Positions 1 to 64,000 of a stretch of 64,000 bases of DNA are shown piece after piece; positions within the stretch are counted from its first letter, which is position 1, and each line of letters begins with the position of its first letter. The translations under genes were made by a program, and so were the position numbers. Under the pieces are notes generated by a model. That model had not been told where the DNA came from. It saw only the letters and a list, made by a program, of their open reading frames with translations, and made no database searches. This stretch comes from Candidatus Aenigmatarchaeota archaeon (GTDB lineage: Archaea; Aenigmatarchaeota; Aenigmatarchaeia; Aenigmatarchaeales; JACQIB01). The DNA lies in assembly GCA_016198755.1 (NCBI GenBank), contig JACQIB010000005.1:176931-240930 (forward strand), in the 5' to 3' direction.

Positions 1-439
1 GCTTAAAAAGCCAGAAAGTTGCCGAAAGGGTTAGGGGGATTTCTATTATAGTTGCCAATACACCCGCTATAAGGGACATTAGAATAATGTTTGGATAATT
101 TATCTGGAATACAAAAAATGATAGTAGAAATGCCATTACTCCCAAAATAAGGCTTAGTATAATACCCATAGCAACCGCTGCTGTTATGTTTCCGTAAAGT
201 ATTCTTTGTTTGGAAATGGTTGGTTTTAAGACTTTTAGGAAAAGAGCTGAACTTATCCTTGCTGAAAGACTGCCTGAAATACTTCCGCGGATTTCCAGGA
301 AACCTGGTAATAGCAGGAGAAGGCCGGGTATAACTTCCAGCTTATTTGTTATAAAAGCCAGAAGAAAACCTGCGAACAACCCGCCTGTCATGGAGACAAT
401 TTCTATACTTAGGATTTCCTTGAAGTCTTTGTTAAACAT
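1..439 (-). CDS. MgtE/SLC41-type divalent cation transporter membrane-domain protein (3' end cut by window edge)
   Basis: Not in ORF track because it runs off the window. My translation from ATG 439..437: MFNKDFKEILSIEIVSMTGGLFAGFLLAFITNKLEVIPGLLLLLPGFLEIRGSISGSLSARISSALF... The PGxLExRGxISGxLxxRxS motif plus hydrophobic helices is typical of the MgtE integral membrane domain. Confidence 0.55.
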   Translation of the reverse strand, partial: MFNKDFKEILSIEIVSMTGGLFAGFLLAFITNKLEVIPGLLLLLPGFLEIRGSISGSLSARISSALFLKVLKPTISKQRILYGNITAAVAMGIILSLILGVMAFLLSFFVFQINYPNIILMSLIAGVLATIIEIPLTLSATFWLFK

Positions 440-470
440 AGGTAAAGGTTGGTTTAGCTGGTAAAAAAGG

Positions 471-2864
471 TTACTGCTGCACTTCTACGGAGATCTCTTT
501 TCCGTCCATGAAAATAAGTGACTTTGCTTTCGTTGCTGATAGCAGCTCCTCTTTTACAGCTTCTATTGCTTTTCTTTCTGCTTCAGGGCAGGCTATTTTC
601 AGTGCAAAAAGCTCTGCGTTCAGCGGCAGGCCTTTTGAGTGCTTCCATTGCCTGACTTCTGATAAAATTATGAGAGCAAAATTTCCTCCAGCCTCATAAA
701 TCCAGCTATCTGCTCTCTTATCTTTCAAAATAGGCTCTGGCCAGCCTGATAAATTAATTGAAATTGATTTTTCCCTTTTCCTGAAAAGCAGCTGATAGAG
801 CTCTTCACAGATATGGGGGGTTATTGGATTGAACAGCTTTAGGAAGGTTAGGTAAGTTGTGTATAAAGTCCAGGCTGCTGCTTTATCCCCAGCGTATATT
901 CTGGCTTTTACAAGCTCTAAATAATTATCACAAAAATCATGCCAGAAAAGCTGTTCTGTTGCTGCTTTTGAGCTGCTGTATTCACAGTTTTCATATTCTT
1001 TTGTGCTCTGAGCTATAAGTATTGAAAGTTTTCTAAGTAGCCACTTGTCTATTGCTCTGAGCTCTGGTTTCTTTGCCGGAGGTTTTGCCAAAACAGGTTC
1101 TATCAAACGCGCAGCAGACCAGAGCTTGTTTAAAAGTTTTTGGCCTGTAGCAACATCCTTTTCCTGATAAGGCATGTCATCACCAAGTTTAGCAGAGGAA
1201 GCCCAGAAACGGAGAGAATCTGCACTGTATTTTTCCACAACCGCCAGCGGGAGCACAACATTCCCCTTGCTCTTGCTCATCTTATCCCCTCTTTGGTCTA
1301 GGCCATGACCGGAAATCATTATATGCTTGAATGGTATGTCTTTGCGGTGGAAGTATGATTTTACAATTGTATAGAAAGCCCAGAAGTTTATTATATCATG
1401 GGCTTGGGGACGAAGGTCTATTGGAAGGATTTTTTTGTTTAAGTTGTTTTTATCAAGCCAGTGGGAGTTAATCATTGGTGTTAGGCCTGAGGTTGCCCAT
1501 GTATCCATAATATCCTGTTCTGGAATAAAGTCTGTGGAGCCGCATATGCATTTTCCGTGCGGTTTATCTTTCAAAGGGTTTACTGGCAAATCTTTTTCAT
1601 CAGCAACCTTTGTTTCCCCGCAGCGCAAACAGTACCAGACTGGGAAGGGGATTCCATAGAAACGCTGGCGGGAGATACACCAGTCCCATTTTAGGCCAGA
1701 AACCCAGTTCCTGTACCGTACATACATGTGGGGGGGGTGCCAGATTATTTTCTCGCCCATTTTCAAAAATTCTTCTTTCAGGTCTAAATAACGGATAAAC
1801 CACTGGTCTGTTACTATAAGCTCTATTTCTGTTCCACAGCGCTCATGCATATTCACTATATGTTTTATTTTCTCCTGCTTTACTAGTTTTCCCTGTGCTT
1901 TCAAGTCTTCTATAATTTTCTGCCTTGCTTCCTCTATTCTCAAACCCGAATAGGGACCTGCTTTCTCATTGAGGGTTCCGTCCCTGTTCAAAATATATAT
2001 TATTGGTAACTTGTGAGATCTAACCCACTCAACATCAGCATAATCACCGAAAGTGCATACATAAACTGCACCTGTTCCCTTGGAAGGATCTGCTGTACTG
2101 TCTGCTAAAATTGGGACTGAACGGTTGAAAAAGGGAATATAGACTTCTTCACCAACAAACTCGTCATACCTTTTATCTGAAGGGTTTACAAAGATTGCAA
2201 CGCAAGCTGGCATAAGCTCTGGCCTTGTTGTAGCTATTGTTATTTTCCTATTCATACCTAGGACATCCAGGTCTATGTAATTGAGAGTCCCCTCTTTCTC
2301 TTTATCCTCCATTTCCGCCTGTGCTATAGCAGTTTTACAGCGCACGCACCAGATTGTTGCATCATCTTTCATGTAAGCCCTCTTCTGTTTATAGAGCTGG
2401 ATAAAAGACCATTGAGAGAGTTTTTGAACAGCAGGATCTATTGTTGTGTAAAGCAGAGACCAGTCGCAGGAGATTCCGAGGGTTTTCCAGATTTTTGTAT
2501 ATTCCTGCTGCCTTTCCTTTGTCACCTCCATAACAGCCTGTATAAACTTTTCCCTGCCTACAAATTCTGCTTTAATGTTCTTTGTCTTCTCTGTAAGCAA
2601 ATCTGTTGCTAAACCATTGTTATCAAAGCCCATTGGATAGAAAACATTAAACCCGCGCATTCTCCAGAAGCGTGCTATAAACTCTGCCTGAGAGTAGGAG
2701 AAAGCATGTCCCATGTGAAGCTGGCCTGAGATTGTTGGGGGAGGGGTGTCTATGCTGTAAACATTATTTTTGCTTTTTGAGTCAAAGCTGAAAACCTTGT
2801 TTTCCTCCCAAAATTTTTGTATTCTAGGCTCTGTTTCTTTTGGATCGTATCTGTCTGCCAGCAT
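471..2864 (-). CDS. valS: valyl-tRNA synthetase
   Basis: 797 aa; class I HIGH motif (PPPTISGQLHMGHAF) and KMSKS (GDKMSKSKGNVV). N-terminus YDPKETEPRIQKFWEE and overall length fit archaeal ValRS rather than IleRS/LeuRS. Confidence 0.9.
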   Translation of the reverse strand: MLADRYDPKETEPRIQKFWEENKVFSFDSKSKNNVYSIDTPPPTISGQLHMGHAFSYSQAEFIARFWRMRGFNVFYPMGFDNNGLATDLLTEKTKNIKAEFVGREKFIQAVMEVTKERQQEYTKIWKTLGISCDWSLLYTTIDPAVQKLSQWSFIQLYKQKRAYMKDDATIWCVRCKTAIAQAEMEDKEKEGTLNYIDLDVLGMNRKITIATTRPELMPACVAIFVNPSDKRYDEFVGEEVYIPFFNRSVPILADSTADPSKGTGAVYVCTFGDYADVEWVRSHKLPIIYILNRDGTLNEKAGPYSGLRIEEARQKIIEDLKAQGKLVKQEKIKHIVNMHERCGTEIELIVTDQWFIRYLDLKEEFLKMGEKIIWHPPHMYVRYRNWVSGLKWDWCISRQRFYGIPFPVWYCLRCGETKVADEKDLPVNPLKDKPHGKCICGSTDFIPEQDIMDTWATSGLTPMINSHWLDKNNLNKKILPIDLRPQAHDIINFWAFYTIVKSYFHRKDIPFKHIMISGHGLDQRGDKMSKSKGNVVLPLAVVEKYSADSLRFWASSAKLGDDMPYQEKDVATGQKLLNKLWSAARLIEPVLAKPPAKKPELRAIDKWLLRKLSILIAQSTKEYENCEYSSSKAATEQLFWHDFCDNYLELVKARIYAGDKAAAWTLYTTYLTFLKLFNPITPHICEELYQLLFRKREKSISINLSGWPEPILKDKRADSWIYEAGGNFALIILSEVRQWKHSKGLPLNAELFALKIACPEAERKAIEAVKEELLSATKAKSLIFMDGKEISVEVQQ

Positions 2865-2916
2865 AGTTTCAGATTTTGCTTAACATACTTATAAAGTAAG
2901 ATGAGCCATATTCTGC

Positions 2917-3408
2917 ATGGTTGTTGAGCTGATACCTTTGGACTGGATTCCTATTGTACAGCTATATGGACCGCTGGGTCTTTTTGTATGGAACTTTATA
3001 TCAGGTTCTATCATTCCACTGAGCAATGAGATACCTATTGTGGGTGCAACAGCATTTTTAGATCCTTTAACAATTTTTATTTACTCTACTCTTGGAACAT
3101 GGGTTGGGGGACTTACAAACTATTATATTGGATATAAAGGGATAAACACATGGTGGGCAAAGAGAGACCCAAGAGCAGAAGCAAAGGCACAGAAGTTTTT
3201 CAAAAAATGGGGAGATATTTTATATCTTGGTGCCTCGGAAATACCGTTTATAGGAGATCCGCTGCTTATTGTGGCTGGGGCTGCAAAAGCTGACTTCAAA
3301 AGATTTGCTGTTCTTACTTTAGTTGGAAAGGGAATAAAAGTTGCACTTTTTGTTTTGGCTGGAAGGCTTATTTTAGGCTGGTTTGGAGTGCCAATACCTA
3401 TCGTATAA
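2917..3408 (+). CDS. YqaA/DedA-like (SNARE-associated/VTT domain) small membrane protein
   Basis: 163 aa, about 4 hydrophobic helices. GGLTNYYIGYKG ... IPFIGDPLLIVAGA pattern resembles the YqaA/DedA family. Confidence 0.5.
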   Translation: MVVELIPLDWIPIVQLYGPLGLFVWNFISGSIIPLSNEIPIVGATAFLDPLTIFIYSTLGTWVGGLTNYYIGYKGINTWWAKRDPRAEAKAQKFFKKWGDILYLGASEIPFIGDPLLIVAGAAKADFKRFAVLTLVGKGIKVALFVLAGRLILGWFGVPIPIV

Positions 3409-3835
3409 TCTTTAGGCTGGAACCTATTTTTATATTGTTTTTGGCTGTGAACCCGCCTGGAGCTTCGAGAATATACTTTGCACCTGTTGGGGGGGAATAT
3501 ACTGGACAATCTGCAATTTTGCATGGAACCATTTTTTGAATATATACAACTTTCAAATCCTGCGATATCCAGATAGCATCCAGATCATAGTATACATTTT
3601 TCATCCATAAACTATACTTATCCTCTTTATTGAAAACAAAGAACATACCCTCTGGAAGAACTGCCCTGTACATTAATCCTGTTTCCTGATCCTGCTCTGT
3701 TTGTGCAAGTTCAGCATTTACTCTTATACCATTGTCAAATTCCAGAACCACACTTTCTTTTTTTGGAAAAATAAATATCATGGAAACCGTTAGAAGTATG
3801 GCTATTCCTACTATAGCAAACAAAACCTTTTTCAT
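3398..3835 (-). CDS. DUF192 (COG1430) family protein, membrane anchored
   Basis: 145 aa, N-terminal anchor MKKVLFAIVGIAILL. Core AELAQTEQDQETGLMYR..GMFFVF...SLWMKNVYYDLDAIWI...YILEAPGG matches the DUF192 pattern. Confidence 0.75.
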   Translation of the reverse strand: MKKVLFAIVGIAILLTVSMIFIFPKKESVVLEFDNGIRVNAELAQTEQDQETGLMYRAVLPEGMFFVFNKEDKYSLWMKNVYYDLDAIWISQDLKVVYIQKMVPCKIADCPVYSPPTGAKYILEAPGGFTAKNNIKIGSSLKIIR

Positions 3836-3841
3836 GCAACC

Positions 3842-3849
3842 TATTTATC
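3842..3849 (+). promoter_or_regulatory. TATA-box-like element (TATTTATC) 24 nt upstream of the orphan tRNA 5' fragment
   Basis: AT-rich octamer at the spacing seen upstream of the other tRNA/SRP genes in this window (about 22-26 nt). Confidence 0.35.
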
Positions 3850-3872
3850 AATTGAAGGGTTAAATAGGTTTC

Positions 3873-3890
3873 GGGCCCGTGGTCTAGCGG
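3873..3890 (+). other. orphan tRNA 5' fragment (acceptor 5' strand plus start of D arm), no 3' partner nearby
   Basis: GGGCCCGTGGTCTAGCGG then ATGC. Nearly identical to the 5' end of the tRNA-Pro gene at 44314 (GGGCCCGTAGTCTAGC...ATGC). No anticodon arm or T arm follows. Confidence 0.5.
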
Positions 3891-3953
3891 ATGCTAAATA
3901 TGTGATGTATAATAAAAATCTATTTATTTGGTCTTGTCCATAGCTTAAATGGA

Positions 3954-4931
3954 ATGATAACAATGAGACTCTTGATAAAAAACAAAGATGATGTATTCCA
4001 AACTTTATTTGAAAGAACCGGCTTGACGCGCGGACAACTTGCAAAAATAATAGGTGTTAGTTACTGGACACTAAAACATTGGCTACGGGATTACACTGTA
4101 CCGGAAAAATATTTCATAAAATTAAGTCATATTTGCCCAGAAATTGAAGATATTGCAATCTGCGAAAAGCTTCCAGATAACTGGGGTGCTGTTAAGGGTG
4201 GTAAAATTTCTTTTTGTAAGAAGAGTAGGTATGCTATACTTAAACAAGCCGAAAGAGCCAGAAATGGTATAATATACAAATTTAAATCGCCTCCGTTTAA
4301 TAGAGATTTCTGCGAATTTTATGGAATATTGCTAGGAGATGGTTGTGTATTCAAATTTTTTGTAAAGAGTGAGAATCGTACCAGATATAGTGTTTCTGTA
4401 AGCGGTAATAGTATTAATGATTTAGAGTATTTCAAAAATAATATTTTACCATTAGTTAATCGCCTCTTTGGGTTGTCACCATCTATCATATATTATAGCT
4501 CTTGTAATGGTATTAGAATTGATATTAGATATAAGGTAATGGCAGATGTGTTTTTGAAGCTGGGGTTCCCTTTAGGAAAGAAAAAAGAACTTTCTATACC
4601 AAATAAGATTCTAAATTCTGGCATGATAAATATAAACAGGACAATAAGAGGTTTATTTGACACTGATGGTTGTTTTTTTGCAAGAAAAGATGAAAACTAT
4701 CTCTATCCTCATATTATGATAACGAGTTATAGTGCAAACTTGCGTAACCAGCTCGTAGAAATTTTAAAAAGACAAAACTTTCGTCCCTATATACACTCTA
4801 CAAATGTAGTTATACGAGGGAAGAAAAATATTATAAAATGGTTTGGTAAGATAGGATCGTCTCACCCTCAAATATTAAATAGATATAAGACATGGAAGCT
4901 TACAGGAAGATTATTGCCAAAGGGCCCATAG
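3954..4931 (+). CDS. LAGLIDADG homing-endonuclease-like protein with N-terminal HTH
   Basis: 325 aa; two LAGLIDADG-type motifs (FYGILLGDGCVF and IRGLFDTDGCFF) about 100 aa apart. HTH-like N-terminus (LTRGQLAKIIGVSYWTLKHWL). Visibly more AT-rich than its flanks. Stop TAG 4929..4931 lies inside tRNA-Ala. Confidence 0.8.
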   Translation: MITMRLLIKNKDDVFQTLFERTGLTRGQLAKIIGVSYWTLKHWLRDYTVPEKYFIKLSHICPEIEDIAICEKLPDNWGAVKGGKISFCKKSRYAILKQAERARNGIIYKFKSPPFNRDFCEFYGILLGDGCVFKFFVKSENRTRYSVSVSGNSINDLEYFKNNILPLVNRLFGLSPSIIYYSSCNGIRIDIRYKVMADVFLKLGFPLGKKKELSIPNKILNSGMININRTIRGLFDTDGCFFARKDENYLYPHIMITSYSANLRNQLVEILKRQNFRPYIHSTNVVIRGKKNIIKWFGKIGSSHPQILNRYKTWKLTGRLLPKGP

Positions 4932-4997
4932 ATCAATTGGAAGATCGCTACCTTCGCAAGGTAGAGGCTCCGGGTTCAAATCCCGGTGGGTCCACCA
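4922..4997 (+). tRNA. tRNA-Ala (anticodon CGC), intron-less, CCA encoded
   Basis: GGGCCCA TA GATC AATTGGAA GATC G CTACC TTCGCAA GGTAG AGGCT CCGGG TTCAAAT CCCGG TGGGTCC A CCA. Perfect 76-nt cloverleaf with the G3:U70 alanine identity pair. Confidence 0.92.
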
Positions 4998-5010
4998 CAA
5001 ACTTTAGAAA

Positions 5011-5964
5011 TTAATTAACAACATTTGTAGGTACATCACGAAGGAAGCTTTCTATATTGCTAATGAATGTCTCCTGTTTATTCAATCTTGCCTCTTTTGT
5101 TGCAAATGCAAGTGGGGGGTAAAGCACGCAATTTTTATAGTTTGATAGGGTTTTTATCAAATCTGGTAACATCTCATCTGTATGGTCTGCAATATAAACC
5201 ATATCATTTTTTGCAAGCCTACTTTCCAGAGCAGAGAAATCTATAAGCTCGTTCGGTGATAGATTTACAAAAATTGCACCGGGCTTTATTTTTCTTATTT
5301 TGACTTCGTTCATGAAGAGGTTTGTATCTTTATTCCATGGAAGGTTTATAGATAAAAAATCTGACTCTGCCAATAGTCTGTCTATATCTTTATACTTTAT
5401 TCCCTTTTGTTCTGCCTCAGGCTTCCTGTTTCTAGACCAATAATATACATTTGCACCAAATGCTAGAGCCAGCTCAGCAATCCTATAACCTATCCTTCCT
5501 AGCCCTATCACACCAAAGTTCTTTCTCATTATCTCGTATATAGGGAATTTTGGAACCTCGGAAAAATCCCCCTCACGCGCAAGTTGTTTTGAGCGCTCCA
5601 GGTCGCGTATATATTCTAAAATTGCACCAATGGCAAATTCCGCAACAGCTTCTGTACTAAAACCTGGGATATTGCAAATTGGAATATTTTTCGTTTTTGC
5701 ATACTCTGGTTCTGCTTTCCCATAAGCTGTGGAGTATACACCAATATATCTTAGATTTGGAGCTGCATCAATAAACTCCCTCGTAATAGGTACTGCAAAT
5801 ATGTTTGACAAAAGACAGTCTGCTCCCCGTAATTCTTCTACTATGTTTTGGCTGTCTTTTCCTAGTTTTACAATATTATTCCCAAGGGAGTCGAGCCTTT
5901 GCCAATGCTCAGAATCTAAGAGTGCATCAGAAAAACCCAGCATTACTATTTTTTTAAATGTCAT
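5011..5964 (-). CDS. D-isomer-specific 2-hydroxyacid dehydrogenase family (GyaR/SerA-like)
   Basis: 317 aa; NAD-binding GVIGLGRIGYRIAELALAFGANV and a catalytic/NAD domain layout typical of the family. Confidence 0.8.
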   Translation of the reverse strand: MTFKKIVMLGFSDALLDSEHWQRLDSLGNNIVKLGKDSQNIVEELRGADCLLSNIFAVPITREFIDAAPNLRYIGVYSTAYGKAEPEYAKTKNIPICNIPGFSTEAVAEFAIGAILEYIRDLERSKQLAREGDFSEVPKFPIYEIMRKNFGVIGLGRIGYRIAELALAFGANVYYWSRNRKPEAEQKGIKYKDIDRLLAESDFLSINLPWNKDTNLFMNEVKIRKIKPGAIFVNLSPNELIDFSALESRLAKNDMVYIADHTDEMLPDLIKTLSNYKNCVLYPPLAFATKEARLNKQETFISNIESFLRDVPTNVVN

Positions 5965-6014
5965 ATTATATACTTCATATTAAAGCTTTTAAGCTTTTCG
6001 AATTTGCGATTGGT

Positions 6015-6263
6015 TTATTTCAGCCTTCTTAACAGGTAGTTGTAAGCCACTGCAAAGATGTAGCCGAAAGCCAGTGCCATTGCTAATGTTCCAATCAAGC
6101 CATATGCCATTAGAGCTGGACTTGACCAGAAGCCTGGATAAAGCAGGTTTACCATAGATGGTTGTTGCATAAGTCCATGGTATACATAGCCTGCCAGATC
6201 CATTAGGAATGTTACTGCTGCAAGTGCTACTGCCATAGCTTTCGGATTTATTTCATTTCCCAT
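6015..6263 (-). CDS. small 2-TM membrane protein, unknown function
   Basis: Track ORF 6015..6389 trimmed to the internal ATG at 6263 (MGNEINPKAMAVALAAVTFLMDL...). The upstream 42 codons are antisense to tRNA-Ile. Confidence 0.45.
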   Translation of the reverse strand: MGNEINPKAMAVALAAVTFLMDLAGYVYHGLMQQPSMVNLLYPGFWSSPALMAYGLIGTLAMALAFGYIFAVAYNYLLRRLK

Positions 6264-6299
6264 GTTCTTCACCCCCAGAAATATTGGGTTGTTCTTACC

Positions 6300-6309
6300 T
6301 TTAAAAATA
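6300..6309 (+). promoter_or_regulatory. TATA box (TTTAAAAATA) about 21-30 nt upstream of tRNA-Ile
   Basis: Archaeal TATA consensus-like element at the appropriate distance from position 6330. Confidence 0.5.
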
Positions 6310-6329
6310 TGCGGCACAAACACTGAAAC

Positions 6330-6462
6330 GGCCCGATGGCTCAGACTGGTTAGAGCACCACACTGATAATGTGGGGGTCGAGAGTTCAAAGCTCAGGGGG
6401 ACGTTTCCCCCTACAGCCCTACCCCCTCTTGGTGGAGCTGGAAAATCTCTCTCGGGCCACCA
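6330..6462 (+). tRNA. tRNA-Ile (anticodon GAU) with a ~55-nt insertion in the T-loop (about position 59/60), CCA encoded
   Basis: GGCCCGA TG GCTC AGACTGGTTA GAGC A CCACA CTGATAA TGTGG GGGTC GAGAG TTCAAA[6391..6445]T CTCTC TCGGGCC A CCA. All stems pair perfectly once the bracketed block is removed. Confidence 0.85.
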
Positions 6463-6576
6463 CTTAATCTTTTACCGGAAACTTCTGCTGGGAGTATAAC
6501 ACTGTTATATTAGTGGACCTTGTATAGCGATTTGCGCTTCATAAGGAGTTTAAATAATGAGCAAGAGTTTTGCTGT

Positions 6577-6861
6577 ATGTTAGATGGTGTGTGGTATTTG
6601 GGACAAACCATAGATGCTCCTTTGAAAAATGGAAGAAAAACCCCAGTTCACCTATATTCCGAGGGAAGTGATCCAAAGCCATTTGGAAGCTATGCTGATG
6701 CAGCAGCAATGGCCATGAAATTTAATAGCGGACACTGGGAAGGACAACCAACAACAGGGGGCTCATGGACTGTTTATAGTATGAAAGAACTGAAAGGAAT
6801 GAAAATTACAAACCCACCGGCAAGGCCAAGGTCTGCTGCTGAAATACCGGATCTAGAATAG
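6577..6861 (+). CDS. hypothetical protein
   Basis: Track ORF 6520..6861 starts at TTG; first ATG is at 6577 (MLDGVWYLGQTIDAPLKNG...). No recognisable motif. Confidence 0.4.
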   Translation: MLDGVWYLGQTIDAPLKNGRKTPVHLYSEGSDPKPFGSYADAAAMAMKFNSGHWEGQPTTGGSWTVYSMKELKGMKITNPPARPRSAAEIPDLE

Positions 6862-6871
6862 TGCTTTATAG

Positions 6872-8260
6872 TTAAGGAGCCACACCAAATATCCTCTTGA
6901 TTAAGTTGATAAGATCCTGCAGAAGCTTTGCAAAAGTATTTATACATGCCCCATCACTGCAGCCGTTTGGACAGGTTGTTTTATAGCTCAAAACTTGATT
7001 ACCCTGACAATAGTATTCTGTTAAATTATTCTCTGCGCAGCTGTCTTCAGATATGCTGCCGTCTATTCCCACAACAACCCCGCGTTCAGAAACTGATATG
7101 CCCTTATCGCTGTCTGTACAAATCTGTGATTGTGGAAGAGAAAGTGTTGTCTGGCTTGCCCCAGGGGTAGCACAAACAGAATTAAGACAGTATCCGCTTA
7201 AACAATAATTATGAGTTGAACATGGATATCCGTCTGGCGCAGTGCCCCTTATTGTAGTTGGGAAGAGAGTTGTTGTGGTTTGTCCAGCAGCTGTGGTTGT
7301 TGTCTGGATTGTAGTGGTTGTAACACTGGTCGCACCTGGACCAGCACCGCCTGCACCACCGGAAGTGGTTTGTGTCACACCACCGGAAGTTGTGGTTGTT
7401 GTGTTCGTGCAGACAGAACTGACAGAATTCCATATACATCCAGCAGCTCCGCAGCTCAATGAACCACATGCTGTACAGTTAGCAAGTGAGCAGGGAATTG
7501 TTGTTGTAGTTGTTGTTATAGTTGTGCTGGTTGTGGTTGTCGTAGTAGTTGTTGTAGTTCCGCCTGAGGAAAGGTAATAAGACGTTATTTCGCTATCACC
7601 TAAAGATCTGTTGTAAATTTTTAAGTCATCTATATCAGTATCCACTGCTGTGTCTCCAATTATTATGTCAACGTGAGGCATTGCCGTGGGCTCAGCGTAT
7701 TCACCCCCAGAACTTGAGTGAATCAATTGGGTATCAAGATAATAAGCTGCACTGTTAGCATCCCTTTTGAATACAACATGGTGCCACTGGCCATGTGTCA
7801 TGTTGTTTGGATTGCTTACTTGTCTCCAATAACCTGTAGAGCTGCTTCCAAAACCTGCTATTACAGGACCAAAATTATATTGGTTCCATAATTGCCTGAA
7901 TATATAGAAATTATAATTTGTTGGACCGTTCCCTTTGTACACTAGATTCTGTGCAAAGCTTTGGTCTGAGCGCTGCCTGAACCAGAAGGAAATTGTATAT
8001 GTCTGTAAATCGAAAGAACTGTTATAGGGAATTTTTAGCCAGTCTGAAGCTGAAGGAATATAAGCATAACTTCCTACCTGCCCGCCTGATTTGTAGGAAA
8101 CTCCACCTATAATTGCAGCAGCTGCTCCGCCGGAAACTTCGTTGTTCCCGTTCCCGTCAAACTTCCAGTATCCCACTAATCCGTCTTCAGCTAAAACTGA
8201 AGTTGAAAGAACGGAAATGGAAATTAGAAGAGTGAAAGCTACAATAAACTTGTTTTTCAT
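6872..8260 (-). CDS. secreted LamG/concanavalin-A-like lectin domain protein with poly-Thr linkers and Cys-rich C-terminal modules
   Basis: 462 aa; signal peptide (MKNKFIVAFTLLISISVLSTSVLA). LVGYWKFDGNGNNEVSGG ... DDLKIYNRSLGDSEI is typical of Laminin_G_3. Followed by T10-13 runs and Cx6Cx4Cx4C-type knots (GYPCSTHNYCLSGYCLNSVC). Confidence 0.7.
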   Translation of the reverse strand: MKNKFIVAFTLLISISVLSTSVLAEDGLVGYWKFDGNGNNEVSGGAAAAIIGGVSYKSGGQVGSYAYIPSASDWLKIPYNSSFDLQTYTISFWFRQRSDQSFAQNLVYKGNGPTNYNFYIFRQLWNQYNFGPVIAGFGSSSTGYWRQVSNPNNMTHGQWHHVVFKRDANSAAYYLDTQLIHSSSGGEYAEPTAMPHVDIIIGDTAVDTDIDDLKIYNRSLGDSEITSYYLSSGGTTTTTTTTTTSTTITTTTTTIPCSLANCTACGSLSCGAAGCIWNSVSSVCTNTTTTTSGGVTQTTSGGAGGAGPGATSVTTTTIQTTTTAAGQTTTTLFPTTIRGTAPDGYPCSTHNYCLSGYCLNSVCATPGASQTTLSLPQSQICTDSDKGISVSERGVVVGIDGSISEDSCAENNLTEYYCQGNQVLSYKTTCPNGCSDGACINTFAKLLQDLINLIKRIFGVAP

Positions 8261-8297
8261 AATTCTAATGGTAAAAACCAGTATATAAACGCTTCCC

Positions 8298-8720
8298 TTA
8301 TAGATTTTCGATTTTAACTCTCTTGGAAAATTCAGCCCCGGAAAGTTTCTTGTCTAGGAAAGATAAAATATCGGGTACAGTTGCCGTGAACTGGGCAGAA
8401 GGTTTCTGGCTTTTGAAAATAGTTACTACAACATCCTTGGATTTGGGAGAAACGCGCGCAGCAGCCCCAAATGTGAAATATGCTGAAACTGCAGAATCCA
8501 TTCCTGCTGGAAGCTCATATGCAACCTTTACTCCGCTGTCTGTAACATCAACAAGAGCATCATCTATTCCGCCGGAATAAAGGGCTGCAAAGAGCTCTGT
8601 GCTGCGGGAATCCAGCTCTGGAAGGGGTTCTGGTTTGGACATGTATAGATAAGAAAATAATCCTGCTACAGCAATAACAATAATCACAGCCAATGCCAAG
8701 ATTACTTTTTTCCACTTCAT
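8298..8720 (-). CDS. membrane-anchored hypothetical protein
   Basis: 140 aa, N-terminal TM (MKWKKVILALAVIIVIAVAGLF). Lies 2 nt downstream of the preceding gene. Confidence 0.5.
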   Translation of the reverse strand: MKWKKVILALAVIIVIAVAGLFSYLYMSKPEPLPELDSRSTELFAALYSGGIDDALVDVTDSGVKVAYELPAGMDSAVSAYFTFGAAARVSPKSKDVVVTIFKSQKPSAQFTATVPDILSFLDKKLSGAEFSKRVKIENL

Positions 8721-8722
8721 GT

Positions 8723-10576
8723 TTATCTACCTATACTGTACGAGAATGTCCCGCTTACAGAAGCCCCGCGCGCAGCCCCCATATAAAGAACCCCGGTTGG
8801 CTGGTAACTGGAAACAAATCCCATTCCCGTGTATGTTGGGGCATAAACTGGCTGGCGCTGCACAACTGAATATATATAGCTGGGGGGCTGGGTATAGATG
8901 CCAGCGTTCTGTGAATATCTATTTGTATTGTAACTCATGTATCCTTGAGAACGTGCGTTCCCATATCCATAATCAACTCCATACGAATTTACAAAAGTAA
9001 CATGATTTTGGTTTGCTGGAACGAGATATGTTGTGCCGCGCGCATTTGTTGTTAGAGTTGCTGGGGATCCCATGTATGTAACCTGCTTTGTCTCTCCTGT
9101 CCTCACAACAAAAGCTGGAGGGTTCTGGCTCCTGCTTACCCCATCTATTGCGCCAAATCCTATCAGCAAAGCTGGGCTGTTTATGTCCCTGTTTATCCTC
9201 CCGTCTACAAGAGCTTTCAGAAATGTGCCTGCAATATCTTTGGAAGCTGTTATTTCATCTAGGGTGGTTTGCCTCATTGACATTGTCATCTCAGCTCTCT
9301 GCGGCTCCTTCACAAGCTGTGTTAGTGTTATCTCTCCATTCATCATGGATAGTAGAACAATCTTTTCACCTTTGCTGGAGCGCAAAATGAAATTTATCTT
9401 AAGCGTACTGAAGAAGTTCCTTACAACTGAAGGCACTTTATCCAGATTTTTATTATAGGTATTTGCAAATGTATTTATCCTGTCTATCGTAATCCTATCA
9501 ACATCAACGCCAAGCTTGCCAATGCAGCCATCCTCTATTGACGCTTTTTTCTTTTCAAGGTTTTCCTTTTCCCATCTCTGCATACTAGTAGAAGCCACCT
9601 TTGTTTCTATATCTGAAATCCTGCTTTCACAAGAAGCCTTCAGGGCTTTTTTAGTGTTCTCATCAAAATTACCAAGATTTATCAGGGCTTCCCATGGATT
9701 TTCCTTTAGTTTTATCCCTTTTACATTATTTGGGATAGAATCCACTTTTTCCGTACATTCCTTCAGGACTTTCTCCCTCTCTTCCTGTGTTTTCGCGTTC
9801 TTCAGCCTCTCCTGACAGTCTAAAAGAGTTGTTATCAGCGCTTTTTTCCAGAGGTTGTCTACCTCCTCTGTTACATTCTGGGAACCTTCAGAGACTAAGC
9901 CCGAATATCCAAACTGCAGGCACTCGTATATTACCTTCATTTTTTCATCAACAGCCTGCTGCCTTTCAGCCTCGTTTTTGGCGTTGTCTACTTTTTCCTG
10001 TGCGTCCTTAATCTTTTCCTCACACCCCTTTACCCATGCATCAAAGCCTGCAACAGACCAGGGATCACTAGAACCTCCAATCCTTCCTATTGGAGGAGTT
10101 CTCCTCTCATCTACAACACCGCTCTGTGAAAATTGCTGGCACTCAAGAACTTTTTCCATTATTTTGTCTTCTATTGCAGCCTTTTCCTTGGATGTCTTTG
10201 CGTTTGCAGCTTGGCCCTTCAGGTCCTCAATTGCTGATTCGCAGCACATGAACATATTGTCAGTTATTTTATCCCCCCAGTCTTTGAAGTTGTCCCCGCT
10301 GGAAAAAGAATCGTCTACAGTATAGGCTGCGCAGGCCATTTTTTCATCAAGCAGCCCTTTACAAACCTCAGCTGCCGCTCCATGATTCCCTGCAGCACGC
10401 GCATCTTTTGCCTGCGCCTCTTTCTTCTCTATGCTCTCCTTGCAGGCGTTGTAATCAGCAGCTTTTTCTGATTGGGATTTTTCACTGATTTTTCCAACAT
10501 CCACATTTCCTGCCTGCGCTAAAACAAAACCGGGAACAACCAAAGCAAGAACCAAAATTATAATAAGCTTTTTCAT
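8723..10576 (-). CDS. secreted repeat protein: Cys-paired helical repeats, SCP2-like segment, Tyr/Asn/Gln/Gly-rich tail
   Basis: Track ORF trimmed to MKKLIIILVLALVVPGFVLAQA (ATG 10576). See the finding for details. Confidence 0.55.
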   Translation of the reverse strand: MKKLIIILVLALVVPGFVLAQAGNVDVGKISEKSQSEKAADYNACKESIEKKEAQAKDARAAGNHGAAAEVCKGLLDEKMACAAYTVDDSFSSGDNFKDWGDKITDNMFMCCESAIEDLKGQAANAKTSKEKAAIEDKIMEKVLECQQFSQSGVVDERRTPPIGRIGGSSDPWSVAGFDAWVKGCEEKIKDAQEKVDNAKNEAERQQAVDEKMKVIYECLQFGYSGLVSEGSQNVTEEVDNLWKKALITTLLDCQERLKNAKTQEEREKVLKECTEKVDSIPNNVKGIKLKENPWEALINLGNFDENTKKALKASCESRISDIETKVASTSMQRWEKENLEKKKASIEDGCIGKLGVDVDRITIDRINTFANTYNKNLDKVPSVVRNFFSTLKINFILRSSKGEKIVLLSMMNGEITLTQLVKEPQRAEMTMSMRQTTLDEITASKDIAGTFLKALVDGRINRDINSPALLIGFGAIDGVSRSQNPPAFVVRTGETKQVTYMGSPATLTTNARGTTYLVPANQNHVTFVNSYGVDYGYGNARSQGYMSYNTNRYSQNAGIYTQPPSYIYSVVQRQPVYAPTYTGMGFVSSYQPTGVLYMGAARGASVSGTFSYSIGR

Positions 10577-10613
10577 CAAAAGAATTTCGTAAGGCTGGTA
10601 TATAAACGTTGGC

Positions 10614-12020
10614 TTAATGCACAAGCTCTTCCAGTATTTCCTCCTCTATTTTTTCTTTCAGCTTAAACTCTTCTGTGAGTTTCAGTTTCTTCCATTTACC
10701 CTGCCAGAACAAAAAGTAGGAAAACGCTGCGCCGAAAATGTTGGAGATTGCAAAACCATAATAAATTCCGCTCTCTGCAAGGGCTGTGAAATGGGATAGG
10801 TAGTAGGAAAGCGGTATTCTGACTATCCAAAGGGTTAGGATAGCCATTGCTAAAGCAAGTACCATGCTGCCGGAACCGCGGAGTGTTCCCAGAAAAGTTT
10901 GTAAAATCCCGAAAAATCCCATGGAAAGTGCAACAATCCTTATGTAGAGAGCTGCGTTTGTGCTAACTGCTGTATTCCCTGGTATGAATATAGAAGCTAT
11001 TTGTTCGCTTGTGAAAAATAAAACTATGCCTATTGCACTGAGTATAAGAAAAGAATAGAGTGCAGTTGTTTTTGCTATAGATTCTGCTCTCTCAATTTTT
11101 CCTGCTCCAATATTCTGCCCTATTAGTGTAGCACTCGCAAAAGATATGCCCATTGCGGGTATAATAACAACTATTGAAATTCTTGCCCATATGCCATAAG
11201 AAGCTAAAGCTGTTGTTCCAAAGGCTGCAGCCAGAACAGTTATTGCTGCAATATTTAGGGATATAAGAGTTTGTTCTAAAGAAGCTGGAAAGCCAAGATA
11301 GAACATTTTTTTCATAAGAGTAAAGTCTGGCTTCATATTGGAAAGTTTTATGTGTATTCCGTGTTTCCCGCCGGATAAAAGAAAGAAACCTATTATTGCT
11401 GCTATAGCTTGTGTTGCAACAGTTGCTATTGCTGCACCGGAGACCCCAAATGCCGGTATTGGGCCTAATCCAAATATTAGTATAGGGTCTACAATAGCAT
11501 TCAGGCAGACTGCAAGAAGCATGAGGTAGAGGGGTGTTTTAACATTCCCTATTCCCCGCATTAGGGACTGAAAAGCAAAAAAGTAAAACATAAAAACCAT
11601 TCCGATAAAGGAAATCTGGATGTAGGAAGTAGCTTGCGGAAGTATGTCTTTTCCTGCACCCATTAGAACGAGCAGGGGTTCTGATAAAAAGTACCCTAGA
11701 ATGCTGAGAATAACTGAAAGGAACATAACCAATAAAATTGTTTGTCCTGCCATCCTGTTAACTTCTTTCTCATCACCCTTTCCTTTGAACTGGGAAACAA
11801 GAGTTGTGCCTGCTGTTGTAAAACCCAGTCCAAATGAAAATAACGTAAAAATTATTGGGAAGCTTACTGCTATTGCTGCCACAGCTTCAGCCCCCAATCT
11901 TCCAACCCAGAGTGTATCAACAATCTGAAAAGTTGATTGAAGGATTTGTGTTATTATTATTGGTATGGACAGGGCTATTATGGATTTTGCAATAGAACCT
12001 TCTGTGAGTTTGTTTTCCAT
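10614..12020 (-). CDS. MATE family efflux transporter
   Basis: Track ORF trimmed to MENKLTEGSIAKSIIALSIPIIITQILQSTFQIVDTLWVGRLG (ATG 12020). 12 hydrophobic segments and a typical MatE N-terminal signature. Confidence 0.85.
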   Translation of the reverse strand: MENKLTEGSIAKSIIALSIPIIITQILQSTFQIVDTLWVGRLGAEAVAAIAVSFPIIFTLFSFGLGFTTAGTTLVSQFKGKGDEKEVNRMAGQTILLVMFLSVILSILGYFLSEPLLVLMGAGKDILPQATSYIQISFIGMVFMFYFFAFQSLMRGIGNVKTPLYLMLLAVCLNAIVDPILIFGLGPIPAFGVSGAAIATVATQAIAAIIGFFLLSGGKHGIHIKLSNMKPDFTLMKKMFYLGFPASLEQTLISLNIAAITVLAAAFGTTALASYGIWARISIVVIIPAMGISFASATLIGQNIGAGKIERAESIAKTTALYSFLILSAIGIVLFFTSEQIASIFIPGNTAVSTNAALYIRIVALSMGFFGILQTFLGTLRGSGSMVLALAMAILTLWIVRIPLSYYLSHFTALAESGIYYGFAISNIFGAAFSYFLFWQGKWKKLKLTEEFKLKEKIEEEILEELVH

Positions 12021-12052
12021 GGAGCAGCATAATCTGCAGAGCTTAAATAGAT

Positions 12053-13942
12053 TTACTTTAGCCTGAGTGTTTCTAAGAGTTTTGGTGCCACAGATTCTGA
12101 GCGGAAATATTTGTGTACAGAATGCGCTAAGGATAAACATTTCTCAGCTTCCCCATGGTTTACTATAACCTTTTCTGGATTCTGCCTGAGCCTTCCAATA
12201 AAGTTTAACAGTTGTTTATAATCTGAATGGCCTGAAAGGCCGGAAATTGTAACAACATCCATGTTAACATTAACTGAAACGTTCTTTCCTTTATCCTCCA
12301 TTGGAACGCTTTTCCAGCCGTTCTGTATCTTCCTTCCTAAAGAATTCTCTGACTGGTAACCCACGAACACGAGAGTATTTTTCTTATCATCTGCCAGATT
12401 CCTAAAGTAGGTTAATACGGGCCCGCCTACCATCATCCCTGAAGTGGAAATAATAACAGCCGGATCTCTGCTTTCTATCAAAGCCTTCCTCTCATCCTCA
12501 CTCCCTATTCGTTTGAAAACCTCCTGTGTAAATGGGTTCCAGCCCTGCTGCAGAATTAGTTTTTGCAGTTCCCTCCCAAAGAACTCTGGATAAGCTGTAT
12601 GTATTGCAGAAGAGTCCCAGATCATACCATCCAAATAAATTGGAGTTTCTATCCCAGCTTTAGCCAATATAACCTGCACATCCTGACTTCTCTCCACAGC
12701 AAAGCTTGGTATCAGAACTTTTCCTCCGCGCTCCAGTGTTTTCTTTACAGTGTTAACAAGCAAAGCTTCTGTCTCTGCTCTGCGAGGCTGAATATCTTCT
12801 GGAAATCCGTATGTGGCTTCTGTAATAAAGGTTTCAACGCGGGCAAAGTCTGTGCTGGCTGGATCAAACAGTGCTGTGCGGTCAAATTTTAAGTCTCCGG
12901 AATAGAGTAGATTATGGAAGCCTGAACCTATATGGAAGTGAGCCAAAGCTCCACCGAGAATATGTCCGGAATTTGCTAAAGTAAGCCTTATATCAGGAGT
13001 TATATCAGAAACCTGTCCATAATCAAGAGGTATGCAGCGCTTTATTGCTTCTTTTATTCCTTTGGTCGAATAGGGAGCTGTCCTTCCCTCGCGCTGGCAG
13101 AGCTTAATGTAGTCCATGCAAAGCAAAACCATTAAGTCCCTTGTAGGGGTTGTACAGTATATAGGGGCTTCGCATCCCATTTCATACAGCAAAGGAATTC
13201 CGCCTGCATGATCCATATGTGTGTGAGTAAGAACAATCGCATCCAAATCATGGATATTGAATTCTGGAACTGAAAGATATGGAAACTCGTTTGTTGTAGG
13301 TTTAACGCCGCAGTCCATTAGAACGCTGCTTTCCGGAGTTTGCAAAAGCAGGGCAGACCTTCCTACTTCCCTGAAAGCTCCCAAAGCTGTTAACCGCGCC
13401 CATTCTGTTGGCTTCCAGCCGGAATGAATAGATTTTCCAACTTTGTTTAAAAATTCCCTTCTGAAGTCAGATTCTTTGTAAATTAACTCCCTTAAAGTTT
13501 TTACAATATCTGAAGGGATTATGGGAGCTCTTTTTACTATTGGAGTCCAGAATATTTTTTTCCTGAGTTCTTTAAGAGTTTCTCCTCCTCTCCCAATAAC
13601 AATCCCTGGTTTTTCAGCTTCTATTGTAACAGAGCCAAAAGCCGGCTCAAACTCTATATCTTTTATACCGCCCTCTTCAGGTATTGTTTCCTTTATGATT
13701 TTCTCAGCTTCCTCAGGATCCAGACAAATTGAAGGGTCTGGCCTCAAAAGTATTCTTTTCTTTATAACTCCAACCATGTTTTTTATAGAATCTCCTGGCT
13801 CCCCAAAAAACTCCTTGTTCTTTGTATACAAAACAATTTCGCAGCCCTCAAATCCTATATTGGATATTTTTGCCTCTTTAGGAAGCGCTTCTTTTACACG
13901 CTCAAACAAATCAGAGGATTTTTCTTCAACCATTTCATTCAC
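12053..13942 (-). CDS. archaeal CPSF1 (KH domains plus metallo-beta-lactamase/beta-CASP ribonuclease)
   Basis: 629 aa; KH-like N-terminus, HxHxDH motif (LTHTHMDHAGGIP) and beta-CASP C-terminal half. Length and architecture are typical of aCPSF1. Confidence 0.9.
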   Translation of the reverse strand: MNEMVEEKSSDLFERVKEALPKEAKISNIGFEGCEIVLYTKNKEFFGEPGDSIKNMVGVIKKRILLRPDPSICLDPEEAEKIIKETIPEEGGIKDIEFEPAFGSVTIEAEKPGIVIGRGGETLKELRKKIFWTPIVKRAPIIPSDIVKTLRELIYKESDFRREFLNKVGKSIHSGWKPTEWARLTALGAFREVGRSALLLQTPESSVLMDCGVKPTTNEFPYLSVPEFNIHDLDAIVLTHTHMDHAGGIPLLYEMGCEAPIYCTTPTRDLMVLLCMDYIKLCQREGRTAPYSTKGIKEAIKRCIPLDYGQVSDITPDIRLTLANSGHILGGALAHFHIGSGFHNLLYSGDLKFDRTALFDPASTDFARVETFITEATYGFPEDIQPRRAETEALLVNTVKKTLERGGKVLIPSFAVERSQDVQVILAKAGIETPIYLDGMIWDSSAIHTAYPEFFGRELQKLILQQGWNPFTQEVFKRIGSEDERKALIESRDPAVIISTSGMMVGGPVLTYFRNLADDKKNTLVFVGYQSENSLGRKIQNGWKSVPMEDKGKNVSVNVNMDVVTISGLSGHSDYKQLLNFIGRLRQNPEKVIVNHGEAEKCLSLAHSVHKYFRSESVAPKLLETLRLK

Positions 13943-13990
13943 TATCTATATAATTTGTTCTGTACCGAACCAGAGAAATGTAACAAAATA

Positions 13991-14605
13991 TTATGCGTAC
14001 TTCCTTAGCTCAGCTTCTGAAAGCTCCCTCAGTCCGTTTCTATCAATCACAACAACAGTAAATCCTCTCCCTCCAGATGCAATATCCCTTTCAATTGCCA
14101 CCTTAATTGACTTTACAGCAAGTGAAACTGCTTCATCTGCTGACAACCCTTCCTTAAAACCTACTTCCAGAGACCCGTAAGCAAACGGGCTTCCTGAGCC
14201 TGTAGAATAGAATTTGTCCATATTACTCCAGCCGCCTATTGGATCTAATCCGTATAGCTGTGGGCCTGTGGAATCAAAGCCAGCTAAGATAAACTGATTA
14301 TAATAGGGGAAGTATTTGCTGCCCTGCAAAATATTTGAAAGTAAGGTTGCAGCTGCTTTAACTGTTATTGGACCGCGCTCCAGCTTGTAAAGCTTGAACT
14401 GTGCTTTTAGCAAACGAACCATTGCAAGTGCATCCCCAACAGAACCTGCTATTGTCAAAGCCAAGTGATCATCCAGTGGGTAAACCTTTCTAGCTAGTTT
14501 TGAGTCTACCATGTACCCCATTGTACTTTTCTTCTCTGCTGCAACAATAACAGCATCCTTGGCTATAATCCCGACTGTTGTTGTTCCTGTCTCTTTTGTT
14601 TCCAT
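13991..14605 (-). CDS. psmB: proteasome subunit beta
   Basis: 204 aa; short propeptide, then the active-site Thr context GTTTVGIIAKDAVIVAAEKKSTMG. Confidence 0.9.
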   Translation of the reverse strand: METKETGTTTVGIIAKDAVIVAAEKKSTMGYMVDSKLARKVYPLDDHLALTIAGSVGDALAMVRLLKAQFKLYKLERGPITVKAAATLLSNILQGSKYFPYYNQFILAGFDSTGPQLYGLDPIGGWSNMDKFYSTGSGSPFAYGSLEVGFKEGLSADEAVSLAVKSIKVAIERDIASGGRGFTVVVIDRNGLRELSEAELRKYA

Positions 14606-14685
14606 TAAATCACTCAGAAGTTCTTTTTTACTTTATCCCCAGACCTATTTAAAGCTTTCCCAAAAGAGGAGCTATCTTTGGTGGT

Positions 14686-15396
14686 TTATGCTGAGTTGGA
14701 AGGTGGGGATGTGTTGAGAGGCGGATCCAGGTCTACCACATCTGCCACAACCGCACGGGCTGTTATTGGTATGTATCCGGCAGGCCATCTTTCATAAACT
14801 TCCATTCTGCCTTTTGGGTCAATAATTATGTTAAGGGGCTGGTTGTCTTCTATAACGCGGTCAGGCTCCTCTTGCACTCTTACATATCCCATCATATTGT
14901 CATATTCTGTTTGTACAGCAGCTCTGGGATCTTGATCTGTAAACCTGTATACATAATAGGATGGTTCCCCGTTTGTATTGAGAACATAGCATCCTAAAAT
15001 AGATCCAGCTGTGATAATTTCATCAGCTCCCTTTTTAGTTTGACCAAATATTCTCCTCCAGCCCTGCTGCGCGCGCTGCCTGCTTGTTGCAAATCGTTTT
15101 AAAACTTCAGCAACATCCTGCGAAACAAACAGTCTTGGTTCCAGCTGTGAAAGATGTTGAGGCGGCCGCCAGTTTTTGCTGCCACCGCCCAGTTCAGCAA
15201 TAGCCTGCTCTATTGCTTCGTTGGATTCATACGCAAGCTTCTTCTGAAGTTCTCTCTGTCTCACAACTTCTGGAGACGCAAATATTGCCTCACGGAGTGT
15301 GAGAGCTGCATCAAAATAAGTTACTCTGGGCGGTGCAAAGGCTCCTGTGATTTCCTCAAATACAAAATCTCCGCTTGAAGCTTCCATGCAAATCAT
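14686..15396 (-). CDS. hypothetical protein
   Basis: 236 aa, soluble, no motif recognised. Alternative start MEASSGD at 15387. Confidence 0.5.
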   Translation of the reverse strand: MICMEASSGDFVFEEITGAFAPPRVTYFDAALTLREAIFASPEVVRQRELQKKLAYESNEAIEQAIAELGGGSKNWRPPQHLSQLEPRLFVSQDVAEVLKRFATSRQRAQQGWRRIFGQTKKGADEIITAGSILGCYVLNTNGEPSYYVYRFTDQDPRAAVQTEYDNMMGYVRVQEEPDRVIEDNQPLNIIIDPKGRMEVYERWPAGYIPITARAVVADVVDLDPPLNTSPPSNSA

Positions 15397-15476
15397 AGGG
15401 TATTAAAGAATTAAATAGTTGAGGGAGACGATATCACGAACAACTTAATAGGCAATTTTATTCTGTTTAAAAAACA

Positions 15477-16313
15477 TTAAACCCATGTAAAGGAAAGCGG
15501 GGAATTGCCTGAGGAAATAGTGAGCTTTACCTGTCCGGTTTCTCCTTTAATCTCGGGGAAGAAAAGTTTTCCAGTTATGTGATGGCCTCCTGGTGGGGAA
15601 CCTTCCCAGCGCAGAGGTGTATATTTATTCCCTTTATTGTCCTCAAGAACAGAATTTTTAGAAAAGTCTGAATCAAGGGAACCTGAGTGTGTGTTTACTG
15701 AAACTGAAAACACGGGGGGTTCAAGAGAAATAGGTGTGATATCATAGGATATGCTGTTTTGGCTTTCTGTAATGGTTTTAAAGGATGTTGTGGATGGGAC
15801 AAAAGTGAGTAAAATAAAGGATAGGACAATAACTGCTGGCGAGAGCATTAAAATATGGTCTCTTACAGCTTTTATGTTGTATTTTGATATAGGTTTGATA
15901 AAATCTGGAAGGGAAGAATGTTTCTTAGCTATGCTTAGGAAATGCATTATTCCGACTGCATTGGAAAGTATTCCTATTATAAGGAAAAGGGGCTGATAGT
16001 TTGAAAAAAACAGAGTTGCACCGGAAAGTCCGGCTATTGGAAGAACATCAGCAATATGATGAGCGCAGCAGGCTGCCATTGAACCTGTTGAGACTCCTCC
16101 GGTAGCTGCAATGCCTGCAACCGCTTTTTGTCTAATATAGGAAAACAAGTAGACTTGAAAGCCAAAACCTGTGATAAGAGGGAGCATAAGGTACCACAGG
16201 GAAAGGAAGCTTTCTAGAGCATGTTCAAAGCCCTGTGCTATCGAAACAATTAAAAAATAGCTGCCTATAAGGGATAGGCTGGCCACAACTCCGTAAACCT
16301 GCTCTTTTCTCAT
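15477..16313 (-). CDS. polytopic membrane protein with CCAHH motif and C-terminal extracytoplasmic beta-rich domain (GGHH)
   Basis: 278 aa. GGVSTGSMAACCAHHIADVLPIAGLSG lies inside a TM segment. The C-terminal ~110 aa (..YTPLRWEGSPPGGHHITGKLFFPE..) follow the last TM. Start overlaps the upstream stop by 1 nt. Confidence 0.55.
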   Translation of the reverse strand: MRKEQVYGVVASLSLIGSYFLIVSIAQGFEHALESFLSLWYLMLPLITGFGFQVYLFSYIRQKAVAGIAATGGVSTGSMAACCAHHIADVLPIAGLSGATLFFSNYQPLFLIIGILSNAVGIMHFLSIAKKHSSLPDFIKPISKYNIKAVRDHILMLSPAVIVLSFILLTFVPSTTSFKTITESQNSISYDITPISLEPPVFSVSVNTHSGSLDSDFSKNSVLEDNKGNKYTPLRWEGSPPGGHHITGKLFFPEIKGETGQVKLTISSGNSPLSFTWV

Positions 16314-16537
16314 TATCTCCCCTTTTTCTTTATATTGTCTACAAGGTTGCTGTGCATTGCATAGATCAGGAAAAATATTGCAAAAATTCCTGCTACCATT
16401 GCATCATAAAGGAATAACTCAGGCTGGATTAGGAATGGCTTTGTGCCTGTTGCCATAGCTGTCCATGCAAAACCATATGCTATCAAACCACAGATTACAA
16501 ATATCCAAGATATTATGCCCCATAAATTGGCTTTCAT
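16313..16537 (-). CDS. small 2-TM membrane protein
   Basis: 74 aa, two hydrophobic helices, within the operon. Confidence 0.45.
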   Translation of the reverse strand: MKANLWGIISWIFVICGLIAYGFAWTAMATGTKPFLIQPELFLYDAMVAGIFAIFFLIYAMHSNLVDNIKKKGR

Positions 16538-16548
16538 TTTATCACCTC

Positions 16549-17061
16549 CTATTCTTTGCAGCAGTCAACTATTTTTTTTACTATTTCAGAAAACTTGCCA
16601 AGTTTACTCCCCTCCAAATCATCTCCTTTAAGCTCTTTCATTTCCACAATTTTCATGTTTATTGCAAAAAACAGGGAAAATAAATTGAAAGCAAAAGAAA
16701 ACATTCTTTCAGCCTCAGCCCTGTTTTTTTGTAACTCCTTTGTGCCAACTTCCACCAACCTCATGGAAGCTGCAAGCAGGTGTTTGGAAATGCACCACTC
16801 CTCACCCTTTGGGTCGGAAACTATCTTTTTCATCAGGGTTTTCCTCATTTCCCTTGTTGAGTAAAGCATATCCAGATAAGACTGGTTTTGTGTTTTCATT
16901 GCAGTAAAATAGAAATGCTCCTCCAGACTAATCAAATTCATTAAGGCTATGCTTAGGTCCTCGTCTCTCGAGAGATCTGCGGAACCTTTTTTTGTTTCTT
17001 CTATTTTATTTAGCCAAAGGTTCTCGTCCAAAATATCACCCCAGTGCAAGCTGGAAAACAA
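16549..17061 (-). CDS. soluble helical protein ending in a CC pair (..VDCCKE), unknown function
   Basis: 170 aa from TTG 17061. An alternative TTG at 17031 lies just after the upstream stop. No known motif. Confidence 0.45.
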   Translation of the reverse strand: MFSSLHWGDILDENLWLNKIEETKKGSADLSRDEDLSIALMNLISLEEHFYFTAMKTQNQSYLDMLYSTREMRKTLMKKIVSDPKGEEWCISKHLLAASMRLVEVGTKELQKNRAEAERMFSFAFNLFSLFFAINMKIVEMKELKGDDLEGSKLGKFSEIVKKIVDCCKE

Positions 17062-17575
17062 CGCTTGCAGCCGCTAATACTCCAACAGTAAGCAAAACTC
17101 CCTGGAAAGGGAATAAAACCTTTCCATATAGCTCCTTTATTTTTAAGTGGAGCTTGAAAGCAAACAATGTTATTCCTACTCCAAAAACAGAACCGAAAAG
17201 GAGCTTGTCTACCCAGTAAATTTTGTTGAATACAGAACCTATTTCTCCGAAAAGCTTTACTGGTATGTAAACATTCTCCTGCACACCAACAAGCAGGATA
17301 GAAGGTATGACTGTCAGTGCATAGGAAAGTATAAGTATAATCGGGAGCTGATATCTGAAATATTCTTTTTTTATCAATCTTGCAACCCATAAACCTGAGG
17401 AAATTGCAAGCGCACCTGCCAATAAACCAACAATAGTTATATCAAATCCGAAAATCTTCGCAGAAGCTACAGCCATTCCTACTGCACCAACGCATAGTGG
17501 GCAGTGTGCAAAAGCTGGTGCACCTGAAAGAATAAAAGCTAAAAAAGCTGGAATTGCAATAAGCATTTTCCTCAT
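17036..17575 (-). CDS. polytopic membrane protein with N-terminal HCPLC motif
   Basis: Track ORF (GTG 17581) trimmed to ATG 17575: MRKMLIAIPAFLAFILSGAPAFAHCPLCVGAVG...; about 5 TM segments. Confidence 0.5.
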   Translation of the reverse strand: MRKMLIAIPAFLAFILSGAPAFAHCPLCVGAVGMAVASAKIFGFDITIVGLLAGALAISSGLWVARLIKKEYFRYQLPIILILSYALTVIPSILLVGVQENVYIPVKLFGEIGSVFNKIYWVDKLLFGSVFGVGITLFAFKLHLKIKELYGKVLFPFQGVLLTVGVLAAASVVFQLALG

Positions 17576-17577
17576 GT

Positions 17578-18063
17578 TCACAGCCTCATAAACAAGCCCT
17601 GAACCTGCCCATCTGAAACAGAATAAATTTCAAGGGGCTGGCTCTTGTAACCTGGCATTCCAGGAGAACCCGAAGGCATTCCGGGAAGGGCTATACCGTC
17701 TATTTTTGGCTTTTCTTCCAGCAGTTTCTTTATTGCCTCTGCAGGAATATGTCCTTCAATAAAATAACCTCCTATCTTTGTTGTATGGCAGGTGCGGAGG
17801 TTGGATGGTATGTTTAGCTCATTGTTTATCTGGTCTGTGGTTTGAACCTGTACAGGTTTAACTGGCACTCCAGAATCCCTTAGGTAGCCAATATAGTTAC
17901 CGCAGCAACCGCAGCTCTGTGAATAATAGACCTCGGCAGGGTTGCCCGCAAAAACAGACTGAGTTGCAGTTGCTTGGGCCGTTGAATTAGAGAAGGAAAA
18001 GGCAAAAAACAGACCTGCACCAACCAGCACCACTAATGTTACTATAGCCCACAGCCACTTCAT
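17578..18063 (-). CDS. membrane-anchored DUF411/CopG-family metal-binding protein
   Basis: Trimmed to MKWLWAIVTLVV (ATG 18063). SCGCCGNYIGYL (CxCC) ... RTCHTTKIGGYFIEGHIPAEAI ... GMPSGSPGMPG matches the DUF411/CopG signature. Confidence 0.75.
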   Translation of the reverse strand: MKWLWAIVTLVVLVGAGLFFAFSFSNSTAQATATQSVFAGNPAEVYYSQSCGCCGNYIGYLRDSGVPVKPVQVQTTDQINNELNIPSNLRTCHTTKIGGYFIEGHIPAEAIKKLLEEKPKIDGIALPGMPSGSPGMPGYKSQPLEIYSVSDGQVQGLFMRL

Positions 18064-18064
18064 T

Positions 18065-18325
18065 TTAACATCCCCCAACCATTTGTGAACCTGTACCCTG
18101 AGACTGTGCAGCAACCTGATCTGGATGCATTCTTGCCATCATATCAGTGTAACTTTCTGCTCCAGCAGACTGTACAGAACTTCCAGCTAAAACATTGCCT
18201 GTTGGACCAGATTTCTTCAGCTCAATTATTTGAAAGGATTGGAACATTGATATAACTAAAAGGAGTACAACCATTGAAAGGGTTATGTAAATCTTCCAGT
18301 TAGCTTTTGATAATTCCTCTCCCAT
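18065..18325 (-). CDS. small membrane-anchored Met/His-rich protein ending in MVGGC
   Basis: Trimmed to ATG 18325: MGEELSKANWKIYITLSMVVLLLVISMF...ESYTDMMARMHPDQVAAQSQGTGSQMVGGC*. Confidence 0.5.
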   Translation of the reverse strand: MGEELSKANWKIYITLSMVVLLLVISMFQSFQIIELKKSGPTGNVLAGSSVQSAGAESYTDMMARMHPDQVAAQSQGTGSQMVGGC

Positions 18326-18327
18326 TT

Positions 18328-19029
18328 TTAACACCCCCCCACCATGCTTGAACCACCAGTGCCTTTCTCTATTCCCCTATACTTGTTAGAAGCAAGGTTA
18401 ATGTAATTTAGCTCAATTCCCTTGTCTTTCAGTATTTTTGCCTTTGCAGCTGTTGGTCCTGGGAAAAACAGAGTTTTCCACTTTCCTAACTCATCAAGTA
18501 TCTGGTCATTTGTATACTCGCTCCCGTGATTCTTTAACAGGTATTTTGCCAACCCTCTCATAGCATAGCTGTGTGCGCATCCGCAAGCTGCATTACCGTT
18601 TGGAAAAATAATGGAAGCTGCTCCACAACAATATTCACAGCTTATCCTGCCTGCGATGTCTATATACCTTGTCATTTCTTCTGCACTGAGCGTTATCTGA
18701 TCATCAAGAACACCAAGCTTGTTTATTGTTGCATCGGCCTTTTGGGGGTTTGTTACAGAAACATCATCAAAGCTCACCTTCAGCTCTTCTCCATATATAG
18801 AAGGAACCCCTTTTGGAGCTACATCTATTCCAGATACTTGGGACTGCTGTATTTGGGTAGTTGAAACTACCGAAGATATTACATTTCCTGTAACCGTATT
18901 AGATACGGAAGCTGTAGCCAAGCTGTTCTTTTCTCCTACAAGGCTGTTTATTTGCATGGTGTTGAACCCAACTATAAACAGGGCAGCTATCATAAGCCCA
19001 AAGCTTATCCTTTCCAATTCTTCTGACAT
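18328..19029 (-). CDS. membrane-anchored Cys-cluster protein (CEYCCG...CGCAHS) ending in MVGGC
   Basis: 233 aa; N-terminal TM. ISCEYCCGAASIIFPNGNAACGCAHSYAMRGLAKYLL is reminiscent of PCYCGC-type motifs. C-terminus GTGGSSMVGGC*. Confidence 0.5.
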   Translation of the reverse strand: MSEELERISFGLMIAALFIVGFNTMQINSLVGEKNSLATASVSNTVTGNVISSVVSTTQIQQSQVSGIDVAPKGVPSIYGEELKVSFDDVSVTNPQKADATINKLGVLDDQITLSAEEMTRYIDIAGRISCEYCCGAASIIFPNGNAACGCAHSYAMRGLAKYLLKNHGSEYTNDQILDELGKWKTLFFPGPTAAKAKILKDKGIELNYINLASNKYRGIEKGTGGSSMVGGC

Positions 19030-19085
19030 GAAACCCTATGAAAAGAAACAGTGTATATACCTACTACTGAAACTGGTTTCATTAC

Positions 19086-19577
19086 CTATTTCAGTACAAT
19101 AATGTTAGTCATTCCCCTTCTCTTTCTCTCTAAAATATCCTTTAGCTCAAGCCTGTCAAGTATCCTTGTGACTTTTACCTTGCCAAACCCTGTATCAGCT
19201 ATTATATCTGTCTGGAAGGCTGAACCGCCTTTATTTTTTATAGTGTTATATACCTTTTTTTCCTCGTCTGCAAGTATAGAAAGGTCAAATAGTTTGAATT
19301 CTTTCTTCTCTGAGCCAATAGAAATTTTTGGCATAAATACCATATAACCTCCTAAACCGAGCACAAGAAAACCAACACCAAATGAAGAAAGTATAAACCA
19401 TGAGGCATTGCTTGTATGCACTGGGCAAGTTTTCATATCTAGGTTGTTCTTCTGGTACTGATCACACAAGAGTCCTGACTGGAAGTCATAGTCAAGCTTT
19501 ACAAATGTAAGTACAAAGAGCAGGATTATGGAAAATCCTATAAGCAACGATCCCAGAGTTTTGGAGTTTACATCCAT
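19086..19577 (-). CDS. membrane-associated winged-helix transcriptional regulator (2 TM plus C-terminal wHTH)
   Basis: 163 aa; two TM helices flank a Cys-containing loop (LLCDQYQKNNLDMKTCPVH). C-terminal EEKKVYNTIKNKGGSAFQTDIIADTGFGKVKVTRILDRLELKDILERKRRG is a MarR/ArsR-like wHTH (COG2512-like architecture). Confidence 0.6.
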   Translation of the reverse strand: MDVNSKTLGSLLIGFSIILLFVLTFVKLDYDFQSGLLCDQYQKNNLDMKTCPVHTSNASWFILSSFGVGFLVLGLGGYMVFMPKISIGSEKKEFKLFDLSILADEEKKVYNTIKNKGGSAFQTDIIADTGFGKVKVTRILDRLELKDILERKRRGMTNIIVLK

Positions 19578-19671
19578 GGTTCTTAGTGTATATAGAATGC
19601 TTTTAAAGGTATAGTATACACTTGGGAAGTGGCCTTATAATTTGGACCTTAAGTGTCGAAATACTTGCTGT

Positions 19672-21114
19672 TTAGTAAGAACGCGCAACATAAACCTTTT
19701 GAACTGCCTTTTTTCCGCATACAGCACACTCACCCTTTGCAGGTTCTTTCTTTCCTACTATAGTTCCTCTTACCTCAGCACCTGCATCTTCCTTTATTTT
19801 CTTTGCACAGCTCTCATTACCGCAGAAGTCTATATGCACAAACCCGCCTTTCTCTTCCAGAGCTTTTTTCAGTTCTTTCAATGTCTTTGCTGGTGTAATC
19901 TTTAGCAGTGCGTCAGCCCTTTTCTTGAGCTGGAAACCAATACTATCCAAAACTTCCAATGCCTGCTCTTCCAGCTTTTCTTCTGCTATTGATGTTCTCT
20001 CTAAAAAGTCCCTGCGCGTTAGAACCACCTGTCCCTTTTCCAGATCCCTAGGTCCAATCTCTATTCTCAATGGAACTCCTTTCAGCTCCCATTCATGGAA
20101 CTTGAACCCAGGAGTTTTCCCTTCCCTATCATCCAGAATAACCCTGAGGTTCTTCCCCTCTAATCTACCTAAAATCTCTCCAGCTTTCTCCATAACCTTT
20201 GTTTTAGTCTCTGCTGTGTAAATTGGAACAATAACAATCTGTGTTGGAGCAACTGCAGGAGGCAAAATCAACCCTTTGTCATCCCCGTGTATTGCAACCA
20301 AAGCTCCCATTATTCTGGAAATTCCAATACCGAATGTGGTTTGGTTTACATAGATTTTCTTTCCGTTCTGGTCCATATACTTTATATCAAAAGGCTTTGA
20401 GAATTTCTCACCTAAATTATGCGTTGTGCCTATCTGCAATACTTTCCCATCAGGCAGTACCACATCATATGCAGATGTCTTCTCTGCACCTGCAAACTTA
20501 TCCCATTCAGGGCGCTGGCAAAGAAGGAAAGGTAAACAGAGAGAACTTAGCCCTTTTTCAAAAATACCCATATCTTCTTCCACCTGCTTATCAGCATCAT
20601 CGAATGTCTTCTGGGCTGTGTGCGCTTCTATCCAGAAAAACTCTCTTCCCCTTATAAGGGGTTTTGTCATTTTAGTTTCAGCCCTATAGACAGAGACAGC
20701 TTGGTAAAGCTTGAAAGGAAGCTGGGTATGGGAACGGAGCCAGACAGAATACATGGGATAGAACGCTGTTTCTGACGTCGGGCGAAGACAGAGCCTTTCT
20801 TCCAGCTTGTGTTTTCCCCCATGGGTAACCCAGAAAACCTCATCCTCAAATCCTTTTATATGCTCGGCTTCCTTGTTTAAGTTCTTCTCAGGTATAACAA
20901 CAGGAAAAATCACTGCTTTGTGCCCTGTTTTTTGCAGCCCTTCCTCAAAGATATCCTGCATCCTGCGCAGCAAGAATGTTCCTGTTGGCATGTAAATTAC
21001 AAACCCTTTTACTCCATACCTTTCATCTAAAACCTCTGATTTCTGCAACACTTCCAAGTACCATTTACTAAAGTCATCTGCTTTCTTAACCGTTAAACCC
21101 ATTTCTTCGCTCAT
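19672..21114 (-). CDS. proS: prolyl-tRNA synthetase (archaeal/eukaryotic type)
   Basis: 480 aa; class II core, C-terminal Zn-type Cys cluster and terminal ..YVARSY typical of archaeal ProRS. Confidence 0.9.
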   Translation of the reverse strand: MSEEMGLTVKKADDFSKWYLEVLQKSEVLDERYGVKGFVIYMPTGTFLLRRMQDIFEEGLQKTGHKAVIFPVVIPEKNLNKEAEHIKGFEDEVFWVTHGGKHKLEERLCLRPTSETAFYPMYSVWLRSHTQLPFKLYQAVSVYRAETKMTKPLIRGREFFWIEAHTAQKTFDDADKQVEEDMGIFEKGLSSLCLPFLLCQRPEWDKFAGAEKTSAYDVVLPDGKVLQIGTTHNLGEKFSKPFDIKYMDQNGKKIYVNQTTFGIGISRIMGALVAIHGDDKGLILPPAVAPTQIVIVPIYTAETKTKVMEKAGEILGRLEGKNLRVILDDREGKTPGFKFHEWELKGVPLRIEIGPRDLEKGQVVLTRRDFLERTSIAEEKLEEQALEVLDSIGFQLKKRADALLKITPAKTLKELKKALEEKGGFVHIDFCGNESCAKKIKEDAGAEVRGTIVGKKEPAKGECAVCGKKAVQKVYVARSY

Positions 21115-21977
21115 GTTTTCTCACATCTTATTTCTAGGGGCTGGTTTATATTCATACCGCTTAAGCCCAGTTCTCTTGACCTCTTGGCTGCAGCATCTAT
21201 TATTCCTGAAATTCCTTCCTTTATTCCATTGGTTTTGGCAAAAGAAATGCCAGCTTCTGTAGTGCCCCCCTTTGAGGCCACCTTATCTATAAATTCCGTG
21301 TAAGACAGACCATTAGCTTTCAAAAACTCTGCAGTACCTTCTACGGTCTTCGTCAATAAACTATGTGCTACCCTCTCTTGCAACCCCATCTTTATGGCTT
21401 TTTCTTCCATGCAGGAAAGGAAATAAGAAAAGAATGCTGGACCTGAACCACTAAGGGCTGTTACAACATCCATATCACTCTCGTTAACTCTGTATGTTGG
21501 ACCGCCAGCTTCAAGTATGTATCTTGCATTTTTCTCTTCATTTTCACTACAATTTCCATTCAGGTAGTATGCACTAACTCCACATCCGTAAAAGAAGCCT
21601 ATGTTAGGCATTGCTCTGCAAATTCTTGTTTGACTTCCAAGTTTCTGTTCAAAATAACTTGTCCTCTTTCCGGCAGCTATAGACAACACTAGCCTTTCTC
21701 CTAAATGAATTCCCGCTAAGCCTTCCATAACAGTATCCAGACTCTGGGGTTTAACAGAAAAAACAACTACATCTGACTGTTCTGCAACCTTCCTGTTATC
21801 TGTAGTTGTTTCTATTTCATAGGTTTTATTAAGCCTTTCTAGCTGTTCAACACTCCTCCTACTAGCTACTATGTTACCATTGTAGCCGCGTACAAGCAGG
21901 GATTTTATCATGGCTTCTGCCATATTTCCCGCTCCTATGAACCCTATAGTGCCTATACTACTTTCCATATTTGTCAC
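21111..21977 (-). CDS. proC: pyrroline-5-carboxylate reductase
   Basis: 288 aa; IGFIGAGNMAEAMIKSLL Rossmann motif and a P5CR dimerisation-domain pattern. Stop overlaps the proS start by 4 nt. Confidence 0.85.
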   Translation of the reverse strand: MTNMESSIGTIGFIGAGNMAEAMIKSLLVRGYNGNIVASRRSVEQLERLNKTYEIETTTDNRKVAEQSDVVVFSVKPQSLDTVMEGLAGIHLGERLVLSIAAGKRTSYFEQKLGSQTRICRAMPNIGFFYGCGVSAYYLNGNCSENEEKNARYILEAGGPTYRVNESDMDVVTALSGSGPAFFSYFLSCMEEKAIKMGLQERVAHSLLTKTVEGTAEFLKANGLSYTEFIDKVASKGGTTEAGISFAKTNGIKEGISGIIDAAAKRSRELGLSGMNINQPLEIRCEKT

Positions 21978-22275
21978 CCAGTAGAGCTATATAGAAACTG
22001 CCAAATTTGGTCAGGCTCGCTATAGAACCGTTGCCAAATTCTATCAGACCCAGATTACGCAGGATTTTGGAGTTATGTTTTAGAGTGGATAGGGAAATTC
22101 CATTTTCCTTCTCTGTTTTCCTGAGAAGGGAGCTTATTGTAAGGCTGTTGTTCAGGGAAACAGCAGAAAGTATAAGCTTTTGGTTGGTGTTTAGAGAACG
22201 GGCTAATAAAATCTTTAGCCCTGCATTGGTTGGCTGTGTACCACCTTTAACACCTTTTAACAGTAGGAGAGTGAT
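21958..22275 (-). other. open frame encoding an ArsR/MarR-like wHTH but lacking any ATG/GTG/TTG start
   Basis: My translation: ITLLLLKGVKGGTQPTNAGLKILLARSLNTNQKLILSAVSLNNSLTISSLLRKTEKENGISLSTLKHNSKILRNLGLIEFGNGSIASLTKFGSFYIALLGDKYGK*. The track instead shows an antisense ORF at 22007..22480. Confidence 0.35.
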
Positions 22276-22314
22276 TTATTTAAAAGCACTGGTCAGGTTA
22301 GATTGGCCAGAAAA

Positions 22315-22536
22315 TTATTTAGCCTTAAGCGGAAGCCTTACGCTTACATCGGAAAGCTCTTTTGCAGGGATCCTTTTTGAAACATTGAGCATTTCTATCC
22401 CTAAAATTCTCCCCTTCGAATCCAAATCTATTAGTGTGTCGTCGTCTATTTTTTTGTTCTGGGCAAATTTGCCTTCTTGAAACTTTATGTATAGTGCATC
22501 TGCCTGTAGGTCAACGCTAATTTCCATTTCATTCAC
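22315..22536 (-). CDS. DUF2283-family protein (putative antitoxin)
   Basis: 73 aa; DALYIKFQEG...IDLDSKGRILGIEMLNVS matches the DUF2283 pattern. Confidence 0.7.
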   Translation of the reverse strand: MNEMEISVDLQADALYIKFQEGKFAQNKKIDDDTLIDLDSKGRILGIEMLNVSKRIPAKELSDVSVRLPLKAK

Positions 22537-22750
22537 CCCAATAAACAGTTATAACAACCACGTTATCATGTACCATTGTGTATACCACACTTATTACTTT
22601 ATTGTTTTCCACCCTTTTAATAGCTTGCTTTCTGCCTTCTGTTAGCCCCATTATTTTGTCCGGGCTTTTAATAGCCTCTTCTATCCACACCTTCTTTATA
22701 CCACGTTCTAAAGCCCTATACTCTGCATGCATAGAATAAATGATTCCCAT
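22529..22750 (-). CDS. DUF4258-family protein (putative toxin)
   Basis: 73 aa; HAEYRALERGI...VISVVYTMVHDNVVVITVYW pattern. Overlaps the DUF2283 gene by 8 nt. Confidence 0.65.
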   Translation of the reverse strand: MGIIYSMHAEYRALERGIKKVWIEEAIKSPDKIMGLTEGRKQAIKRVENNKVISVVYTMVHDNVVVITVYWGE

Positions 22751-22828
22751 AAGGTTATTTTGTATAGTTTGTTAATAAACATTCCTCATTTCCATAGAGA
22801 TTAATACTTTCTTGTCTATAGTTTCAGA

Positions 22829-24025
22829 ATGAAAATAGCCATATTCTCAGATTGCCATATGGGTTTTGATTATGGGGGACCAAGGGGAGAAGATAGTTTT
22901 TCCGCCTTTGAAGAAGCTTTGGAAAAGAGCAAAGATGCGGACATGATTCTTGTTGCAGGAGACTTATTTGATATGAGAGTTCCTAGGCAGGAGGTTTTTG
23001 CGCGCGGTGCAAGAATACTTAGTAGGGTCAGGGAATGGGACGGAGGGGCAAAATTTGAGAGTATTATAGGGAAGAAAGCGGAAGATGTTTCGCCGCTTAG
23101 CCTGAAAGGGAAGCCTATGGTTGTTATAAGCGGAAACCATGATCGCAGGTCTCCACATTTAACAAATCCTGTTCAGGCACTGGAGCATGCTGGTTTACTT
23201 CTACATTTGCACTGTTCCACGGCTGTGTTTGATATAGAAGGTAGGAAAGTTGCTGTTCATGGAATGAGCGCTGTGCCTGAAAGGTATGCGAAGGAAGTTT
23301 TGCTGTCTTGGAACCCCAAGCCACTGGAAGGGGCTGTAAATATTTTCCTTATACACCAGAATATTGACCCCTATATTTTTAACCCATTGGAGCCGCCTTC
23401 TCTAAAACTTGAGGATTTGCCTATAGGTTTTGATTTGTATGTCATGGGTCACCTGCATTGGAATGATACGCAGAGATTCAGGGGCAAGAATCTTCTGGTA
23501 GCTGGTTCGACAACTCCAACAGGGCTGCACAAGATTGAGGCTGAGCAGAAAAAGGGAGTTTTCTTTTTCAACGGAGAATATCTGGATTTTTCACCTTTGA
23601 TAAAGCAGAGAAAAATTTTCTGGGAAGATGCTTACCTTTCACCGACAATTAAGGAAGATATGGATAGAACTATAGGAAAGATTGTTTCTGCTGAAACCGG
23701 AAAGCCCATTATTGTAATTAAGGTAAAGGGAAAGCTGCCTATTGGTGCCCATGTTCCAAGTTTCAGGGATATAGAATTAAAGTATGATGAAAAAGCGTTG
23801 CTGTATATTTACACAAACTTGGAAGGGCAGGAATTTGAAAGCCAGCTTGATCTCATTAAATCCCTTAGGGAACAGAGACTTTCCCCCGAAGAGTATGGTT
23901 TGCAATTGTTAAAGGAAAATCTAATGCAGGCGAAGTGCGGTATAAAGGTGGAGGATATTTTTGAACTGCTAGTGGAAGGACAGACAGAAGAGATTTATAG
24001 CGGTATTGTGGGTGGGAACAAATGA
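22829..24025 (+). CDS. mre11: DNA double-strand break repair nuclease Mre11
   Basis: 398 aa; calcineurin-like motifs (IFSDCHMG, AGDLFD, GNHD, GHLH). 4-nt overlap with rad50. Confidence 0.88.
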   Translation: MKIAIFSDCHMGFDYGGPRGEDSFSAFEEALEKSKDADMILVAGDLFDMRVPRQEVFARGARILSRVREWDGGAKFESIIGKKAEDVSPLSLKGKPMVVISGNHDRRSPHLTNPVQALEHAGLLLHLHCSTAVFDIEGRKVAVHGMSAVPERYAKEVLLSWNPKPLEGAVNIFLIHQNIDPYIFNPLEPPSLKLEDLPIGFDLYVMGHLHWNDTQRFRGKNLLVAGSTTPTGLHKIEAEQKKGVFFFNGEYLDFSPLIKQRKIFWEDAYLSPTIKEDMDRTIGKIVSAETGKPIIVIKVKGKLPIGAHVPSFRDIELKYDEKALLYIYTNLEGQEFESQLDLIKSLREQRLSPEEYGLQLLKENLMQAKCGIKVEDIFELLVEGQTEEIYSGIVGGNK

Positions 24026-26394
24026 TAAAGAAAATATCGCTAAAAAACTGGAGGTCTCATTCTGATACTGAGCTGGTTTTTTCAGATGGAACAAATGCGC
24101 TTATTGGGCTTATGGGAGGCGGGAAGAGCTCTGTGCTTTCCGGCATATGCTTTGGGTTGTTTGGAACTTTTCCGGAGCTGCAGAGCAGGAAAGTAAAGCT
24201 GGAAGATGTTATAATGAAAAAGCCAAAAGAACAGAAACAGGCTGAAATTTCCGTGGTCTTTGATTTGGGAGATGGCATTGACTGGACTGTTAAGAGGGTT
24301 ATTTCAAAGGGAAAAAGTACGGAAGCTGAGCTTAGGAAAAACGGACAGATAGTAGAAGCACAGGTACAGAAAGTAAACGAAGATGTGGAACGATTATTGA
24401 AAATAAATTATGACCTGTTTACCAGGGCAATATACAGCGAACAGAACCAGATAGATATGTTTCTTACAATACCAAAAGGACAGAGAATGAAAAAGATTGA
24501 TGAAATTCTGGCTATAGACAGGTTTGAAAAAGCTAGGACAAGCACAAAAACTCTGGGTGGAAGAGTCAGGCTGTCTGCCGATGAAAAGAAGACCATTATA
24601 CAGGAACTTGAGAAGGATTCTGCTGTTCAGATGTTATCCGGATTAAAGAGTTCTATTGAAACTCTCAGGAAAGAAAAGGAAAGAATAGAGCAACAGCTGA
24701 AAACAGCCAAGAACAGGAGAGCGGATTTGGAAAGGGGTATAGATGAAGTTAGGAGAAGAGAAAAGGAAAGGAGAGAAATAGAGGACGGAATGAAAAGTTT
24801 TACGGCTCTTATAGAAGCTGTGGAAGAGGAAATAGACAAACTAAAAGAAGATCTTATGGATTTTGTTGAGAAAACTGATGAAGAGATTGGAGAAGGGTTT
24901 CAGGAAAAGAAAAAAGAATTAGAAGGGTTGGAAAGGGAGGTGGAGGATGAAAACAGAAAGTTGTTGTCATTAAAAGAAATGCTGGGAAATAAACAGGGAA
25001 AATTGGCTGGTATGGAAGAGAAAATACCTGAAACGAGGAAAAAAATAAAAGAAAAGGAAGAATTGGAAAAAATACTGAAAAGGGGTGGGGTAAAGAAGGT
25101 TCTTGGAGAAATAGAAAAGAAGAGGGGAGAACTTGAGAAATCTGCAGCAGCTGTTCAGGCAGGCATAGAAAGAATTGCTGAAGCTGAAGAAGGTCTGAGA
25201 GAAATAAAGCGGGTTGAAAGCATTTGCCCTATATGTGATAATCCTCTGGGTGATAAGAAGAAAGAAAATATAATAGAAAGGAAAGAAAAACTTATATCAA
25301 AATTAAAGCTGGATGTAGAACATGGTGGGGATAGGGCTGAAAAGTTGAGGGTTGAAATAAAAGATCTGGAGAAAGAACTAAAAGAAGTTGAAAATATTGA
25401 GTTTAAGCTTTCGCAGCTGGAAACTGTTGGAGCTGAGTTAAAGTTTTTGGTGGACGCTGTTAAACAGTTCAAATTGGATATACAGCAGATTAATACAGAA
25501 GTTAAGATGGCTGAAAAAGCGCAGGGATTGTTTAAAGGGAGGTATGAAACTCTGAGAAATGAGTATGATAATATAAAGAGGGTTCTGGAAAAGAGAGCTG
25601 AACTTTCAGGAAGGGTTAAGAGGAGAAAGGAAATAGAAACAAATATTATAGGTTTGCAGGAAAAATCACAGAGGCTTGGCCCTCTTGGCTCGCTGAGCGC
25701 AGAAAGCATGGAAAGGGAATTACAAACTGCTATTGGATTTGAGAGCGCCGCTTCTGTAAGAATAGAAACATTGGGGGACAATATAAAAGAAAAAGAAACG
25801 ATTTTGGTTGAAACTGAAAAGAAAATGGAAACAATAGAGAAGATAAGGGCTGAAAGCATTAAGATGGAAACTATAGCTGAACAGCTTGTTCTTTTGGAAA
25901 GTTCCCTGCTTGCAACACAGGAGCAGCTAAGAAGGTATTTTGTTTCTGCTGTGAATCAGGCTATGGGCCTTGTTTGGCAGAACCTTTATCCTTATGGGGA
26001 TTTCAAATCCTGCAGGCTTGGGATAGAGGAGGGGGATTATATTTTGCAGTTACAAGATTCAACTGGATGGATTCCTGTGGATGGTGTAGCCTCTGGAGGA
26101 GAAAGATCTATAGCTGCTTTGGCACTGAGGATTGCTTTCGCCCTTGTTCTGGCTCCGCAGCTGCGCTGGCTTATTTTAGATGAACCAACCCATAATCTGG
26201 ATGAAAAGGCAACGCAGGAACTGGCTGCTGTATTGAGAGATAGGATTTCAGAGTTTGTGGAACAGGTTTTCCTTGTAACACATAACCCTGAAATGGAGAA
26301 TGCTGTTTCAGGATATTTGTATAGGTTTGAGAGAGCTAAAGAAAAGGACGAACCCTCGCGTGTTACAATGATAAGCGGGCCGCAGCTCACATGA
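24022..26394 (+). CDS. rad50: DNA double-strand break repair ATPase Rad50
   Basis: 790 aa; Walker A GLMGGGKSS, long coiled coil with CPIC zinc hook, signature SGGERS, Walker B LILDEPT. Confidence 0.9.
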   Translation: MIKKISLKNWRSHSDTELVFSDGTNALIGLMGGGKSSVLSGICFGLFGTFPELQSRKVKLEDVIMKKPKEQKQAEISVVFDLGDGIDWTVKRVISKGKSTEAELRKNGQIVEAQVQKVNEDVERLLKINYDLFTRAIYSEQNQIDMFLTIPKGQRMKKIDEILAIDRFEKARTSTKTLGGRVRLSADEKKTIIQELEKDSAVQMLSGLKSSIETLRKEKERIEQQLKTAKNRRADLERGIDEVRRREKERREIEDGMKSFTALIEAVEEEIDKLKEDLMDFVEKTDEEIGEGFQEKKKELEGLEREVEDENRKLLSLKEMLGNKQGKLAGMEEKIPETRKKIKEKEELEKILKRGGVKKVLGEIEKKRGELEKSAAAVQAGIERIAEAEEGLREIKRVESICPICDNPLGDKKKENIIERKEKLISKLKLDVEHGGDRAEKLRVEIKDLEKELKEVENIEFKLSQLETVGAELKFLVDAVKQFKLDIQQINTEVKMAEKAQGLFKGRYETLRNEYDNIKRVLEKRAELSGRVKRRKEIETNIIGLQEKSQRLGPLGSLSAESMERELQTAIGFESAASVRIETLGDNIKEKETILVETEKKMETIEKIRAESIKMETIAEQLVLLESSLLATQEQLRRYFVSAVNQAMGLVWQNLYPYGDFKSCRLGIEEGDYILQLQDSTGWIPVDGVASGGERSIAALALRIAFALVLAPQLRWLILDEPTHNLDEKATQELAAVLRDRISEFVEQVFLVTHNPEMENAVSGYLYRFERAKEKDEPSRVTMISGPQLT

Positions 26395-27898
26395 AAGCCT
26401 TTGCATCTTTCATTTTTTCTGAATGGTTTCCAGAGAACTCCAAACAGGCTTCCTCAAGAGGAATTCCTTTGTCTGTTTTCTTGCTTCTCCTCTCCCTTAT
26501 CTTTAGAAACAGTGGGTAATTAACAGCCTCCCCCACAATCAGAGCTTCGCCAACTCTGAGAGAGGAAATTGTTTTTAAAACATCAGCTGTTAGGCCTTCG
26601 GAACTTTTCCCTATATGGTCCAAATCATAGGGGTTTGTTACTCTCAAAATCATGTGGGAGTTGCACTGGCTGAGAGCTGTGGTAGAGAGCTGGATAGGAC
26701 GCTGGGAAATTAGGCAGAGGCAAGCGTGGAATTTTCTGCCTTCGCGCGCTATTCTCTCAATAATGTTCCTGCTTATTGCACCTTCTCTATGAACTCCTTC
26801 AGGAGCAAACTGATGCGCTTCCTCCACAATCAAAAGGAAGGGGGGTATTGCAGAAACCATTCTGGCTTGGAACAATTTTCTTGCCAAGTAAGTTACAACA
26901 ATCTGCTTTTCCTTCTGGTTTGTCATATCTGAAATATCTATAACAGTAAAATGCCCTGGACGGGCAAGTTTATCCAGAGAAGGGTTATCATAGCTTGCGA
27001 ACAAATTTGTGCTGTCCAGATCGTAAATATAGGTATAAAGTATATTGCGTGTATCTGATTTTTTTATTATTTCATCTGTTTCAAGTTTTTGCAAAACATC
27101 CCTGAAATCGAAAGGCTTTCCCCTGCGTTCCTCGTTTATAAGGGATAAGAGCCTGTTAAGTTCCCTCTTTTGAACAGCACTCATGTCTGGAACAAGCTCA
27201 GCAACCATTGCTGCTGTTATCCCAGGTACTCCTATCCTAAAATCTTTTCCTTCTATGACATCAGCTTTATCAGAGTAGCGCTTGTCCTCTGAAAAGCCTG
27301 TATATTCCCCGTGGGTATCTATTGCAATAACAGCAATCTGCCCGTTTTCAGGGCTTCTGTCCAAAAGTTCCTCTATAAACACAGAAACTCCATAGGATTT
27401 TCCGGAACCGCTTATACCGAGTATTGCTGTGTGTTTCTGCAGCAAACGGGTCATGTTAAGCCTTACAGGTAGAGAGTGGTGCTCTACTGTTCCCAGCTCA
27501 AGTCCTTTCTCTAAGTCCAGCCCAAAGAATTTTGACAAAAGATCGTTCTCAGCCATAAAAACCTTTGATCCAGGAGAAGGTGGAAAAGCTGAGCGCTGCA
27601 GCCTGCCTTCATTATAAACCCCTAGGGAAAGAGCCTCTGCAACAAGATACTCCCAGCGCTCTGCAGGAAACATTTCTGCTAAAGGCCTTCCGGAACGCTC
27701 AAATTCCCTGACACTTTCTGCACGCTCAAAGTACCTGTTAGTTTTTATTATGTCTGCTATTCTTGCCACAACCTTTCCCTCAGCTGTATCAACAGTAACA
27801 AACTGACCCTTTCTGGCAGATGAAGAAACAATAAATGCAAACTCAGAGGAGTTTGGATTGCCTTCTGTTGAAATAACTGTTCCTAAAGGTTCTGGCAT
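26387..27898 (-). CDS. herA: HerA-type hexameric DNA helicase/translocase (DUF87 ATPase)
   Basis: 503 aa; N-terminal barrel region, Walker A GISGSGKSYG, Walker B LLIVEEAHQF. Convergent with rad50; 3' ends overlap by 8 nt. Confidence 0.85.
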   Translation of the reverse strand: MPEPLGTVISTEGNPNSSEFAFIVSSSARKGQFVTVDTAEGKVVARIADIIKTNRYFERAESVREFERSGRPLAEMFPAERWEYLVAEALSLGVYNEGRLQRSAFPPSPGSKVFMAENDLLSKFFGLDLEKGLELGTVEHHSLPVRLNMTRLLQKHTAILGISGSGKSYGVSVFIEELLDRSPENGQIAVIAIDTHGEYTGFSEDKRYSDKADVIEGKDFRIGVPGITAAMVAELVPDMSAVQKRELNRLLSLINEERRGKPFDFRDVLQKLETDEIIKKSDTRNILYTYIYDLDSTNLFASYDNPSLDKLARPGHFTVIDISDMTNQKEKQIVVTYLARKLFQARMVSAIPPFLLIVEEAHQFAPEGVHREGAISRNIIERIAREGRKFHACLCLISQRPIQLSTTALSQCNSHMILRVTNPYDLDHIGKSSEGLTADVLKTISSLRVGEALIVGEAVNYPLFLKIRERRSKKTDKGIPLEEACLEFSGNHSEKMKDAKAFM

Positions 27899-27969
27899 TC
27901 CTAAAAAAGTGCAGTGGAAGGATAAATAGATATTTATGTGCTGACAGCAGATATTCTTGGGGGTTTTCT

Positions 27970-28245
27970 ATGGGTAGATTACAAATAGTAGATTTTGTGC
28001 CTGGTCAAACGCCTGTTAATTCTGCTGATCCCCTTAAACTTCCACGTTACATGAGACTAAAAGATGTACCGATTGAATTGGCAGACAAAGCTCTTGTAGG
28101 AGGTGTTGTATATAGGAATAATGGGGATGTTTTTTATGCAGATAAAAATGGAAACGGATTTAGGGTTCCGCAGGATGTTTTTGTTGTTGGGATGAGCAGG
28201 GGATATGAATGGTGGAAAGATACACCTGATAGACCAGCAAGTTAA
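27970..28245 (+). CDS. hypothetical protein
   Basis: 91 aa, no motif recognised. Confidence 0.4.
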   Translation: MGRLQIVDFVPGQTPVNSADPLKLPRYMRLKDVPIELADKALVGGVVYRNNGDVFYADKNGNGFRVPQDVFVVGMSRGYEWWKDTPDRPAS

Positions 28246-28280
28246 GCATTGTTTTTAAGTGTTCTGCAATAACCTTTTAT

Positions 28281-29009
28281 ATGAAGTTCCTGCTAGACAA
28301 TGCACTGCTAATTGGAAAAACACTGGCTATAGCTGATTTGCATTTGGGTTTGGAGAGATCTCTGGGAGAGAAAGGAATAAGCATACCACCACAGACAAAA
28401 AAACTGGAAGCAAGAATAGAAAAGATTGTCAGAGAAACAAAAGCCAAAAAGATTGTTTTTGTTGGGGATTTCAAGGACAAAGTTATGGGTATAAGTCTGC
28501 AGGAAAGGAGGGAGATACCTGAGTTTTTAAAATATTTTCAGAAAAAGCTGAAGATTGCAATTGTAAAGGGAAATCATGATGGGAATCTGGAGTTCATAGT
28601 ACCAAATGGAATTAAAATTTATGGGAGTGAAGGATTTAGGGATGGAAAAACAGGATTTGCACACGGGCATGCTTGGCTTTCAAAAGATATACTGAAAGCT
28701 GAGAGGGTTGTGCTGGGAGATTTGCATCCTGCAGTTGAGTTTGTTTCCGGAAGGTCGAGAGCTGTGGAACAGATATGGATACGTTGTCCTGTTAACAGAC
28801 AGTTTTTAGAGAAAAAGTTTAAGGTAAAAGTTAATCTGAAGGAGGCTGTTATAGTTCCTGCATTTAACAGGTTAACTGGCTCTGCTCCAATAAACAGGAA
28901 AGGGTTTAAGATGAATGGGCCTATAGGAAAATTTTTAGACTGGAAAAACGGGGATATTTTTCTTACTGACGGAACATTATTGGGAAAGCTGAAAGAATTT
29001 AAAAATTAG
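28281..29009 (+). CDS. ICC-like metallophosphoesterase (COG1407-like)
   Basis: 242 aa; motifs ADLHLG, VGDFKD, GNHDG, AHGHAW. Confidence 0.75.
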   Translation: MKFLLDNALLIGKTLAIADLHLGLERSLGEKGISIPPQTKKLEARIEKIVRETKAKKIVFVGDFKDKVMGISLQERREIPEFLKYFQKKLKIAIVKGNHDGNLEFIVPNGIKIYGSEGFRDGKTGFAHGHAWLSKDILKAERVVLGDLHPAVEFVSGRSRAVEQIWIRCPVNRQFLEKKFKVKVNLKEAVIVPAFNRLTGSAPINRKGFKMNGPIGKFLDWKNGDIFLTDGTLLGKLKEFKN

Positions 29010-29067
29010 AATTATTTTTATCTAGCCCAAGCTAACCATAAGCAATACCCATAGCAAGATTAGTATG

Positions 29068-29358
29068 CTAGAGGACTGTTAGTTTTCCCTGTTTCCCTAC
29101 TCCCAACTGTAGTTCTCCCTTAAACTCTTTTGTAAAGCCGCCGGCTATTTCTACTTTCTTGCCTTCTGATATGCCTTCTGCCTGATTGCCCCAAAGAGTC
29201 AGCTTTATGGTTTTTCCAGAACCGTCATCTAAAGTGGCTTCAGTAAGTGTAGTCTGGGAACCAAATTTAGTGTTAACAGAGCGCGGCTCTGAAACACTTG
29301 AAACAGTTGCTTGTAGGTTCACATTATTTTGGCCTGAGGTTAGTTCTGAAATTTTCAT
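29068..29358 (-). CDS. single OB-fold nucleic-acid-binding protein (short RPA/SSB-like)
   Basis: 96 aa; ..VNLQATVSSVSEPRSV......TLDDGSGKTIKLTLWGNQA.. is typical of the tRNA_anti-like OB fold. Confidence 0.7.
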   Translation of the reverse strand: MKISELTSGQNNVNLQATVSSVSEPRSVNTKFGSQTTLTEATLDDGSGKTIKLTLWGNQAEGISEGKKVEIAGGFTKEFKGELQLGVGKQGKLTVL

Positions 29359-29804
29359 GCAGCTACTCCCCCTTCATCATCTTCTGTAGATTCTGTCTCT
29401 TCTGTTTCTTCTACACTTGCTTCAGACTCTCCGCCTTCAGCTGGTGTTGCCCCCTCTGTTTCCTCTTCTCCCTCTCCCTCAGATGCTGGTGCTGACCCGC
29501 CAGAAACAACCTCTGCAACCGCATGGCGACCGCGTACTTCTTTTATCTTTATTTTTACGTTGTCTCCTTTTTGTGTTCCGGGCACGAAAATAACAAAGTT
29601 GTTTATCCTTGTTATACCATCTCCCTTGCTTCCGGTTTCAGTTATCTGGACCTCGTATTCGTCCCCTTCCTTCACCGGCTTTTCTCGTGTGTCTTCTTCT
29701 CTACTAAATCTTGGCCTTCCTCCGCCAAATCCTCTGCTGCCTCCTCCACGGAAGCCTCCTCTATCTCCTCCTCTATCTCCTCCTCTTCTACCAAAGTCTC
29801 TCAT
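29355..29804 (-). CDS. TRAM-domain RNA-binding protein with N-terminal RGG box and acidic C-terminal tail
   Basis: 149 aa. N-terminus: RDFGRRGGDRGGDRGGFRGGGSRGFGGGRPRF. TRAM core: PVKEGDEYEVQITETGSKGDGITRINNFVIFVPGTQKGDNVKIKIKEV. Tail is E/G/T-rich. Overlaps the OB gene by 4 nt. Confidence 0.8.
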   Translation of the reverse strand: MRDFGRRGGDRGGDRGGFRGGGSRGFGGGRPRFSREEDTREKPVKEGDEYEVQITETGSKGDGITRINNFVIFVPGTQKGDNVKIKIKEVRGRHAVAEVVSGGSAPASEGEGEEETEGATPAEGGESEASVEETEETESTEDDEGGVAA

Positions 29805-29935
29805 TCAATTCAACCTCCTTTATTTTTTTATGCCTCAGTTCAGTAAGAAATAGACCTTTTTTGTGTTCTCGGTCACACCTTACCTACCTTTTAGGCTTCT
29901 TTTTATTATGCGATAAAGGTTTATAAAGTTGTGCA

Positions 29936-30568
29936 TTATACGCTTTCCGAACCCGATAAAAGCCCCCTTTCCTTAAGAACAGCTTCGACAATGGGTTTTG
30001 TACCAGTGTGTACTGTTAACTGCTTGCTGTTTGAAGGTGGGGCAGATTCAACTGCAAAGAGGTAGGGACACTCACCCTCCCTCTCAGCACCCCTGTTTAC
30101 AACAGCTATAGAAACTGGAATTCCAGCTAAATTTTTCGGGGGTTTCGGAAGTTGTTCTATGCTATTTACCCTTTCAATTTCCTTTCCATCTGGAGAACCT
30201 GTTAAAAAGTAAATTTCCAAAGCATGATGTGGAGGGTGTAGATAGTATCTTGTTAAAGCAGCGCCTCTTTCTATGAATTCTGCTGGCAGGTCAACCCTGT
30301 CTCTACACCAAGGTTTATTGTGCCCTGGTCCACTACCTTGACCTGGTGTATCATAAAAGAAACCAACTGAATTTACTATAGTCTCTTTTCCTGCTGGCTC
30401 TGGTTTTATAGAAAAGAGGGGAGTATAGGTTATACCTGGTGGTGCATACCCTGAAAAAAGCCAAACTCCCCTGCCTTCTATTGTCCTTGTATTTACTTTC
30501 CATCCATCCAATTCCTGTGGATGGGACACTGTACAATGCCTTCCCAGATTAAACCTTACTCTGCTCAT
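29936..30568 (-). CDS. hypothetical protein
   Basis: Track ORF (TTG 30610) trimmed to ATG 30568 (MSRVRFNLGRHCTVSHPQELDGWK...). No motif recognised. Confidence 0.45.
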   Translation of the reverse strand: MSRVRFNLGRHCTVSHPQELDGWKVNTRTIEGRGVWLFSGYAPPGITYTPLFSIKPEPAGKETIVNSVGFFYDTPGQGSGPGHNKPWCRDRVDLPAEFIERGAALTRYYLHPPHHALEIYFLTGSPDGKEIERVNSIEQLPKPPKNLAGIPVSIAVVNRGAEREGECPYLFAVESAPPSNSKQLTVHTGTKPIVEAVLKERGLLSGSESV

Positions 30569-30619
30569 CAAAACAGATTGTGTGGATAGAAATAAGAATA
30601 TGCTGCACAAAGCTTTTCT

Positions 30620-30763
30620 ATGGGTTTGTTGGAGAGTTTGATTGGTATAGGAGCTGTTATTGCTGTTGTACTTATTGTATGGAAAATTTTTAAGAAAGTG
30701 CTGGGTGCTGCTATATTGCTTATAATATTGCTCGTGGTTCTAAAGCTTGCTGGATTTTTTTAG
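30620..30763 (+). CDS. possible 47-aa 2-TM micro-protein
   Basis: Below the track cutoff. My translation: MGLLESLIGIGAVIAVVLIVWKIFKKVLGAAILLIILLVVLKLAGFF*. Confidence 0.3.
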   Translation: MGLLESLIGIGAVIAVVLIVWKIFKKVLGAAILLIILLVVLKLAGFF

Positions 30764-31159
30764 ATTTTTATACTGCTTGTACAGGGCTTCCACTGTTTTG
30801 CTGTCTATCCTTTTCCTCTCCAACCCTCCCTTTCCATCAAACTGAACCCTGTTATGGGAGAGTAAAGCCCCTGAAAAAGATTTGGGTATATGGATAAGCT
30901 CGTGCAGCAGAACCTTTTCCTTTTCTTCTTTTTCCAGCTTGTCAAAAGCTTCTGAAACAACTTCTATTATATAATGTGCTTCTATGCCCATTGCAGCCTG
31001 CCATATTTTAGGAAAATTCCATATTCTGGCTATTGCCCTGCTTTTGCTTCCATGGGAACGGAAAAAACGCAGCCTGTTTGTTTTAATGTGGGAAAACTGC
31101 AGAGTTTTAACTAGGTCAGAAACAGTCTCTTCCAGATCTGGAGCAGGCTCAAAGCGCAT
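30740..31159 (-). CDS. predicted HExxH zinc metallopeptidase (small archaeal SprT/COG4900-like)
   Basis: Track ORF 30740..31537 trimmed to ATG 31159 (MRFEPAPDLEETVSDLV...). Contains LLHELIHIPKSFSGALLSH. The upstream 126 codons are antisense to a better ORF. Confidence 0.5.
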   Translation of the reverse strand: MRFEPAPDLEETVSDLVKTLQFSHIKTNRLRFFRSHGSKSRAIARIWNFPKIWQAAMGIEAHYIIEVVSEAFDKLEKEEKEKVLLHELIHIPKSFSGALLSHNRVQFDGKGGLERKRIDSKTVEALYKQYKNLKKSSKL

Positions 31160-31192
31160 CCATTTATTAAGTTTACTAAGCAGTTTAAAGTT

Positions 31193-31618
31193 ATGGTTGC
31201 TGAGGATTATGTGGAAGAGACTCTGGAAGAGCCTAAAAGGAACAGCAGTGTGAAGTACTCTTTCTTTCCTGATGATGCAAAGTATAATAGAGAAAACAGA
31301 ACAGTTGGGCTTTATCTTGCTCCACCTTTGGTTTTGCCTGAGTCTAGTATAGAATTTGACCAAAAGGTTGCTGCAGACAGGACTTTGTATGCAAATGGAA
31401 AGGATTTGATGGTTTTGGATCACAGCCTTCCGCGCACATGGGGATTTACTGACAGGGAAAATGTAGTGGGCATAAATCCAAACCATCCTTCGCGCGCAGA
31501 CAGGGAAGATACATGGATGCATGAGATTAGGTGGCATGTATGGATGGGAAAGGGGGATGATTATGATACTGGTTTCTGGGTGGAAAAGGAAAGAGAACGG
31601 GGGAAAAGTTATACATAA
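31193..31618 (+). CDS. hypothetical protein
   Basis: 141 aa with protein-like composition (MVAEDYVEETLEEPKRNS...WHVWMGKGDDYDTGFWVEKE). No motif recognised. Confidence 0.45.
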   Translation: MVAEDYVEETLEEPKRNSSVKYSFFPDDAKYNRENRTVGLYLAPPLVLPESSIEFDQKVAADRTLYANGKDLMVLDHSLPRTWGFTDRENVVGINPNHPSRADREDTWMHEIRWHVWMGKGDDYDTGFWVEKERERGKSYT

Positions 31619-31621
31619 TAG

Positions 31622-32716
31622 TTAGAATGGACGTTGTTCTCTCCTAAGTTTCATTAAGCTGGGGGTTATTCCAACCCTGTCAACTAATTGATCGTGCAAA
31701 GAATTTACATCGTTTTCCTGAAGCTTGGCTCGGAAATCTGCCTCAATCAATGGAGCTGGGAACCCATAGCTGTTATGTGGAGAAAGGCTTAGAACTATAC
31801 TGGCGATTTTGTTTGCTGTTTCTATTGGATTGCCTAAAGAGAAAAAGTCTATGCGGACAGGCCTGTCAAACTCTGCTGTTTTCAAATAAAAGGAAAATAT
31901 TTTCTCCCCATAAGGCTGCAAATCTGAAAGGATTGGATGATCGGAAGGGTTTTTTGAGTAGCGGAAAACTGCTGTGCGCTCCCCTTTTCTTAGTGTATAA
32001 TAAAGCAGATTTGTATCGCGTGTGCTTGCTAAAATCCTCCTTAGCTCCTCTGCTTTTGGGTTATTCAGCGCTGATAAAATACTGCTGGATACAATTTCAC
32101 AAAAGCTTCTGCCTCTGCTGTCCTCAACGCAACCAGCTAACAAACTTCCTGAAGAGGATTTGTAAAGGGAAATAAAGCTGCGCAGCACAGATTCATACCT
32201 TTCCCAGGCTGCGCTTGTTTTTGCTGGTTTATCCTTCCCATGCGGAACAACAGAACCATCCAATAAAAGTAGTTGAGGAGGGAATTTTGAAAAACATTCT
32301 GCAGCAAGCTCTATCTCTCCTCTTTCCCTTTCAAGGCTGCTGGATAAGAAAAACTCTTCCTCTGAATAAGGATCTGATATTATTGTTAAGGTCGGAGTAA
32401 CAATTGAGTGAGGGTGGTAATCTACTTTATCCAGCTTTCCCCCCAAGTAATCAAAAACGACAGCAACCGCTCTTGTCAGTATAAGGTCGATACCGTGATA
32501 AGAATGCTGAGAAAGTCCCCCGTCAATTGCAATAACTTTTTTTCCATCTAAAAGATCCGGAGTGGCTGTGTAAATCAGGTTTGGTTCCAGTACATCTCCG
32601 GACAGCTCAACTTTTTCAGAAACTTCGCGAAGGAAATGCCCTAATTTCTCGCGGTTTGTTTCAAGCGTGCGAATCTTTTCAGCTATCTCTGGAAGCTTTG
32701 AAAGAAGTTCATGCAT
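31622..32716 (-). CDS. nurA: NurA 5'-3' nuclease
   Basis: 364 aa; NurA-domain pattern VIAIDGGLSQHSYHGIDLILTRAVAVVF ... LLLLDGSVVP ... GCVEDSRG. Confidence 0.8.
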   Translation of the reverse strand: MHELLSKLPEIAEKIRTLETNREKLGHFLREVSEKVELSGDVLEPNLIYTATPDLLDGKKVIAIDGGLSQHSYHGIDLILTRAVAVVFDYLGGKLDKVDYHPHSIVTPTLTIISDPYSEEEFFLSSSLERERGEIELAAECFSKFPPQLLLLDGSVVPHGKDKPAKTSAAWERYESVLRSFISLYKSSSGSLLAGCVEDSRGRSFCEIVSSSILSALNNPKAEELRRILASTRDTNLLYYTLRKGERTAVFRYSKNPSDHPILSDLQPYGEKIFSFYLKTAEFDRPVRIDFFSLGNPIETANKIASIVLSLSPHNSYGFPAPLIEADFRAKLQENDVNSLHDQLVDRVGITPSLMKLRREQRPF

Positions 32717-32766
32717 GCTGGGAGTTGGTGCGGAAAATACTTAAAGGTGCTTTGCTAAGAGAAAGT

Positions 32767-33363
32767 ATGGAAGAGATAGCGCGCGGGGCTGAGGCTGTTA
32801 TTTATAGGGAGGGAAATGAGCTGGTAAAGGATAGGATAAAGAAAGGGTATAGGATTCCTGAGCTGGATACAAAATTAAGGAAAGAGAGAACCAGAGCTGA
32901 AGCTAGGCTACTTACAGAAGCGCGCAGTGTGGGGGTTTCAACACCGAAAGTTCTGGAGGTTTCTGAAACAAAAGTCAGAATGGAACTTATTGAAGGGGAA
33001 AAATTGAGAGACATTTTAAATATTAGGCCTGAGCTAGCGGAAGATATTGGAACTGCTATAGGCAGGCTGCACGCGGCAGGTATTGTTCATGGGGATTTAA
33101 CTACAAGCAACATGATTCTGTCAGAGGGAAAAATATTCCTGATAGATTTTGGGCTTGGGTTTTTTTCAAAAAAACCAGAGGATCTGGCAACAGACTTAAC
33201 TGTGTTTAAAGAAGCGCTGCGTTCTGTGCACTTTGCAGTTCTCGAAAAGGTTTGGGTAGAATTTTGCTCATCTTATGGAAAGGAATTCTCGGGTGCTGGA
33301 AAGGTATTTAAAGCTCTCGAAAGCATAGAGAAGAGAGGAAGATATATATTCAGGGGAGATTGA
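32767..33363 (+). CDS. bud32: Bud32/PRPK atypical kinase (KEOPS subunit)
   Basis: Trimmed to ATG 32767: MEEIARGAEAVIYREGNELVKDRIKKGYRIPELD..., catalytic GIVHGDLTTSNMIL and LIDFGLG. Confidence 0.85.
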   Translation: MEEIARGAEAVIYREGNELVKDRIKKGYRIPELDTKLRKERTRAEARLLTEARSVGVSTPKVLEVSETKVRMELIEGEKLRDILNIRPELAEDIGTAIGRLHAAGIVHGDLTTSNMILSEGKIFLIDFGLGFFSKKPEDLATDLTVFKEALRSVHFAVLEKVWVEFCSSYGKEFSGAGKVFKALESIEKRGRYIFRGD

Positions 33364-33603
33364 ATGAAAATTATTAATCCGCTGGTTTGGTTTAAAGAGG
33401 CTGAAGGGACAGCAGAAAAGCTGTTTAGGTTCAGCCTTATTTTAGCTGGCTTTGCAACTGTTTTGCTGTTTTTCGGCATTCTTCTTGGCAGCTTTATTCA
33501 ATATTCAATTTTGCTGGGTATGATTGGAGCTGTGCTGTATATACCTGCTGTTGTTCTGTTCTTGCTTTCTGAGGTAATGAGAACGGAAGCACATGGTGTC
33601 TGA
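33364..33603 (+). CDS. small 2-TM membrane protein
   Basis: 79 aa; ATG overlaps the bud32 stop region (TGAATG). Confidence 0.4.
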   Translation: MKIINPLVWFKEAEGTAEKLFRFSLILAGFATVLLFFGILLGSFIQYSILLGMIGAVLYIPAVVLFLLSEVMRTEAHGV

Positions 33604-33760
33604 AGGTTGGGAAAAGGTTTAAATACCTTCTTGAGGCAATAAAAGGAGACTGCTGGGGCGATGCTCTGACAGCTCTTACGGGTGTACAAATGAAGAATGA
33701 AAATAAAAATAGGAAAATCTCTTTCTTTACTTATAAAAATGTTTCTTCTGTGTGGTTTTG

Positions 33761-34219
33761 ATGGCAAGAATATATGCTAAAAAAAGTGGAAAATCTGGAA
33801 GTAAAAAGCCATTGATACCTGCACAATGGGTTACCTATACTGGGGATGAGGTTGAGAGACTTGTTGTTAAGCTTGGGAAGGATGGGGTGCAGGCTGCACA
33901 AATTGGACTGACTTTAAGGGATCAGTATGGAATTCCTTCTGTACGCGCTGTTACCAAAAAAACAATAATGGGAATTTTGGAAGGAAATGGGATGAAAAAA
34001 GCTGTGCCTGATGAGTTGTTTAATTTGCTAAAAAGGGCTGTAAACCTGAGAAAACATTTGGGAAACAACAAAAGAGATTCTCATTCTAAAAGGGCTTTGG
34101 AACTGCTGGAAAGCAGGATCAGAAGGGTTGCAAAATACTATATAGCCAACGAAAGGCTGCCTGAAAGCTGGAAGTATAATGCTGAGCAGGCAAAGCTGTT
34201 GGTAGAGAAGGGTGCATAA
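33761..34219 (+). CDS. rps15: 30S ribosomal protein S15 (uS15, S13e type)
   Basis: MARIYAKKSGKSGSKKP... and the C-terminal S15 helix pattern. TATA-like CTTATAAAAA sits about 25 nt upstream. Confidence 0.88.
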   Translation: MARIYAKKSGKSGSKKPLIPAQWVTYTGDEVERLVVKLGKDGVQAAQIGLTLRDQYGIPSVRAVTKKTIMGILEGNGMKKAVPDELFNLLKRAVNLRKHLGNNKRDSHSKRALELLESRIRRVAKYYIANERLPESWKYNAEQAKLLVEKGA

Positions 34220-34221
34220 TT

Positions 34222-34785
34222 ATGGAAAAACCAACTTTAACAAAAGCACTGAAAGGAAAGCAATGGATACCTGTTTTTGCACCGGCATTCTTTGAAAGTG
34301 TACAATTGGGGGAAGTTTTGGCTTCTGATCCTTCTTTACTTGTTGGCAGAACTATTTCAGCAAGCTTAACTGATTTAACTGGGGATCCTGGCAGATATTA
34401 TGTAAAGCTGTTTTTCAGAATTTCCAGTGTTCAGGGAAACAGGGCAGAAACCGTGTTTTTTGGACATGATTGCACAATGGATTTTATTTCAAGGATTGTA
34501 CAGCTAAGAACACAGAGAATTGATACAAATGAAGTTATTCAGTTAAAAGATGGAAAAGTAAGGATTAAAACTATAACAGTAACGAACGGGAAAGTTTCCG
34601 GGCAGCTTGATAAATTAATAAGAAAAACTGCAGCAGATATGATTAGGGAAGAACTTTCTAAATTAACTATAGAAGAATTTATTAAAAAGTTTTCTTCGGG
34701 TGAAGTGCAGGGAATTATTAGGGATGCTCTAAACAAACTCTATCCTACCCGTGCGTTTGAGATTAGAAAAAGCAGGGTTCTCTAG
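34222..34785 (+). CDS. rps3ae: 30S ribosomal protein S3Ae (eS1)
   Basis: 187 aa; KGKQWIPVFAPAFF...YYVKLFFRI pattern of S3Ae. Confidence 0.88.
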   Translation: MEKPTLTKALKGKQWIPVFAPAFFESVQLGEVLASDPSLLVGRTISASLTDLTGDPGRYYVKLFFRISSVQGNRAETVFFGHDCTMDFISRIVQLRTQRIDTNEVIQLKDGKVRIKTITVTNGKVSGQLDKLIRKTAADMIREELSKLTIEEFIKKFSSGEVQGIIRDALNKLYPTRAFEIRKSRVL

Positions 34786-34973
34786 TCTATATGAGCTGTG
34801 CTTATCCAGAGCATTCCTGCTATTAGGATAAGGACAAACCCAAAAATTAGAGCTATCAAAACTGTTCCTGGGTTGTTTCCTAAAGCTGCAGGGTCTGCAC
34901 TGCTCGTTATTAACACTCCAAAAAATAGACAAAAAGAACCAAGCACCCAGAAGACAGCAGACTTTGTGCGCAT
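34782..34973 (-). CDS. possible small 2-TM membrane protein
   Basis: 63 aa, hydrophobic (VFWVLGSFCLFFGVLI...LIALIFGFVLILIAGMLWI). Confidence 0.35.
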   Translation of the reverse strand: MRTKSAVFWVLGSFCLFFGVLITSSADPAALGNNPGTVLIALIFGFVLILIAGMLWISTAHID

Positions 34974-35005
34974 GAGATTTCTTAGGAAAGAAAGGATTTA
35001 AACAC

Positions 35006-35812
35006 CTATTTCTCGAGCAGATAATCAACAGCTTCGTCTATATTGGAAACTTCTTTTATATCTATTCCAAGGCTTTCCCCGACACTGACAGTTATTTTCT
35101 TGTAGGTTGTTTCGCAAATTAGCAAACCTAGCTGGCGTGTGCAGTTTTCCTCAGGTTTTACATAAGTCTGTATACCCTCCCCCTTTGGAACCAAAAATAA
35201 TTTTGCACCCACAGCCTTTGCGGCTCCTGCTTTTTCCAGAATTCCACCAACCCTTCCTACAGAACCGTCAGTTTCTATTGTACCTGTTATTATTATATCC
35301 TTTTTCAACTGTTTTCCTTCCAGTGCTGCTATTGTGGCTACTGTTAAAGCTGCACCTGCTGATGGACCGCCAACAACAGTTGCTTTGTCTGTGCGCAGCC
35401 CATAAACAATATCCAGCTTACTCAGGTCTGCTCCTGTTTTCTTTGCTGCAACATCCCTTGCTGTTTGTATTGATTGCTGTGTATCTGTCCAAAATAAAAG
35501 TTTATCTATATCTGTTAAAACCTTTCCTGAACCTGTTTTAACTTCAACGACAAGAGCTGATACAACACCGTTGCCTGCATTATCCACTGCCGGAAGGTTT
35601 ATTGTGGCTGTGCCGCGGGGAGATTCAGTTGAAATAAGCGGAAGGTCCCTGTCAGGAAAATTCAACTGGTTTTGATTTATTGTTTTTGTGCCTGAAAATT
35701 GTGTTCCAACAAAAAATGCAATAGCTGCAACAAACAATATAACTATTATAAGCTCTATATCTTCTCTTGAGCTTTTTTGTTTTCTCATAGGTTTCTGCTT
35801 TCCCATAAACAT
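35006..35812 (-). CDS. membrane-anchored S16 (Lon C-terminal proteolytic domain) serine protease, no AAA+ module
   Basis: 268 aa; N-terminal TM. VVGGPSAGAALTVATIAALEG (catalytic Ser) ... GSVGRVGGILEKAGAAKAVGAKLFLVP (catalytic Lys). Confidence 0.8.
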   Translation of the reverse strand: MFMGKQKPMRKQKSSREDIELIIVILFVAAIAFFVGTQFSGTKTINQNQLNFPDRDLPLISTESPRGTATINLPAVDNAGNGVVSALVVEVKTGSGKVLTDIDKLLFWTDTQQSIQTARDVAAKKTGADLSKLDIVYGLRTDKATVVGGPSAGAALTVATIAALEGKQLKKDIIITGTIETDGSVGRVGGILEKAGAAKAVGAKLFLVPKGEGIQTYVKPEENCTRQLGLLICETTYKKITVSVGESLGIDIKEVSNIDEAVDYLLEK

Positions 35813-35852
35813 CCTATTCTATCAGGCCCTTTTTAAAGATTATGAACAAAAC

Positions 35853-36128
35853 GGCAGGGTATGCCCCTGGTTGATGGGAAAGACCTGATAGGTAACCCAA
35901 CTACCCCTCTCCACACAGCTTCCCCACAAACGCTTCCACAAAGGTTTATGCTTGCTTCCTTCCGGACCTGGGCAGGTTCGCCCCTGCAGCTGCTCTGCAG
36001 GACCATGCTTCTCAGAGGAAACAGCTGGACCTTGTCAGACCTTATCACCGCCCAAAGACTCAGGCTCCGCCATAATGTCCGTTTGCGGTTACAGGTTAGG
36101 ACAAGCTCCCCGGCCATCCCCTGCCAGT
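35853..36128 (-). ncRNA. signal recognition particle 7S RNA
   Basis: Minus strand contains the helix-8 motif CAGGUCCGGAAGGAAGCAAGC and an Alu-like 5' region (GGCCGGGGAGCUUGUCCUAACCUGUAACCG). The 5' GGCAGGG pairs with the 3' CCCUGCC. A T-run follows the 3' end and a TATA box sits upstream. Track ORFs here are spurious. Confidence 0.85.
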
Positions 36129-36146
36129 TTCTAGTTGGTCTGCACC

Positions 36147-36154
36147 CTTTAAAT
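36147..36154 (-). promoter_or_regulatory. TATA box (ATTTAAAG on minus strand) for SRP RNA
   Basis: About 25 nt upstream of the inferred SRP RNA 5' end. Confidence 0.5.
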
Positions 36155-36324
36155 TGCTTTACCCGAGACAGCTTGAGCTAGTTGTAGTATAGTAGAGAAA
36201 TAAATTGTTAGAAAAGGAAGAAAAGTAAAAGAAAAACAATAATAGCAACTGCAAGCCCCAAAGCCAGGCATTTGCCTATCATACCAAATAATGGGCAAAG
36301 AAGCTATAAAAAACGTGTGGTTTA

Positions 36325-36471
36325 CTATGCTTTGCCTATGATTTTGAACATCTTTGTGCCGCACTTTGTACAAAGACCTGACATAGCTTTCATGCCGTTC
36401 TTCATTATAACTTCTTTCTCATCTTTCATTGTCCTTGTTTCCCTGCATTTCATGCATCTTCCATCTGTCAT
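36325..36471 (-). CDS. 48-aa zinc-ribbon protein (DUF5679-like)
   Basis: Below the track cutoff. My translation: MTDGRCMKCRETRTMKDEKEVIMKNGMKAMSGLCTKCGTKMFKIIGKA*; two CxxC pairs. Confidence 0.65.
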   Translation of the reverse strand: MTDGRCMKCRETRTMKDEKEVIMKNGMKAMSGLCTKCGTKMFKIIGKA

Positions 36472-36643
36472 AAAATTCACCTGCTTTCTAAGGGGGAAAT
36501 AAGTATATAAAACTGCCTGCCCTTGAATTTAGGCTTGGAAACCCCTTATTATATAGGCGTACTCATGCACTTATTGTTAGGATTTTCCTGCGAAGTTCTG
36601 ATTAAGAAGGGTAGAACGGTAGGAGAAAGCCTTTCCCTGCGCT

Positions 36644-39600
36644 TTACTCTGGAGAAGGTTCAAAGCCGCCTGAGGTTGTCGGTGGGAGGGTTGTAGGGGC
36701 TGCTGGAGCTGGGGGTGCGCCTCCGAACAACATAGCTAGGAAGCCGCCTGCGAATTTGTCTTTATCGCCAGCCTGCTTGTCCAGAAGGTCAGCCTGAACA
36801 TTCAGCTCCTGTATTTGAGCCTGTAAAGCAGCCTTGGCATCTAAGTTTGTGGATGCATCAAGCACAAGGTTTAAGCTGGATCCAATATCCCTTAGCTTCT
36901 GTGCACGCTCCTTCAATAATAGAGCATCTTTCTTTTCCTGATCAGCAACCATTCCAAAGAACTGCTGTATTGCATAGCCTATGTCCTTTGACTTGTTCTG
37001 TACTTCCTCTATATCAGCAGTTGTCTGTATAATATCCCTTTCGTTCTCTGTTACGTGTGCATCAAGTGAATCTGGTATTTTATCCAAATCTTTTAATGCT
37101 TCCAGCCTCTGTAGGTAACGATCCTTGTCTGTAATTTTTCCTGAAGCTCCCTCATCAGGTCCTGCAAGGCTCATATGATCTACTGTAACATCATCTACAA
37201 ACTCAAGCCTCCTTAGGTTTGCTAAGTTTGCTGCTTTTGCAGTTGCCCTGTAAATATAGGTTGTTGAAACCTTTAGAGGAGCATCATCAAACTTTATCGT
37301 CAAAGCCCTTATCTTTGAGAGCTCATCTGATTTTAGCTTGGCAGAGCTTGCTATAACAACTGGCAGGTTATCTCCAACAGACTTTGCATCCCTTATTTTT
37401 GGCTTGTAAGCCTTTAGGTCGCACAAGTTCTTTACAACATTATCTGAAACTTTCTCAGCAATAAGTTCTGGTTTGAACTTCTCTGGATCGCAGCTTGCAG
37501 CCTTTTCCTTGACTTTAACACAGAACTTTGGAAGTTGATCACAAATAAAACCTTTCTGCTTTGTCAGGGATTCACAAAGTTGAGCTGGTGTTGGACCTCC
37601 AAACCCTCCTCCTGAACCTCCATAACCGAAGCTGCCTCCTCCATAACCGCCTCCTGATGGTGGAGCAAAGCCTCCTCTTTCATATCCGCCCTGATAACCC
37701 TGTGGTGGACCTCCTGAACTACCTGGTGGATATCCGCCCTGTCCTCCTGGACCGCCAAATCCTCCTTGGCCACCGAAGTCACCACCTGGTGGGAATCCTC
37801 CTGGACCTGGCTGGCCTCCAAACCCTCCCTGTCCGCCTGGACCGCCTGGACCTCCGAAGTCACGACCCTGATCACCGAAACCGCCTGGAGGTGGACCAAA
37901 TCCTCCTTGTCCTCCAAATCCTCCTTGGCCACTGCCGCCTTGTCCACCACTACCCTGTCCGCCTGGACCGCCTATCTGCTGCCCTGTTGGACCGCCAGAA
38001 CTTGGGAAAGAAGGATATTTGCCTGCACAAGCCTCAGAAGCAGCTTTTGTTATTTCTGAACAGCCTCTAACAAGTTCGCTTGAACATTTCTCAGCCCCAT
38101 TCTTTAACTCATCGCACATGTTCTGTATTCCTGGACCCTGTGAAAATTCAAATACTGCCCTTTCCTTTACTTTTTCTTTGAAATCATCTGGATGTGCACA
38201 AACATAATTAACAGCATCTGGAGGCATTTCTGACTTTATGCCGCGTAGTGCCTCTTCTGACATAAATTGAACTGGATCTGATAATAGTAGTTCAGGAGGC
38301 AGTTGAGGTTCTCCAAACCCTCCTCCAATTGTTGGAGGTCCAAATCCTGGTTTGTTTGGTCCGCCTGTAAAGTCTGTTGTTCTTGGAGTGCTGCAGCCTG
38401 TAAGCTTTTCAAGTTCATCTGTGCTGAATATCTTCTCGTATCTTTGCCCACCTATGAACCATGTTGGACTGCCTGTTCCTTCATTTGGTCTAGTAGAACC
38501 ATAACAGCATGTCTTTATCTGCTTTGCAGCGCAGCTCGCCTCATCAACATTGCAATTTACAGCAAAACCAAGGTTCCTCATTATTTCAAACCCAGGTCCT
38601 AGCATATCTATCTGTTTCCTGCTCTCATCATTGGAAGTGTAATAAAACTCTACCTGAGCCTTCTTTATACAGGAAGAAATCCTGTTTATCTCCTGTGGAG
38701 GCAATGGCGCTGAACAAGCTCCTGGCCTTGCACCGCCAACATCACCACAGCACCAAGTTCTTGCTGCAGGGTCAAAAGTAGGCTTATCCAAACCTGTTGC
38801 AGCTGGACAGAAAAACCCTGGTGGAGGCTTTATCTTGTCAGGTCTTTCTGAGAAGCAGTCTGACTGACATGACCTTTCCTCTCCTGGCTCACACTTGTTA
38901 TTTCCACAGACAGAATATCCCTTACAATCCTGTTGACAATTGTATGGACCTTCTCCCTCTCCACATACTCCATCACCGCACTTTATTGTGTTTTCAAAGC
39001 CACCATTATCCCCCCCTCTTCTACCAAAGTCTTTTGTACAGTCCTTTGGACATGAAAAATCATTTTCATTTGGATATTCGCATATAGCATTGCCGCAGAA
39101 TGATTGAGGCTTTTCCTGGATTGTAGGACATGGACTACTTGTACAATATCCATTTCCTGATGAAGGACACCAATTTGCACCCCTTACACCGCTGCATTCT
39201 GCTTGGCTGTGACAGTTCCATGGCTGCTCGCTTGTACACTGATTATATGATGTAATTGATGGGCTTCCTCCACCAGAGGTTCCACATTCATTTTGACTAT
39301 AATATTGATTATATTGACCTGATCCTGTACTTGAACAACAATAACCAGCATCTGTTACAAATCCGCCTCCGCAATTGCATTTGGAAGTTATTTTACCTAT
39401 AGAACAGATTGGATATTGACCAGATGTTGTGCTTGGATATCCCGGTGTACCAGGACCTGAACAAATTCCGCCTGAACAAAAGCCAGATGAGCACTCGTTA
39501 TTTAGGGAACAGCTTTGTCCATTTGATTTGGGTCCTGTGCCACCGCCGCAATAGGTTGTGCTTTCGCAGCCATTATCATGCCTCTGATCACAGTTGTAAT

Positions 39601-40213
39601 AGCCTGCGTTGCAATAGTTTACAATACATACCCCATTTTGCATCATCCCCTTTGCATTTGGAACTGAACATTCACCCCCGCCTCCTGCTGTGCCTGTGCC
39701 GCATGCTGTAGTTTGATAAATATTAGAACAGCAGTAACCTGAGGCATATGTTGTTCCGCCGCAGGAACAGCTGGCAGATATTGGACCTGAACTGCAGAAG
39801 TTTCCAGTTGTTGTAGTTGAGCTGGAAGTTGGTGAGGTTCCGCCGGCACATACTCCATTTGAACAAGTTCCGGAATAACATTGTGAATTAGAAGCACACT
39901 GAGCTCCTTCAGTTCTTAGTTGAGATGTACTGGTTGTGCTAGAAGAAGTTGTGGATGAGGATGTAGTTGAGCTGGATGTAGAAGTGGAGGTTGAAGTGGA
40001 TGTAGAGGTTGAAGAAGAGGTTGTGGATGAGGAAGTTGGCTGGCCTCCACTGGAAACGCAAACTCCACCTGAACAGCTGTTTGATAAGCATTCTGAGTTT
40101 TGGATACATGTTTGACCTTCTGATTTTTGTTGGGCAAAAGCAACCGCAGACATTGAAAATGAAACTACAAAGAAAACTGCTATGGCAATAAGTGCAAAAT
40201 TCCTACAGCCCAT
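36644..40213 (-). CDS. giant secreted Cys-rich surface protein, paralogue 1
   Basis: 1189 aa; N-terminal signal/anchor, Ser/Thr linkers, Cx6Cx4Cx4C knots, CGxGxCExGE..C..DC repeats, a Gly/Gln/Phe-rich disordered block and a conserved C-terminal module shared with 58580..62779. Confidence 0.8.
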   Translation of the reverse strand: MGCRNFALIAIAVFFVVSFSMSAVAFAQQKSEGQTCIQNSECLSNSCSGGVCVSSGGQPTSSSTTSSSTSTSTSTSTSTSSSTTSSSTTSSSTTSTSQLRTEGAQCASNSQCYSGTCSNGVCAGGTSPTSSSTTTTGNFCSSGPISASCSCGGTTYASGYCCSNIYQTTACGTGTAGGGGECSVPNAKGMMQNGVCIVNYCNAGYYNCDQRHDNGCESTTYCGGGTGPKSNGQSCSLNNECSSGFCSGGICSGPGTPGYPSTTSGQYPICSIGKITSKCNCGGGFVTDAGYCCSSTGSGQYNQYYSQNECGTSGGGSPSITSYNQCTSEQPWNCHSQAECSGVRGANWCPSSGNGYCTSSPCPTIQEKPQSFCGNAICEYPNENDFSCPKDCTKDFGRRGGDNGGFENTIKCGDGVCGEGEGPYNCQQDCKGYSVCGNNKCEPGEERSCQSDCFSERPDKIKPPPGFFCPAATGLDKPTFDPAARTWCCGDVGGARPGACSAPLPPQEINRISSCIKKAQVEFYYTSNDESRKQIDMLGPGFEIMRNLGFAVNCNVDEASCAAKQIKTCCYGSTRPNEGTGSPTWFIGGQRYEKIFSTDELEKLTGCSTPRTTDFTGGPNKPGFGPPTIGGGFGEPQLPPELLLSDPVQFMSEEALRGIKSEMPPDAVNYVCAHPDDFKEKVKERAVFEFSQGPGIQNMCDELKNGAEKCSSELVRGCSEITKAASEACAGKYPSFPSSGGPTGQQIGGPGGQGSGGQGGSGQGGFGGQGGFGPPPGGFGDQGRDFGGPGGPGGQGGFGGQPGPGGFPPGGDFGGQGGFGGPGGQGGYPPGSSGGPPQGYQGGYERGGFAPPSGGGYGGGSFGYGGSGGGFGGPTPAQLCESLTKQKGFICDQLPKFCVKVKEKAASCDPEKFKPELIAEKVSDNVVKNLCDLKAYKPKIRDAKSVGDNLPVVIASSAKLKSDELSKIRALTIKFDDAPLKVSTTYIYRATAKAANLANLRRLEFVDDVTVDHMSLAGPDEGASGKITDKDRYLQRLEALKDLDKIPDSLDAHVTENERDIIQTTADIEEVQNKSKDIGYAIQQFFGMVADQEKKDALLLKERAQKLRDIGSSLNLVLDASTNLDAKAALQAQIQELNVQADLLDKQAGDKDKFAGGFLAMLFGGAPPAPAAPTTLPPTTSGGFEPSPE
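37585..38005 (-). repeat. degenerate coding low-complexity repeat (GGQGGFGGPGG-type)
   Basis: Encodes GGPTGQQIGGPGGQGSGGQGGSGQGGFGGQGGFGPPPGGFGDQG...GGSGGGFGGP. The nucleotide level shows reiterated ggacc/ggtgg/cctcc units. Confidence 0.8.
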
Positions 40214-40340
40214 AGGTTTCTATTTATTAAGGGTAGTATATAAATATTTAGTCAGTTGAGTTTTGACACATAAACCAGTATTTTGTCAATAAATTTGGGA
40301 GTAAAGCCGTGTTTTTAAATGTTCTATACTATTTTATAGT

Positions 40341-41303
40341 ATGCCTTTGGAATCAAACCAGCTGAAAAAGCTGCAGGGAGCTGGGTACAAAGTTATTGGA
40401 CCCTCTAAACACTCTGCTGTAAAGCTCTGCCACTATACAAAAGAGTCAATAAAAACTGGAGAGAAGAAGAACTGCTATAAACAAAGGTTTTACGGGATTA
40501 GAAGCCACCGCTGCCTTCAAATGACTCCCTCCCTCACAGTCTGTAATTTGCGCTGTTCCTACTGCTGGAGAGACTTTAGGTACTTTAGGGATAAGGAAAA
40601 GGATTTAGTGGACGATCCAAAAGTTTTGGTTGAAGAGGCTATAAAAGCGCAGCTTTCTCTTTTGTCTGGTTTGGGGGGTGTTGAACATTCTGCGAAACAT
40701 TTGAAGGAAGCAAAAGAACCTGCGCATGTTGCAATTTCATTGGATGGGGAGCCTACAAGCTATACGCATTTGGGGAAAATGATTGAAGATTTCCATTCCA
40801 GAAACTTCACAACATTCTTGGTTACAAACGGTACAAAACCGGATATATTAAGTAAACTAAATCCTTTACCCACCCAACTCTATACCTCTTTATCTGCTTT
40901 TTCTGAAGAGATGTTTTTGTTAACCCAACACCCGACTGAAGGGAAACAACTCTGGCAGAATATCCTGAAAACTCTTGATTTATTACCAAGTCTTAACTGC
41001 AGGAAAGTTATCAGGCTTACAATGGTTAAAGGTTTGAACATGGAAAAACCTGAAGAATATGCAAAACTGATTTTGAAGGCAAAGCCGCACTTTATTGAAG
41101 TTAAGGGCTGGAGCGCGGTTGGACAATCTAGGCAGAGAATGCCTACAACCAGAATGCCAACTCATGAAGAAATAAAGAAATTTTCACAGGAGTTAGTTGG
41201 GTTTTTACCTGGCTATTCTTATGCTGATGAACAGCCTGACAGCAGGGTGGCTTTGATAAAGGTTGCAGGAAAGATACCGGGGCTTTATGAAAAGTTCTCC
41301 TGA
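40341..41303 (+). CDS. taw1: radical SAM 4-demethylwyosine synthase Taw1 (TYW1 homologue)
   Basis: 320 aa; GAGYKVIGPSKHSAVKLCHYTKESI...RSHRCLQMTP..CNLRCSYCWR (CX3CX2C). Confidence 0.85.
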   Translation: MPLESNQLKKLQGAGYKVIGPSKHSAVKLCHYTKESIKTGEKKNCYKQRFYGIRSHRCLQMTPSLTVCNLRCSYCWRDFRYFRDKEKDLVDDPKVLVEEAIKAQLSLLSGLGGVEHSAKHLKEAKEPAHVAISLDGEPTSYTHLGKMIEDFHSRNFTTFLVTNGTKPDILSKLNPLPTQLYTSLSAFSEEMFLLTQHPTEGKQLWQNILKTLDLLPSLNCRKVIRLTMVKGLNMEKPEEYAKLILKAKPHFIEVKGWSAVGQSRQRMPTTRMPTHEEIKKFSQELVGFLPGYSYADEQPDSRVALIKVAGKIPGLYEKFS

Positions 41304-41344
41304 GAGCCATATTGCTTTTTATTCCTTTCTTTACCAGTTCCCGT

Positions 41345-42925
41345 ATGCAATACACTATAGCCATAATTGGCTCTGGTCCAATGGGCTTTACAAGCGGTGT
41401 AGCTTTTGCAAGCTGGGGGAATAAAGTAAGGTTTTTGGACCTTAACCAAAAGATAGTTGAAAAAATAAACTCTGGAATTTCCCCTTTCTATGAGCCTGGA
41501 TTGCAGGAGCTTTTCCTTTCTTCCAGAAACAACATTACTGCAACTTCTGATTATTCCGAAGCTTTGAAGTGGGCTGATATCGCTTTCATCTGCGTTGGCA
41601 CTCCTGAGAAGGAAGATGGAAGTGTTGATTTAAAGTACGTAGAATCTGCTGCAGCTTCCCTTGGACAGAACCTGCCAAATGCCCCTGGTTTAACAATAAT
41701 AAACAAGAGCACTGTTCCCCCAGGCACTGTTTCCGGCTTGATTAAGGAAACTTTGGAAAAGATTTCTGGGGGGAAAGCTGGAAAGGATTTTTATATAGGC
41801 TCTAATCCTGAATTTTTAGCTGAAGGGAAAGCTGTTGAGGATGCTCTGAGACCTGACAAAATTGTTATCGGGGTTTCAAATGACCGCGCTAAAGAAGTTT
41901 TACTATCCCTCTATTCCCACCCTTCCCTTTCAAACTCGAAAATTGTTGTTACAGATACTAACACAGCAGAAGCTGTCAAATACGGGAACAATAACTGGCT
42001 CCCCTCTAAAGTTTGCTTTGTGAACGAGGTTGGAAGGATTTTGCTAAAGCAGGGTATTGATGTTTATGATATTGTTAAAAGGGCAAAAGAGCTTGGGATG
42101 GAGGATTTTCTTGCTGAAAACTTTGAAAGGGAAGTTCCTGTTACTGGGAAAGAGGTTTTGATATTGAAAAAACTTGGGGAGAAAACTGGAGTTAAAACTC
42201 CTATATTAGACTCTATTATAGAATCCCTAAATCCTTCTGAGCCAGCGGAGATGGACTGGCCAGAACTGTTTAAAGGAGCTCTTTATAGTTTGCATCAGGT
42301 ATTTTTGAAAGAATATTCTGCACTTGGAAAACTGTTGAACTTTAATTCAGCTGAAGTTGTGCATGCTGTTTCCCTTGATAAAAGGGCTGCACATGGGTTT
42401 TTGGATGCAGGTCCGGGAATAGGAGGGAGCTGTTTTGTAAAGGATTTGAAAGGTATGGCTGCTGTAGCCAAAATTAAGGGGTATGAAGCAAAGCTGCTTT
42501 TGGCTGATGTTGAATCAGATAAAATACAAAAATCCTATGCTTTTGAAAGGCTGAAAGAACAGATCGCAGAATTAAAGGGGAGAAAGATTGCTGTTCTTGG
42601 TTTGGCTTTCAAGCCTGACACAGACGATATACGGGAATCTGCTGCAATTTCTGTTATAAATAAACTGTTAGAAGCAGGCGCTGAAGTGCACGCATGGGAC
42701 CCGAAAGCTGCAGAGAACATGAAACGAATCTATCCTAACATAACTTACTTTAATCATGTGAACGCTGCTTTGGCAGGAACTGACGCTGCAATTGTTCTTA
42801 CACATTGGAAGGAAGTGAAAGAAGCTGATTTTTCAGGCATGAATGGAAATCTGATTGTGGATGCAAGGAGAACAGTGGAGAAGGGAACTGCTGGAAAAAC
42901 TGTTATTGGTATTTGCTGGCCCTGA
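41345..42925 (+). CDS. UDP-glucose/GDP-mannose 6-dehydrogenase family protein with internal ~95-aa insertion
   Basis: Trimmed to ATG 41345: MQYTIAIIGSGPMGFTSG.., catalytic GGSCFVKD, GLAFKPDTDDIRESAA. Confidence 0.8.
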   Translation: MQYTIAIIGSGPMGFTSGVAFASWGNKVRFLDLNQKIVEKINSGISPFYEPGLQELFLSSRNNITATSDYSEALKWADIAFICVGTPEKEDGSVDLKYVESAAASLGQNLPNAPGLTIINKSTVPPGTVSGLIKETLEKISGGKAGKDFYIGSNPEFLAEGKAVEDALRPDKIVIGVSNDRAKEVLLSLYSHPSLSNSKIVVTDTNTAEAVKYGNNNWLPSKVCFVNEVGRILLKQGIDVYDIVKRAKELGMEDFLAENFEREVPVTGKEVLILKKLGEKTGVKTPILDSIIESLNPSEPAEMDWPELFKGALYSLHQVFLKEYSALGKLLNFNSAEVVHAVSLDKRAAHGFLDAGPGIGGSCFVKDLKGMAAVAKIKGYEAKLLLADVESDKIQKSYAFERLKEQIAELKGRKIAVLGLAFKPDTDDIRESAAISVINKLLEAGAEVHAWDPKAAENMKRIYPNITYFNHVNAALAGTDAAIVLTHWKEVKEADFSGMNGNLIVDARRTVEKGTAGKTVIGICWP

Positions 42926-42930
42926 GCTTA

Positions 42931-44151
42931 TTATGTTTTAGCTGGAAGTAAAGAAACGGTCCCATTAAATTCACCGCCGCCAAGCCTTGACTGGACTTCT
43001 CTCACTGCACTTGCAAGTTCACTGTCATCATCTATTCCATAAACAAATGTTTTATTCAATTCACCCATTCTTATGGTTAGGTCTGCAGAATGCTGAAGTT
43101 CCAAATCCTTATAGGGAGCAACTTTTCTTCCTTCCAGAACTGGAGTTTCAATTGCAGGGTTAGGGGGCTTGTGTTTTTTTACCTCAAACGGGCTTTTTGT
43201 TAGTCTTTCCAATTCTTTCACAACAACTTCAGGCTCAGCTTTAACTGTTCCATAAGATTGAAAACCATCCATACTGAAAATCCTTTCTGCAAGCTCCCCT
43301 GTTTTTCTGGCAAGCCATTCAAATTCCATATCCACCATCTGGAAAAGGTTTTGCATGTTAACAAATCCTCTCTTATGCAGCTCCTTTGCTACTCTTCCGA
43401 CAAAAGCTTCCTTTGCCATAAGCCCAGGATCCCTGTAAAACTTTTCGTACATCTTTGTACGCGCTTCCAAAAACTCCCCAACAACATGGGAATCTCCAAA
43501 AACAATCCTTCCATTAACTATAGAAACAGATTCGAATGGATCTGGCATATATCTATCAGTCCATGTAAATGGTAGTTGGCCTAATTTGCATGCATCCAAA
43601 GCAACGTAACTCCACCTGTCCACATCTATCGAATTTTGACTGTTAACCAGCTGCCCAAGAGGTGAGCTATCTTTCCCGCGCACAAGGTTTACAACCCTCT
43701 CTTTCTCTATCCCGTGCCTTCTAAGGTATTCTAAAGCTTTCGGGGAACTGTTAAGTACTTTTTCAAAGAGATCCTCATCACTTATCCCTAATGCTTTTGC
43801 AACAGAATCTGAAAGAGGAGGGGATGCTATATCATGCAGCATTGCCACTGTTACTGCAAGTTTTCTATCCAACCCAAGTGTTTGAGCTATATAATCTATC
43901 TGCGTTGCAAAAACCAATGAGTGGAGATAGCGTGTGTGTTCTGCGGGAATGCCTTTTGCAGTCTGGCTAACCAGCCCAAGTTGTTTTACACGACTCAGTC
44001 TAGCTACTGCTGGAATAACACCCAATTCCCTGTAAAGGCTGCGTCCATAGTTTATTATAGTACTTGTTTGCGGAACAACAACTGGATCATCAATCCTATC
44101 CATTAATCGCATCCATTGTCTTGTGTTGCTGTATCGTGTAATTTCTCTCAT
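42931..44151 (-). CDS. HD-domain phosphohydrolase-like protein
   Basis: Track ORF trimmed to ATG 44151 (MREITRYSNTRQWMRLMDRIDDPVV). H..HD pattern (RYLHSLVFAT...MLHDIASPPLSD). The upstream 29 codons are antisense to tRNA-Pro. Confidence 0.6.
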   Translation of the reverse strand: MREITRYSNTRQWMRLMDRIDDPVVVPQTSTIINYGRSLYRELGVIPAVARLSRVKQLGLVSQTAKGIPAEHTRYLHSLVFATQIDYIAQTLGLDRKLAVTVAMLHDIASPPLSDSVAKALGISDEDLFEKVLNSSPKALEYLRRHGIEKERVVNLVRGKDSSPLGQLVNSQNSIDVDRWSYVALDACKLGQLPFTWTDRYMPDPFESVSIVNGRIVFGDSHVVGEFLEARTKMYEKFYRDPGLMAKEAFVGRVAKELHKRGFVNMQNLFQMVDMEFEWLARKTGELAERIFSMDGFQSYGTVKAEPEVVVKELERLTKSPFEVKKHKPPNPAIETPVLEGRKVAPYKDLELQHSADLTIRMGELNKTFVYGIDDDSELASAVREVQSRLGGGEFNGTVSLLPAKT

Positions 44152-44184
44152 AATTCTACATGGATGCAAAAGCTTAAGTGCACA

Positions 44185-44314
44185 TGGTGGGCCCGCTGTG
44201 ATTTGAAATCCTGCTTTGCAGACACAGGTCGCCAGCATTTCGGCTTCTCTTAAGCTTGAGTGTCCCCAAGCTGGTATCCTACCATTCTAGCGCATGTAGC
44301 TAGACTACGGGCCC
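44185..44314 (-). tRNA. tRNA-Pro (anticodon GGG) with three putative introns (13, 26, 15 nt), CCA encoded
   Basis: Minus strand: GGGCCCG TA GTCT AG[CTACATGCGCTAG]AATGGTA GGAT A CCAGC TTGGGG[ACACTCAAGCTTAAGAGAAGCCGAAA]T GCTGG CGAC CTGTG[TCTGCAAAGCAGGAT]TTCAAAT CACAG CGGGCCC A CCA. Confidence 0.8.
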
Positions 44315-44336
44315 AGATATATTCTACTTAAAGTAG

Positions 44337-44346
44337 GTTTAAATAT
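44337..44346. promoter_or_regulatory. near-palindromic TATA element (GTTTAAATAT) positioned for both tRNA-Pro (minus) and the 44368 gene (plus)
   Basis: About 23 nt from the tRNA-Pro 5' end and about 23 nt from ATG 44368. Confidence 0.45.
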
Positions 44347-44367
44347 GAAAACATTCATATCACTACA

Positions 44368-45066
44368 ATGAAAATAATTTTGGTGATGCTCTCTTTGGTG
44401 GTGGTAGCTGGCTGTACAATAGGTAGCAAATCTGTCGGCAATGTTCCTGAAGAGGTTTTTAAGAACTGGCTAGTTAGCTCCGGGCTTTTTACTACCGATT
44501 ATGTGAATCAGCACTTTACAAATTTTATTGTAACTGGTGAAGTGAAGGTGGAAGATAAGTGTCCTTCAAGTAAAATACAAACAAAAAAGAATGTTGTAGA
44601 AAATATAATAACGTTGGAATGCAAAGAACCAAACGAAAATACATTTAATATATATAAAATAGATAAAAGGTTTTTGGGCTATTCTGTTGTGTCTGTGAGA
44701 TATTCTGTTGTTGTGGATGGGATAGATTTATGCTCTGCCATAGAATGCAGTGCAGACATTTACAAATCTCCGGATGGTAATATGACGGATATCAAATATG
44801 TATATGGAGTGCTGCGGGAATACCCAGTTAAAGTTTCCAGGGAACAGGCTATTGAAATAATGAAAAGAGACGCTGATTGTAAATATGCAAATCCTTCACT
44901 ATCTTTGGGGGGTCCTAATGACAGGTATACTATCAATAAAGGGTTGGAACTCAGCAGCTATCCTTTCCTTTGGTCTGGTGCTGTAGCTGTGAATGGTTTT
45001 TGTAGCTTCAGTTGTACGGTAGATATAAATAGCGGTGCTTTCTATAAAGAAAAGGCTTGCATATAG
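44368..45066 (+). CDS. putative lipoprotein, unknown function
   Basis: 232 aa; signal plus lipobox-like LSLVVVAGC. AT-rich gene. Confidence 0.5.
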   Translation: MKIILVMLSLVVVAGCTIGSKSVGNVPEEVFKNWLVSSGLFTTDYVNQHFTNFIVTGEVKVEDKCPSSKIQTKKNVVENIITLECKEPNENTFNIYKIDKRFLGYSVVSVRYSVVVDGIDLCSAIECSADIYKSPDGNMTDIKYVYGVLREYPVKVSREQAIEIMKRDADCKYANPSLSLGGPNDRYTINKGLELSSYPFLWSGAVAVNGFCSFSCTVDINSGAFYKEKACI

Positions 45067-45133
45067 GTTTGTTATTACTCTATCTTTCTCTTTATTTCTT
45101 CAATGTTATTAATACATATCAATATGCACAAAA

Positions 45134-45598
45134 TCACTGCTTCTTTTTCATGAATTTGTAAGCCATAATAATGTGGTTTTTAACCTGCGGCGGAAAGTCA
45201 AAGTTTTTCAGCTCTTTAATATCCACCCATTTGCAGCTTATAGTGTCGTCAAGCGGCCTTGCTTTTCCTGACTTGTACCTGCATGCAAAAACAAGCTCAA
45301 CCACATGCTCACCTGTTGAGCGGATAAATGTATTATTAACAACTAAATGAACATTATTTTTAATAGCCACTCCAACCTCTTCCTTAATCTCCTTTCTCAG
45401 AGTTTTTTCAATGACTCCATATACACCACCTTTGGTTTTTTCAACCTTTCCCCCAGGTATTGTCCACTTGCCAGGCATGTGAGTTTCCTTCCAGCTCCTC
45501 TGGGAAATTAGAACTTTATCTCCCCTGAAAACTGCGCCGTTTACAAGAAGTACATGCAGTTTATTTTTTGCTGAATCATATACTTTTCCTTTATTCAC
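45134..45598 (-). CDS. NUDIX hydrolase
   Basis: 154 aa; Nudix box GGKVEKTKGGVYGVIEKTLRKEIKEEVGV. Confidence 0.85.
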   Translation of the reverse strand: MNKGKVYDSAKNKLHVLLVNGAVFRGDKVLISQRSWKETHMPGKWTIPGGKVEKTKGGVYGVIEKTLRKEIKEEVGVAIKNNVHLVVNNTFIRSTGEHVVELVFACRYKSGKARPLDDTISCKWVDIKELKNFDFPPQVKNHIIMAYKFMKKKQ

Positions 45599-45676
45599 AA
45601 TAAACTGTTTCGCAAAGCCTGCTTAAATACAAAGCTATTTATTAATTAGCGAATCAAAAATGTGGCTGGGAATAAA

Positions 45677-46393
45677 ATGGATTATTTGATTTTTGCACTG
45701 GCGGGTGTAACATTCCTGTCAACACTGGCTGGAGGAGCTCTGGCTTTAAAGAATAGAAAAATGCTTCCTTACCTGTTTGCATTTGCTGCAGGGAGTTTAA
45801 TTGCGGTTTCTATGCTTGATCTGCTTCCTGAAAGCCTTTCTCTCGCCTCCTCAATAAACATGCCAATAAGGTATCCGCTGATAGCTGTTGTTGTTTCCTT
45901 TCTTGTCTACAGCCTTTTGGAAAGGTTTTTCCTTACACACCACCATGATGATGAACATCCGCACATAATGGGACCTGTTGGGGCTGGGGGGCTTGTTTTG
46001 CATAGTTTTCTGGACGGTGCAGCAATAGGCGCAGCCTACCAGATAAACCCTTCTATAGGTCTGGTAGTGGCATTGGCAGTGATTTTCCATGATTTTACTG
46101 ATGGAGTAAACACTGTAACTTTAATGCTGAAAAATAAGCATTCAATTAAAAATTCCATGTTGTTTTTGGGCGCAGATGCTTTAGCTCCTGTTATTGGAGT
46201 TTTGTTTACATCCTTTGTTTCAATAAGCCAGAATTGGCTCTCTCTTTTACTTGCATTCTTTGTAGGTGAGTTCCTGTATATAGGGGCAGCTAACCTTTTA
46301 CCAGAAACATACAAACATGGACAGGCAAAAGAAATGATGCTTGCTATGGGGCTGGGAATAGGTATAATTTTAGTTCTTACTTCTTTGGTTTGA
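45677..46393 (+). CDS. ZIP family metal (zinc) transporter
   Basis: His-rich loop HHHDDEHPH, plus HSFLDGAAIG and HDFTDGV motifs typical of ZupT/ZIP. Confidence 0.8.
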   Translation: MDYLIFALAGVTFLSTLAGGALALKNRKMLPYLFAFAAGSLIAVSMLDLLPESLSLASSINMPIRYPLIAVVVSFLVYSLLERFFLTHHHDDEHPHIMGPVGAGGLVLHSFLDGAAIGAAYQINPSIGLVVALAVIFHDFTDGVNTVTLMLKNKHSIKNSMLFLGADALAPVIGVLFTSFVSISQNWLSLLLAFFVGEFLYIGAANLLPETYKHGQAKEMMLAMGLGIGIILVLTSLV

Positions 46394-46399
46394 ACTGTT

Positions 46400-46930
46400 T
46401 TAAGAAACATAGATTATTGTTGTAAACTTGTTGTTTCCTTCATTAGACTCTGCAATCCTGTTGTCTGGATCAACAAAAGCAATAACCTCGTAGTTGCCGG
46501 GTATTTTTGCAGAAACATTGCATGAAGCCTGATATATTTTCCCTGGCATAGTCTCAAAATAGCCTGTTGGACCTGGGTATACACAAGCATATTTAGCGCT
46601 TGAGTTTGTTGGCAAAGAATAATCTACTCTTACACGCACACCGGTAACATTTACTTCCCCTGTATTCAGCACATACATTAGAGGTTTTCTGTTTCCATCC
46701 TCAAAACTCACTATCTCAACAGTAAGGTCTGGCTTTGGCTGGATTGTAGTAGTGGTTGTGGTTTTTGCTGTAGTTGCAGTTTCATTGACTATAGTTGCTG
46801 TCGTAGTTGTAGGTGAGGCTGCTGTTGTAGTTGTTGTGGTTGTGTCTGCTACCGCATTCCCGGTTGCTTGTGAAGTGCAGCCTGCTGCCAGCGCAACTAA
46901 AATTAAGGCAGTGACAATTAACTTTACCAT
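46400..46930 (-). CDS. lipobox-bearing surface protein with Thr-rich linker and CARDB-like domain
   Basis: 176 aa; LVALAAGC, T-runs and C-terminal ..FVDPDNRIAESNEGNN.. typical of CARDB. Confidence 0.6.
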   Translation of the reverse strand: MVKLIVTALILVALAAGCTSQATGNAVADTTTTTTTAASPTTTTATIVNETATTAKTTTTTTIQPKPDLTVEIVSFEDGNRKPLMYVLNTGEVNVTGVRVRVDYSLPTNSSAKYACVYPGPTGYFETMPGKIYQASCNVSAKIPGNYEVIAFVDPDNRIAESNEGNNKFTTIIYVS

Positions 46931-46963
46931 GCTTTTCCTTCGTTAGAAATCCTTATAAGCTTA

Positions 46964-47159
46964 TCAGCGCCTGAATTTTGACATCTGCTGAAGCAGGTCT
47001 ACATGCGTTAAGAAAAGTGAGCGGCAGCAAAATCTTTTCACTCCTAAATCATCCATAACTTTCTTTGCCTCCTCTCCGGACTCTACCCTCTTCTGGTAGC
47101 CCTCCCAGAGCTGTGCTACTGGCTTCCCGCAGCTAAAGACAGCGGATTGGTATCAACAT
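46964..47159 (-). pseudogene. rpoN: RNA polymerase subunit N (Rpo10) with apparent 1-nt frameshift after codon 7
   Basis: ATG 47159: MLIPIRC then C TTT AGC TGC... The +1 frame reads FSCGKPVAQLWEGYQKRVESGEEAKKVMDDLGVKRFCCRSLFLTHVDLLQQMSKFRR*. Together these match the RpoN consensus M-I-I-P-V-R-C-F-S-C-G-K, but the ATG frame hits TAG at codon 9. Confidence 0.7.
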
Positions 47160-47160
47160 T

Positions 47161-48501
47161 CTATCCTTCCCTCCTTAATTCTGTTATTCCTTTTGGTGTC
47201 ATATAAACTCTCTTTGGATAGTCAGTACACTCAACGTATTTAAACCTTTCCAAAAATTTAATTTGAGCATATAATTTTCTCCTGTTTATAATTTTAGCCA
47301 ATTCTGTTATTCTCTTTCCTTCATTATTTTTTACTATATATAATATATTGGTGAATTTTTTATCCAAGTGTCCGTCGCCTAAACAAAGCAGTCTTGCTTT
47401 GTTTTTTTTATCTTCCTGCTTAAGGAAAGGCAATATTAAAGTTGAGACTGCTAATGTATTGTTTGTTATCAAAGAACCACCATCATATCTATTAAACATA
47501 TTATATTTTTTTAAATATTTCTCATAAATCTTTACTTTTTCCATGTTTTGACAAGCCCATCTAAAATAATTATCCTCGAACGATACATTGCCTTCTGCAT
47601 CAAATAAACCCGCAAAGAAAATGTTTCTATATGGCAACAGCCTTAATACTGTATCTAGATTCTTATTAAGGTAGTCGAAAAACTTTTTAAGTATGCCATT
47701 TACTGAATATACGCAAACAACCCAATCCCCTTTTGGTAGATTTACTCTGGATACTTTACAAAATTTAAAGTGAAAATTAGGTATTTTTAGTTTTTTGGGA
47801 TTTTTATAAAGGTACAGTTCGTATTTAGGTTTTTGATAAATATTATGTTCCAAATATTTATGTGACCAATTAAGTAATGACATAGACTTATTAATTATAC
47901 CTACTCTTCCACCTCCCACTCTATCGCCACACCAAAGACCAAAAAAGTAGTGAAAATTAGAATCTAACGATACTTTTCTTGGCAATGTTATAGTAAAATG
48001 GTGCTTCTTTCCTTTTGTATAAATTGTGTGTTTTATTGTTAATTTGTTACCATCTTTTTTTATATTTTCTAAAGTTTTGGTTCCAAAATATACAAGCTTT
48101 TTATAAGAATTAAACCATTTCTCTAAATCTATAAAATCTCCATCTATAACGTCTTCTATGTGGGGTATTTCTGATCTCCATTTTTTAAGTTGTTCTCTTC
48201 TGCATGCTCTCCCTATAATTAGACCTTTATGCCTAAGTTCTTTTGGCTTGTAATATATTACTATATTATTTTGTAATGCATCTTCATTTATTTTGAGTAG
48301 TCTTATACATAATTTTAATACTTGTAATGAAATGGCGACATTTTGTTTATTTTTATAGGAGTATAGTGATGGACTCGAAATTTTTAATTTCCTTAATAGA
48401 AATTTGCGTCCGTATAGATTGATTAATTTGCTGAACAATGTTGCTCTAAAATCATTTTTAAGAACTATCATTTCATCATTTTCATGATATTTATTTATCA
48501 T
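47161..48501 (-). CDS. LAGLIDADG homing-endonuclease-like protein (second, unrelated subfamily)
   Basis: 446 aa; motifs FFGLWCGDRVGGG and FAGLFDAEGNVS, HTH-like N-terminal region. Very AT-rich. Stop TAG 47161..47163 is 1 nt from the rpoN ATG. Confidence 0.75.
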   Translation of the reverse strand: MINKYHENDEMIVLKNDFRATLFSKLINLYGRKFLLRKLKISSPSLYSYKNKQNVAISLQVLKLCIRLLKINEDALQNNIVIYYKPKELRHKGLIIGRACRREQLKKWRSEIPHIEDVIDGDFIDLEKWFNSYKKLVYFGTKTLENIKKDGNKLTIKHTIYTKGKKHHFTITLPRKVSLDSNFHYFFGLWCGDRVGGGRVGIINKSMSLLNWSHKYLEHNIYQKPKYELYLYKNPKKLKIPNFHFKFCKVSRVNLPKGDWVVCVYSVNGILKKFFDYLNKNLDTVLRLLPYRNIFFAGLFDAEGNVSFEDNYFRWACQNMEKVKIYEKYLKKYNMFNRYDGGSLITNNTLAVSTLILPFLKQEDKKNKARLLCLGDGHLDKKFTNILYIVKNNEGKRITELAKIINRRKLYAQIKFLERFKYVECTDYPKRVYMTPKGITELRREG

Positions 48502-48576
48502 ATAATTACCTTAATACTTACATCTTATAGGTATTAGAATACTGACTTAAATATATTAATATATTGTAAAGTATAT

Positions 48577-49017
48577 TTAGCGCTTACTGCGTTGTTTATG
48601 CCTGCGTGGCCCGGCTTTTGACCTTGAAGGCTTGTGAGGCTCGTTTCTTCTGAAATCTGAAACTAAAAGTGTTCTGTCATACTGTAAAAAGGGCTGTTTA
48701 AGATCCTTATGAAAACCTAACAAAGAAAGTGCGATTGCCTGCCTTACTGCTTCAGCCTGGCCAATAATTCCCCCGCCTGAAACATTAACTGAAATGTCAA
48801 CATCTTTTCCCTTTTCACCAGCCAAAATCAATGGCTCGCTCATCATTAACCTTGGAAGCTCTGGAAAAACTTCAAGTGGAGCAGAGTTCACAACAACCTT
48901 TCCTGTCCCAATCCTTGCAACCGCGCGTGCAATAGCAGCCCTTCTTGCACCGGTAACCAAAACCCTTTTCTCAGGCTTTTTTTTCTGCTCTTTTTTCTCT
49001 GTTTGCTGATTTTCCAT
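48577..49017 (-). CDS. rps9: 30S ribosomal protein S9 (uS9)
   Basis: 146 aa; GGGIIGQAEAVRQAIALSL...DFRRNEPHKPSRSKAGPRRHKQRSKR. Confidence 0.9.
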   Translation of the reverse strand: MENQQTEKKEQKKKPEKRVLVTGARRAAIARAVARIGTGKVVVNSAPLEVFPELPRLMMSEPLILAGEKGKDVDISVNVSGGGIIGQAEAVRQAIALSLLGFHKDLKQPFLQYDRTLLVSDFRRNEPHKPSRSKAGPRRHKQRSKR

Positions 49018-49449
49018 TTATTCCCACCTTGGCTTTGCGCCCAGTGATTTTGAAAGATCACCGATAGTAATATACTTGCTCTCTATATCCTCAATAGTTT
49101 TGGCATTTATTTTCACTGCTTTTTCTTTTAGATTATCAGGGTCTCCCATGAAAACCTTTAGCCTTTTCAGTGCTGTTTCTCCCCTTGATTGCTTATATGG
49201 CAGCATTCCCCTCACAACTCTTTTCAGTATCATGTCAGGATAGCGCGGGTAGAAAGGTCCTTTAATCCTGTCTCCCCTTTCCCTTTTATCATAAAACCTG
49301 TTTTCTATAACGCCTTTTTCCCCTGTTATAATTGCATTTTCAGCGTTTATCACAACAATAGTTTCCCCTTCCAAAAGCCTTTTAGCTAAAACAGTTGCAA
49401 GCCTTCCCATAACAGCTCCGTCTGCATTTACAACAATCATTTTTCTCAC
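49018..49449 (-). CDS. rpl13: 50S ribosomal protein L13 (uL13)
   Basis: 143 aa; VVNADGAVMGRLATVLAKRLL...MLPYKQSRG pattern. Confidence 0.9.
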   Translation of the reverse strand: MRKMIVVNADGAVMGRLATVLAKRLLEGETIVVINAENAIITGEKGVIENRFYDKRERGDRIKGPFYPRYPDMILKRVVRGMLPYKQSRGETALKRLKVFMGDPDNLKEKAVKINAKTIEDIESKYITIGDLSKSLGAKPRWE

Positions 49450-49799
49450 TTTAAAATCCTGATTTTTGCCTTTGATTTTTTAACTTCCTCTATTCCCAAA
49501 GCCTTTCCGCCTGCCTTTTCTATTGCTTTGCGCGCGGAAGCTGAAAAGCCTGAAGCATAAACAGTAAGTTTTTTGCTAATAGAACCTGGACCCAGAACCT
49601 TTCCTGGCACAGCAACAGTCTCTCCCTCTTCTGCTATCCTTTCCAGTCTGGAAACAGAAAGCTCAGGCTTCTGGTTCTCTGGCCTGTTTAGCTCCTTTCC
49701 TAGGGCAAGCAAAAACTTATCTCCTTTAAACCCTTCCTGCTTTAGCTCTCTTATTGTTTCCTGAAGCAAAGGGTTTGTAGGCCCTGTTGGCTTTGGCAT
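49446..49799 (-). CDS. rpl18e: 50S ribosomal protein L18e
   Basis: 117 aa; MPKPTGPTNPLLQETIRELK.. and position upstream of L13-S9. Confidence 0.85.
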   Translation of the reverse strand: MPKPTGPTNPLLQETIRELKQEGFKGDKFLLALGKELNRPENQKPELSVSRLERIAEEGETVAVPGKVLGPGSISKKLTVYASGFSASARKAIEKAGGKALGIEEVKKSKAKIRILK

Positions 49800-49862
49800 A
49801 GGCTATAGAAGGTTTATGAAGGTTTATATAGGTTTCTGCACTGCCCGAGAAGTAAGCTGCAA

Positions 49863-51134
49863 CTACCTTATCCATGCCTCGTTGGCTGCAGGTGGTGTTA
49901 ATGGACACTCTCTTACTCCTGTGGCAAGGCTTATTTCTGTGTCTGACAACAATCTTAGAAATATATGGATATTCTGTTCGCGGTCATAATAACAAACAGT
50001 ATTTCCGGCTGTTACCTTTTCAGGCTTGACAACGCCTGCGTTTGCATCGCGGATGAAAAATCTGGGCTGGTTATCCCTGACAATTTCCAAATCAACCATA
50101 TCTGCAAAGCTGGCAACAGCCAGCCTGGAACCCTGCACTTCAGTTGAATTTCCCTGAAACCATCCGCCAGAAAGTGTTCCAGGAATGTCCCTGGAAACTG
50201 TGCGGCAACTGGGCTTGTCACTGTCCCTTGATTTTAACAGTAAAGAATAATATTCACTTTTCAGATTATCTGTATAGTAGTCATATGGACAAACGCCATG
50301 TTTTGAATGATCAGAAGTCCATCTGGAAGGGTTGATAAAAGTTTCATTGTGTGCAGTGTTCAGAACAAAGAAGTCCCAATTTCCATTAATAAAATTCCTG
50401 TCCGTATATCCGACCAATTCACCTGCAGTCACAGGAATGGAAACCATGGCCCCTGTTCCTGTATTGTTGGCTGGAGTAGCAGGTGAAACTCCCTTAAACC
50501 TATCAGCAATAGCTGCCAAATGATCGAACGCGTAGGTTACTTCACAGCTTACTTGAAAATCAAGGCGATATTCAGCACGTACCATCTGGTCGCGAAGGGT
50601 GCGGTTAGAATATGTTATTTTTTTCAGTGTGGAATTAATTGGAGCGTATACAGGAACCAGAACAGTGCTATTTTCCTGTTTCATATTTATATAGGTGCGC
50701 ACCTGTGTTCCGGGGTTCCCAAATGGGAGGTTGCCAACAGGGAAAATGTTCAGGATTTTTGAATTGTCTGTAAAAGCTGCTGTAAATGTTGGGTTTGGGT
50801 TGCTTGTGCATGTTTCTTTTATTGGTTCTATCTTTAATGTGGTTCCTGTCTGGTTGTTTTGCTGTGGCTGGATGGAAGTCTGTGATTGTATGACTATTTC
50901 ACACAGTGCATTGTTTTTATTTTGCTCACAGTAGGAAATACAGCGTCCCATGTTTGACAGGCAGAAATATGCGCACTCAGCCTCCCCAGAGCAGAGGCTG
51001 CCTAATGAGAGGGTGGATGTATTGGATCCTTTTTCTGCTTGCCCTTTTCCAGCAAGCTGCTGTGTGCATCCGCTGGCCAGGACTATAAAAACAACTGAAA
51101 CAACCAGTATCAGCAATCCTGTGTTTGTTTTCAT
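49863..51134 (-). CDS. secreted/lipobox protein with N-terminal Cys-rich segment, unknown function
   Basis: 423 aa; signal plus LASGC, then CSGEAECAYFCLSNMGRCISYCEQNKNNALC. The rest is unassigned. Confidence 0.55.
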   Translation of the reverse strand: MKTNTGLLILVVSVVFIVLASGCTQQLAGKGQAEKGSNTSTLSLGSLCSGEAECAYFCLSNMGRCISYCEQNKNNALCEIVIQSQTSIQPQQNNQTGTTLKIEPIKETCTSNPNPTFTAAFTDNSKILNIFPVGNLPFGNPGTQVRTYINMKQENSTVLVPVYAPINSTLKKITYSNRTLRDQMVRAEYRLDFQVSCEVTYAFDHLAAIADRFKGVSPATPANNTGTGAMVSIPVTAGELVGYTDRNFINGNWDFFVLNTAHNETFINPSRWTSDHSKHGVCPYDYYTDNLKSEYYSLLLKSRDSDKPSCRTVSRDIPGTLSGGWFQGNSTEVQGSRLAVASFADMVDLEIVRDNQPRFFIRDANAGVVKPEKVTAGNTVCYYDREQNIHIFLRLLSDTEISLATGVRECPLTPPAANEAWIR

Positions 51135-51210
51135 TTTAGAACATTGTTTTTCCTACTATAATAATCTTCTAAGAATGAAGCCTTATAAAGTTTCAATGTT
51201 AATCCGTGAC

Positions 51211-51774
51211 ATGGTAAGGATAAACAAACCTGTTCCTGAGATGGAATTTGAAGCTTTTCAGGATAATGATACAAAGAAGTTAAATTTTTCAGGTTTTAAG
51301 GGAAAGTGGATTGTGCTTGTTTTCTATCCTGCAGACTTTACATTTATCTGCCCAACTGAACTGGAAGAAGCTGCCAATCTATATAAAGATTTTCAGGCGT
51401 TGGGCGCTGAAATTCTTTCAGTAAGCACAGACACTGTTTTTGTGCACAAGGCATGGCATGACTCTTCTCCTGCAATAAAAAAGGTTAATTTCCCGATGGT
51501 AGCTGATCCAACAGGAAAGATTTGTAGGGAATTTGGAACCTATATTGAGGATGAGGGGCTTTCCCTGAGAGCCAGTTTTATTATAGATCCTGACGGAGTT
51601 TTAAAATCCATGGAAATGCACTCAAACAATGTTGGACGGAGTGTAAAGGAAATTTTAAGGAAACTTACTGCTTTGACTTATGTACGCGAAAATAAAGGGG
51701 AAGTTTGTCCTGTTAACTGGGAACCTGGGAAAAAGACACTGAAACCTGGATTGGATTTGGTTGGTAAAATCTAA
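51211..51774 (+). CDS. 2-Cys peroxiredoxin (AhpC/Prx1 type)
   Basis: Trimmed to ATG 51211. Peroxidatic FYPADFTFICPTE and resolving GEVCPVNW. Confidence 0.9.
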   Translation: MVRINKPVPEMEFEAFQDNDTKKLNFSGFKGKWIVLVFYPADFTFICPTELEEAANLYKDFQALGAEILSVSTDTVFVHKAWHDSSPAIKKVNFPMVADPTGKICREFGTYIEDEGLSLRASFIIDPDGVLKSMEMHSNNVGRSVKEILRKLTALTYVRENKGEVCPVNWEPGKKTLKPGLDLVGKI

Positions 51775-51831
51775 GGCGTGGTATAAAGCTTTATATTGGT
51801 TGGGTGCAAAAACTATAACGGTGTTATAATT

Positions 51832-52413
51832 ATGGCATTTGTTGCGCAAAACTTTGATATGTTGCTGGGAACAGCTGGTTTTAGCGAAACCCTTCTGAAA
51901 AACCACTTTACTTTGTATCAGGGATATGTAACAAATTCTAACAAACTTTCAGATATTCTTGCTGTAATGGCAAAGGAAGGGAAGACTGGACCAGAGTTTG
52001 CTGAGTTAAAAAGAAGGTTTGGTTGGGAGTTTAATGGGATGAGATTACACGAGCTTTATTTTGGGAATATGGTTAAAGAAGGAAAGGCTGTTAATCAGAA
52101 CTCTGCTTTGTACAAGAAAATTATTGAAGATTTTGGCTCATGGGAAAACTGGGAAAAGGATTTTAAATCTCTTGGAGCAATGAGGGGAATAGGCTGGGCA
52201 ATACTTTATTATGACCCGCAGAGCAAAAGGCTTTTTAATGTCTGGATAAATGAGCATGATGTTGGGCACTTGTCTGGAGCTGTTCCCTTGCTGGTGCTGG
52301 ATATTTTCGAGCATGCCTATATGCTGGATTATGGGTTAAAAAGAACTGACTATATTGAAGCTTTTTTTAAGGCTGTTGACTGGGCTGTTGTAGAGAGAAG
52401 GTTTTTAGAGTGA
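51832..52413 (+). CDS. Fe/Mn superoxide dismutase family protein
   Basis: Trimmed to ATG 51832. NHFTLYQGYV, GIGWAIL and DIFEHAYMLDY match the SOD N- and C-terminal domains. Confidence 0.8.
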   Translation: MAFVAQNFDMLLGTAGFSETLLKNHFTLYQGYVTNSNKLSDILAVMAKEGKTGPEFAELKRRFGWEFNGMRLHELYFGNMVKEGKAVNQNSALYKKIIEDFGSWENWEKDFKSLGAMRGIGWAILYYDPQSKRLFNVWINEHDVGHLSGAVPLLVLDIFEHAYMLDYGLKRTDYIEAFFKAVDWAVVERRFLE

Positions 52414-52417
52414 TTTG

Positions 52418-52981
52418 ATGGGTTTGGAATATGGCAGCCCGGCAGCCAGAAAATTTATCACAACTATTGGGCTGATAACTTCTGATGGTCCATGGGGGCC
52501 GAACATAATGGCTGCAGAGTGGACTCACCATATCTCTTATAACCCGGGATTAATTGCTGTTTTTCCAAGGCCCTCGAGAGCCACTACAGAAAACATAAAG
52601 AAAACAAAAGTTTTTGGGGTTAACATTGCTGCTATAGATCAAAATGTTATTTCCAGCATAGCTGGAGGGAACACTGGGAAAGAAATTGATAAAATTGCTG
52701 TCCTGAAGGAGTTGGGGTTTGAATTCTACCCTGCCAAAAAAATAAAGGTTTTAATGGTTAAAGGAGCTGCAGCCAATATAGAGTGCAAGCTTGTTAAAAC
52801 AGTAAAGCTGGGGGACCACACAATGTTTGTTGGGAAAGCTTTAGAAGTTTCCTCTATAGAGAAAGAGTCCATAGCCTACAATGGAGGCAAATACTATAGG
52901 CTTGGTGAAAAGATAGAGAAGCCCCCGCAAGAGGTGCTGGACAAGATTGCAATAACTCTTGAGAGGCATAAAAAGAAATAG
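52418..52981 (+). CDS. flavin reductase-like (FMN-binding split barrel) protein
   Basis: ITTIGLITSDGPWGPNIMAAEWTHHISYNPGLIAV pattern. Confidence 0.7.
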   Translation: MGLEYGSPAARKFITTIGLITSDGPWGPNIMAAEWTHHISYNPGLIAVFPRPSRATTENIKKTKVFGVNIAAIDQNVISSIAGGNTGKEIDKIAVLKELGFEFYPAKKIKVLMVKGAAANIECKLVKTVKLGDHTMFVGKALEVSSIEKESIAYNGGKYYRLGEKIEKPPQEVLDKIAITLERHKKK

Positions 52982-53163
52982 AAACGGTGTATATGATACG
53001 CGAGGGTATGAGGCAGGCTGAGGGGCCTTTGGATGAAACTCCAACTGTAGGGGTTGGAGCGACTTCTGCTTAATTAGGCTTTAACGGATTTTTAGAAGGG
53101 TTTGATATTGTTTCTATATAGCTTCGGAAAGTATTATAAGCTGGTATAAGTAATTTTGTTTAG

Positions 53164-54054
53164 GTGTTATTTGTGAACTGGAAAATTAAGGGGGGGGATT
53201 TGATTAGATTTTGTGCAGAAGATGGCACAGTACTGTTTGGCTTCCTTATGAAGCCGAAAAGAGAAACAAAAAAAGTTCTTGTACATATACATGGCATGGT
53301 GGATGATTTTTACAGCTATCCGTTCTTTTCAGAATTTGCAAAAGCTGCCCTGAAAAATGGTTTTGCGTTCTTTTCTGTTGAAAATAGGGGAAGAGGTGTT
53401 GTATCTCTGTTTGAAAGGGAGAAAAAAAACTTTATGGCTGGAACAGCATTTGAGAGATTTGAGGACTGCCTTTATGATATAGGCGGGACACTGAAGGCTC
53501 TTAGAAAGCTTGGTTTTAAGGAATTTGTTCTGTCCGGACACAGCACTGGCTGCCAGAAGGCAACCTATTATCTCTCTAAGAGAAGGGTAGATGATATTGG
53601 GGGGCTTTTGTTGCTTGGTCCAGCAGATGACAGGAATTGTATGAAAAAGGATATGGGAAAGAATTCTGCAAAAGCAATTGGAATTTCAAAGAAAATGGTA
53701 CGGTCTGGGAGGGGGGGAGAATTTGTACCTAAAAGCTATTTTGAATCCCCAATATCTGCCAGCCGCTTTTACTCTATTTTAAAGAAGCCTAGCAATGAGG
53801 GAGATGTGTTTGATTATACACTGAAAAAGTTGAAAGCTTTTGGGAAAATAAGGACAAACATACTTGTTGTTTTCGGCTCAAAAGACAGGTATTTAACTAT
53901 GAGCCTGGGAAAAATGGAGAGAAAATTAAAGGAAAGCTCGAAAAATGCAAAAAGCTTTCAGTTTCTGACTATACAGGGAAGCACTCATTCCTTCCATAGC
54001 AGGGAGAAGCAGCTTGGGAAAGCTGTAGGGAAATGGCTGCAGAAGATTGGGTAG
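53164..54054 (+). CDS. alpha/beta hydrolase
   Basis: 296 aa; nucleophile elbow LSGHSTGCQ and C-terminal His (GSTHSF). Confidence 0.7.
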   Translation: MLFVNWKIKGGDLIRFCAEDGTVLFGFLMKPKRETKKVLVHIHGMVDDFYSYPFFSEFAKAALKNGFAFFSVENRGRGVVSLFEREKKNFMAGTAFERFEDCLYDIGGTLKALRKLGFKEFVLSGHSTGCQKATYYLSKRRVDDIGGLLLLGPADDRNCMKKDMGKNSAKAIGISKKMVRSGRGGEFVPKSYFESPISASRFYSILKKPSNEGDVFDYTLKKLKAFGKIRTNILVVFGSKDRYLTMSLGKMERKLKESSKNAKSFQFLTIQGSTHSFHSREKQLGKAVGKWLQKIG

Positions 54055-54107
54055 TAAATTATAGCCTAAAAGAAGTGTTTAAATAAGTTACTATTATATG
54101 GTATTAC

Positions 54108-55199
54108 ATGAAAACTACAGTTGCAAACCAACTTGGTGGCGCTAGGGCGTATGCTAAGCGTGGCGCTGTTTCTCATGCTGGTAGTGCAGATATTGGGGAT
54201 CTTGAGCAGGCATTGGGATACAGGACTGGGATAGCTTTTCCGGGGGGACTTGATTCCGGAAGTGTTTTTTACAGAGAGCAGAAAAATACAAGGGTAACAA
54301 CACCAGAATTAAATGAAAGAATTGCTCGTTTATGGAAAGACGCTGAAGACCAGGCAAAAGCCAAGGTAAAACCTGGTGAAAGACCGAGAATTTTTGATGC
54401 AGACAGGATAAGATACGAAGGTGCAAATTTTGATCCAGAATATGGAACGTTAACAATATCGTGGAGTCGAGACAAGTATAGCAACCACTTTGGCCTGAAG
54501 GAGATGAAAGATCCAAAAACTGGAGAATATTTGCCCCTTCCATTTCATGTAAATCCGCTCTCAATTAATGGTATAGTAGTCACAGAAGATGGAAAAATTC
54601 CTCTTGTACAGAGAAATCCAAATAAAACAGACCAAGGACGTATCTGGCATATAGTGCCTCAGGGGTTTATAGACATAAAAACTGTAGGCGGCATAAGAGA
54701 CATTACTGTTGAATCCCTTAAGAAAAAGGGTGTAATTCCAGATGGAATTGATGAAACTACAGTAAAAACACTTTTAAGGGAACTTAAAGTGCCAGATGCA
54801 TATTATATTGAATCAGTTTCAGATGCTTCAGCCAGAGAGCTTAGTGAAGAGCTAAGAGTAACAACTGCACCAATGCCAAATGTATTGGCTAAAGATAATT
54901 TAGTTCTTGGTCTTATAAGGAATACTAGAAGAAATTTTGATACCACAATACCAACTCTTATGAAAGTAGGCTGCTCTCATGCAGATATTGGTCTAAATGG
55001 CGATGAAGCTACAAAAATTGAATGGGTTGATATAGATCAGGGCGCATTAACAGGAAAGGTAGTGGAATTATCTAAGGATTTGGACAGGGCTTCTGGGCAT
55101 TTACGTGGGGATTTGGGTCTTCTTGTATATCATTTGTATGGGGAAGCTGCGTACAGAGACACTTTAACAGAAGCAGCAAGAGCCAGAATTCCTGAATAA
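54108..55199 (+). CDS. hypothetical protein with possible split Nudix-like motif
   Basis: 363 aa; NGIVVTEDGKIPLVQRN...WHIVPQGFID ... (about 50 aa) ... SDASARELSEELRV. Confidence 0.35.
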   Translation: MKTTVANQLGGARAYAKRGAVSHAGSADIGDLEQALGYRTGIAFPGGLDSGSVFYREQKNTRVTTPELNERIARLWKDAEDQAKAKVKPGERPRIFDADRIRYEGANFDPEYGTLTISWSRDKYSNHFGLKEMKDPKTGEYLPLPFHVNPLSINGIVVTEDGKIPLVQRNPNKTDQGRIWHIVPQGFIDIKTVGGIRDITVESLKKKGVIPDGIDETTVKTLLRELKVPDAYYIESVSDASARELSEELRVTTAPMPNVLAKDNLVLGLIRNTRRNFDTTIPTLMKVGCSHADIGLNGDEATKIEWVDIDQGALTGKVVELSKDLDRASGHLRGDLGLLVYHLYGEAAYRDTLTEAARARIPE

Positions 55200-55209
55200 A
55201 TGTGGTGTT

Positions 55210-55995
55210 ATGGGAGCTAAGGTTTTGGAAGCAAGACATGTAGCATTTGATTGGGGCAACTGCTTAATACCAGACCCGAGATATGTTGTTATCCCGCAGA
55301 TAGCAGGATTAGTTTCTGAAACTATAAAAGGTTCTACAGGGCGCTATGTTGAACCAGCTTCTGTTGTTAGTGTGTTTTATGATGTAGATGGACTTAAAAG
55401 GAATACTTGGGTTGGGGTCACACACTTTGGTCAGGAAGACCCTATATTTGGAGACTTGCTGATGCAGCTTAATGTTTCTCCGGGTGATGCTGCATTATTG
55501 GCGCCCAATATTCTTTCCGCCTATAGGGCTAAGTGGATGGAATTTGTGAAGGGAAGTAAAGATTGGAATAATGAAAGGGTAGAAACACTGAAGGCACTGA
55601 AAGAGGGTGGAGCAGCTCTTTCTATCCTAAGCAACGATAGAATGCACACATGCAGAGCTGCATTAGAGTGGGCTGGAATGCTGGATTTTTTTGGTTATAT
55701 TGCAACAGCGCACGAATATGGGCTTGAAAAGCACCCAAATGTTCCAGAGAGCAGAGACCGCTTTTTGAGAGAAACTGGTTTTAGACCTCAGGAAACTGTT
55801 TATGTAGGTGACGACTCTGTGAGGGACATTAAATGGGCTAAGGGTGGCGGAATGAACGCTGTTCTTTATGTTCCTCCTCCAGAGTTCAGGAAGGGAGGAG
55901 CAGCTGTCTGGAGAGCAGAGTCTGGGGACACTGAACCAGATTTGGTGATTAACAACTTTTCTGAGCTTAAAAACAGCATTAGAACTGTTGCATAA
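55210..55995 (+). CDS. HAD-superfamily-like hydrolase with degenerate motif I
   Basis: 261 aa; FDWGNC (instead of DxDxT), LSILSND, VYVGDDSVRDIKWAKGGGM. Confidence 0.5.
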   Translation: MGAKVLEARHVAFDWGNCLIPDPRYVVIPQIAGLVSETIKGSTGRYVEPASVVSVFYDVDGLKRNTWVGVTHFGQEDPIFGDLLMQLNVSPGDAALLAPNILSAYRAKWMEFVKGSKDWNNERVETLKALKEGGAALSILSNDRMHTCRAALEWAGMLDFFGYIATAHEYGLEKHPNVPESRDRFLRETGFRPQETVYVGDDSVRDIKWAKGGGMNAVLYVPPPEFRKGGAAVWRAESGDTEPDLVINNFSELKNSIRTVA

Positions 55996-56054
55996 TTAGT
56001 TCTGTTTCTGTAAACATTATAAGCATGTGTAAACAACTACTGGGGGGCTGTATA

Positions 56055-56897
56055 ATGGTAGAAATGTTTGGAATATTGGCAGCTGTAATTTCCATAGTTG
56101 GGTGGGGATCGTATTTTGTTCCAATGAAAAGGCTGCAAAAATATGATATTTTTTATTTTCAGGCTTTAATGGCATCAGGAATTTTTCTTTCTAGTTTGGT
56201 CTTTGTTGCATTGACAGGAAAGTTTGTTATAAGTGGTTTTGGCTTCTTGTCAGGTGTCCTATGGGCTATTGCGAATATTATTGCTGCTATTGCAGTTCAA
56301 AGGTCTGGACTATCCAAATCTATGCCTATATGGGCTAGCATAGCTATGCTGCTCTCATTTTTCATAGGTTTGGGACTCGGGGAGGGGTTGAATGTATTTG
56401 GTTTAGCTGTTGCTGGAATTGTACTTTCTATAGCAGGAATAAACATAATATCGTTTTCGGGCTCAACTGCTGGGTCTTCTGATAAAACTGGTCTAGTGCT
56501 TGCGGTGATAGCAGGCCTTATTTTCGGTAGCTACCTTTTGCCGCTGAAGCTATCAGGAATTGCACCAGCAGACTTCCTATTTTCCATGTCCTTGGGCATT
56601 CTTGCTTTTGGTTGGCTGGCTTTTATTATAAAGAGACCAAAAATTGATAAATCATATATAGGAAATGGGCTGCTATCAGGCATTATATGGAATGTTGCAA
56701 ACTTCAGCAGCTTGTTTGTTGTTGTTCTCTTAGGTATTTCTATAGGATTCCCAATTACTCAAACTTCTCTATTGGTAGCAGTTTTGTGGGGTGTTTTATA
56801 CTTCAAAGAGATTAAGGAAAGTAATTCTATTGTGAAGATTATAATAGGAGCCATTTTATTGATTATTGGAGCATTTCTTTTAGGATTTTCCAAATAA
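56055..56897 (+). CDS. 10-TM DMT-superfamily permease (GRP/GlcU-like)
   Basis: Trimmed to ATG 56055 (MVEMFGILAAVISIVGWGSYFVPMK). About 10 hydrophobic segments. Confidence 0.5.
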   Translation: MVEMFGILAAVISIVGWGSYFVPMKRLQKYDIFYFQALMASGIFLSSLVFVALTGKFVISGFGFLSGVLWAIANIIAAIAVQRSGLSKSMPIWASIAMLLSFFIGLGLGEGLNVFGLAVAGIVLSIAGINIISFSGSTAGSSDKTGLVLAVIAGLIFGSYLLPLKLSGIAPADFLFSMSLGILAFGWLAFIIKRPKIDKSYIGNGLLSGIIWNVANFSSLFVVVLLGISIGFPITQTSLLVAVLWGVLYFKEIKESNSIVKIIIGAILLIIGAFLLGFSK

Positions 56898-56898
56898 C

Positions 56899-57084
56899 TG
56901 GTGCGGGGGAAGAGAGTTTCACTGCGCTTTGAACTCTTGAAGGGCCTGCGCCCACAGGATTTCTTTCATTGCGCGGCTTTCGGCCGCAGCTCTGAACTTA
57001 GGGCATGCCTTAAGTGTCGCAGACCGTTGTCTCCTGCGCATTTTCTGCTCGCGCGCAGCGCGCACCGAGCTTTGCTACCCCCGC
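56899..57084 (-). tRNA. class II tRNA, most likely tRNA-Leu, 186 nt with insertions in D-loop (19 nt), anticodon region (65 nt total) and T-loop (12 nt); CCA encoded
   Basis: Minus strand: GCGGGGG TA GCA AAGCTCGGT[GCGCGCTGCGCGCGAGCAG]AAAA TGC G CAGGA [72 nt] TCCTG T GGGC GCAG GCCC TTC AAGAG TTCAAA[GCGCAGTGAAAC]T CTCTT CCCCCGC A CCA. Long variable arm and A73 point to Leu. Anticodon candidates are UAA (CTTAAG) or CAG (TTCAGAG). Confidence 0.75.
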
Positions 57085-57104
57085 ACAATTTAGTTGTACA
57101 GAAC

Positions 57105-57114
57105 ATTATATATA
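57105..57114 (-). promoter_or_regulatory. TATA box (TATATATAAT on minus strand) upstream of tRNA-Leu
   Basis: About 21-30 nt upstream of position 57084. Confidence 0.5.
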
Positions 57115-57177
57115 GTCTTCTCTTGAGCATGTTGCTGGAAGGGAGAGGTTGGAAGGAGATACGCAGTTTCTCCCCCA

Positions 57178-57963
57178 TTAGAGCTTGCCAACAGCCTTTC
57201 CAAAATCCTTTGATTTTTTCCTTAGAATTCCTAGAGCTGAGAGGAAAATTTCCTGTGATGAAAGTGCAGAAATGCTCTCTATATTAAATATAAAGCGGGT
57301 TGGGTCACCTGAAAGCTTTAGGGAACCCTCTGGTTTTGCTATTTTGTCTGCTCTGCATGAAAGATCACACTCAAAGCCTATGCGGGCTTTCCCATCCTCG
57401 AAAACTATTCCCCTCTGAGGGCAGGCTTTCATAACTTCCTCTGGATTTTCAATTTTTCCTTTCTGTTCTAGAACAGGATAATAGCGGTAGAAAGAACGTG
57501 CAGCCTGATATTTTGCATGTCTCCCTCCAAACCCAAGTACAGCAACAGCTTCAAATTTTAGCCTTTGTCCCTCGAAAAGCTCCACAATTGGGGTTTCAGG
57601 ATATAAAGGAGAAGCTGCTTTTGAATCAGCAGATTTCAGGTCTTTTGCATAGACCATGCAGGGTCCTTTCTTGTCCAGAACAAAAACAATCTGGCAGTTT
57701 GAGCATCCCTTTCCCTCACATGTGCATTCTGAAGTAAGGTTAAAGGCCTTTGAATCAAACTTTAAAGGAAGCAAACCAAGCCTGTGTGCCAAAATCTCAT
57801 CATACATTACAGAATCATTTGAATTGAAATCTACTGTGTCTATTGCAAGAATAGGTATTTCGTTCATCATTATTCTGCGCAAAGCGTTGGCAAACTGGGG
57901 TGTAAGACTGTCTGCAACCATCCTTATTTCCCCTTCTGTAGAAGCAAGAATTTGTATGTTCAT
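57178..57963 (-). CDS. rpoD: DNA-directed RNA polymerase subunit D (Rpo3)
   Basis: 261 aa; FANALRRIMMNEIPILAIDTVDF..NDSVMYDEILAHRLGLLPL plus Cys clusters (CTCEGKGCSNC). Confidence 0.88.
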   Translation of the reverse strand: MNIQILASTEGEIRMVADSLTPQFANALRRIMMNEIPILAIDTVDFNSNDSVMYDEILAHRLGLLPLKFDSKAFNLTSECTCEGKGCSNCQIVFVLDKKGPCMVYAKDLKSADSKAASPLYPETPIVELFEGQRLKFEAVAVLGFGGRHAKYQAARSFYRYYPVLEQKGKIENPEEVMKACPQRGIVFEDGKARIGFECDLSCRADKIAKPEGSLKLSGDPTRFIFNIESISALSSQEIFLSALGILRKKSKDFGKAVGKL

Positions 57964-58065
57964 ACCTGCTCTATGTGCAGAAAAGGTTTATAAAAGTATC
58001 TGTTATGGGAACTTCCAGTTAATCTTTTTCAAAAGTTTTATAAATGCTGTAATTACAATATAATT

Positions 58066-58557
58066 ATGGTAAACGTTCCTCATATAAAAATACAAATTTT
58101 TCACCACAAAAGCCATAGATTCATGTTTATTGACGATTATTTGTGGATGTGGGATACACCTCAGGAGATTGAACTTCAACAAGATATGGCTAAAAGAGCA
58201 TTTGGAAATGTTCTAGTTGCTGGTTATGGTTTTGGGATACTTCAAAAATTTTTGATTAAAAATCCAAAAGTAAAATCGGTTACAACGGTTGAGAAATATA
58301 AAGAAGTTATTGAACAAATTGGGGGGGGGAATTTACACGGTAAAATTATCATATCGGATTTTTATGATTTGCCAGAAAATAAAAAATTTGACTGCATAAT
58401 AGGAGATATTTGGCCGGATATAGATGTGAAATTTCTGCAAGATTATATAAAATTCCGAAATAAATCTAAGAAACTCTTGAAGAAAAATGGCAAGATTTTA
58501 GCTTGGGGTAAGGATTATTTTGAATTTTTACTGAAAAGGAAACAATCCTCTCACTGA
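58066..58557 (+). CDS. possible class I SAM-dependent methyltransferase
   Basis: 163 aa; motif-I-like NVLVAGYGFGILQKFL and VTTVEKYKEVIE. AT-rich. Confidence 0.4.
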   Translation: MVNVPHIKIQIFHHKSHRFMFIDDYLWMWDTPQEIELQQDMAKRAFGNVLVAGYGFGILQKFLIKNPKVKSVTTVEKYKEVIEQIGGGNLHGKIIISDFYDLPENKKFDCIIGDIWPDIDVKFLQDYIKFRNKSKKLLKKNGKILAWGKDYFEFLLKRKQSSH

Positions 58558-58579
58558 TTTGTTTCTTTACGGCTCACTG

Positions 58580-61500
58580 TTATGTGAATGTTGTGGTTGT
58601 TGTAGTGGTTGTTGCAGACCCGCCAGAAAATAGTTGGGAGAAATAAGATAGAATTCCGCCTGACCATGCCTCTTTTGCATTGGCATCTTTATCATATTGG
58701 TCTGCCTGCTCCTTCAGGAAGCTTATCTGCTCTGATAAGGAAGCACGTGCATCCACATTTCCAACAGAATCTGCTATAAGCTGTAAGTTAGTTGCAATTT
58801 CCCTTAGCTTCTCAGCCTTTTCTCTTAAGAAAATAGAATCCTTCCTCTCCTGTTCAGCTACCATTCCAAAGAACTGCTGCAAAGCATATCCAACATCAGC
58901 ACTCTTGTTCTTTACCTGTTCCACACCGGCTGAAACCTCCAGTATATCATTCTGGGATTCGCTTACGCGTGGCTGTAAAGAAGTTGGTATTTTCTCCAGT
59001 TCCTTCATTGTTTCCAGCTTCCCTACAAAATTCTTAAGTTCACTTCCCTTTTCAGCAGGGGCTGAAGAAAGCTCTACATGATCCACATCCACATCTGACA
59101 GGAATTCTAACCTTCTCAAATCCCCGAGCCTGTTAGGAGCTGCAGTTCCCCTGTAAATATAGACTCCTGCTAAGTTAAGCGGAGCATCATCAAACTTTAT
59201 TGTCAATCCCCTGACTTTGGTTATCTGGTCTGATGTTAATTTTTTGTCGCTTGATAGAACAACAGGCAGGACTGAAATCTGGCTTACATCTTTCACTATT
59301 TTGTAGTCTTTGAATTTGCACAGGTCAGATGTGACCCTGTCAGCTACCTTCTCTGCAACAAGCTCTGGCTTGAATTTATCTGGATCGCAGTTTGCAGCCC
59401 TTTCCTTTACTGCTTTGCACTGCCTTGGAAGTTCGTTGCATACAAATCTTGCCTTTTCCATGAAAGTACTGCAAAGAGAAGTCCTGTCGAATGTTTCCAC
59501 AGAGGTTGGTTCAGCTGTCTGTAAACCTGTGGCAACATTTAGAACCTCACCGTTTCTAAGCACAAATGCACCTGACACTGGAGTAGCTGGAATGCCTTTC
59601 TCCGTGGATTGTTGGCACCTTGGTATATTTGCGCACCCTGTTTGGTCTTTCTCAACTACAAAAGAACCTCCGCTATTTTTACAGGCGTCTATCATGGATT
59701 CAGTTGGAACAAAAGGTCTGCACTCCTCTCTTCCTGAACAAAACTCATCAGACTTTTTCTTCATATCTTTACATCTGAATTCAATTTCCCTGTCGCACTG
59801 TACTGCACCTTTCTGCAGCTCTGTACACATATCTGTTATACTGCCGCGCACAGAAAGCTCATATAAGGTTCTGCGTTTTATCTCTTCCTTTATGTCATTT
59901 GGATTTTTGCATATGCTGTCTATAAACGCTGGCGGGAGCTCAGATTTTATATGACGAAGGGCTTCTGCTGAAAGGAACTCGATAGGATCTGTTGTAAACA
60001 TGAAAGACGGTGTATCTGACGGTGGTGGAGCTGGACCTGTACCGCCCGGTCCCCCAAACTGGGAACAACCAGTTAAAGTCCCGAGTTCCTGCTGCTCAAT
60101 TATCCTTCCATATGGTATGTTGTAAATTACCCATGTTGGATAGTTCTTTATGCCTTTCTGGGCACAAACATTAGGTTGCTCATAACAGTTTACAACCCTT
60201 CCAAGATCCTTTAGTACATTAAAACTGTTTCCAAGCAGTGTTGCTTGCTTTACACTTGGGTGGTTGCCTGCTTCATCTTCCTGTTGGCTTGTTGGGGATG
60301 GATTAGTATAAACATAAAGTTCTAGTCCTGAGTTCTTTACGCAGCGCTCCAAAATTGCCCTGTCAGTGCCCTGTACAGAACCTGAACAGGCTCCAACAGC
60401 TTTTCCTCCCTTCTCAGTACAGCACCATGCCCCTGATGCAATATCCCATGTGGGTTTGGAATATTCTTTGGCTTGAGCCGGACAGTAAAAGCCTGGAGGA
60501 GGATCTATTGCCTTGCAGTCACCTGGACAGGATCTCTCTTCTCCTGATTCGCAAATTAAATTCCCGCAGAAAGAAATTTGAGTACAGTCAGCAGGACAGG
60601 AGAAACTTGTTTCCCCCTGTTCACAGCGGTTGTTTCCGCAGACAAAACCGCCTACAGGTTTACCGCAGTCCTGTGCACAAGTCCCTGTTGTCTCCCCGAA
60701 TTCACAAATATTATTGCCGCAGACTGAGCAGGTAGGCTGTGGTGAACAGTAACTCCCTGGAGCTGGCGGAGGTGTTACAAGAGTTCCTCCATTGGCAGAG
60801 CACTTTCTCTTTAAATCATCGGTATATGAAACAGCAGGACAGACATTGCGCTTGCAGTCTGAGCTGCAGCTGTCTGGAGTTTCCCCATATTCACAAAATC
60901 CATTGCCGCAGAATGATGGTGTTATTGTTGTTGGTGGCCCGGTAACAGGACAGCTGGCTGTTGTACAATATCCAGATCCACCTCCAGATGGATAACACCA
61001 ATTTGACTTCCCAATTTCTTTACAGTCTTTTTCATTATAACAGTTCCATGATTGAGCTGACTGACAATAAGGACAGGATTCTCTTGTGCAGTAACCACCT
61101 CCTGAATTAGTGCACCAGTTATTCCCTGCGCCCTTACATTGATCAGGACTATTGCAATAGGAAGGGTATGTACTGGAACATGCCATTGTTGTGGCTGTAT
61201 AGTAAGTTGTTGTGGTTCCTGAGGGGCAGGTTGGAATGTAACAATCTGTCCTGCAGGCATTTGTTGCAGTGTCCTTTGAATTGGAACATGTGACTCTTGT
61301 TCCATCAGGACAGGTTTTTGAGCTGGCTGGACAGCCTGAATAACCGCAGTAGCCGTTAGAACAATAATTACTTGTACATTCGCTGGGTGATGTGCAGGCT
61401 TCTCCATCATACTTCTTTTGTGCTGTGGTTGTAGTAGTGGTTGCAGGAGCAGGTAAACATACTCCGTTGTTGCAGCCGTATGAACATTGATAACCAAAGG

Positions 61501-62779
61501 AAGAAAGCTTTCCATTTGAATCACAGAAACCTTCGTTCAACTGTGTTGAAGTTGCACAATAATCATAATAGGTTGAATAGGAGTTTGTTGTGGATTTTGG
61601 AGTGTTTGGATTTGGTTCCTGCCCATAAATTGCATTATAGCCTGCCGCTGCACCTCCATAGATACCAACTGCAACACCGTTTGTATTCGAGTTAATGCCC
61701 CCATCAGAATCTGTGCATGCACCGCTGTATGGAGGGGTGGTGGTTGTTGTGGTTGATTGTGCAATGCAATGCCCATCAGAACAACTGTAACCAGAAGCAC
61801 ATGTCTGAGTCTGAGATGAAGCTGAAGTAGCTTGGCTGGAACCGCAATAATATTCTATAACACTGTTACCTGAACAATAGTCTGTATATGTGGCATAATT
61901 TACTGTAACGGTGCCCTTTGTGTTTATATCATTCCCATTGTCAGAATCAATGCAAGCTGAAGGTTTTATTTCCAAGAGCCCATCACTCGTGTCCTTTACG
62001 CTCTTTGAATTCTCATAGCAGCTGTTTCTGTCTGCTATGGTTGGACAGGTTGAAACTCTTACCTTATAACTACCGAGAGAAACATACTCAGGAATAGTCC
62101 AAGAAGTTGTGCCTGGATTTCCATTAACATTCACAAGGTTGCTGACTTTAATAGTTCCAGAAGAGTCCAGCAAATCTATATAGACATAATTTACACCTGA
62201 AGATGTCCATGAAATTGTTACAGTGTCTTTAAGTCTCCATGTTTCTCCACCGTTTGGGGAAGTTACAGTAATGCTGGCTGGACCAGTTGTGGTTGTTGTG
62301 CTGGTTGTAGTTGTGGCTAGAGTTGTAGTTGTTGTGGTGGTTGTGGTTGTAGCACAGTTTGTAGCTGCGGAGCAGTCAGAATCAGAGCAATCTATTGTAC
62401 CGTCATAATCATCGTCTTTACCATCAGCGCAGGATGTTTCTGTTGCAGGCTTCTGAACACTGGCACCGTTGGCACATGTATATGATGCATCATTGGCAGT
62501 CGCTGAGCTCAGAACGCAATATTTTGTATAAAGGTCGTTTGAAACCACATGGTCTGAACAATGGTAATTATTTACACGCCAGCTTTCGCCAACAATACAG
62601 TAGTTTCTTCCAGAAGGTTCTGCACCATTGCAAGTGCAGTAGTATGCACCACTCTTATAACAATCTGCTGCTGTAGTGCACTTGTCTAATGCAAAAGATA
62701 TTGAGCCAATAGAAGAGAACGCTAGTACAAACGATAATACCAAGACAGCAAAAATAAGGGTTTTCCTTGAACCAAGCAT
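58580..62779 (-). CDS. giant secreted Cys-rich surface protein, paralogue 2
   Basis: 1399 aa; signal/anchor, T-runs, beta-rich module, many Cys knots and CGNxxCExGE..C..DC repeats. C-terminal module is collinear with 36644..40213. Confidence 0.8.
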   Translation of the reverse strand: MLGSRKTLIFAVLVLSFVLAFSSIGSISFALDKCTTAADCYKSGAYYCTCNGAEPSGRNYCIVGESWRVNNYHCSDHVVSNDLYTKYCVLSSATANDASYTCANGASVQKPATETSCADGKDDDYDGTIDCSDSDCSAATNCATTTTTTTTTTLATTTTSTTTTTGPASITVTSPNGGETWRLKDTVTISWTSSGVNYVYIDLLDSSGTIKVSNLVNVNGNPGTTSWTIPEYVSLGSYKVRVSTCPTIADRNSCYENSKSVKDTSDGLLEIKPSACIDSDNGNDINTKGTVTVNYATYTDYCSGNSVIEYYCGSSQATSASSQTQTCASGYSCSDGHCIAQSTTTTTTPPYSGACTDSDGGINSNTNGVAVGIYGGAAAGYNAIYGQEPNPNTPKSTTNSYSTYYDYCATSTQLNEGFCDSNGKLSSFGYQCSYGCNNGVCLPAPATTTTTTAQKKYDGEACTSPSECTSNYCSNGYCGYSGCPASSKTCPDGTRVTCSNSKDTATNACRTDCYIPTCPSGTTTTYYTATTMACSSTYPSYCNSPDQCKGAGNNWCTNSGGGYCTRESCPYCQSAQSWNCYNEKDCKEIGKSNWCYPSGGGSGYCTTASCPVTGPPTTITPSFCGNGFCEYGETPDSCSSDCKRNVCPAVSYTDDLKRKCSANGGTLVTPPPAPGSYCSPQPTCSVCGNNICEFGETTGTCAQDCGKPVGGFVCGNNRCEQGETSFSCPADCTQISFCGNLICESGEERSCPGDCKAIDPPPGFYCPAQAKEYSKPTWDIASGAWCCTEKGGKAVGACSGSVQGTDRAILERCVKNSGLELYVYTNPSPTSQQEDEAGNHPSVKQATLLGNSFNVLKDLGRVVNCYEQPNVCAQKGIKNYPTWVIYNIPYGRIIEQQELGTLTGCSQFGGPGGTGPAPPPSDTPSFMFTTDPIEFLSAEALRHIKSELPPAFIDSICKNPNDIKEEIKRRTLYELSVRGSITDMCTELQKGAVQCDREIEFRCKDMKKKSDEFCSGREECRPFVPTESMIDACKNSGGSFVVEKDQTGCANIPRCQQSTEKGIPATPVSGAFVLRNGEVLNVATGLQTAEPTSVETFDRTSLCSTFMEKARFVCNELPRQCKAVKERAANCDPDKFKPELVAEKVADRVTSDLCKFKDYKIVKDVSQISVLPVVLSSDKKLTSDQITKVRGLTIKFDDAPLNLAGVYIYRGTAAPNRLGDLRRLEFLSDVDVDHVELSSAPAEKGSELKNFVGKLETMKELEKIPTSLQPRVSESQNDILEVSAGVEQVKNKSADVGYALQQFFGMVAEQERKDSIFLREKAEKLREIATNLQLIADSVGNVDARASLSEQISFLKEQADQYDKDANAKEAWSGGILSYFSQLFSGGSATTTTTTTTFT

Positions 62780-62841
62780 TTAAAAGTTGTGTTTTGCCTG
62801 CATAAAAGCTTTCTGTTTTTAACTATTTTAATATAACAGTG

Positions 62842-63207
62842 TTATATTTTCTTCTCTATGGCTTCCAGCCGCTTTTCTATTTTATCCAGCCTCTTTCCAA
62901 TATCTTCCCAAGCTTCCAGAACAAGCTCGTGCGGCGGTTTGTGTAAGTGTTCCGGTGGAAGAGGCCTGCCGCTTTTCAAATGCTCAAGAATTTTCCTGTC
63001 TTTCAGGAAATAGTACTTTTTCCCTTCTCTTAATTCCGTCCCTACTACACCGAGCTCCACCATCATCTGTAAATGGAAATCCACGGTCTGTGGAGCCATT
63101 TTCATTTCCTCAGCAATCTGGCTCAGGTATTTTTCTTTTTCCTTTAAGAGAAGAAGTATCTTTTGCCTTACTTCTGAAGCTAAAACCTTGTGTATCATTT
63201 CTGGCAT
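62842..63207 (-). CDS. ArsR-family wHTH regulator with C-terminal coiled-coil tail
   Basis: 121 aa; ASEVRQKILLLLKEKEKYLSQIAEEMKMAPQTVDFHLQMMVELGVV. Tail: KPPHELVLEAWEDIGKRLDKIEKRLEAIEKKI. Confidence 0.8.
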   Translation of the reverse strand: MPEMIHKVLASEVRQKILLLLKEKEKYLSQIAEEMKMAPQTVDFHLQMMVELGVVGTELREGKKYYFLKDRKILEHLKSGRPLPPEHLHKPPHELVLEAWEDIGKRLDKIEKRLEAIEKKI

Positions 63208-63321
63208 ACTATTATAGGTGGGTAATATAGTATATAAAGTTTCCAGTTTTCTATAAAAACAGAAAGCTTTAAATACTTGCAGGTATCATATAACTATATG
63301 AAACACGAAAGAGGTGATGTA

Positions 63322-63504
63322 ATGGGAAGTAAAATAGGGCATCTCAGAACTGCAGGGACAGGCTTTGCTGCTTCCAGTGCTATAACAGCTGTTTTCGCAG
63401 CAGGGCTGCTGCAGGCAGGAATACCTTTGAACGTTGTCCTTCCAACTTCAGCCCCTGTTTGGATGGGCTTTGGAACCACGCTGTTCATGGTCCTTAAGGA
63501 CTGA
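63322..63504 (+). CDS. small 2-TM membrane protein
   Basis: SD-like AGGTGA, then ATG 63322: MGSKIGHLRTAGTGFAASSAITAVFAAGLLQAG... Confidence 0.4.
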   Translation: MGSKIGHLRTAGTGFAASSAITAVFAAGLLQAGIPLNVVLPTSAPVWMGFGTTLFMVLKD

Positions 63505-63523
63505 AAAAAAGGAGGTGAGAAAA

Positions 63524-63628
63524 ATGCCATTCGAAAGAAAACCGCATGAAGAGGTTTTGGAACTTGTGGAGAGAAAATTTGAGGAATTAAACCGCAGGCT
63601 GGACAGGATAGAAGAGAAGCTGAGATAG
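63524..63628 (+). CDS. 34-aa helical micro-protein resembling the ArsR regulator tail
   Basis: GGAGGTGA, then ATG 63524: MPFERKPHEEVLELVERKFEELNRRLDRIEEKLR*. Confidence 0.4.
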   Translation: MPFERKPHEEVLELVERKFEELNRRLDRIEEKLR

Positions 63629-63697
63629 GAAAGCTGGAAATGATGCTGCAGCAGATCCTAAGGCCGGCCAATATATAGAACCTTGATTTGGAAGACT

Positions 63698-64000
63698 CTA
63701 CAAATAACTAATTAATAGTTGATAAATCCTTTTGATTTCCGGATCGGTTATTATCCTTTCTGTTCTACCGGTAAAGAATGGTTGCAGAGCAGCTTTCTTT
63801 TCTGGCTGCTCTTTCCCATATTCATAAGCCTGCATAAGCATTTCTAGAGTTTCTACTTGCTTCAGAAACTTTGCCTCCTCGCTTTCCAGTTTCTCATACT
63901 CTTCAAAAAGCCCCAATAACTCCTCTCCTTCTTTATTCCCAATAATGCTGCATATTTTTTCCATTGCTTCTATTCCACGCTTATTGTATGTTTCTTTATC
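63698..64000 (-). CDS. HD-domain hydrolase (YfbR/5'-deoxynucleotidase-like), N-terminus beyond window
   Basis: The frame stays open to the window edge (..DKETYNKRGIEAMEKICSII..EEAKFLKQVETLEMLMQAYEY..). This is the C-terminal pattern of the COG1896 HD family. Confidence 0.6.
   Translation of the reverse strand, partial: DKETYNKRGIEAMEKICSIIGNKEGEELLGLFEEYEKLESEEAKFLKQVETLEMLMQAYEYGKEQPEKKAALQPFFTGRTERIITDPEIKRIYQLLISYL

Follow-up and report, generated by a model that had tools for sequence, protein, structure and literature searches.

An eight-gene operon of a DPANN archaeon with a probable role in Cu(I) sensing and handling at the cell envelope

The eight minus-strand genes at positions 15477-19577 of a 64 kb window (the whole stretch of DNA analysed here, from the MAG of Candidatus Aenigmarchaeota, a tiny DPANN archaeon) probably encode a Cu(I) sensing and handling unit at the envelope of this single-membrane organism. 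The data directly support the operon structure, the synteny, the conserved motifs, the membrane topology and the link to copper genes, and the gene context makes copper the most probable metal. A sequence-only reading of this DNA had proposed an envelope system for metal (probably copper) or thiol-redox handling, and our analysis supports it in part: the genes form a single operon for envelope proteins that handle a soft metal, in all probability copper.

Results

All eight genes claimed by the sequence-only reading were found as ORFs at their coordinates. They are numbered g1 to g8 in the order of transcription, and all features described below lie on the minus strand. The starts of four genes were revised on the basis of homologue alignments, gene lengths in a sister genome and Shine-Dalgarno-like sequences (g3 to 18325, 86 aa; g4 to 18063, 161 aa; g5 to 17575, 179 aa; and g6 to a TTG at 17031, 160 aa, as in the NCBI annotation). 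After this revision, the spacings from g1 to g8 are 56, 2, 1, 2, 4, 11 and -1 nt, the last of which is a TAATG stop/start overlap that would couple g7 translationally to g8. The Shine-Dalgarno-like and transcription signals read from the sequence include GGAGGTGAT upstream of g7 and a putative archaeal promoter (19578..19620), whose TATA-like box, TTTAAAA, lies 23 nt 5′ of the g1 ATG. The 10-mer TATATACACT is located between this box and the ATG, and a second exact copy lies 22-31 nt upstream of the g2 ATG in the 56-nt g1-g2 spacer (19030..19085). This copy hints at a possible internal promoter or operator in the spacer; the window contains three exact copies, and a chance estimate allowing one mismatch was not significant. 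Immediately 3′ of the g8 stop is a T-rich stretch, TGTTTTTTAAA (15460..15476), with a run of six T residues. Archaeal terminators are oligo-T sequences, and this stretch is likely to be the transcript end of the operon.

In the sister genome (L089), the same eight genes occur in the same order with 64-94% identity, indicating that the arrangement is under selection rather than a product of chance. Because the gaps range from -1 to 56 nt, and because the Shine-Dalgarno-like sequences, the TATA-like box, the oligo-T end and the gene order in the sister genome agree, we take the eight genes, on these sequence features, to be a real operon transcribed as one unit.

Known families were matched by only two of the eight products: g1, with a DUF7343 winged helix, and g4, a DUF411/CopG protein. 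No Pfam or NCBIfam match was obtained for g2, g3, g5, g6, g7 or g8, PDB profile searches with g5, g6 and g8 returned no significant match, and fold searches with g6 and g8 likewise returned nothing significant. The earlier reading had been unable to assign any part other than DUF411 and the HTH; consistent with this, the other six belong to no described family, and profile searches assigned none of the membrane proteins among them to a well-known one. All of the motifs it quoted were found, and the key ones are kept in homologues. The invariant residues in the alignments of the module proteins are nearly all Cys, His, Met or Asp; CC, CxC and CxxC motifs typically serve as thiolate ligands of Cu(I). 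From hydropathy and charge, the g1 loop, the g2, g3 and g4 domains and the HCPLC motif of g5 are assigned to the outside, and g6 to the inside.

The first gene, g1 (19086..19577, 163 aa), encodes a membrane-tethered transcription regulator that matches Pfam DUF7343 with 42.5 bits (cut-off 27.6). Its two TM segments enclose an outer loop (C38...C51-P-V-H54) and are followed by a basic C-terminal part, the cytoplasmic DUF7343 winged helix. The loop Cys pair (C...CP-x-H) is kept in nearly all of 28 homologues. The gene adjoins the module in 27 loci, with divergent orientation in L087, and we propose g1 as the sensor of the system.

The g2 product (18328..19029, 233 aa) consists of an N-terminal TM anchor, a linker, an extracytoplasmic Cys/His domain without a family match, and a flexible tail ending in M-V-G-G-C. 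Its invariant motif, C131-x-x-C134-C135...C149-x-C151-x-H153, is present in 120/120 close homologues, and the terminus G[GSA]C in 80/120 close homologues and 116/149 representatives. The family, which consists entirely of hypothetical DPANN proteins, comprises 2087 clusters at 90% identity (306 at 50%), and g2 had no PDB match. Its Cys pattern loosely recalls the PCYCGC family (PF13798), whose members are small secreted Cys-cluster proteins (C-x-C-G-C...H...C) without an assigned function; g2 and 20 relatives did not match PF13798 (hhalign probability 0.2%). The small single-pass protein g3 (18065..18325, 86 aa) carries M62-M63-A-R-M66-H67 in its outer part and also ends in M-V-G-G-C. Homologues occupy the same position in ~10 loci, and the Woesearchaeota versions have an additional cytoplasmic N-terminal (D/E)CC motif.

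By its sequence, the TM-anchored g4 (17578..18063, 161 aa; Pfam DUF411, E=3.6e-25) is a true CopG homologue. It matched P. aeruginosa CopG (PDB 6WIS) at E=1.3e-18, with the CGCC, CH, EGH and PGMPxGSPGM motifs aligned. PMC8456105, citing Hausrath 2020, describes CopG as an oxidoreductase with a copper cluster that plays a part in resistance to copper. The likeness to CopG/DUF411 proteins (P. aeruginosa CopG and R. capsulatus CutG) is one of homology, with the CxCC, C-H, EGH and PGMPxGSPGM ligand motifs in register, and g4 like CopG sits in a copper-related gene cluster. Unlike CopG, g4 has an N-terminal TM helix as its tether, its host lacks a periplasm, and the likeness covers one of the eight genes rather than the whole system. 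The proposal that the system is built around DUF411 was not borne out: DUF411 adjoins g5 in six loci only (the window, L089, L010, L015, L047 and L090), whereas ~15 further loci have the module without it. Thus, g4 is an occasional accessory insert of the module and not its centre.

The polytopic membrane protein g5 (17036..17575, 179 aa) has a signal-peptide-like N-terminus ending in A-x-A, directly followed at the outer face by H24-C25-P-L-C28. The motif A-H-C-P-x-C (AHCPLC in the window) is invariant in 17-19 homologues, all of which have Ala at position -1 and A, V, T or I at position -3. No match to g5 was found in Pfam or the PDB, and g5 showed no detectable relation to DsbD_TM (hhalign probability 0.5%). 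If g5 is cut after A-x-A, its H-C-P-L-C would resemble the "Ni-hook" of NiSOD (H-C-x-x-P-C), in which an N-terminal His is followed by two Cys; other N-terminal histidine metal sites are the histidine braces of CopC and LPMOs. In contrast to the hook, the g5 spacing is C-x-x-C rather than C-x-x-x-C, and g5, whose cleavage is predicted, is a polytopic membrane protein unrelated to the NiSOD, CopC and LPMO families.

The most conserved member is g6 (16549..17031, 160 aa), a predicted cytoplasmic four-helix-bundle protein that is always encoded closely behind g5. Its family of 7859 clusters at 90% identity shares ~70% identity across DPANN phyla and has no Pfam entry. H39, C80, H84 and many acidic residues are invariant, and a CC lies within the last eight residues in 120/120 homologues (D-C-C-K-E in the window). 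The AlphaFold2 model (pLDDT 84.3) has four long helices and a tail; its best Foldseek match in the PDB had E=0.42, and a PDB profile search was empty.

The small two-TM protein g7 (16313..16537, 74 aa) has a 70% identical counterpart in the sister genome and one weak match in L063. It occupies a slot that small two-TM genes fill upstream of g8 relatives elsewhere (DUF5676 in nine loci and DUF2933 in L001), and g7 matches neither family. For g8 (15477..16313, 278 aa), the family alignment and AlphaFold2 (pLDDT 88.7) predict five TM helices and an outer β-sandwich. The third helix bears the invariant M79-x-A-C82-C83-A-H85-H86-x-x-D89, further invariants are Q53, P92, G95, Q107 and N118, and the C-terminal extracytoplasmic sandwich bears T208-H209 and G-G-H244-H245. 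CCAHH is present in 115/120 homologues and G[GE]HH in 110/120. No PDB structure was matched at E<1e-3 and no PDB sequence at all, the structure models of g6 and g8 gave no informative match, and g8 showed no relation to DsbD_TM (hhalign probability 8%). Relatives of g8 are carried by 550 species genomes, both archaeal and bacterial; in Chloroflexi and Nitrospirae, two neighbouring genes encode one of its domains each.

Three parts make up the locus: the DPANN-specific core module g1-g2-g3-g5-g6, g4, and g8 with g7. Co-occurrence outside this genome was confirmed, as many DPANN genomes keep g1, g2, g3, g5, g6 and g8 in synteny. Among 85 loci anchored on g8, g1 was found in 27, g2 in 19, g5 in 21 and g6 in 15, and all three loci anchored on g6 contained g1-g2-g3-g5-g6. 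One Diapherotrites genome has g8 placed between g5 and g6, within a cluster that also encodes a cupredoxin, a Met-rich protein, a PCYCGC protein, a TRASH protein and CopA. In at least one relative (L087), the core module stands alone amid housekeeping genes.

A P-type ATPase is encoded within 10 kb of the g8 relative in 40 of the 85 loci (41 ATPases), a frequency that far exceeds the ~1-2% expected, by our own estimate, for a random 20 kb stretch. The Cu(I) signature (CPC, Nx6YNx4P and MxxSS) is present in 37 of the 41; three belong to the CPH type, and the Zn type is absent. Further genes near g8 relatives include CsoR (7 loci), PadR with TRASH (18 loci), Met-rich secreted proteins (10 loci), and HMA, YHS, cupredoxin and multicopper oxidase genes, and in some of the relatives' loci a multicopper oxidase or cupredoxin stands alongside module genes. 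The window itself contains no pump, CopZ or CsoR. The earlier statement that no P1B-ATPase is nearby is right for the window, because the DKTGT motif is absent from all frames of the 64 kb. The description of a self-contained system with no known pump holds for the window and fails for its relatives, which carry the same genes beside Cu(I)-type P1B ATPases.

Discussion

We infer the metal, the direction of its flow and every contact between the partners of the following scheme. Cu(I) would be sensed, buffered and relayed, passing by ligand exchange between the sites of the module. The outer Cys...Cys-Pro-x-His loop of g1 would sense the metal, and g1 would adjust expression. Anchored outside, g2 and g3 would offer thiolate, Met and His ligands, each with a flexible Met-Val-Gly-Gly-Cys arm, and these outer proteins may capture and buffer Cu(I) at the membrane surface. 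After signal-peptide cleavage, g5 would begin with His-Cys-Pro-Leu-Cys at the outer face, and g6 would be a four-helix bundle in the cytoplasm whose C-terminal arm carries Cys-Cys. With a putative intramembrane site in which a single helix supplies Met, Cys-Cys, His-His and Asp, and with a β-sandwich that bears His on the outside, g8 could act together with g5 and g6 to link the outer sites to the cytoplasmic side or the exit of a pump; other genomes have g8 next to the gene for the Cu(I) pump CopA. The CopG-type g4 may add an optional copper oxidoreductase layer.

Classical cop/cue/cus loci (CopA P1B-1, CopZ, CsoR/CueR, CueO and CusF) share with this module the idea of Cu(I) hand-over between Cys, Met and His sites, and in relatives the module adjoins CopA-type pumps, CsoR, HMA/TRASH and multicopper oxidase. 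Unlike in those loci, g2, g3, g5, g6, g7 and g8 are not homologous to CopZ, CusF, CopC/D, PcoE or CueO, the window is without any pump, and the regulator is a membrane-tethered winged helix rather than a CsoR, CueR or CopY.

A pure thiol-redox role is less likely, and we regard as rather improbable a thiol-disulfide system in which reducing or oxidising power passes from the Cys-Cys of g6 via the Cys-x-x-Cys of g5 and the Cys-Cys of g8 to the outer g2, g3 and g4, keeping surface cysteines in the right state as an analogue of DsbD/CcdA with thioredoxin-like partners. Such a system and DsbD/CcdA-thioredoxin (including ScsB/ScsC) would have Cys pairs on both membrane sides in common, and DsbD_TM (18 loci), thioredoxin-like (15), CcmH (12), CcmF (11) and rhodanese (8) genes near g8 relatives fit thiol or sulfur chemistry as well. 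Thioredoxin-like and DsbD_TM pairs lie near g8 or short g2 paralogues in ~15-18 loci, CcmH and CcmF near g8 in 11-12 bacterial loci, CopG is called a Cu-thiol oxidoreductase in PMC8456105, and the genome encodes very Cys-rich surface proteins. However, g8 and g5 have no detectable homology to DsbD_TM, the thioredoxin fold occurs in g4 alone, and the Cu(I) pumps and Cu sensors are the strongest and most specific neighbours. DsbD-type transfer requires membrane cysteines accessible from both sides, and g5 has a single, outward-facing Cys pair. Because thioredoxin/CcdA pairs are common helpers in copper tolerance, for example in the Scs system, such neighbours are no argument against copper. The earlier alternative of a machinery serving the Cys-rich surface proteins was not supported: the window's two giant Cys-rich proteins are encoded 17-40 kb from the operon, and a search for their homologues near the module in other genomes gave one weak match in 89 loci and no linkage.

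Still less probable is a relay, for detoxification or uptake, of a thiophilic metal or metalloid other than copper (Hg, Ag, Cd or As), on the lines of MerP-MerT-MerA. Vicinal Cys pairs such as those of g2, g6, g8 and g4 are classic Hg(II) ligands (compare MerT, MerF and the C-terminal CC of MerA). As in the Mer relay (MerP, MerT/MerF and MerA), vicinal Cys lie in a TM helix (g8) and a C-terminal arm (g6), and an outer metal-binding protein would feed a membrane protein; the resemblance would be one of working principle. One related locus has a MerT-HMA gene, SAM-methyltransferase and ICMT-type genes lie near g8 relatives, and P1B-1 pumps also export Ag(I). Against this, the window products have no sequence relation to Mer proteins and no MerT- or MerC-type Pfam match, and the subset of loci whose annotation was read contained no MerA, MerB or ars. 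The genes around are those of copper and not mercury: the pumps fall into the Cu(I)/Ag(I) class and not the Zn/Cd/Pb class, and CsoR, cupredoxin, multicopper oxidase, Met-rich proteins and CopG indicate copper.

Handling of reactive sulfur (persulfide or sulfide), with the CsoR-family neighbours being CstR-like and the Cys-Cys sites carrying sulfane sulfur, is very unlikely. In its favour, rhodanese (8 loci), YgaP-like TM (8), DUF302 (9) and CsoR-family genes (7) lie near g8 relatives. Against it, such genes are far less frequent there than Cu-ATPases and are absent from the window, persulfide dioxygenase and TusA were not seen among the loci with annotation read, and the conserved Met/His ligands, CopG, cupredoxin and Met-rich proteins play no part in sulfur transfer.

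Since the window has no pump and the core module stands alone in L087, the module may act without CopA or do something else. The most likely role of the operon is protection of the cell envelope against copper, because related genomes place the same genes beside copper-export pumps.

Operon structure and conservation in a sister genome

All eight minus-strand ORFs claimed by the sequence-only reading at 15477-19577 (g1, on the 19577 side, to g8; locus tags HY362_04605 to HY362_04640) were found. The same eight genes occur in the same order in a sister genome (locus L089), where they are flanked by the genes for prolyl-tRNA synthetase and the proteasome beta subunit, and the protein identities between the two loci range from 64% (g8) to 94% (g1). 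Homologue alignments, sister gene lengths and Shine-Dalgarno-like sequences were used to revise the starts of g3 (18325, -), g4 (18063, -), g5 (17575, -) and g6 (TTG 17031, -). With these starts, the intergenic gaps from g1 to g8 are 56, 2, 1, 2, 4, 11 and -1 nt. As read from the sequence, a TTTAAAA box is located 23 nt 5′ of the g1 ATG, GGAGGTGAT is located 5′ of g7, and a T6 run directly follows the g8 stop. A single archaeal transcript with coupled translation typically shows such gaps and signals, and those observed here fit what would be expected of one.

The exact 10-mer TATATACACT, a possible operator or TATA element, is present 5′ of both g1 (19585-19594, -) and g2 (19050-19059, -) and again at 4788-4797 (+), although a count of three exact copies in 64 kb is statistically not secure. 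The 3′ ends of g2 (18323-18350, -) and g3 (18061-18085, -) are almost identical DNA, ATGGTnGGGGGnTGTTAAAA(A)TG, so that the Val-Gly-Gly-Cys codons also provide the following gene with its G-rich ribosome-binding stretch; the Val-Gly-Gly-Cys protein tail is still kept in relatives whose downstream genes differ. In the sister genome the proteasome gene is directly 3′ of g8; in the window, a 236-aa ORF (14686-15396, -) without a counterpart there separates g8 from the proteasome beta gene, and it may be either a lineage-specific insertion or no gene.

Two products with known families and six without

When all eight products were compared with Pfam and NCBIfam at E<=1, only DUF7343 and DUF411 were matched, leaving six products without a family; the earlier statement that the parts beyond DUF411 and the HTH protein could not be assigned was thus borne out. 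g1 matched PF24034 (DUF7343 winged helix) over residues 103-162 with 42.5 bits (cut-off, 27.6), and its scores against the MarR and TrmB models of Pfam were under their cut-offs. It has two TM helices, and the loop between them carries two Cys and one His that are conserved in nearly all homologues. g4 matched PF04214 (DUF411) over profile positions 1-48 of 48 (87.9 bits, cut-off 27, E=3.6e-25) and P. aeruginosa CopG (6WIS_A) with E=1.3e-18, and the CGCC, CHT, EGH and PGMPsGSPGM ligand motifs are all conserved. An N-terminal TM helix and an outer location are predicted for g4. According to PMC8456105, which cites Hausrath et al. 2020 on this, CopG contains a tetranuclear copper cluster bridged by Cys, works as a copper oxidoreductase and has a part in copper resistance.

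PDB searches with g2 as a single sequence and with g5, g6 and g8 as family profiles gave only chance-level matches, such as an Hsp70 stretch for the g2 linker (E=0.006) and APP TM helices for g5. Our literature searches, which included DUF7343, DUF5676, CCAHH and DPANN/Woesearchaeota copper, found no paper on these proteins.

The g2 family comprises 2087 clusters at 90% identity; at 50% there are 306, which are the relatives obtained when 1.84 billion representatives were searched with the family profile. Its invariant core is C-E-Y-C-C-G...C-x-C-x-H-S, and a C-terminal G-[GSA]-C is present in 80 of 120 close relatives and in 116 of 149 representatives. Among the best 150 of the 306, the ten longest proteins scanned included one with an FKBP domain (E=3.6e-12); the remaining matches of the ten were below the Pfam thresholds, and none was informative. 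Individual Pfam scans of 21 family members gave no match. Identity of g2 with PCYCGC (PF13798) was rejected, as none of these 21 matched that family at E<=1 and hhalign against a genuine PCYCGC protein, from the Diapherotrites locus L109, gave a probability of 0.2%. The C-terminus of g3 is Met-Val-Gly-Gly-Cys, as in g2, and the g3 proteins of Woesearchaeota have additional (D/E)-C-C motifs on the cytoplasmic N-terminus.

In g5, A-H-C-P-x-C is invariant. In all 19 homologues, H-C-P-x-C is preceded by Ala at -1 and by A, V, T or I at -3, which obeys the -3/-1 signal-peptidase rule, so the mature protein would begin with His-Cys-Pro-Leu-Cys at the outer face. The motif form H-C-P-[LI]-C differs from the H-C-x-x-P-C spacing of NiSOD-like N-terminal hooks. 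The g6 family (7859 clusters at 90% identity, all unnamed) retains ~70% identity across phyla. All of 120 members have a Cys-Cys among their final eight residues; the invariant positions comprise H39, C80 and H84 as well as numerous acidic side chains. The AlphaFold2 model of g6 (pLDDT 84.3) is a four-helix bundle with the C-terminal helix and tail apart, and its best Foldseek match in the PDB had E=0.42. g7 was found only in the sister genome and, as one weak match, in locus L063. The slot directly 5′ of g8 relatives is occupied by other small two-TM genes, including DUF5676 in nine loci and DUF2933 in locus L001. g7 matched neither DUF5676 (PF18926) nor DUF2933 (PF11666) at E<=1, and it could not be aligned with the DUF5676 neighbours of g8 relatives, with which it shares only position and two-TM shape; the DUF5676 assignment was rejected.

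A widespread g8 family with a putative intramembrane ligand site

The AlphaFold2 model of g8 (pLDDT 88.7) consists of five TM helices and a C-terminal beta-sandwich. The third helix carries invariant M79, C82, C83, H85, H86 and D89, the neighbouring helices carry Q53, Q107 and N118, and the sandwich has T-H and G-G-H-H motifs. A ligand-rich site within the membrane is typical of ion-translocating proteins, to which we compare g8. Foldseek found nothing in the PDB at E<1e-3 for g8, and what the g8 and g6 models did match were beta-sandwiches (DUF4426) and four-helix bundles (sulerythrin, sensor domains) of a generic kind. DsbD/CcdA was considered as a cryptic relative of g8 and g5 and rejected, as there was no Pfam match and hhalign against 14 DsbD_TM neighbours gave probabilities of 8% for g8 and 0.5% for g5.

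A scan for M[IVA]ACCAHH with one genome per species found a g8 relative in 550 genomes. In Chloroflexi, Nitrospirae and other bacteria (L056, L059, L080-L083 and L085, among other loci), the family is split into a membrane part of ~180 aa and a separate, adjacent gene of 150-170 aa for the beta-sandwich, indicating that the two domains probably function together. Lgt, NfeD and ICMT genes lie nearby, and Lgt is a frequent neighbour because the separate sandwich protein often has a lipoprotein-like G-C-S-S signal.

A recurrent module in DPANN archaea

The eight proteins were compared with 85 loci, of which 80 were fetched and five were places read earlier. In DPANN (Woesearchaeota, Nanoarchaeota and Aenigmatarchaeota), the order g1-g2-g3-g5-g6 recurs, and g8 usually lies a few genes further. 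g1 was present in 27 loci, g2 in 19, g5 in 21 and g6 in 15. The neighbourhood conservation proposed earlier as a check was therefore observed, with the module genes syntenic with each other and with g8 in many DPANN loci. Loci picked via g6 alone contained g1-g2-g3-g5-g6 in three of three cases and CopA, the Cu(I) pump, in two of three; one of the two CopA loci has a split g8, and the third locus, among housekeeping genes, has neither CopA nor g8.

The system had been described as centered on DUF411, which is not supported. DUF411 adjoins g5 only in the window, in the sister genome and in L010, L015, L047 and L090, and a metagenome scan for g4 relatives found mostly unrelated DUF411 genes on short contigs, with g5 adjacent in one of 19 (L090). 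DUF411 is thus an accessory of the module and not part of its core.

In a Diapherotrites genome (L109), g8 lies inside the module: g1 is followed by the cupredoxin gene, a gene of 72 aa, g2 and g3; next come genes for a Met-rich protein, a PCYCGC protein and a small TRASH protein with S-C-C-G at its end, and then g5, g8, g6, a membrane protein gene of 206 aa and CopA. This cluster includes a cupredoxin lipoprotein (L109:7218-7571) and a PCYCGC-family (PF13798) protein (L109:9489-9890), so that the uncharacterized PF13798 family is found in a copper setting. A secreted, C-terminally anchored family of ~190 aa lies between the module and g8 in about 10 DPANN loci (L018, L023, L039, L044, L045, L068, L071 and L074; e.g. 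L045:4468-5043). It has Met-Gly repeats in extreme abundance, an HPGEAHE motif and no Pfam match, and looks like one more Cu(I)-binding protein that is so far undescribed. A variant cluster in Aenigmatarchaeota (L027, L046, L057, L068 and L071; e.g. L068:7442-10678) has a beta-rich anchored protein ending G-H-H-G in place of g2 and a four-TM protein with K-I-C-A-I-C-A in place of g6, and in L057, L068 and L071, three of these five, g8 is without the sandwich. The four-TM replacement ends in a Cys-Cys tail in L047 and L070, and unrelated proteins of the variant-cluster loci repeatedly end in Cys-Cys tails too. The candidate relationship of g5 to this 'CxxC four-TM' protein was rejected.

Association with copper genes and alternative substrates

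All ORFs of the 85 loci were clustered, and the frequent families were named with Pfam. Within 10 kb of g8 relatives, P-type ATPases were present in 40 loci (47%; 41 pumps), often directly adjacent. CPC, Nx6YNx4P and MxxSS, which mark subgroup P1B-1 (Cu(I)/Ag(I)) of Argüello's classification, were found together in 37 of the 41 pumps; three were CPH-type and none was of the Zn/Cd/Pb type. HMA domains with GMTCxxC or TRASH/YHS domains with DPVCGM are present in many of the pumps. The neighbors also include PadR with a TRASH domain (18 loci), CsoR (seven loci, in several directly 5′ of g8), secreted Met- and His-rich proteins (10 loci), HMA proteins, YHS, a multicopper oxidase and a cupredoxin. 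By our own estimate, a copper pump would be expected in ~1-2% of random 20-kb stretches, against the 47% observed. The substrate with the best support is therefore copper, or possibly silver. The sequence-only reading had noted the lack of a P1B-ATPase nearby, and this holds for the 64-kb window, in which DKTGT is absent from all frames; as a trait of the system it does not hold, given the pumps at related loci. No match to HMA or Trns_repr_metal (CopZ, CsoR-type) was found among the eight products in Pfam or NCBIfam. The locus thus differs from a CopA-centered copper efflux operon, whose CopZ/HMA- and CsoR-type genes are present in related loci but not among these eight.

The main alternative is a thiol-disulfide relay. 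g8 relatives also often have DsbD_TM, thioredoxin-like, CcmH and CcmF genes nearby, although thioredoxin/CcdA pairs serve copper tolerance as well in known systems, and g5 has a single, outward-facing C-x-x-C. Such machinery had been proposed to serve the Cys-rich surface proteins of the window, but these are unlinked to the module in other genomes: only one weak match to the giant proteins was found near the module in 89 loci, and the proposal is not upheld. The two giant secreted proteins (36644-40213, -, and 58580-62779, -; 1189 and 1399 aa) contain 5.8% and 6.4% cysteine, compared with a window mean of 2.0%.

Handling of sulfur species is weakly supported by rhodanese, YgaP-like, DUF302 and CsoR-family genes near g8 relatives. 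A mercury-type relay would account for the many vicinal Cys pairs, but the eight products have no match to MerT, MerC, MerF or MerP (Pfam and NCBIfam, E<=1) and include no reductase, neither MerA nor MerB was seen in the loci whose annotation was examined, and the neighboring pumps are of the copper class.

Other features of the window

The window also encodes an archaeal SRP RNA and, at 22829-27898, a Mre11/Rad50/HerA-like gene set that adjoins proline biosynthesis and ProRS genes; this assignment was made from N-terminal sequences and the Pfam labels of the sister genome, in which the Rad50-like gene is annotated in two pieces. At the gathering threshold, Rfam reported only tRNA-Ala (4922-4994). 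ARAGORN placed a tRNA-Ile at 6328-6405 (+), and the overlapping mechanical ORF at 6015-6389 (-) is for this reason probably no gene.

Discussion

With copper as the substrate, we infer that g1 would sense metal outside the cell and regulate the operon, and that Cu(I) would be captured and buffered at the membrane surface by g2, g3 and, where present, g4, the first two by means of flexible arms that end in Cys. The connection of the outer sites to the cytoplasmic face, or to the exit of CopA, would be made by g5 together with g6 and by g8 together with its small partner.

A bolder proposal, which we regard as rather unlikely, is that the module and g8 form a trans-envelope copper relay that is common among DPANN and can operate with no ATP-driven pump, and that, separately, CopA pumps in several hundred species of bacteria and archaea have a general and unrecognized partner in the g8 family. 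In such a relay, Cu(I) would be passed between swinging Cys-terminated arms, Met-Val-Gly-Gly-Cys outside and Asp-Cys-Cys-Lys-Glu inside, and also via the processed His-Cys-Pro-Leu-Cys N-terminal hook of g5 and the intramembrane Cys-Cys-Ala-His-His site of g8.

Copper homeostasis has been studied well, mainly in two-membrane bacteria and a few model archaea. A copper homeostasis locus is a known kind of system; its parts are largely undescribed. At least five (five or six) conserved families were found for which there is no Pfam or NCBIfam model and for which we found no structure or paper, and each of the five carries Cys, His or Met motifs that are invariant. With small soluble domains and obvious proposed ligands, the predictions are directly testable. 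The g1, g2, g3, g5 and g6 module is a large block of unknown genes in several DPANN phyla, and since the genomes that carry it are very small, its function must matter to the hosts. The g8 family, present in 550 species genomes of many phyla, is a concrete candidate for an unknown copper-handling step, which may be accepting copper from CopA, or passing it on, at the outer face of a single membrane.

Follow-up and report, generated by a model that had tools for sequence, protein, structure and literature searches.

A tRNA-Pro(GGG) gene with three probable endonuclease-spliced introns in a DPANN archaeon of the Aenigmatarchaeota

The window analysed here, a 64,000-nt stretch of DNA from Candidatus Aenigmatarchaeota archaeon (GCA_016198755.1 JACQIB010000005.1:176931-240930), carries on its minus strand a 130-nt locus (window 44185-44314), read directly from 44314 to 44185 as GGGCCCGTAGTCTAGCTACATGCGCTAGAATGGTAGGATACCAGCTTGGGGACACTCAAGCTTAAGAGAAGCCGAAATGCTGGCGACCTGTGTCTGCAAAGCAGGATTTCAAATCACAGCGGGCCCACCA, that raises a simple question: is this a tRNA-Pro(GGG) gene and, if so, which parts of it are introns? 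An earlier, sequence-only reading had proposed three archaeal endonuclease-spliced introns, one in the D-loop, one at 37/38 and one at 53/54. Our analysis supports that reading and moves only the boundaries of the D-loop intron, by 2 nt. Nothing at the locus is apparent to standard tools. On the unspliced sequence ARAGORN returns no tRNA, with or without its intron mode, and Rfam returns none at the gathering score, nor at E≤10 in a 700-nt search; the rival intron-free fold that a covariance model might have offered did not appear. Because these tools miss the gene, the MAG seems to be without tRNA-Pro(GGG). The host, which is a DPANN archaeon (Aenigmatarchaeota) and not a member of the Thermoproteales, is represented by an assembly of 0.89 Mb in 6 contigs (40% G+C, 89% complete). 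We are confident that the locus is a single tRNA-Pro(GGG) gene whose precursor of ~130 nt carries three introns, is cut by an EndA of alpha and beta subunits and is joined by RtcB into a 76-nt tRNA. The exon–intron anatomy and its immediate flanks are as follows.

44338..44343, minus strand: TATA-like box TTTAAA, read directly; probably the archaeal promoter
44298..44314, minus strand: exon 1, GGGCCCGTAGTCTAGCT, nt 1-17 (acceptor 5' strand, U8, D-stem 5' strand, start of the D-loop)
44285..44297, minus strand: intron 1, ACATGCGCTAGAA, 13 nt, after nt 17 (17/17a), in the BHB-consistent register
44264..44284, minus strand: exon 2, TGGTAGGATACCAGCTTGGGG, nt 17a-37 (rest of the D-arm, anticodon stem 5' strand, GGG, G37)
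44238..44263, minus strand: intron 2, ACACTCAAGCTTAAGAGAAGCCGAAA, 26 nt, canonical position 37/38, hBHBh'
44223..44237, minus strand: exon 3, TGCTGGCGACCTGTG, nt 38-53 (anticodon stem 3' strand, 4-nt variable loop, T-stem 5' strand)
44208..44222, minus strand: intron 3, TCTGCAAAGCAGGAT, 15 nt, position 53/54, hBHBh'
44185..44207, minus strand: exon 4, TTCAAATCACAGCGGGCCCACCA, nt 54-76 (T-loop, T-stem 3' strand, acceptor 3' strand, A73, encoded CCA)
44168..44171, minus strand: TTTT run, read directly; possibly an archaeal terminator
42931..44151, minus strand: neighbouring HD-domain protein gene (ORF and Pfam)

The TTTAAA box sits 24-29 nt upstream of the mature 5' end, and the orthologous genes described below have TATA-like boxes of the TTTATAAA or TTTTTAATA type at roughly the same distance; the TTTT run lies 14-17 nt past the end of the CCA. 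The neighbouring gene has its Pfam HD domain at residues 103-192 of a 435-aa longest ORF (42931-44238), which enters the tRNA gene by 54 nt and so masks it, as the earlier reading had noted. The true start of the HD gene is likely the ATG at 44151 rather than the position 44238 at which the longest ORF begins. For annotation the locus thus carries two consequences: an ORF caller stretches a protein gene over tRNA-Pro(GGG), and ARAGORN and the Rfam tRNA model overlook this gene along with most other tRNA genes of the host genome.

With the three blocks removed the picture changes. ARAGORN calls tRNA-Pro(GGG) on the block-free sequence and folds it into the canonical 76-nt cloverleaf that had been claimed, with the 7-bp acceptor stem, the CCAGC/GCUGG anticodon stem, U33 and G37 and, toward the 3' end, the CUGUG/CACAG T stem, the UUCAAAU loop, A73 and CCA. 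Because ARAGORN recognises the block-free sequence with every one of these features, we take the locus to be a real tRNA-Pro(GGG). Group I and group II introns have no Rfam match in the window, and the inserts are just 13, 26 and 15 nt long, whereas the ribozyme core of a self-splicing intron spans hundreds of nucleotides. The four exons are colinear on one strand within 130 nt, an arrangement other than that of a split or permuted gene, and the three introns, at 17/17a, 37/38 and 53/54, place it among multi-intron tRNA genes.

In the archaeal bulge-helix-bulge (BHB) motif a 4-bp helix lies between two 3-nt bulges that hold the splice sites and, at 37/38, anticodon bases 1-2 sit in that helix (PMC4090602). 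From this geometry it follows that each cut falls 2 nt 3' of a helix strand. Our own scanner applies this rule, asking for a 4-bp helix, a cut 2 nt 3' of the helix on each strand and a spliced product that forms a cloverleaf. At the real locus it finds 3 solutions only, differing solely in the D-loop register; all 3 include the 26-nt (44238-44263) and 15-nt (44208-44222) blocks, so that the blocks originally placed at 37/38 and 53/54 stand in every BHB-consistent solution. The D-loop block first proposed, 44287..44299, occurs in none of them, its place being taken most likely by 44285-44297 (13 nt). Free deletion can create artefacts, three such deletions could make many sequences tRNA-like, and run genome-wide the scanner does give a few implausible 6-intron "genes". 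A chance origin is nevertheless wildly improbable: 0 of 1000 dinucleotide shuffles of the locus interior yield any scanner solution, compensatory changes are present among the relatives, and the exons are colinear and near-identical with those of an intron-less paralogue and eight orthologues. As to the origin of the inserts, a search of the rest of the host genome for further copies of these introns gave only chance-level short matches (≤2 or ≤5 mismatches), and hence nothing that would assign them to a transposing family.

Two paralogues in the same genome (G000) and eight orthologues in related genomes provide the comparisons on which the remaining arguments draw. The paralogues are:

G000:C5:174358-174503, minus strand: tRNA-Pro(CGG), with introns at 17/17a (50 nt) and 53/54 (20 nt, CGGCGCAAGATGCCCAGGAA) and none at 37/38
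C3:35943-36018: tRNA-Pro(UGG), intron-less, with the same D-loop, variable loop and T stem as Pro(GGG)

Outside the anticodon arm the exons of Pro(CGG) are identical to those of Pro(GGG), and its introns use the same CUAG and CAGG helix strands in strict hBHBh' form; since it also has a 53/54 intron, that site is not unique to Pro(GGG). Exon 1 is identical to the 5' end of Pro(CGG) and of the G003, G010 and G017 orthologues, and exon 3, from GCTGG on, is identical to Pro(UGG). GGG, CGG and UGG make up the usual three proline isoacceptors, and ARAGORN, BLAST and the scanner find only one GGG-anticodon gene in this 89% complete assembly. CCU and CCC account for 5072 of the 10795 proline codons in long ORFs (47%), and a working GGG tRNA is therefore to be expected.

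A BLAST search of 61 related genomes found an orthologous tRNA-Pro(GGG) gene in 8, and their intron sets, assigned by the same BHB rule, differ from genome to genome:

G000 (the study locus): introns at 17/17a, 37/38 and 53/54
G003: introns at 17/17a, 37/38, 45/46 and 59/60
G004: introns at 17/17a, 37/38 and 59/60
G017: introns at 19/20, 37/38 and in the T-loop
G002: introns at 37/38 and 59/60
G005: introns at 37/38 and 45/46
G010: an intron at 37/38 only
G011: an intron at 17/17a only
G006: introns at 37/38 and one in the T-loop, assigned on the gene short of its 3' end

Spliced tRNAs from this series are nearly uniform. The G000 product is identical to that of G003 at 76/76 positions although their intron sets differ, and it departs from G002 by one D-loop base and from G010 by one compensated T-stem pair. 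Orthologues that lack a given intron display the junction directly: G011, without the 37/38 intron, has the loop TTGGGGT (UUGGGGU), exactly the predicted spliced product, and in G010, G002, G005 and G006, all without a D-loop intron, the junction sequences match the splicing prediction. The G010 orthologue scores 50.8 bits on the Rfam tRNA model (gathering score 29). Conservation and covariation of this anatomy are seen across 10 spliced or intron-less proline tRNAs, in which 99.5% of cloverleaf cells pair and 8 pairs are changed on both sides; 0 of 500 shuffles equal this, and slid controls have ≤2 both-side-changed pairs. The pairing statistic is partly built in, because the scanner that selects the spliced orthologues demands a cloverleaf, whereas compensations in the acceptor stem and the uninterrupted arms are independent of that requirement.

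One member of the series deserves separate mention. The 219-nt G003 gene (L009:1405-1623, minus strand) accommodates four introns that satisfy the BHB rule, at 17/17a (48 nt), 37/38 (28 nt), 45/46 (16 nt) and 59/60 (51 nt); this is one above the published maximum of three introns per tRNA gene (PMC4033280, PMC8450103).

Examining each junction for a BHB motif, a check that the sequence-only reading had suggested, shows that 3-4-3 motifs can be drawn at 37/38 and 53/54, and at the D-loop a relaxed helix-loop only. At 37/38 the helix UUGG(32-35)/CCGA, flanked by the bulges GG|A and AA|U, follows on the anticodon stem. Seven orthologues have a homologous intron, G011 being the exception, and across the 8 precursors 100% of the cells in the stem, the 4-bp helix and the first inner pairs can pair (slid controls ≤50%); in the alignment one inner pair is compensated and one U-G pair becomes U-A. 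The same segment (window 44238-44286, minus strand) can also form a competing 8-bp helix, conserved in all 8 aligned precursors, in which A29-G36 of the anticodon arm pairs with the 5' part of the intron (AGCUUGGG with CUCAAGCU or CCUAAGCU). In the naked precursor this helix is 5.5 kcal/mol better (minimum-energy fold −50.7 kcal/mol, against −45.2 with the BHB forced), the 37/38 BHB has a probability of ~0 in the thermodynamic ensemble, and RNAalifold on the 37/38 intron predicts the competing helix instead of the BHB. We retain the BHB on two grounds, its potential to form in every orthologue and its status as the established substrate; the competing helix may simply reflect the way anticodon and intron usually pair in canonical introns, the BHB conformer then being picked out by the protein.

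The 53/54 motif has the helix CCUG(48-51)/CAGG between the bulges UG|U and AU|U; on the inner side a CU/AG helix closes a GCAA loop, on the outer side lies a GA/UC helix, and the motif is the sole BHB-consistent solution that the scanner finds in the T arm. Its CCUG/CAGG helix is present in the local minimum-energy fold and has an ensemble probability of 0.15 in the naked precursor.

The register of the D-loop intron requires more care. The "TAGC...GCTA hairpin" described earlier as lying within the block is in fact an exon–intron helix, the 6-bp UCUAGC/GCUAGA, which closes a 7-nt loop and has a pair probability of 0.997 in the folding ensemble. As a splicing substrate intron 1 has a relaxed bulge-helix-loop form: the helix is CUAG(12-15)/CUAG(intron), the 5' site lies within a 7-9-nt loop and the 3' site in AA|U, there is no inner helix, the outer helix amounts to at most one G-U pair, and three registers, of 11, 13 and 15 nt, fit the rule. 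Comparison with relatives makes 44285-44297 most likely the intron. Its removal would leave the mature D-loop AGCUUGGUA, which is the exact D-loop of the Pro(UGG) paralogue and of the G010 and G006 orthologues; the form AGYUUGG is common to the uninterrupted D-loops of five relatives, including AGUUUGGUA in G002 and AGCUUGGAUUA in G005, and to that of intron-less tRNA-Pro(UGG). Longer introns at the same position are informative as well. In Pro(CGG) (50 nt), G003 (48 nt), G004 (29 nt) and G011 (29 nt) the 17/17a intron is a strict hBHBh' built on the same CUAG helix, and three of these introns, those of Pro(CGG), G004 and G011, also have an inner helix of 9 bp that borders immediately on the bulge and the CUAG strand and so pins the cut to the position after nt 17. 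Compared with these hairpin introns, the 13-nt intron appears to be a collapsed version that has lost its inner hairpin.

That the same gene might be cut at 44287-44299, with the D-loop AGAAUGGUA as the outcome, is improbable. This register arises by sliding along the repeated CTAG, which leaves the junction ambiguous in sequence, and ARAGORN accepts the resulting product too; but under none of the five equivalent junction shifts do both cuts have a 4-bp helix 2 nt before them, the register is absent from the output of the strict scanner, and the uninterrupted D-loops of the paralogue and the orthologues are all AGYUUGG, never AGAAUGG. Applied to the relatives, moreover, this cutting rule makes their products differ (AGAAUGG, against AGUCUGG in G004), whereas the BHB rule makes them all AGCUUGGUA. 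The neighbouring registers of 15 nt (44284-44298, D-loop AGCGGUA) and 11 nt (44286-44296, D-loop AGCUAAUGGUA) rank as less likely alternatives, and we think it quite unlikely that either is used. Both obey the 4-bp helix rule and both leave a cloverleaf, and without an inner helix the precursor alone does not set the register; yet neither D-loop is found in any uninterrupted relative, and the inner 9-bp helix of Pro(CGG), G004 and G011 sets the cut at 17/17a. We therefore continue with the 13-nt register at 44285-44297.

So weak a D-loop motif, the weakest possible and like a collapsed form of the 29-50-nt hairpin introns at 17/17a, also invites the reading that the gene is decaying, its 13-nt insert no longer removable and CCU/CCC being left to Pro(UGG) or to another copy that falls within the ~10% of the genome missing from the 89% complete assembly. 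We consider this hardly likely. A second GGG gene was not found in the assembly, the exons match G003 at 76/76 positions, the stems are intact, and both the CCA and the TATA-like box are present. Nor is so short or so relaxed an intron without precedent: archaeal introns of 11 to 129 nt are on record (PMC4090602), the ARMAN-2 EndA cuts a helix-loop (BHL/hBH) substrate in vitro (PMC3239211), and bulge-helix-loop (BHL) motifs have been described as substrates that broad-specificity EndAs cleave (PMC5829648).

The spliced, functional tRNA-Pro(GGG) that we prefer requires enzymes, and genes for both an endonuclease and a ligase are present in the assembly:

C1:37751-38800: EndA pair, alpha and beta, each with both EndA domains (PF01974/PF02778)
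G000:C1:37751-38290 (= L001:1465-2004, minus strand): EndA alpha, the downstream gene of the pair, 178 aa, Tyr and His present
C1:38289-38800: EndA beta-like, the upstream gene of the same pair, 171 aa, without the His and without the insert
C5:42797-45628, plus strand: RtcB ligase (PF01139, E=1e-141)

An endonuclease of the broad-specificity type, which multiple noncanonical introns had been said to need, is what these genes appear to encode: two EndA genes lie adjacent to one another, and the catalytic subunit carries the DPANN "L3" loop insert. The upstream product, lacking the His and the insert, is accordingly read as a structural, beta-like subunit. The alpha subunit has its best structural match in the catalytic alpha of N. 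equitans (3IEY_A, E=9e-29), and its segment from Tyr to His (both included) is 18 residues long, compared with 17 in N. equitans alpha and 11 in M. jannaschii. The position of the insert is that of the DPANN "L3" loop, which has been associated with increased tRNA gene disruption (Kaneta et al. 2018, PMC5829648).

A complication is the catalytic lysine. Where M. jannaschii has Lys156, alpha has Ala (AHNIRAN vs AHSVRKK), and among its best 80 relatives (L033-L112) 73 have Ala, the rest Ser or Thr, and none Lys; Ala occupies the position in all 15 loci with a neighbouring beta gene, and Ala, Ser or Thr in the other 65. These 80 are mostly labelled Candidatus Aenigmatarchaeota, the others being unclassified archaeal MAGs and a few Micrarchaeota or Nanoarchaeota, and the highest identity of alpha to its relatives in public genomes is 68%. 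With the lysine absent, activity cannot be assumed from sequence alone; conserved lysines of the L3 insert (P-[LI]-K-[RK]-G-x-K) might stand in for it.

Two side observations concern the enzyme genes. Of the 80 loci (L033-L112) only 15, those of the closest relatives, have a beta-like gene immediately upstream of alpha, and the remaining loci have a single EndA gene within 1.5 kb; the restriction of beta to the closest relatives suggests that the two-subunit arrangement may be a recent duplication in part of the phylum. RtcB matches its profile in two pieces (1-50 and 48-426) that lie ~1.4 kb apart within a single 1010-codon open frame, which looks like an intein inside the tRNA ligase gene.

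Taken with the established biochemistry of EndA and RtcB, which also underlies our view of the order of the cuts and of the exact D-loop register, these elements can be assembled into a proposed pathway. A precursor of ~130 nt would be transcribed, probably from the TATA-like box near −26. Exon–intron pairing at 37/38 and 53/54 would form standard bulge-helix-bulge motifs, and that at the D-loop a relaxed helix-loop only. The two-subunit EndA would cleave each strand 2 nt 3' of the central helix, after which RtcB would join the exons. The expected product is a 76-nt tRNA with the D-loop AGCUUGGUA, the anticodon loop UUGGGGU, the CUGUGUUCAAAU segment and the encoded CCA, which would read CCU and CCC.

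The gene is far from alone in being interrupted. In the window 3 of the 4 tRNA genes are, as had been counted earlier: Ala(CGC) is intact, and Pro(GGG), Ile(GAU) and Leu are interrupted. That this reflects a genome-wide trait, as suspected, is borne out by ARAGORN and the scanner together, which leave roughly 5 of at least 28 recognisable tRNA genes uninterrupted (Pro-UGG, Ala-CGC, Thr-UGU, Asp-GUC and Cys-GCA). ARAGORN finds 18 tRNA genes in the whole assembly, the scanner adds ~9 credible interrupted genes genome-wide, and the window holds two more with relaxed T-loop introns. These counts are approximate, because the genome-wide scan is a rough census that misses relaxed T-loop introns (Ile, Leu) and includes two 6-intron calls that are implausible. 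Kaneta et al. (PMC5829648) have already read the incomplete tRNA sets of new DPANN genomes as a sign of undetected disrupted genes.

The other interrupted genes of the window have insertions of a different kind. tRNA-Ile(GAU) (window 6330-6462, plus strand) has an insertion of ~55 nt in the T-loop after UUCAAA, and tRNA-Leu (window 56899-57084, minus strand, 186 nt) has a T-loop insertion at the same point that begins GCGCAG; their misfit with the strict 3-4-3 rule suggests a relaxed class of T-loop motif in the host genome. The window also contains, at 3873-3888 on the plus strand, an orphan Pro-type tRNA 5' end, GGGCCCGTGGTCTAGC, with 1 mismatch to exon 1 (0 expected by chance). Downstream of it an AT-rich LAGLIDADG ORF extends into tRNA-Ala(CGC), and the orphan end may be the relic of a tRNA gene broken by a homing-endonuclease element.

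Across 9 genomes, then, the same tRNA-Pro(GGG) has 1 to 4 introns distributed over six sites (17/17a, 19/20, 37/38, 45/46, 53/54 and 59/60), with a mature sequence that is identical or nearly so. A family-wide interpretation would be that tRNA introns here turn over faster than the tRNA itself, that the 13-nt D-loop intron is a collapsed remnant nearing loss and that an EndA without the canonical catalytic Lys serves the process; we offer it tentatively, as a view whose chances we put slightly below even. If true, such fast turnover implies active intron gain and loss in a DPANN phylum. Targeted full-text literature searches retrieved no paper describing intron gain and loss of this kind, or multi-intron tRNAs, for Aenigmatarchaeota. 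Whatever its cause, the series offers a clean comparison, one tRNA with the same mature sequence and different intron sets, and the 13-nt and 15-nt introns are minimal substrates for probing the cutting range of a DPANN L3-loop endonuclease.

The Pro(GGG) gene is a new example of a gene type known in other archaea and involves no new mechanism; with it the Aenigmatarchaeota joins a short list of multi-intron tRNA lineages (Thermoproteales, ARMAN-2). In the Thermoproteales, tRNA genes with up to three BHB introns are well established (PMC4033280, PMC4390854, PMC8450103), and published summaries name as three-intron examples the Pyrobaculum islandicum pre-tRNA-Pro(UGG) and the P. calidifontis pre-tRNA-Glu(UUC) (Sugahara 2007/2008, via PMC4390854, PMC4033280, PMC8450103). 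The likeness extends to three BHB introns within one gene, some canonical in position and others not, an endonuclease of the heteromeric (alpha-beta)2 type, a genome-wide trait and an intron content that varies between close relatives. Those organisms, however, are hyperthermophilic Crenarchaeota whose EndA has an N-terminal crenarchaeal loop (CSL/L1), whereas here the genome is that of a DPANN archaeon, 0.89 Mb in size with 40% G+C, and the EndA insert lies between the catalytic Tyr and His (L3).

Closer in lineage is Candidatus Micrarchaeum ARMAN-2, also a DPANN archaeon, in which the pre-tRNA of the same isoacceptor, Pro(GGG), has noncanonical introns at 53/54 and 59/60 in strict hBHBh' form (Fujishima et al. 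2011, PMC3239211). Both T-arm sites are reused in the present family, 53/54 in G000 and Pro(CGG) and 59/60 in G002, G003 and G004, and many disrupted tRNA genes are common to both hosts (56% in ARMAN-2, PMC3239211). ARMAN-2 differs in its three-unit epsilon2 EndA with a loop of its own (ASL/L2), in place of separate alpha and beta genes with an L3-type insert, and in its phylum; the gene studied here, from the Aenigmatarchaeota, has D-loop and 37/38 introns as well, three in total. On the side of the enzyme the nearest counterpart is the (alpha-beta)2 EndA of Nanoarchaeum equitans (PDB 3IEY), which has a separate non-catalytic partner and a Tyr-to-His insert of the same length class (GVIPKKGKRSEREH here vs GVKPLKRGPKSAGEH). 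It keeps the catalytic Lys (RKK) where the alpha subunits of the Aenigmatarchaeota have Ala, or rarely Ser or Thr (RAN), and N. equitans is best known for split tRNA genes rather than for multi-intron genes of the kind described here.

Follow-up and report, generated by a model that had tools for sequence, protein, structure and literature searches.

The 64,000-nt stretch of DNA analysed here (the window) belongs to a 0.89-Mb assembly (40% G+C) of an uncultured DPANN-type archaeon. On its minus strand, positions 57178..57963 encode RNA polymerase subunit D (rpoD; Pfam PF01000 and PF01193), the conserved upstream neighbour of a 186-nt locus, 57084..56899, that by its structure and conservation is a real tRNA-Leu(UAA) gene of this tiny uncultured archaeon. 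A TATA-like box, CTATATATAAT, can be read from the sequence of the same strand at 57105..57115, its centre lying about 26 nt upstream of tRNA position 1. Orthologues of the gene display TTTATAAAT-type boxes at an equal distance upstream of the tRNA, and the box in the window is likely the archaeal promoter of the tRNA gene. Three ORFs also run over the locus, one of 128 aa on the plus strand (56901..57287) and two on the minus strand, of 70 aa (56966..57178) and 48 aa.

Read on the minus strand, the locus has the order GCGGGGG-UA-GCA...UGC-G-CAGGA...UCCUG-U-GGGCGCAGGCCC-UUC-AAGAG-UUCAAA...U-CUCUU-CCCCCGC-A-CCA, and CCA is likewise encoded in every tRNA gene of the genome. Standard finders pass over it. 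Thus, ARAGORN, run with and without its intron option, returned no match at 57084..56899 in searches of the window and of the whole genome, and the Rfam tRNA model returned none at the locus, either at the gathering threshold or at E<=10 (600-nt search and whole genome). The tRNAs recognised in the window are two according to ARAGORN, an Ala and a truncated Ile, and one according to the Rfam model. When four insertions are removed, a cloverleaf is restored: ARAGORN assigns the resulting 89-mer to tRNA-Leu(taa), in a regular class II fold, and the same call is obtained for all 25 orthologues spliced in this way, whose lengths are 87-90 nt. The spliced sequence has the features of a class II tRNA-Leu, namely a long variable arm, a 3-bp D stem, G18 G19 and a UUCAAAU T-loop, together with the discriminator A73, G37 and the Leu anticodon UAA. 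The locus is thus best read, with a probability of about 0.88, as the single functional tRNA-Leu(UAA) gene of the archaeon, in which five exons are separated by four bulge-helix-bulge (BHB) introns that would be removed by protein enzymes to give an 89-nt class II tRNA.

The exon and intron borders of the precursor were set by applying the archaeal BHB rule, according to which a 4-bp helix stands between two 3-nt bulges and the cut falls after the second bulge base (PMC4090602); an arrow marks this place in the bulges given below. The precursor of about 186 nt is then divided into exons of 20, 12, 7, 33 and 17 nt and introns of 20, 17, 48 and 12 nt, the latter totalling 97 nt. Exon 1 (57065..57084) covers positions 1-19, with the 5' strand of the acceptor, U8 A9, the D-stem strand GCA and the D-loop through G18 G19. 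Intron 1 (20 nt, 57045..57064) follows G19 in the D-loop; its helix is GCUC/GAGC, the bulges are GG↓U and AG↓A, and the inner helix has 5 bp. A second valid BHB register exists for this intron, giving 18 nt (57046..57063); the 20-nt register is favoured because the intron-less D arms of the orthologues in the related genomes G001, G010 and G017, which read ...GG AAAA..., match the D arm that it leaves. Exon 2 (57033..57044, positions 20-30) carries the remainder of the D-loop, the D-stem strand UGC, G26 and C27-G30 of the anticodon stem. It is followed at 30/31 by intron 2 (17 nt, 57016..57032), in which the helix is formed by CGCA (nt 25-28) and UGCG, the bulges are GG↓A and AC↓A and the inner hairpin is GAC-AACG-GUC; placing this intron at 31/32 instead yields an identical product.

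Exon 3 (57009..57015) is a micro-exon of 7 nt, ACUUAAG, made of A31 and the anticodon-loop positions 32-37 with the anticodon UAA. Intron 3 (48 nt, 56961..57008) occupies the canonical 37/38 site, with the anticodon stem as its outer helix, a helix CUUA/AAAG and bulges AG↓G and AA↓A. Its BHB core is slightly relaxed, consisting of three Watson-Crick pairs and an A·A, and a perfect CUUA/UAAG is found in most orthologues. Exon 4 (56928..56960, positions 38-59) includes A38, the 3' strand of the anticodon stem, the long variable arm, the 5' strand of the T stem and the T-loop sequence UUCAAA. Intron 4 (12 nt, 56916..56927) interrupts the T-loop at 59/60, using UUCA (54-57) and UGAA as helix, AA↓G and AC↓U as bulges and the T stem as outer helix, and it lacks an inner helix. 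It resembles a member of the GCGCAG...UGGAAAAU family of T-loop introns that has lost part of its interior. Exon 5 (56899..56915) then supplies U60, the 3' strands of the T stem and of the acceptor, A73 and the encoded CCA (56901..56899). Introns 1, 2 and 4 display strict BHB motifs, with four Watson-Crick pairs and 3-nt bulges, and introns 1 and 2 count as relaxed (HBh'-like) forms because their outer helices are weak.

The original prediction of a class II tRNA-Leu masked by insertions is thereby borne out, and every element that it named is present: the acceptor GCGGGGG/CCCCCGC with A73 and CCA, the D stem GCA/TGC, the anticodon stem CAGGA/TCCTG, the variable arm GGGC-GCAG-GCCC, the T stem AAGAG/CTCTT and both hairpins of a 72-nt block between the anticodon-stem strands. 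Its estimate of about 96 nt of insertions at three or more sites was close, BHB analysis giving 97 nt at four sites. The T-loop block of 12 nt (56927..56916) lies exactly where it had been placed, and the D-loop block, given as 19 nt (57045..57063), is corrected to 20 nt (57064..57045) by the BHB rule and the intron-less relatives. The 72-nt block does hold extra sequence, which is really two introns (57032..57016 and 57008..56961) around the 7-nt exon (57015..57009).

Relatives were sampled by a DNA search of 41 of them and then by an RpoD search of the 42 genomes of the order. Among named entries, the RpoD proteins closest to that of the window, at 40-55% identity, come from MAGs labelled unclassified 'archaeon', Woesearchaeota and Aenigmatarchaeota, all of them DPANN-type relatives. 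A comparison of rpoD-adjacent tRNA-Leu loci, as had been proposed, found that about 29 genomes from this order have a tRNA-Leu(UAA) orthologue adjoining rpoD, directly downstream and on the same strand except in G003, where it is inverted. The synteny suggested beforehand therefore stands for rpoD across this order, and rpl18e, also named as a neighbour, is not adjacent to the tRNA here. Junctions in the relatives were set by BHB-guided curation, the palindromic and repeated CTTAAG being misleading for automatic spliced alignment. The orthologues carry introns at the same four sites, of unrelated sequence and of lengths ranging from 12 to about 112 nt. The D-loop intron is missing in G001, G002, G010, G017 and others, the 30/31 intron in G002, G006, G017 and others (at least 10 orthologues), and the 59/60 intron in G004, G031 and others, and wherever one of these introns is missing, the exons meet without interruption exactly at the assigned junctions. 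Because each non-canonical intron is missing in several orthologues, the exon junctions are fixed. The 3' motif UGCG-NN↓A of intron 2 is common to 13 orthologues, and the D-loop introns of G003, G021 and G031 display no clean BHB at the assigned junctions.

An alignment of 21 spliced orthologues gives cloverleaf pairing in 483 of 483 stem cells (100%, against 84% in shuffles), a figure that is partly by construction in the acceptor and T stem, the pairing of which served as a search criterion for orthologues. Sliding the partners by 1-3 columns lowers the pairing to 38-60%. Compensatory changes on both sides are seen in 12 of the 23 pairs, and the covariation score of 0.41, compared with 0.11 in shuffles, was reached by none of 500 shuffles; the agreement goes far past what chance would give. 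The D and variable stems had not been preselected, and all six of their pairs covary.

These data also bear on the overlapping ORFs. For the 128-aa and 70-aa ORFs to be real protein genes, with tRNA features that are incidental, there speaks the fact that the frames are open. None of the three ORFs overlapping the locus has a Pfam match, the one of 128 aa passes antisense across the end of rpoD, and what is conserved in the region is a tRNA, with covarying stems and with introns whose sequence and length vary freely in a manner incompatible with coding. A protein-coding origin of the signal thus has a negligible probability, and the ORFs are almost certainly spurious, as had been supposed.

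A further reading concerns the anticodon, for which two alternatives had been proposed, UAA within CTTAAG flanked by two introns and CAG within TTCAGAG. The former is borne out. Indeed, the relatives G002 and G006, devoid of intron 2, have CAGGACTTAAG as a contiguous sequence, and the anticodon loop reads CUUAAGA in every spliced orthologue. A gene with three introns rather than four would require either that the 72 nt be one intron or that a CAG, or dual UAA/CAG, anticodon arise by alternative splicing. This possibility draws on the TTCAGAG segment pointed out in the original prediction and on a strict BHB-like motif, UUCA GA↓G/UGAA AG↓A, located at precursor positions 95-122. Excising the 72 nt as a whole removes the anticodon loop; the motif at 95-122, the sole strict one at TTCAGAG, leaves a 9-nt loop when used, and a nested-intron model in which 77-90 and 95-122 are both excised leaves a 13-nt anticodon loop, so that both models were rejected and no BHB-compatible splice route leads to CAG. 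Moreover, TTCAGAG lacks a preceding UGCG acceptor motif, the CAG reading puts A37 where every spliced orthologue has G37, and the segment is unconserved, most orthologues having UUUUGA or UGUUGA there. The CUN codons are already covered elsewhere in the genome by tRNA-Leu(UAG) and tRNA-Leu(GAG). A three-intron gene is accordingly very improbable, and TTCAGAG is here read as a 2-nt spacer followed by a D'-like box (CAGA).

The four-intron tRNA-Leu(UAA) gene also has to be weighed against a decaying pseudogene, in which the insertions would never be removed and the reading of UUA would fall to another tRNA. What can be said for such decay is that standard detectors find no match at the locus, that the BHB of intron 3 is imperfect and that the assembly is incomplete. 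A scan of the 0.89-Mb assembly based on acceptor stem, T arm and CCA recognised about 38 tRNA genes, most of them with T-loop introns from a few repeated families, and standard tools recover 9-18 of these. Most tRNA genes of the genome are thus interrupted likewise. Four Leu genes are present, with the anticodons UAA (in the window), CAA (C6:66985-67109), UAG (C2:223156-223339) and GAG (C5:115577-115740), and no second tRNA gene with a UAA loop was found in the assembly, which is about 89% complete. A 'tRNA-Leu(taa)' reported by ARAGORN at C2:174431 was rejected, being a gene for tRNA-Asn(GUU) that contains an intron of 10 nt. Among the codons, UUA is common, amounting to 16.2 per 1000 codons and 18% of Leu codons in 544 long ORFs. 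With all stems intact and covarying across the 21 aligned orthologues, the synteny and the promoter-like box conserved, and strict BHB motifs for three introns exactly where they are needed, a pseudogene is highly unlikely.

The machinery that splicing of the tRNA-Leu(UAA) precursor would call for is encoded in the genome. Two tandem EndA paralogues of 171 and 178 aa each combine N- and C-terminal endonuclease domains (PF01974 and PF02778), and the catalytic histidine, judged by eye, is kept in the 178-aa protein only. Such an EndA arrangement has been linked to a broad substrate range (PMC5829648). The RNA ligase RtcB is identified by PF01139. A TATA-box promoter of its own, just downstream of rpoD, would drive transcription of the gene into the precursor of about 186 nt; the two-paralogue endonuclease would cut every 3-nt bulge behind its second base, and the exons would be joined by RtcB. 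The BHB of intron 2 uses nt 25-28 freed from the anticodon stem, and the BHB of intron 3 needs this stem (27-31/39-43) as its outer helix. Because both draw on anticodon-stem nucleotides, the two BHBs are mutually exclusive. Cutting introns 2 and 3 before any ligation would free the 7-nt exon, and a stepwise removal with intervening ligation is therefore expected. The simplest order would be to remove intron 2 first, which would keep the 7-nt exon attached, whereas introns 1 and 4 would be independent of the ordering between introns 2 and 3. We infer in this way that the gene is transcribed and its product aminoacylated, as well as where the actual splice junctions lie and in which order the introns leave. 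Dependencies among closely spaced introns have been described by Chan et al. (PMC8450103).

For archaeal tRNA genes, the published maximum is three introns, with up to 71 introns in 46 genes (Chan et al. 2021, PMC8450103), and three is also the maximum in the nuclear tRNA genes of the red alga Cyanidioschyzon merolae (Soma et al. 2013, PMC3728597). Full-text literature searches found no other tRNA gene with four introns. As assigned here, the four introns of the window gene exceed the published maximum by one, although the kind of intron is itself known. Among its relatives, G025 has four introns at the same sites with good BHB motifs, and G021 and G003 appear to have five each, including one in the variable arm, with the borders of two D-loop introns being uncertain. 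Multiple-intron tRNA genes were reportedly described in Thermoproteales (Pyrobaculum, Thermofilum and Caldivirga) by Sugahara et al. in 2008. The latter resemble the present gene in having BHB introns at canonical and non-canonical sites (D-loop, anticodon stem and T-loop), an endonuclease of broad specificity built from two subunit types and a sequential removal of closely spaced introns. They differ from it in having at most three introns rather than four and in belonging to crenarchaea, whereas the host here is a DPANN-type archaeon of 0.9 Mb; the 7-nt middle exon is a further difference. The genes of C. merolae share with it D-arm, 37/38 and T-loop introns with BHB motifs. The alga is a eukaryote, however, and in none of its genes is the anticodon stem itself interrupted by an additional intron; the removal order was shown experimentally in C. 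merolae, whereas here it is deduced from sequence.

Intron 3 may have a function of its own. Upstream of the last six bases, which form its BHB strand, and separate from them, the intron displays the order CCCUAAG, 2 nt, CAGA, hairpin and AAUGAAA. The first of these segments, CCCUAAG (56997..57003), is a putative guide and a second complement of the anticodon loop, pairing, apart from a single A36·C mismatch, with C32-G37 and the first base of the intron. The D'-like box CAGA (56991..56994) stands exactly 2 nt past it. Such a spacing between a 6-7-nt complement of loop 32-37 and the box places the fifth base upstream of the box opposite nucleotide 34, which is U34 here. The hairpin GCUGCGGC-CGAAA-GCCGCGC (56971..56990) is predicted to fold and would serve as canonical stem in a putative kink-turn; at this place orthologues have unrelated hairpins or loops of 5-7 nt. 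It is followed by a C'-like box, AAUGAAA (56964..56970), with a 3-nt bulge AAU and a GA that, together with the GA of CAGA, could make tandem sheared G·A pairs.

Box C/D sRNAs have the consensus boxes RUGAUGA and CUGA, with guides usually of 8-12 nt, and combine terminal C/D with internal C'/D' pairs at a spacing of about 12 nt. Compared by eye with the consensus, AAUGAAA is degenerate relative to the GUGAUGA of G010, whose boxes are the textbook pair CAGA/GUGAUGA; most orthologues have UUGA with AUGAUAA or GAUGA, and the boxes in the window keep the G·A core and the 3-nt bulge with a weak non-canonical stem. No second box pair was found in intron 3 or in the flanking exons. Because this pair is absent, the module is not filed as a box C/D sRNA, and it maybe acts like half of one. 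Nop5, fibrillarin and two proteins of the L7Ae family are encoded in the genome.

The module recurs in the relatives and in other tRNAs. The order CUUAAG, NN, NNGA (mostly UUGA or CUGA), hairpin or loop, and then AUGAUAA, GAUGA or GUGAUGA is kept in 22 of the 24 tabulated orthologues, and G012, which lacks a 37/38 intron, has the module in its 30/31 intron instead. In the genome of the window, a like design with the same 2-nt spacing occurs in the introns of tRNA-Met (C5:96089), tRNA-Trp (C5:99342), tRNA-Arg(UCU) (C1:24934) and tRNA-Leu(CAA), the offset of the GA being identical in all five tRNA species and in the 22 orthologues. The complement tracks the anticodon between isoacceptors, since loop and complement read CUUAAG/CUUAAG for UAA as opposed to CUCAAG/CUUGAG for CAA. 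In shuffled introns, a mismatch-free motif arises in 1e-4 to 5e-4 of trials. The module is also carried by a Glu-like gene (C6:69663), for which the anticodon-loop reading CCUUCG is uncertain.

On this basis, the 37/38 intron is tentatively proposed, at a little less than an even chance, to be a self-contained, cis-acting half box C'/D' guide for the methylation of U34, a role that would extend to Leu(CAA), Met, Trp and Arg(UCU) in this genome and, for Leu(UAA), to the whole order. The second anticodon-loop complement would pair with nucleotides 32-37, and a kink-turn formed by the NNGA and RUGA boxes would recruit L7Ae, Nop5 and fibrillarin. The wobble nucleotide 34 would then receive its 2'-O-methyl group, after which the precursor would refold to form the BHB and undergo splicing.

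A guide nested in an intron has a precedent, the archaeal pre-tRNA-Trp intron, in which a box C/D guide directs Cm34 and Um39 (Clouet d'Orval 2001; Singh 2004) and which reviews describe as unique (PMC4090602, PMC2584109). Both cases involve a 37/38 intron in which a segment is complementary to the anticodon loop, such that nucleotide 34 faces the fifth base upstream of a D-type box, and in both the methylation would have to come before splicing. The host here is, by contrast, a tRNA-Leu, as well as Met, Arg(UCU) and Trp, and the module possesses one D'/C'-like box pair and one guide of 6-7 bp; target and guide would form an intramolecular hairpin. In Pyrococcus, the tRNAs in which nucleotide 34 is targeted by C/D sRNAs are exactly Leu(CAA), Leu(UAA), Met and Trp (PMC7994747). 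Target nucleotide and tRNA set are thus the same, whereas three of the four guides are separate genes in Pyrococcus and the guide-like module stands here inside the own intron of each target.

The segment could equally be a structural scaffold, either an L7Ae-bound kink-turn or a plain hairpin, with a part in folding or splicing, or a functionless inheritance rather than a methylation guide, and this is a serious possibility, falling slightly short of evens. It would accord with a single box pair (a half-mer) and a guide duplex of just 6-7 bp, with boxes that are degenerate in this genome (CAGA and AAUGAAA) and a guide bearing one mismatch. It would also accord with G003 and G004, where the boxes are lost and the tRNA is kept, and with the Met, Trp and Glu-like modules, whose similarity in sequence suggests common descent. 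A scaffold leaves unexplained the exact 2-nt distance from complement to GA box, seen in five tRNA species as well as 22 of the 24 orthologues, the way in which the complement follows changes of the anticodon, and the retention of the module in the 30/31 intron of G012. It likewise does not explain why the tRNAs concerned are those guided by C/D sRNAs at nucleotide 34 in Pyrococcus (PMC7994747).

Standard finders miss most tRNA genes of this lineage, and 'missing tRNAs' in DPANN bins can thus be an annotation artefact. The presence of four introns, and apparently of five in relatives, together with a 7-nt exon, indicates that tiny exons and mutually exclusive splice motifs are tolerated. Ordered splicing is made directly testable by this gene, as it would involve one short transcript and two recombinant proteins. 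If the guide works, the 'unique' case of tRNA-Trp would be widened to a set of tRNAs, providing a concrete function for an archaeal tRNA intron. The retention of introns would then be tied to the methylation of the wobble base, which would offer a selective reason for keeping canonical introns in reduced genomes.

The 48-nt intron at position 37/38 of the four-intron tRNA-Leu(UAA) gene (window 57084..56899, minus strand) carries a guide-like module, read as a putative half box C'/D' guide, in which a 2-nt spacer separates the anticodon-loop complement from NNGA, after which come a hairpin or a loop and then an RUGA box. The same order is common to four other 37/38 introns, located outside the window elsewhere in the genome: those of tRNA-Met (C5:96089-96198), tRNA-Trp (C5:99342-99559), tRNA-Arg UCU (C1:24934-25058), labelled Phe by ARAGORN, and tRNA-Leu CAA (C6:66985-67109). 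By the N+5 rule applied to the sequences, nucleotide 34 is the putative target of all these modules. A Glu-like gene, also outside the window (C6:69663-69800), may be a sixth case. The tRNA-Leu(UAA) orthologue adjoining rpoD in the related genome G012 (locus L032) is devoid of a 37/38 intron, and its 30/31 intron holds CUUAAG-UC-AUGA-CUAAA-GAUGAU, so that another intron carries the guide-like module there.

Intron number was also compared among orthologous genes. The orthologue of G025 (L033) includes four introns with clean bulge-helix-bulge (BHB) motifs, and those of G021 (L015) and G003 (L002/L014) apparently include five each. Both have two introns in the D-loop, one at 30/31 and one at 37/38, the fifth being a 72-nt intron in the variable arm for G021 and a 59/60 intron for G003. 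With the junctions assigned here, some of the D-loop introns have borders that are not compatible with a BHB. An intron-less "tRNA-Leu(taa)" called by ARAGORN in the same assembly (C2:174431-174516, outside the window) is in fact tRNA-Asn(GUU), interrupted by a 10-nt intron at 37/38.

The 12-nt T-loop intron of tRNA-Leu(UAA) (56916..56927) reads GCGCAG-UGAAAC. Compared with C2:88186-88310, outside the window, and with the "GCGCAAGAAGGGGAG" family, it looks like a form of the longer GCGCAG...UGGAAAAU introns that has kept both ends and lost what lay between them, and would thus be near-minimal, seemingly retaining only the BHB-forming bases. The "GCUCAGGGGGA..." T-loop intron family includes the 56-nt 59/60 intron of tRNA-Ile(GAU) (6330..6462, plus strand), whose true length is 133 nt; ARAGORN called a truncated 78-nt gene (6328..6405) and the Rfam score is under threshold. 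Two further copies outside both the window and the recognised tRNA list (C3:17759-17799 and C3:31444-31481) may mark additional tRNA genes overlooked by our tRNA scan.

The RtcB ligase gene (C5:42797-45628, outside the window) is a single open frame of 1010 aa in which Pfam RtcB positions 1-50 and 48-426 lie ~1.4 kb apart, this insert being probably an intein.

A free-standing copy of the "GGAGGAGAAACUACGUAUCUCC..." T-loop intron family (57139..57173, minus strand, 91% over 35 nt) sits between the likely tRNA-Leu(UAA) promoter and the rpoD stop codon, the other copies in the genome being within seven tRNA genes. Because one copy is found outside any tRNA, this distribution suggests DNA-level movement or decay of the element.
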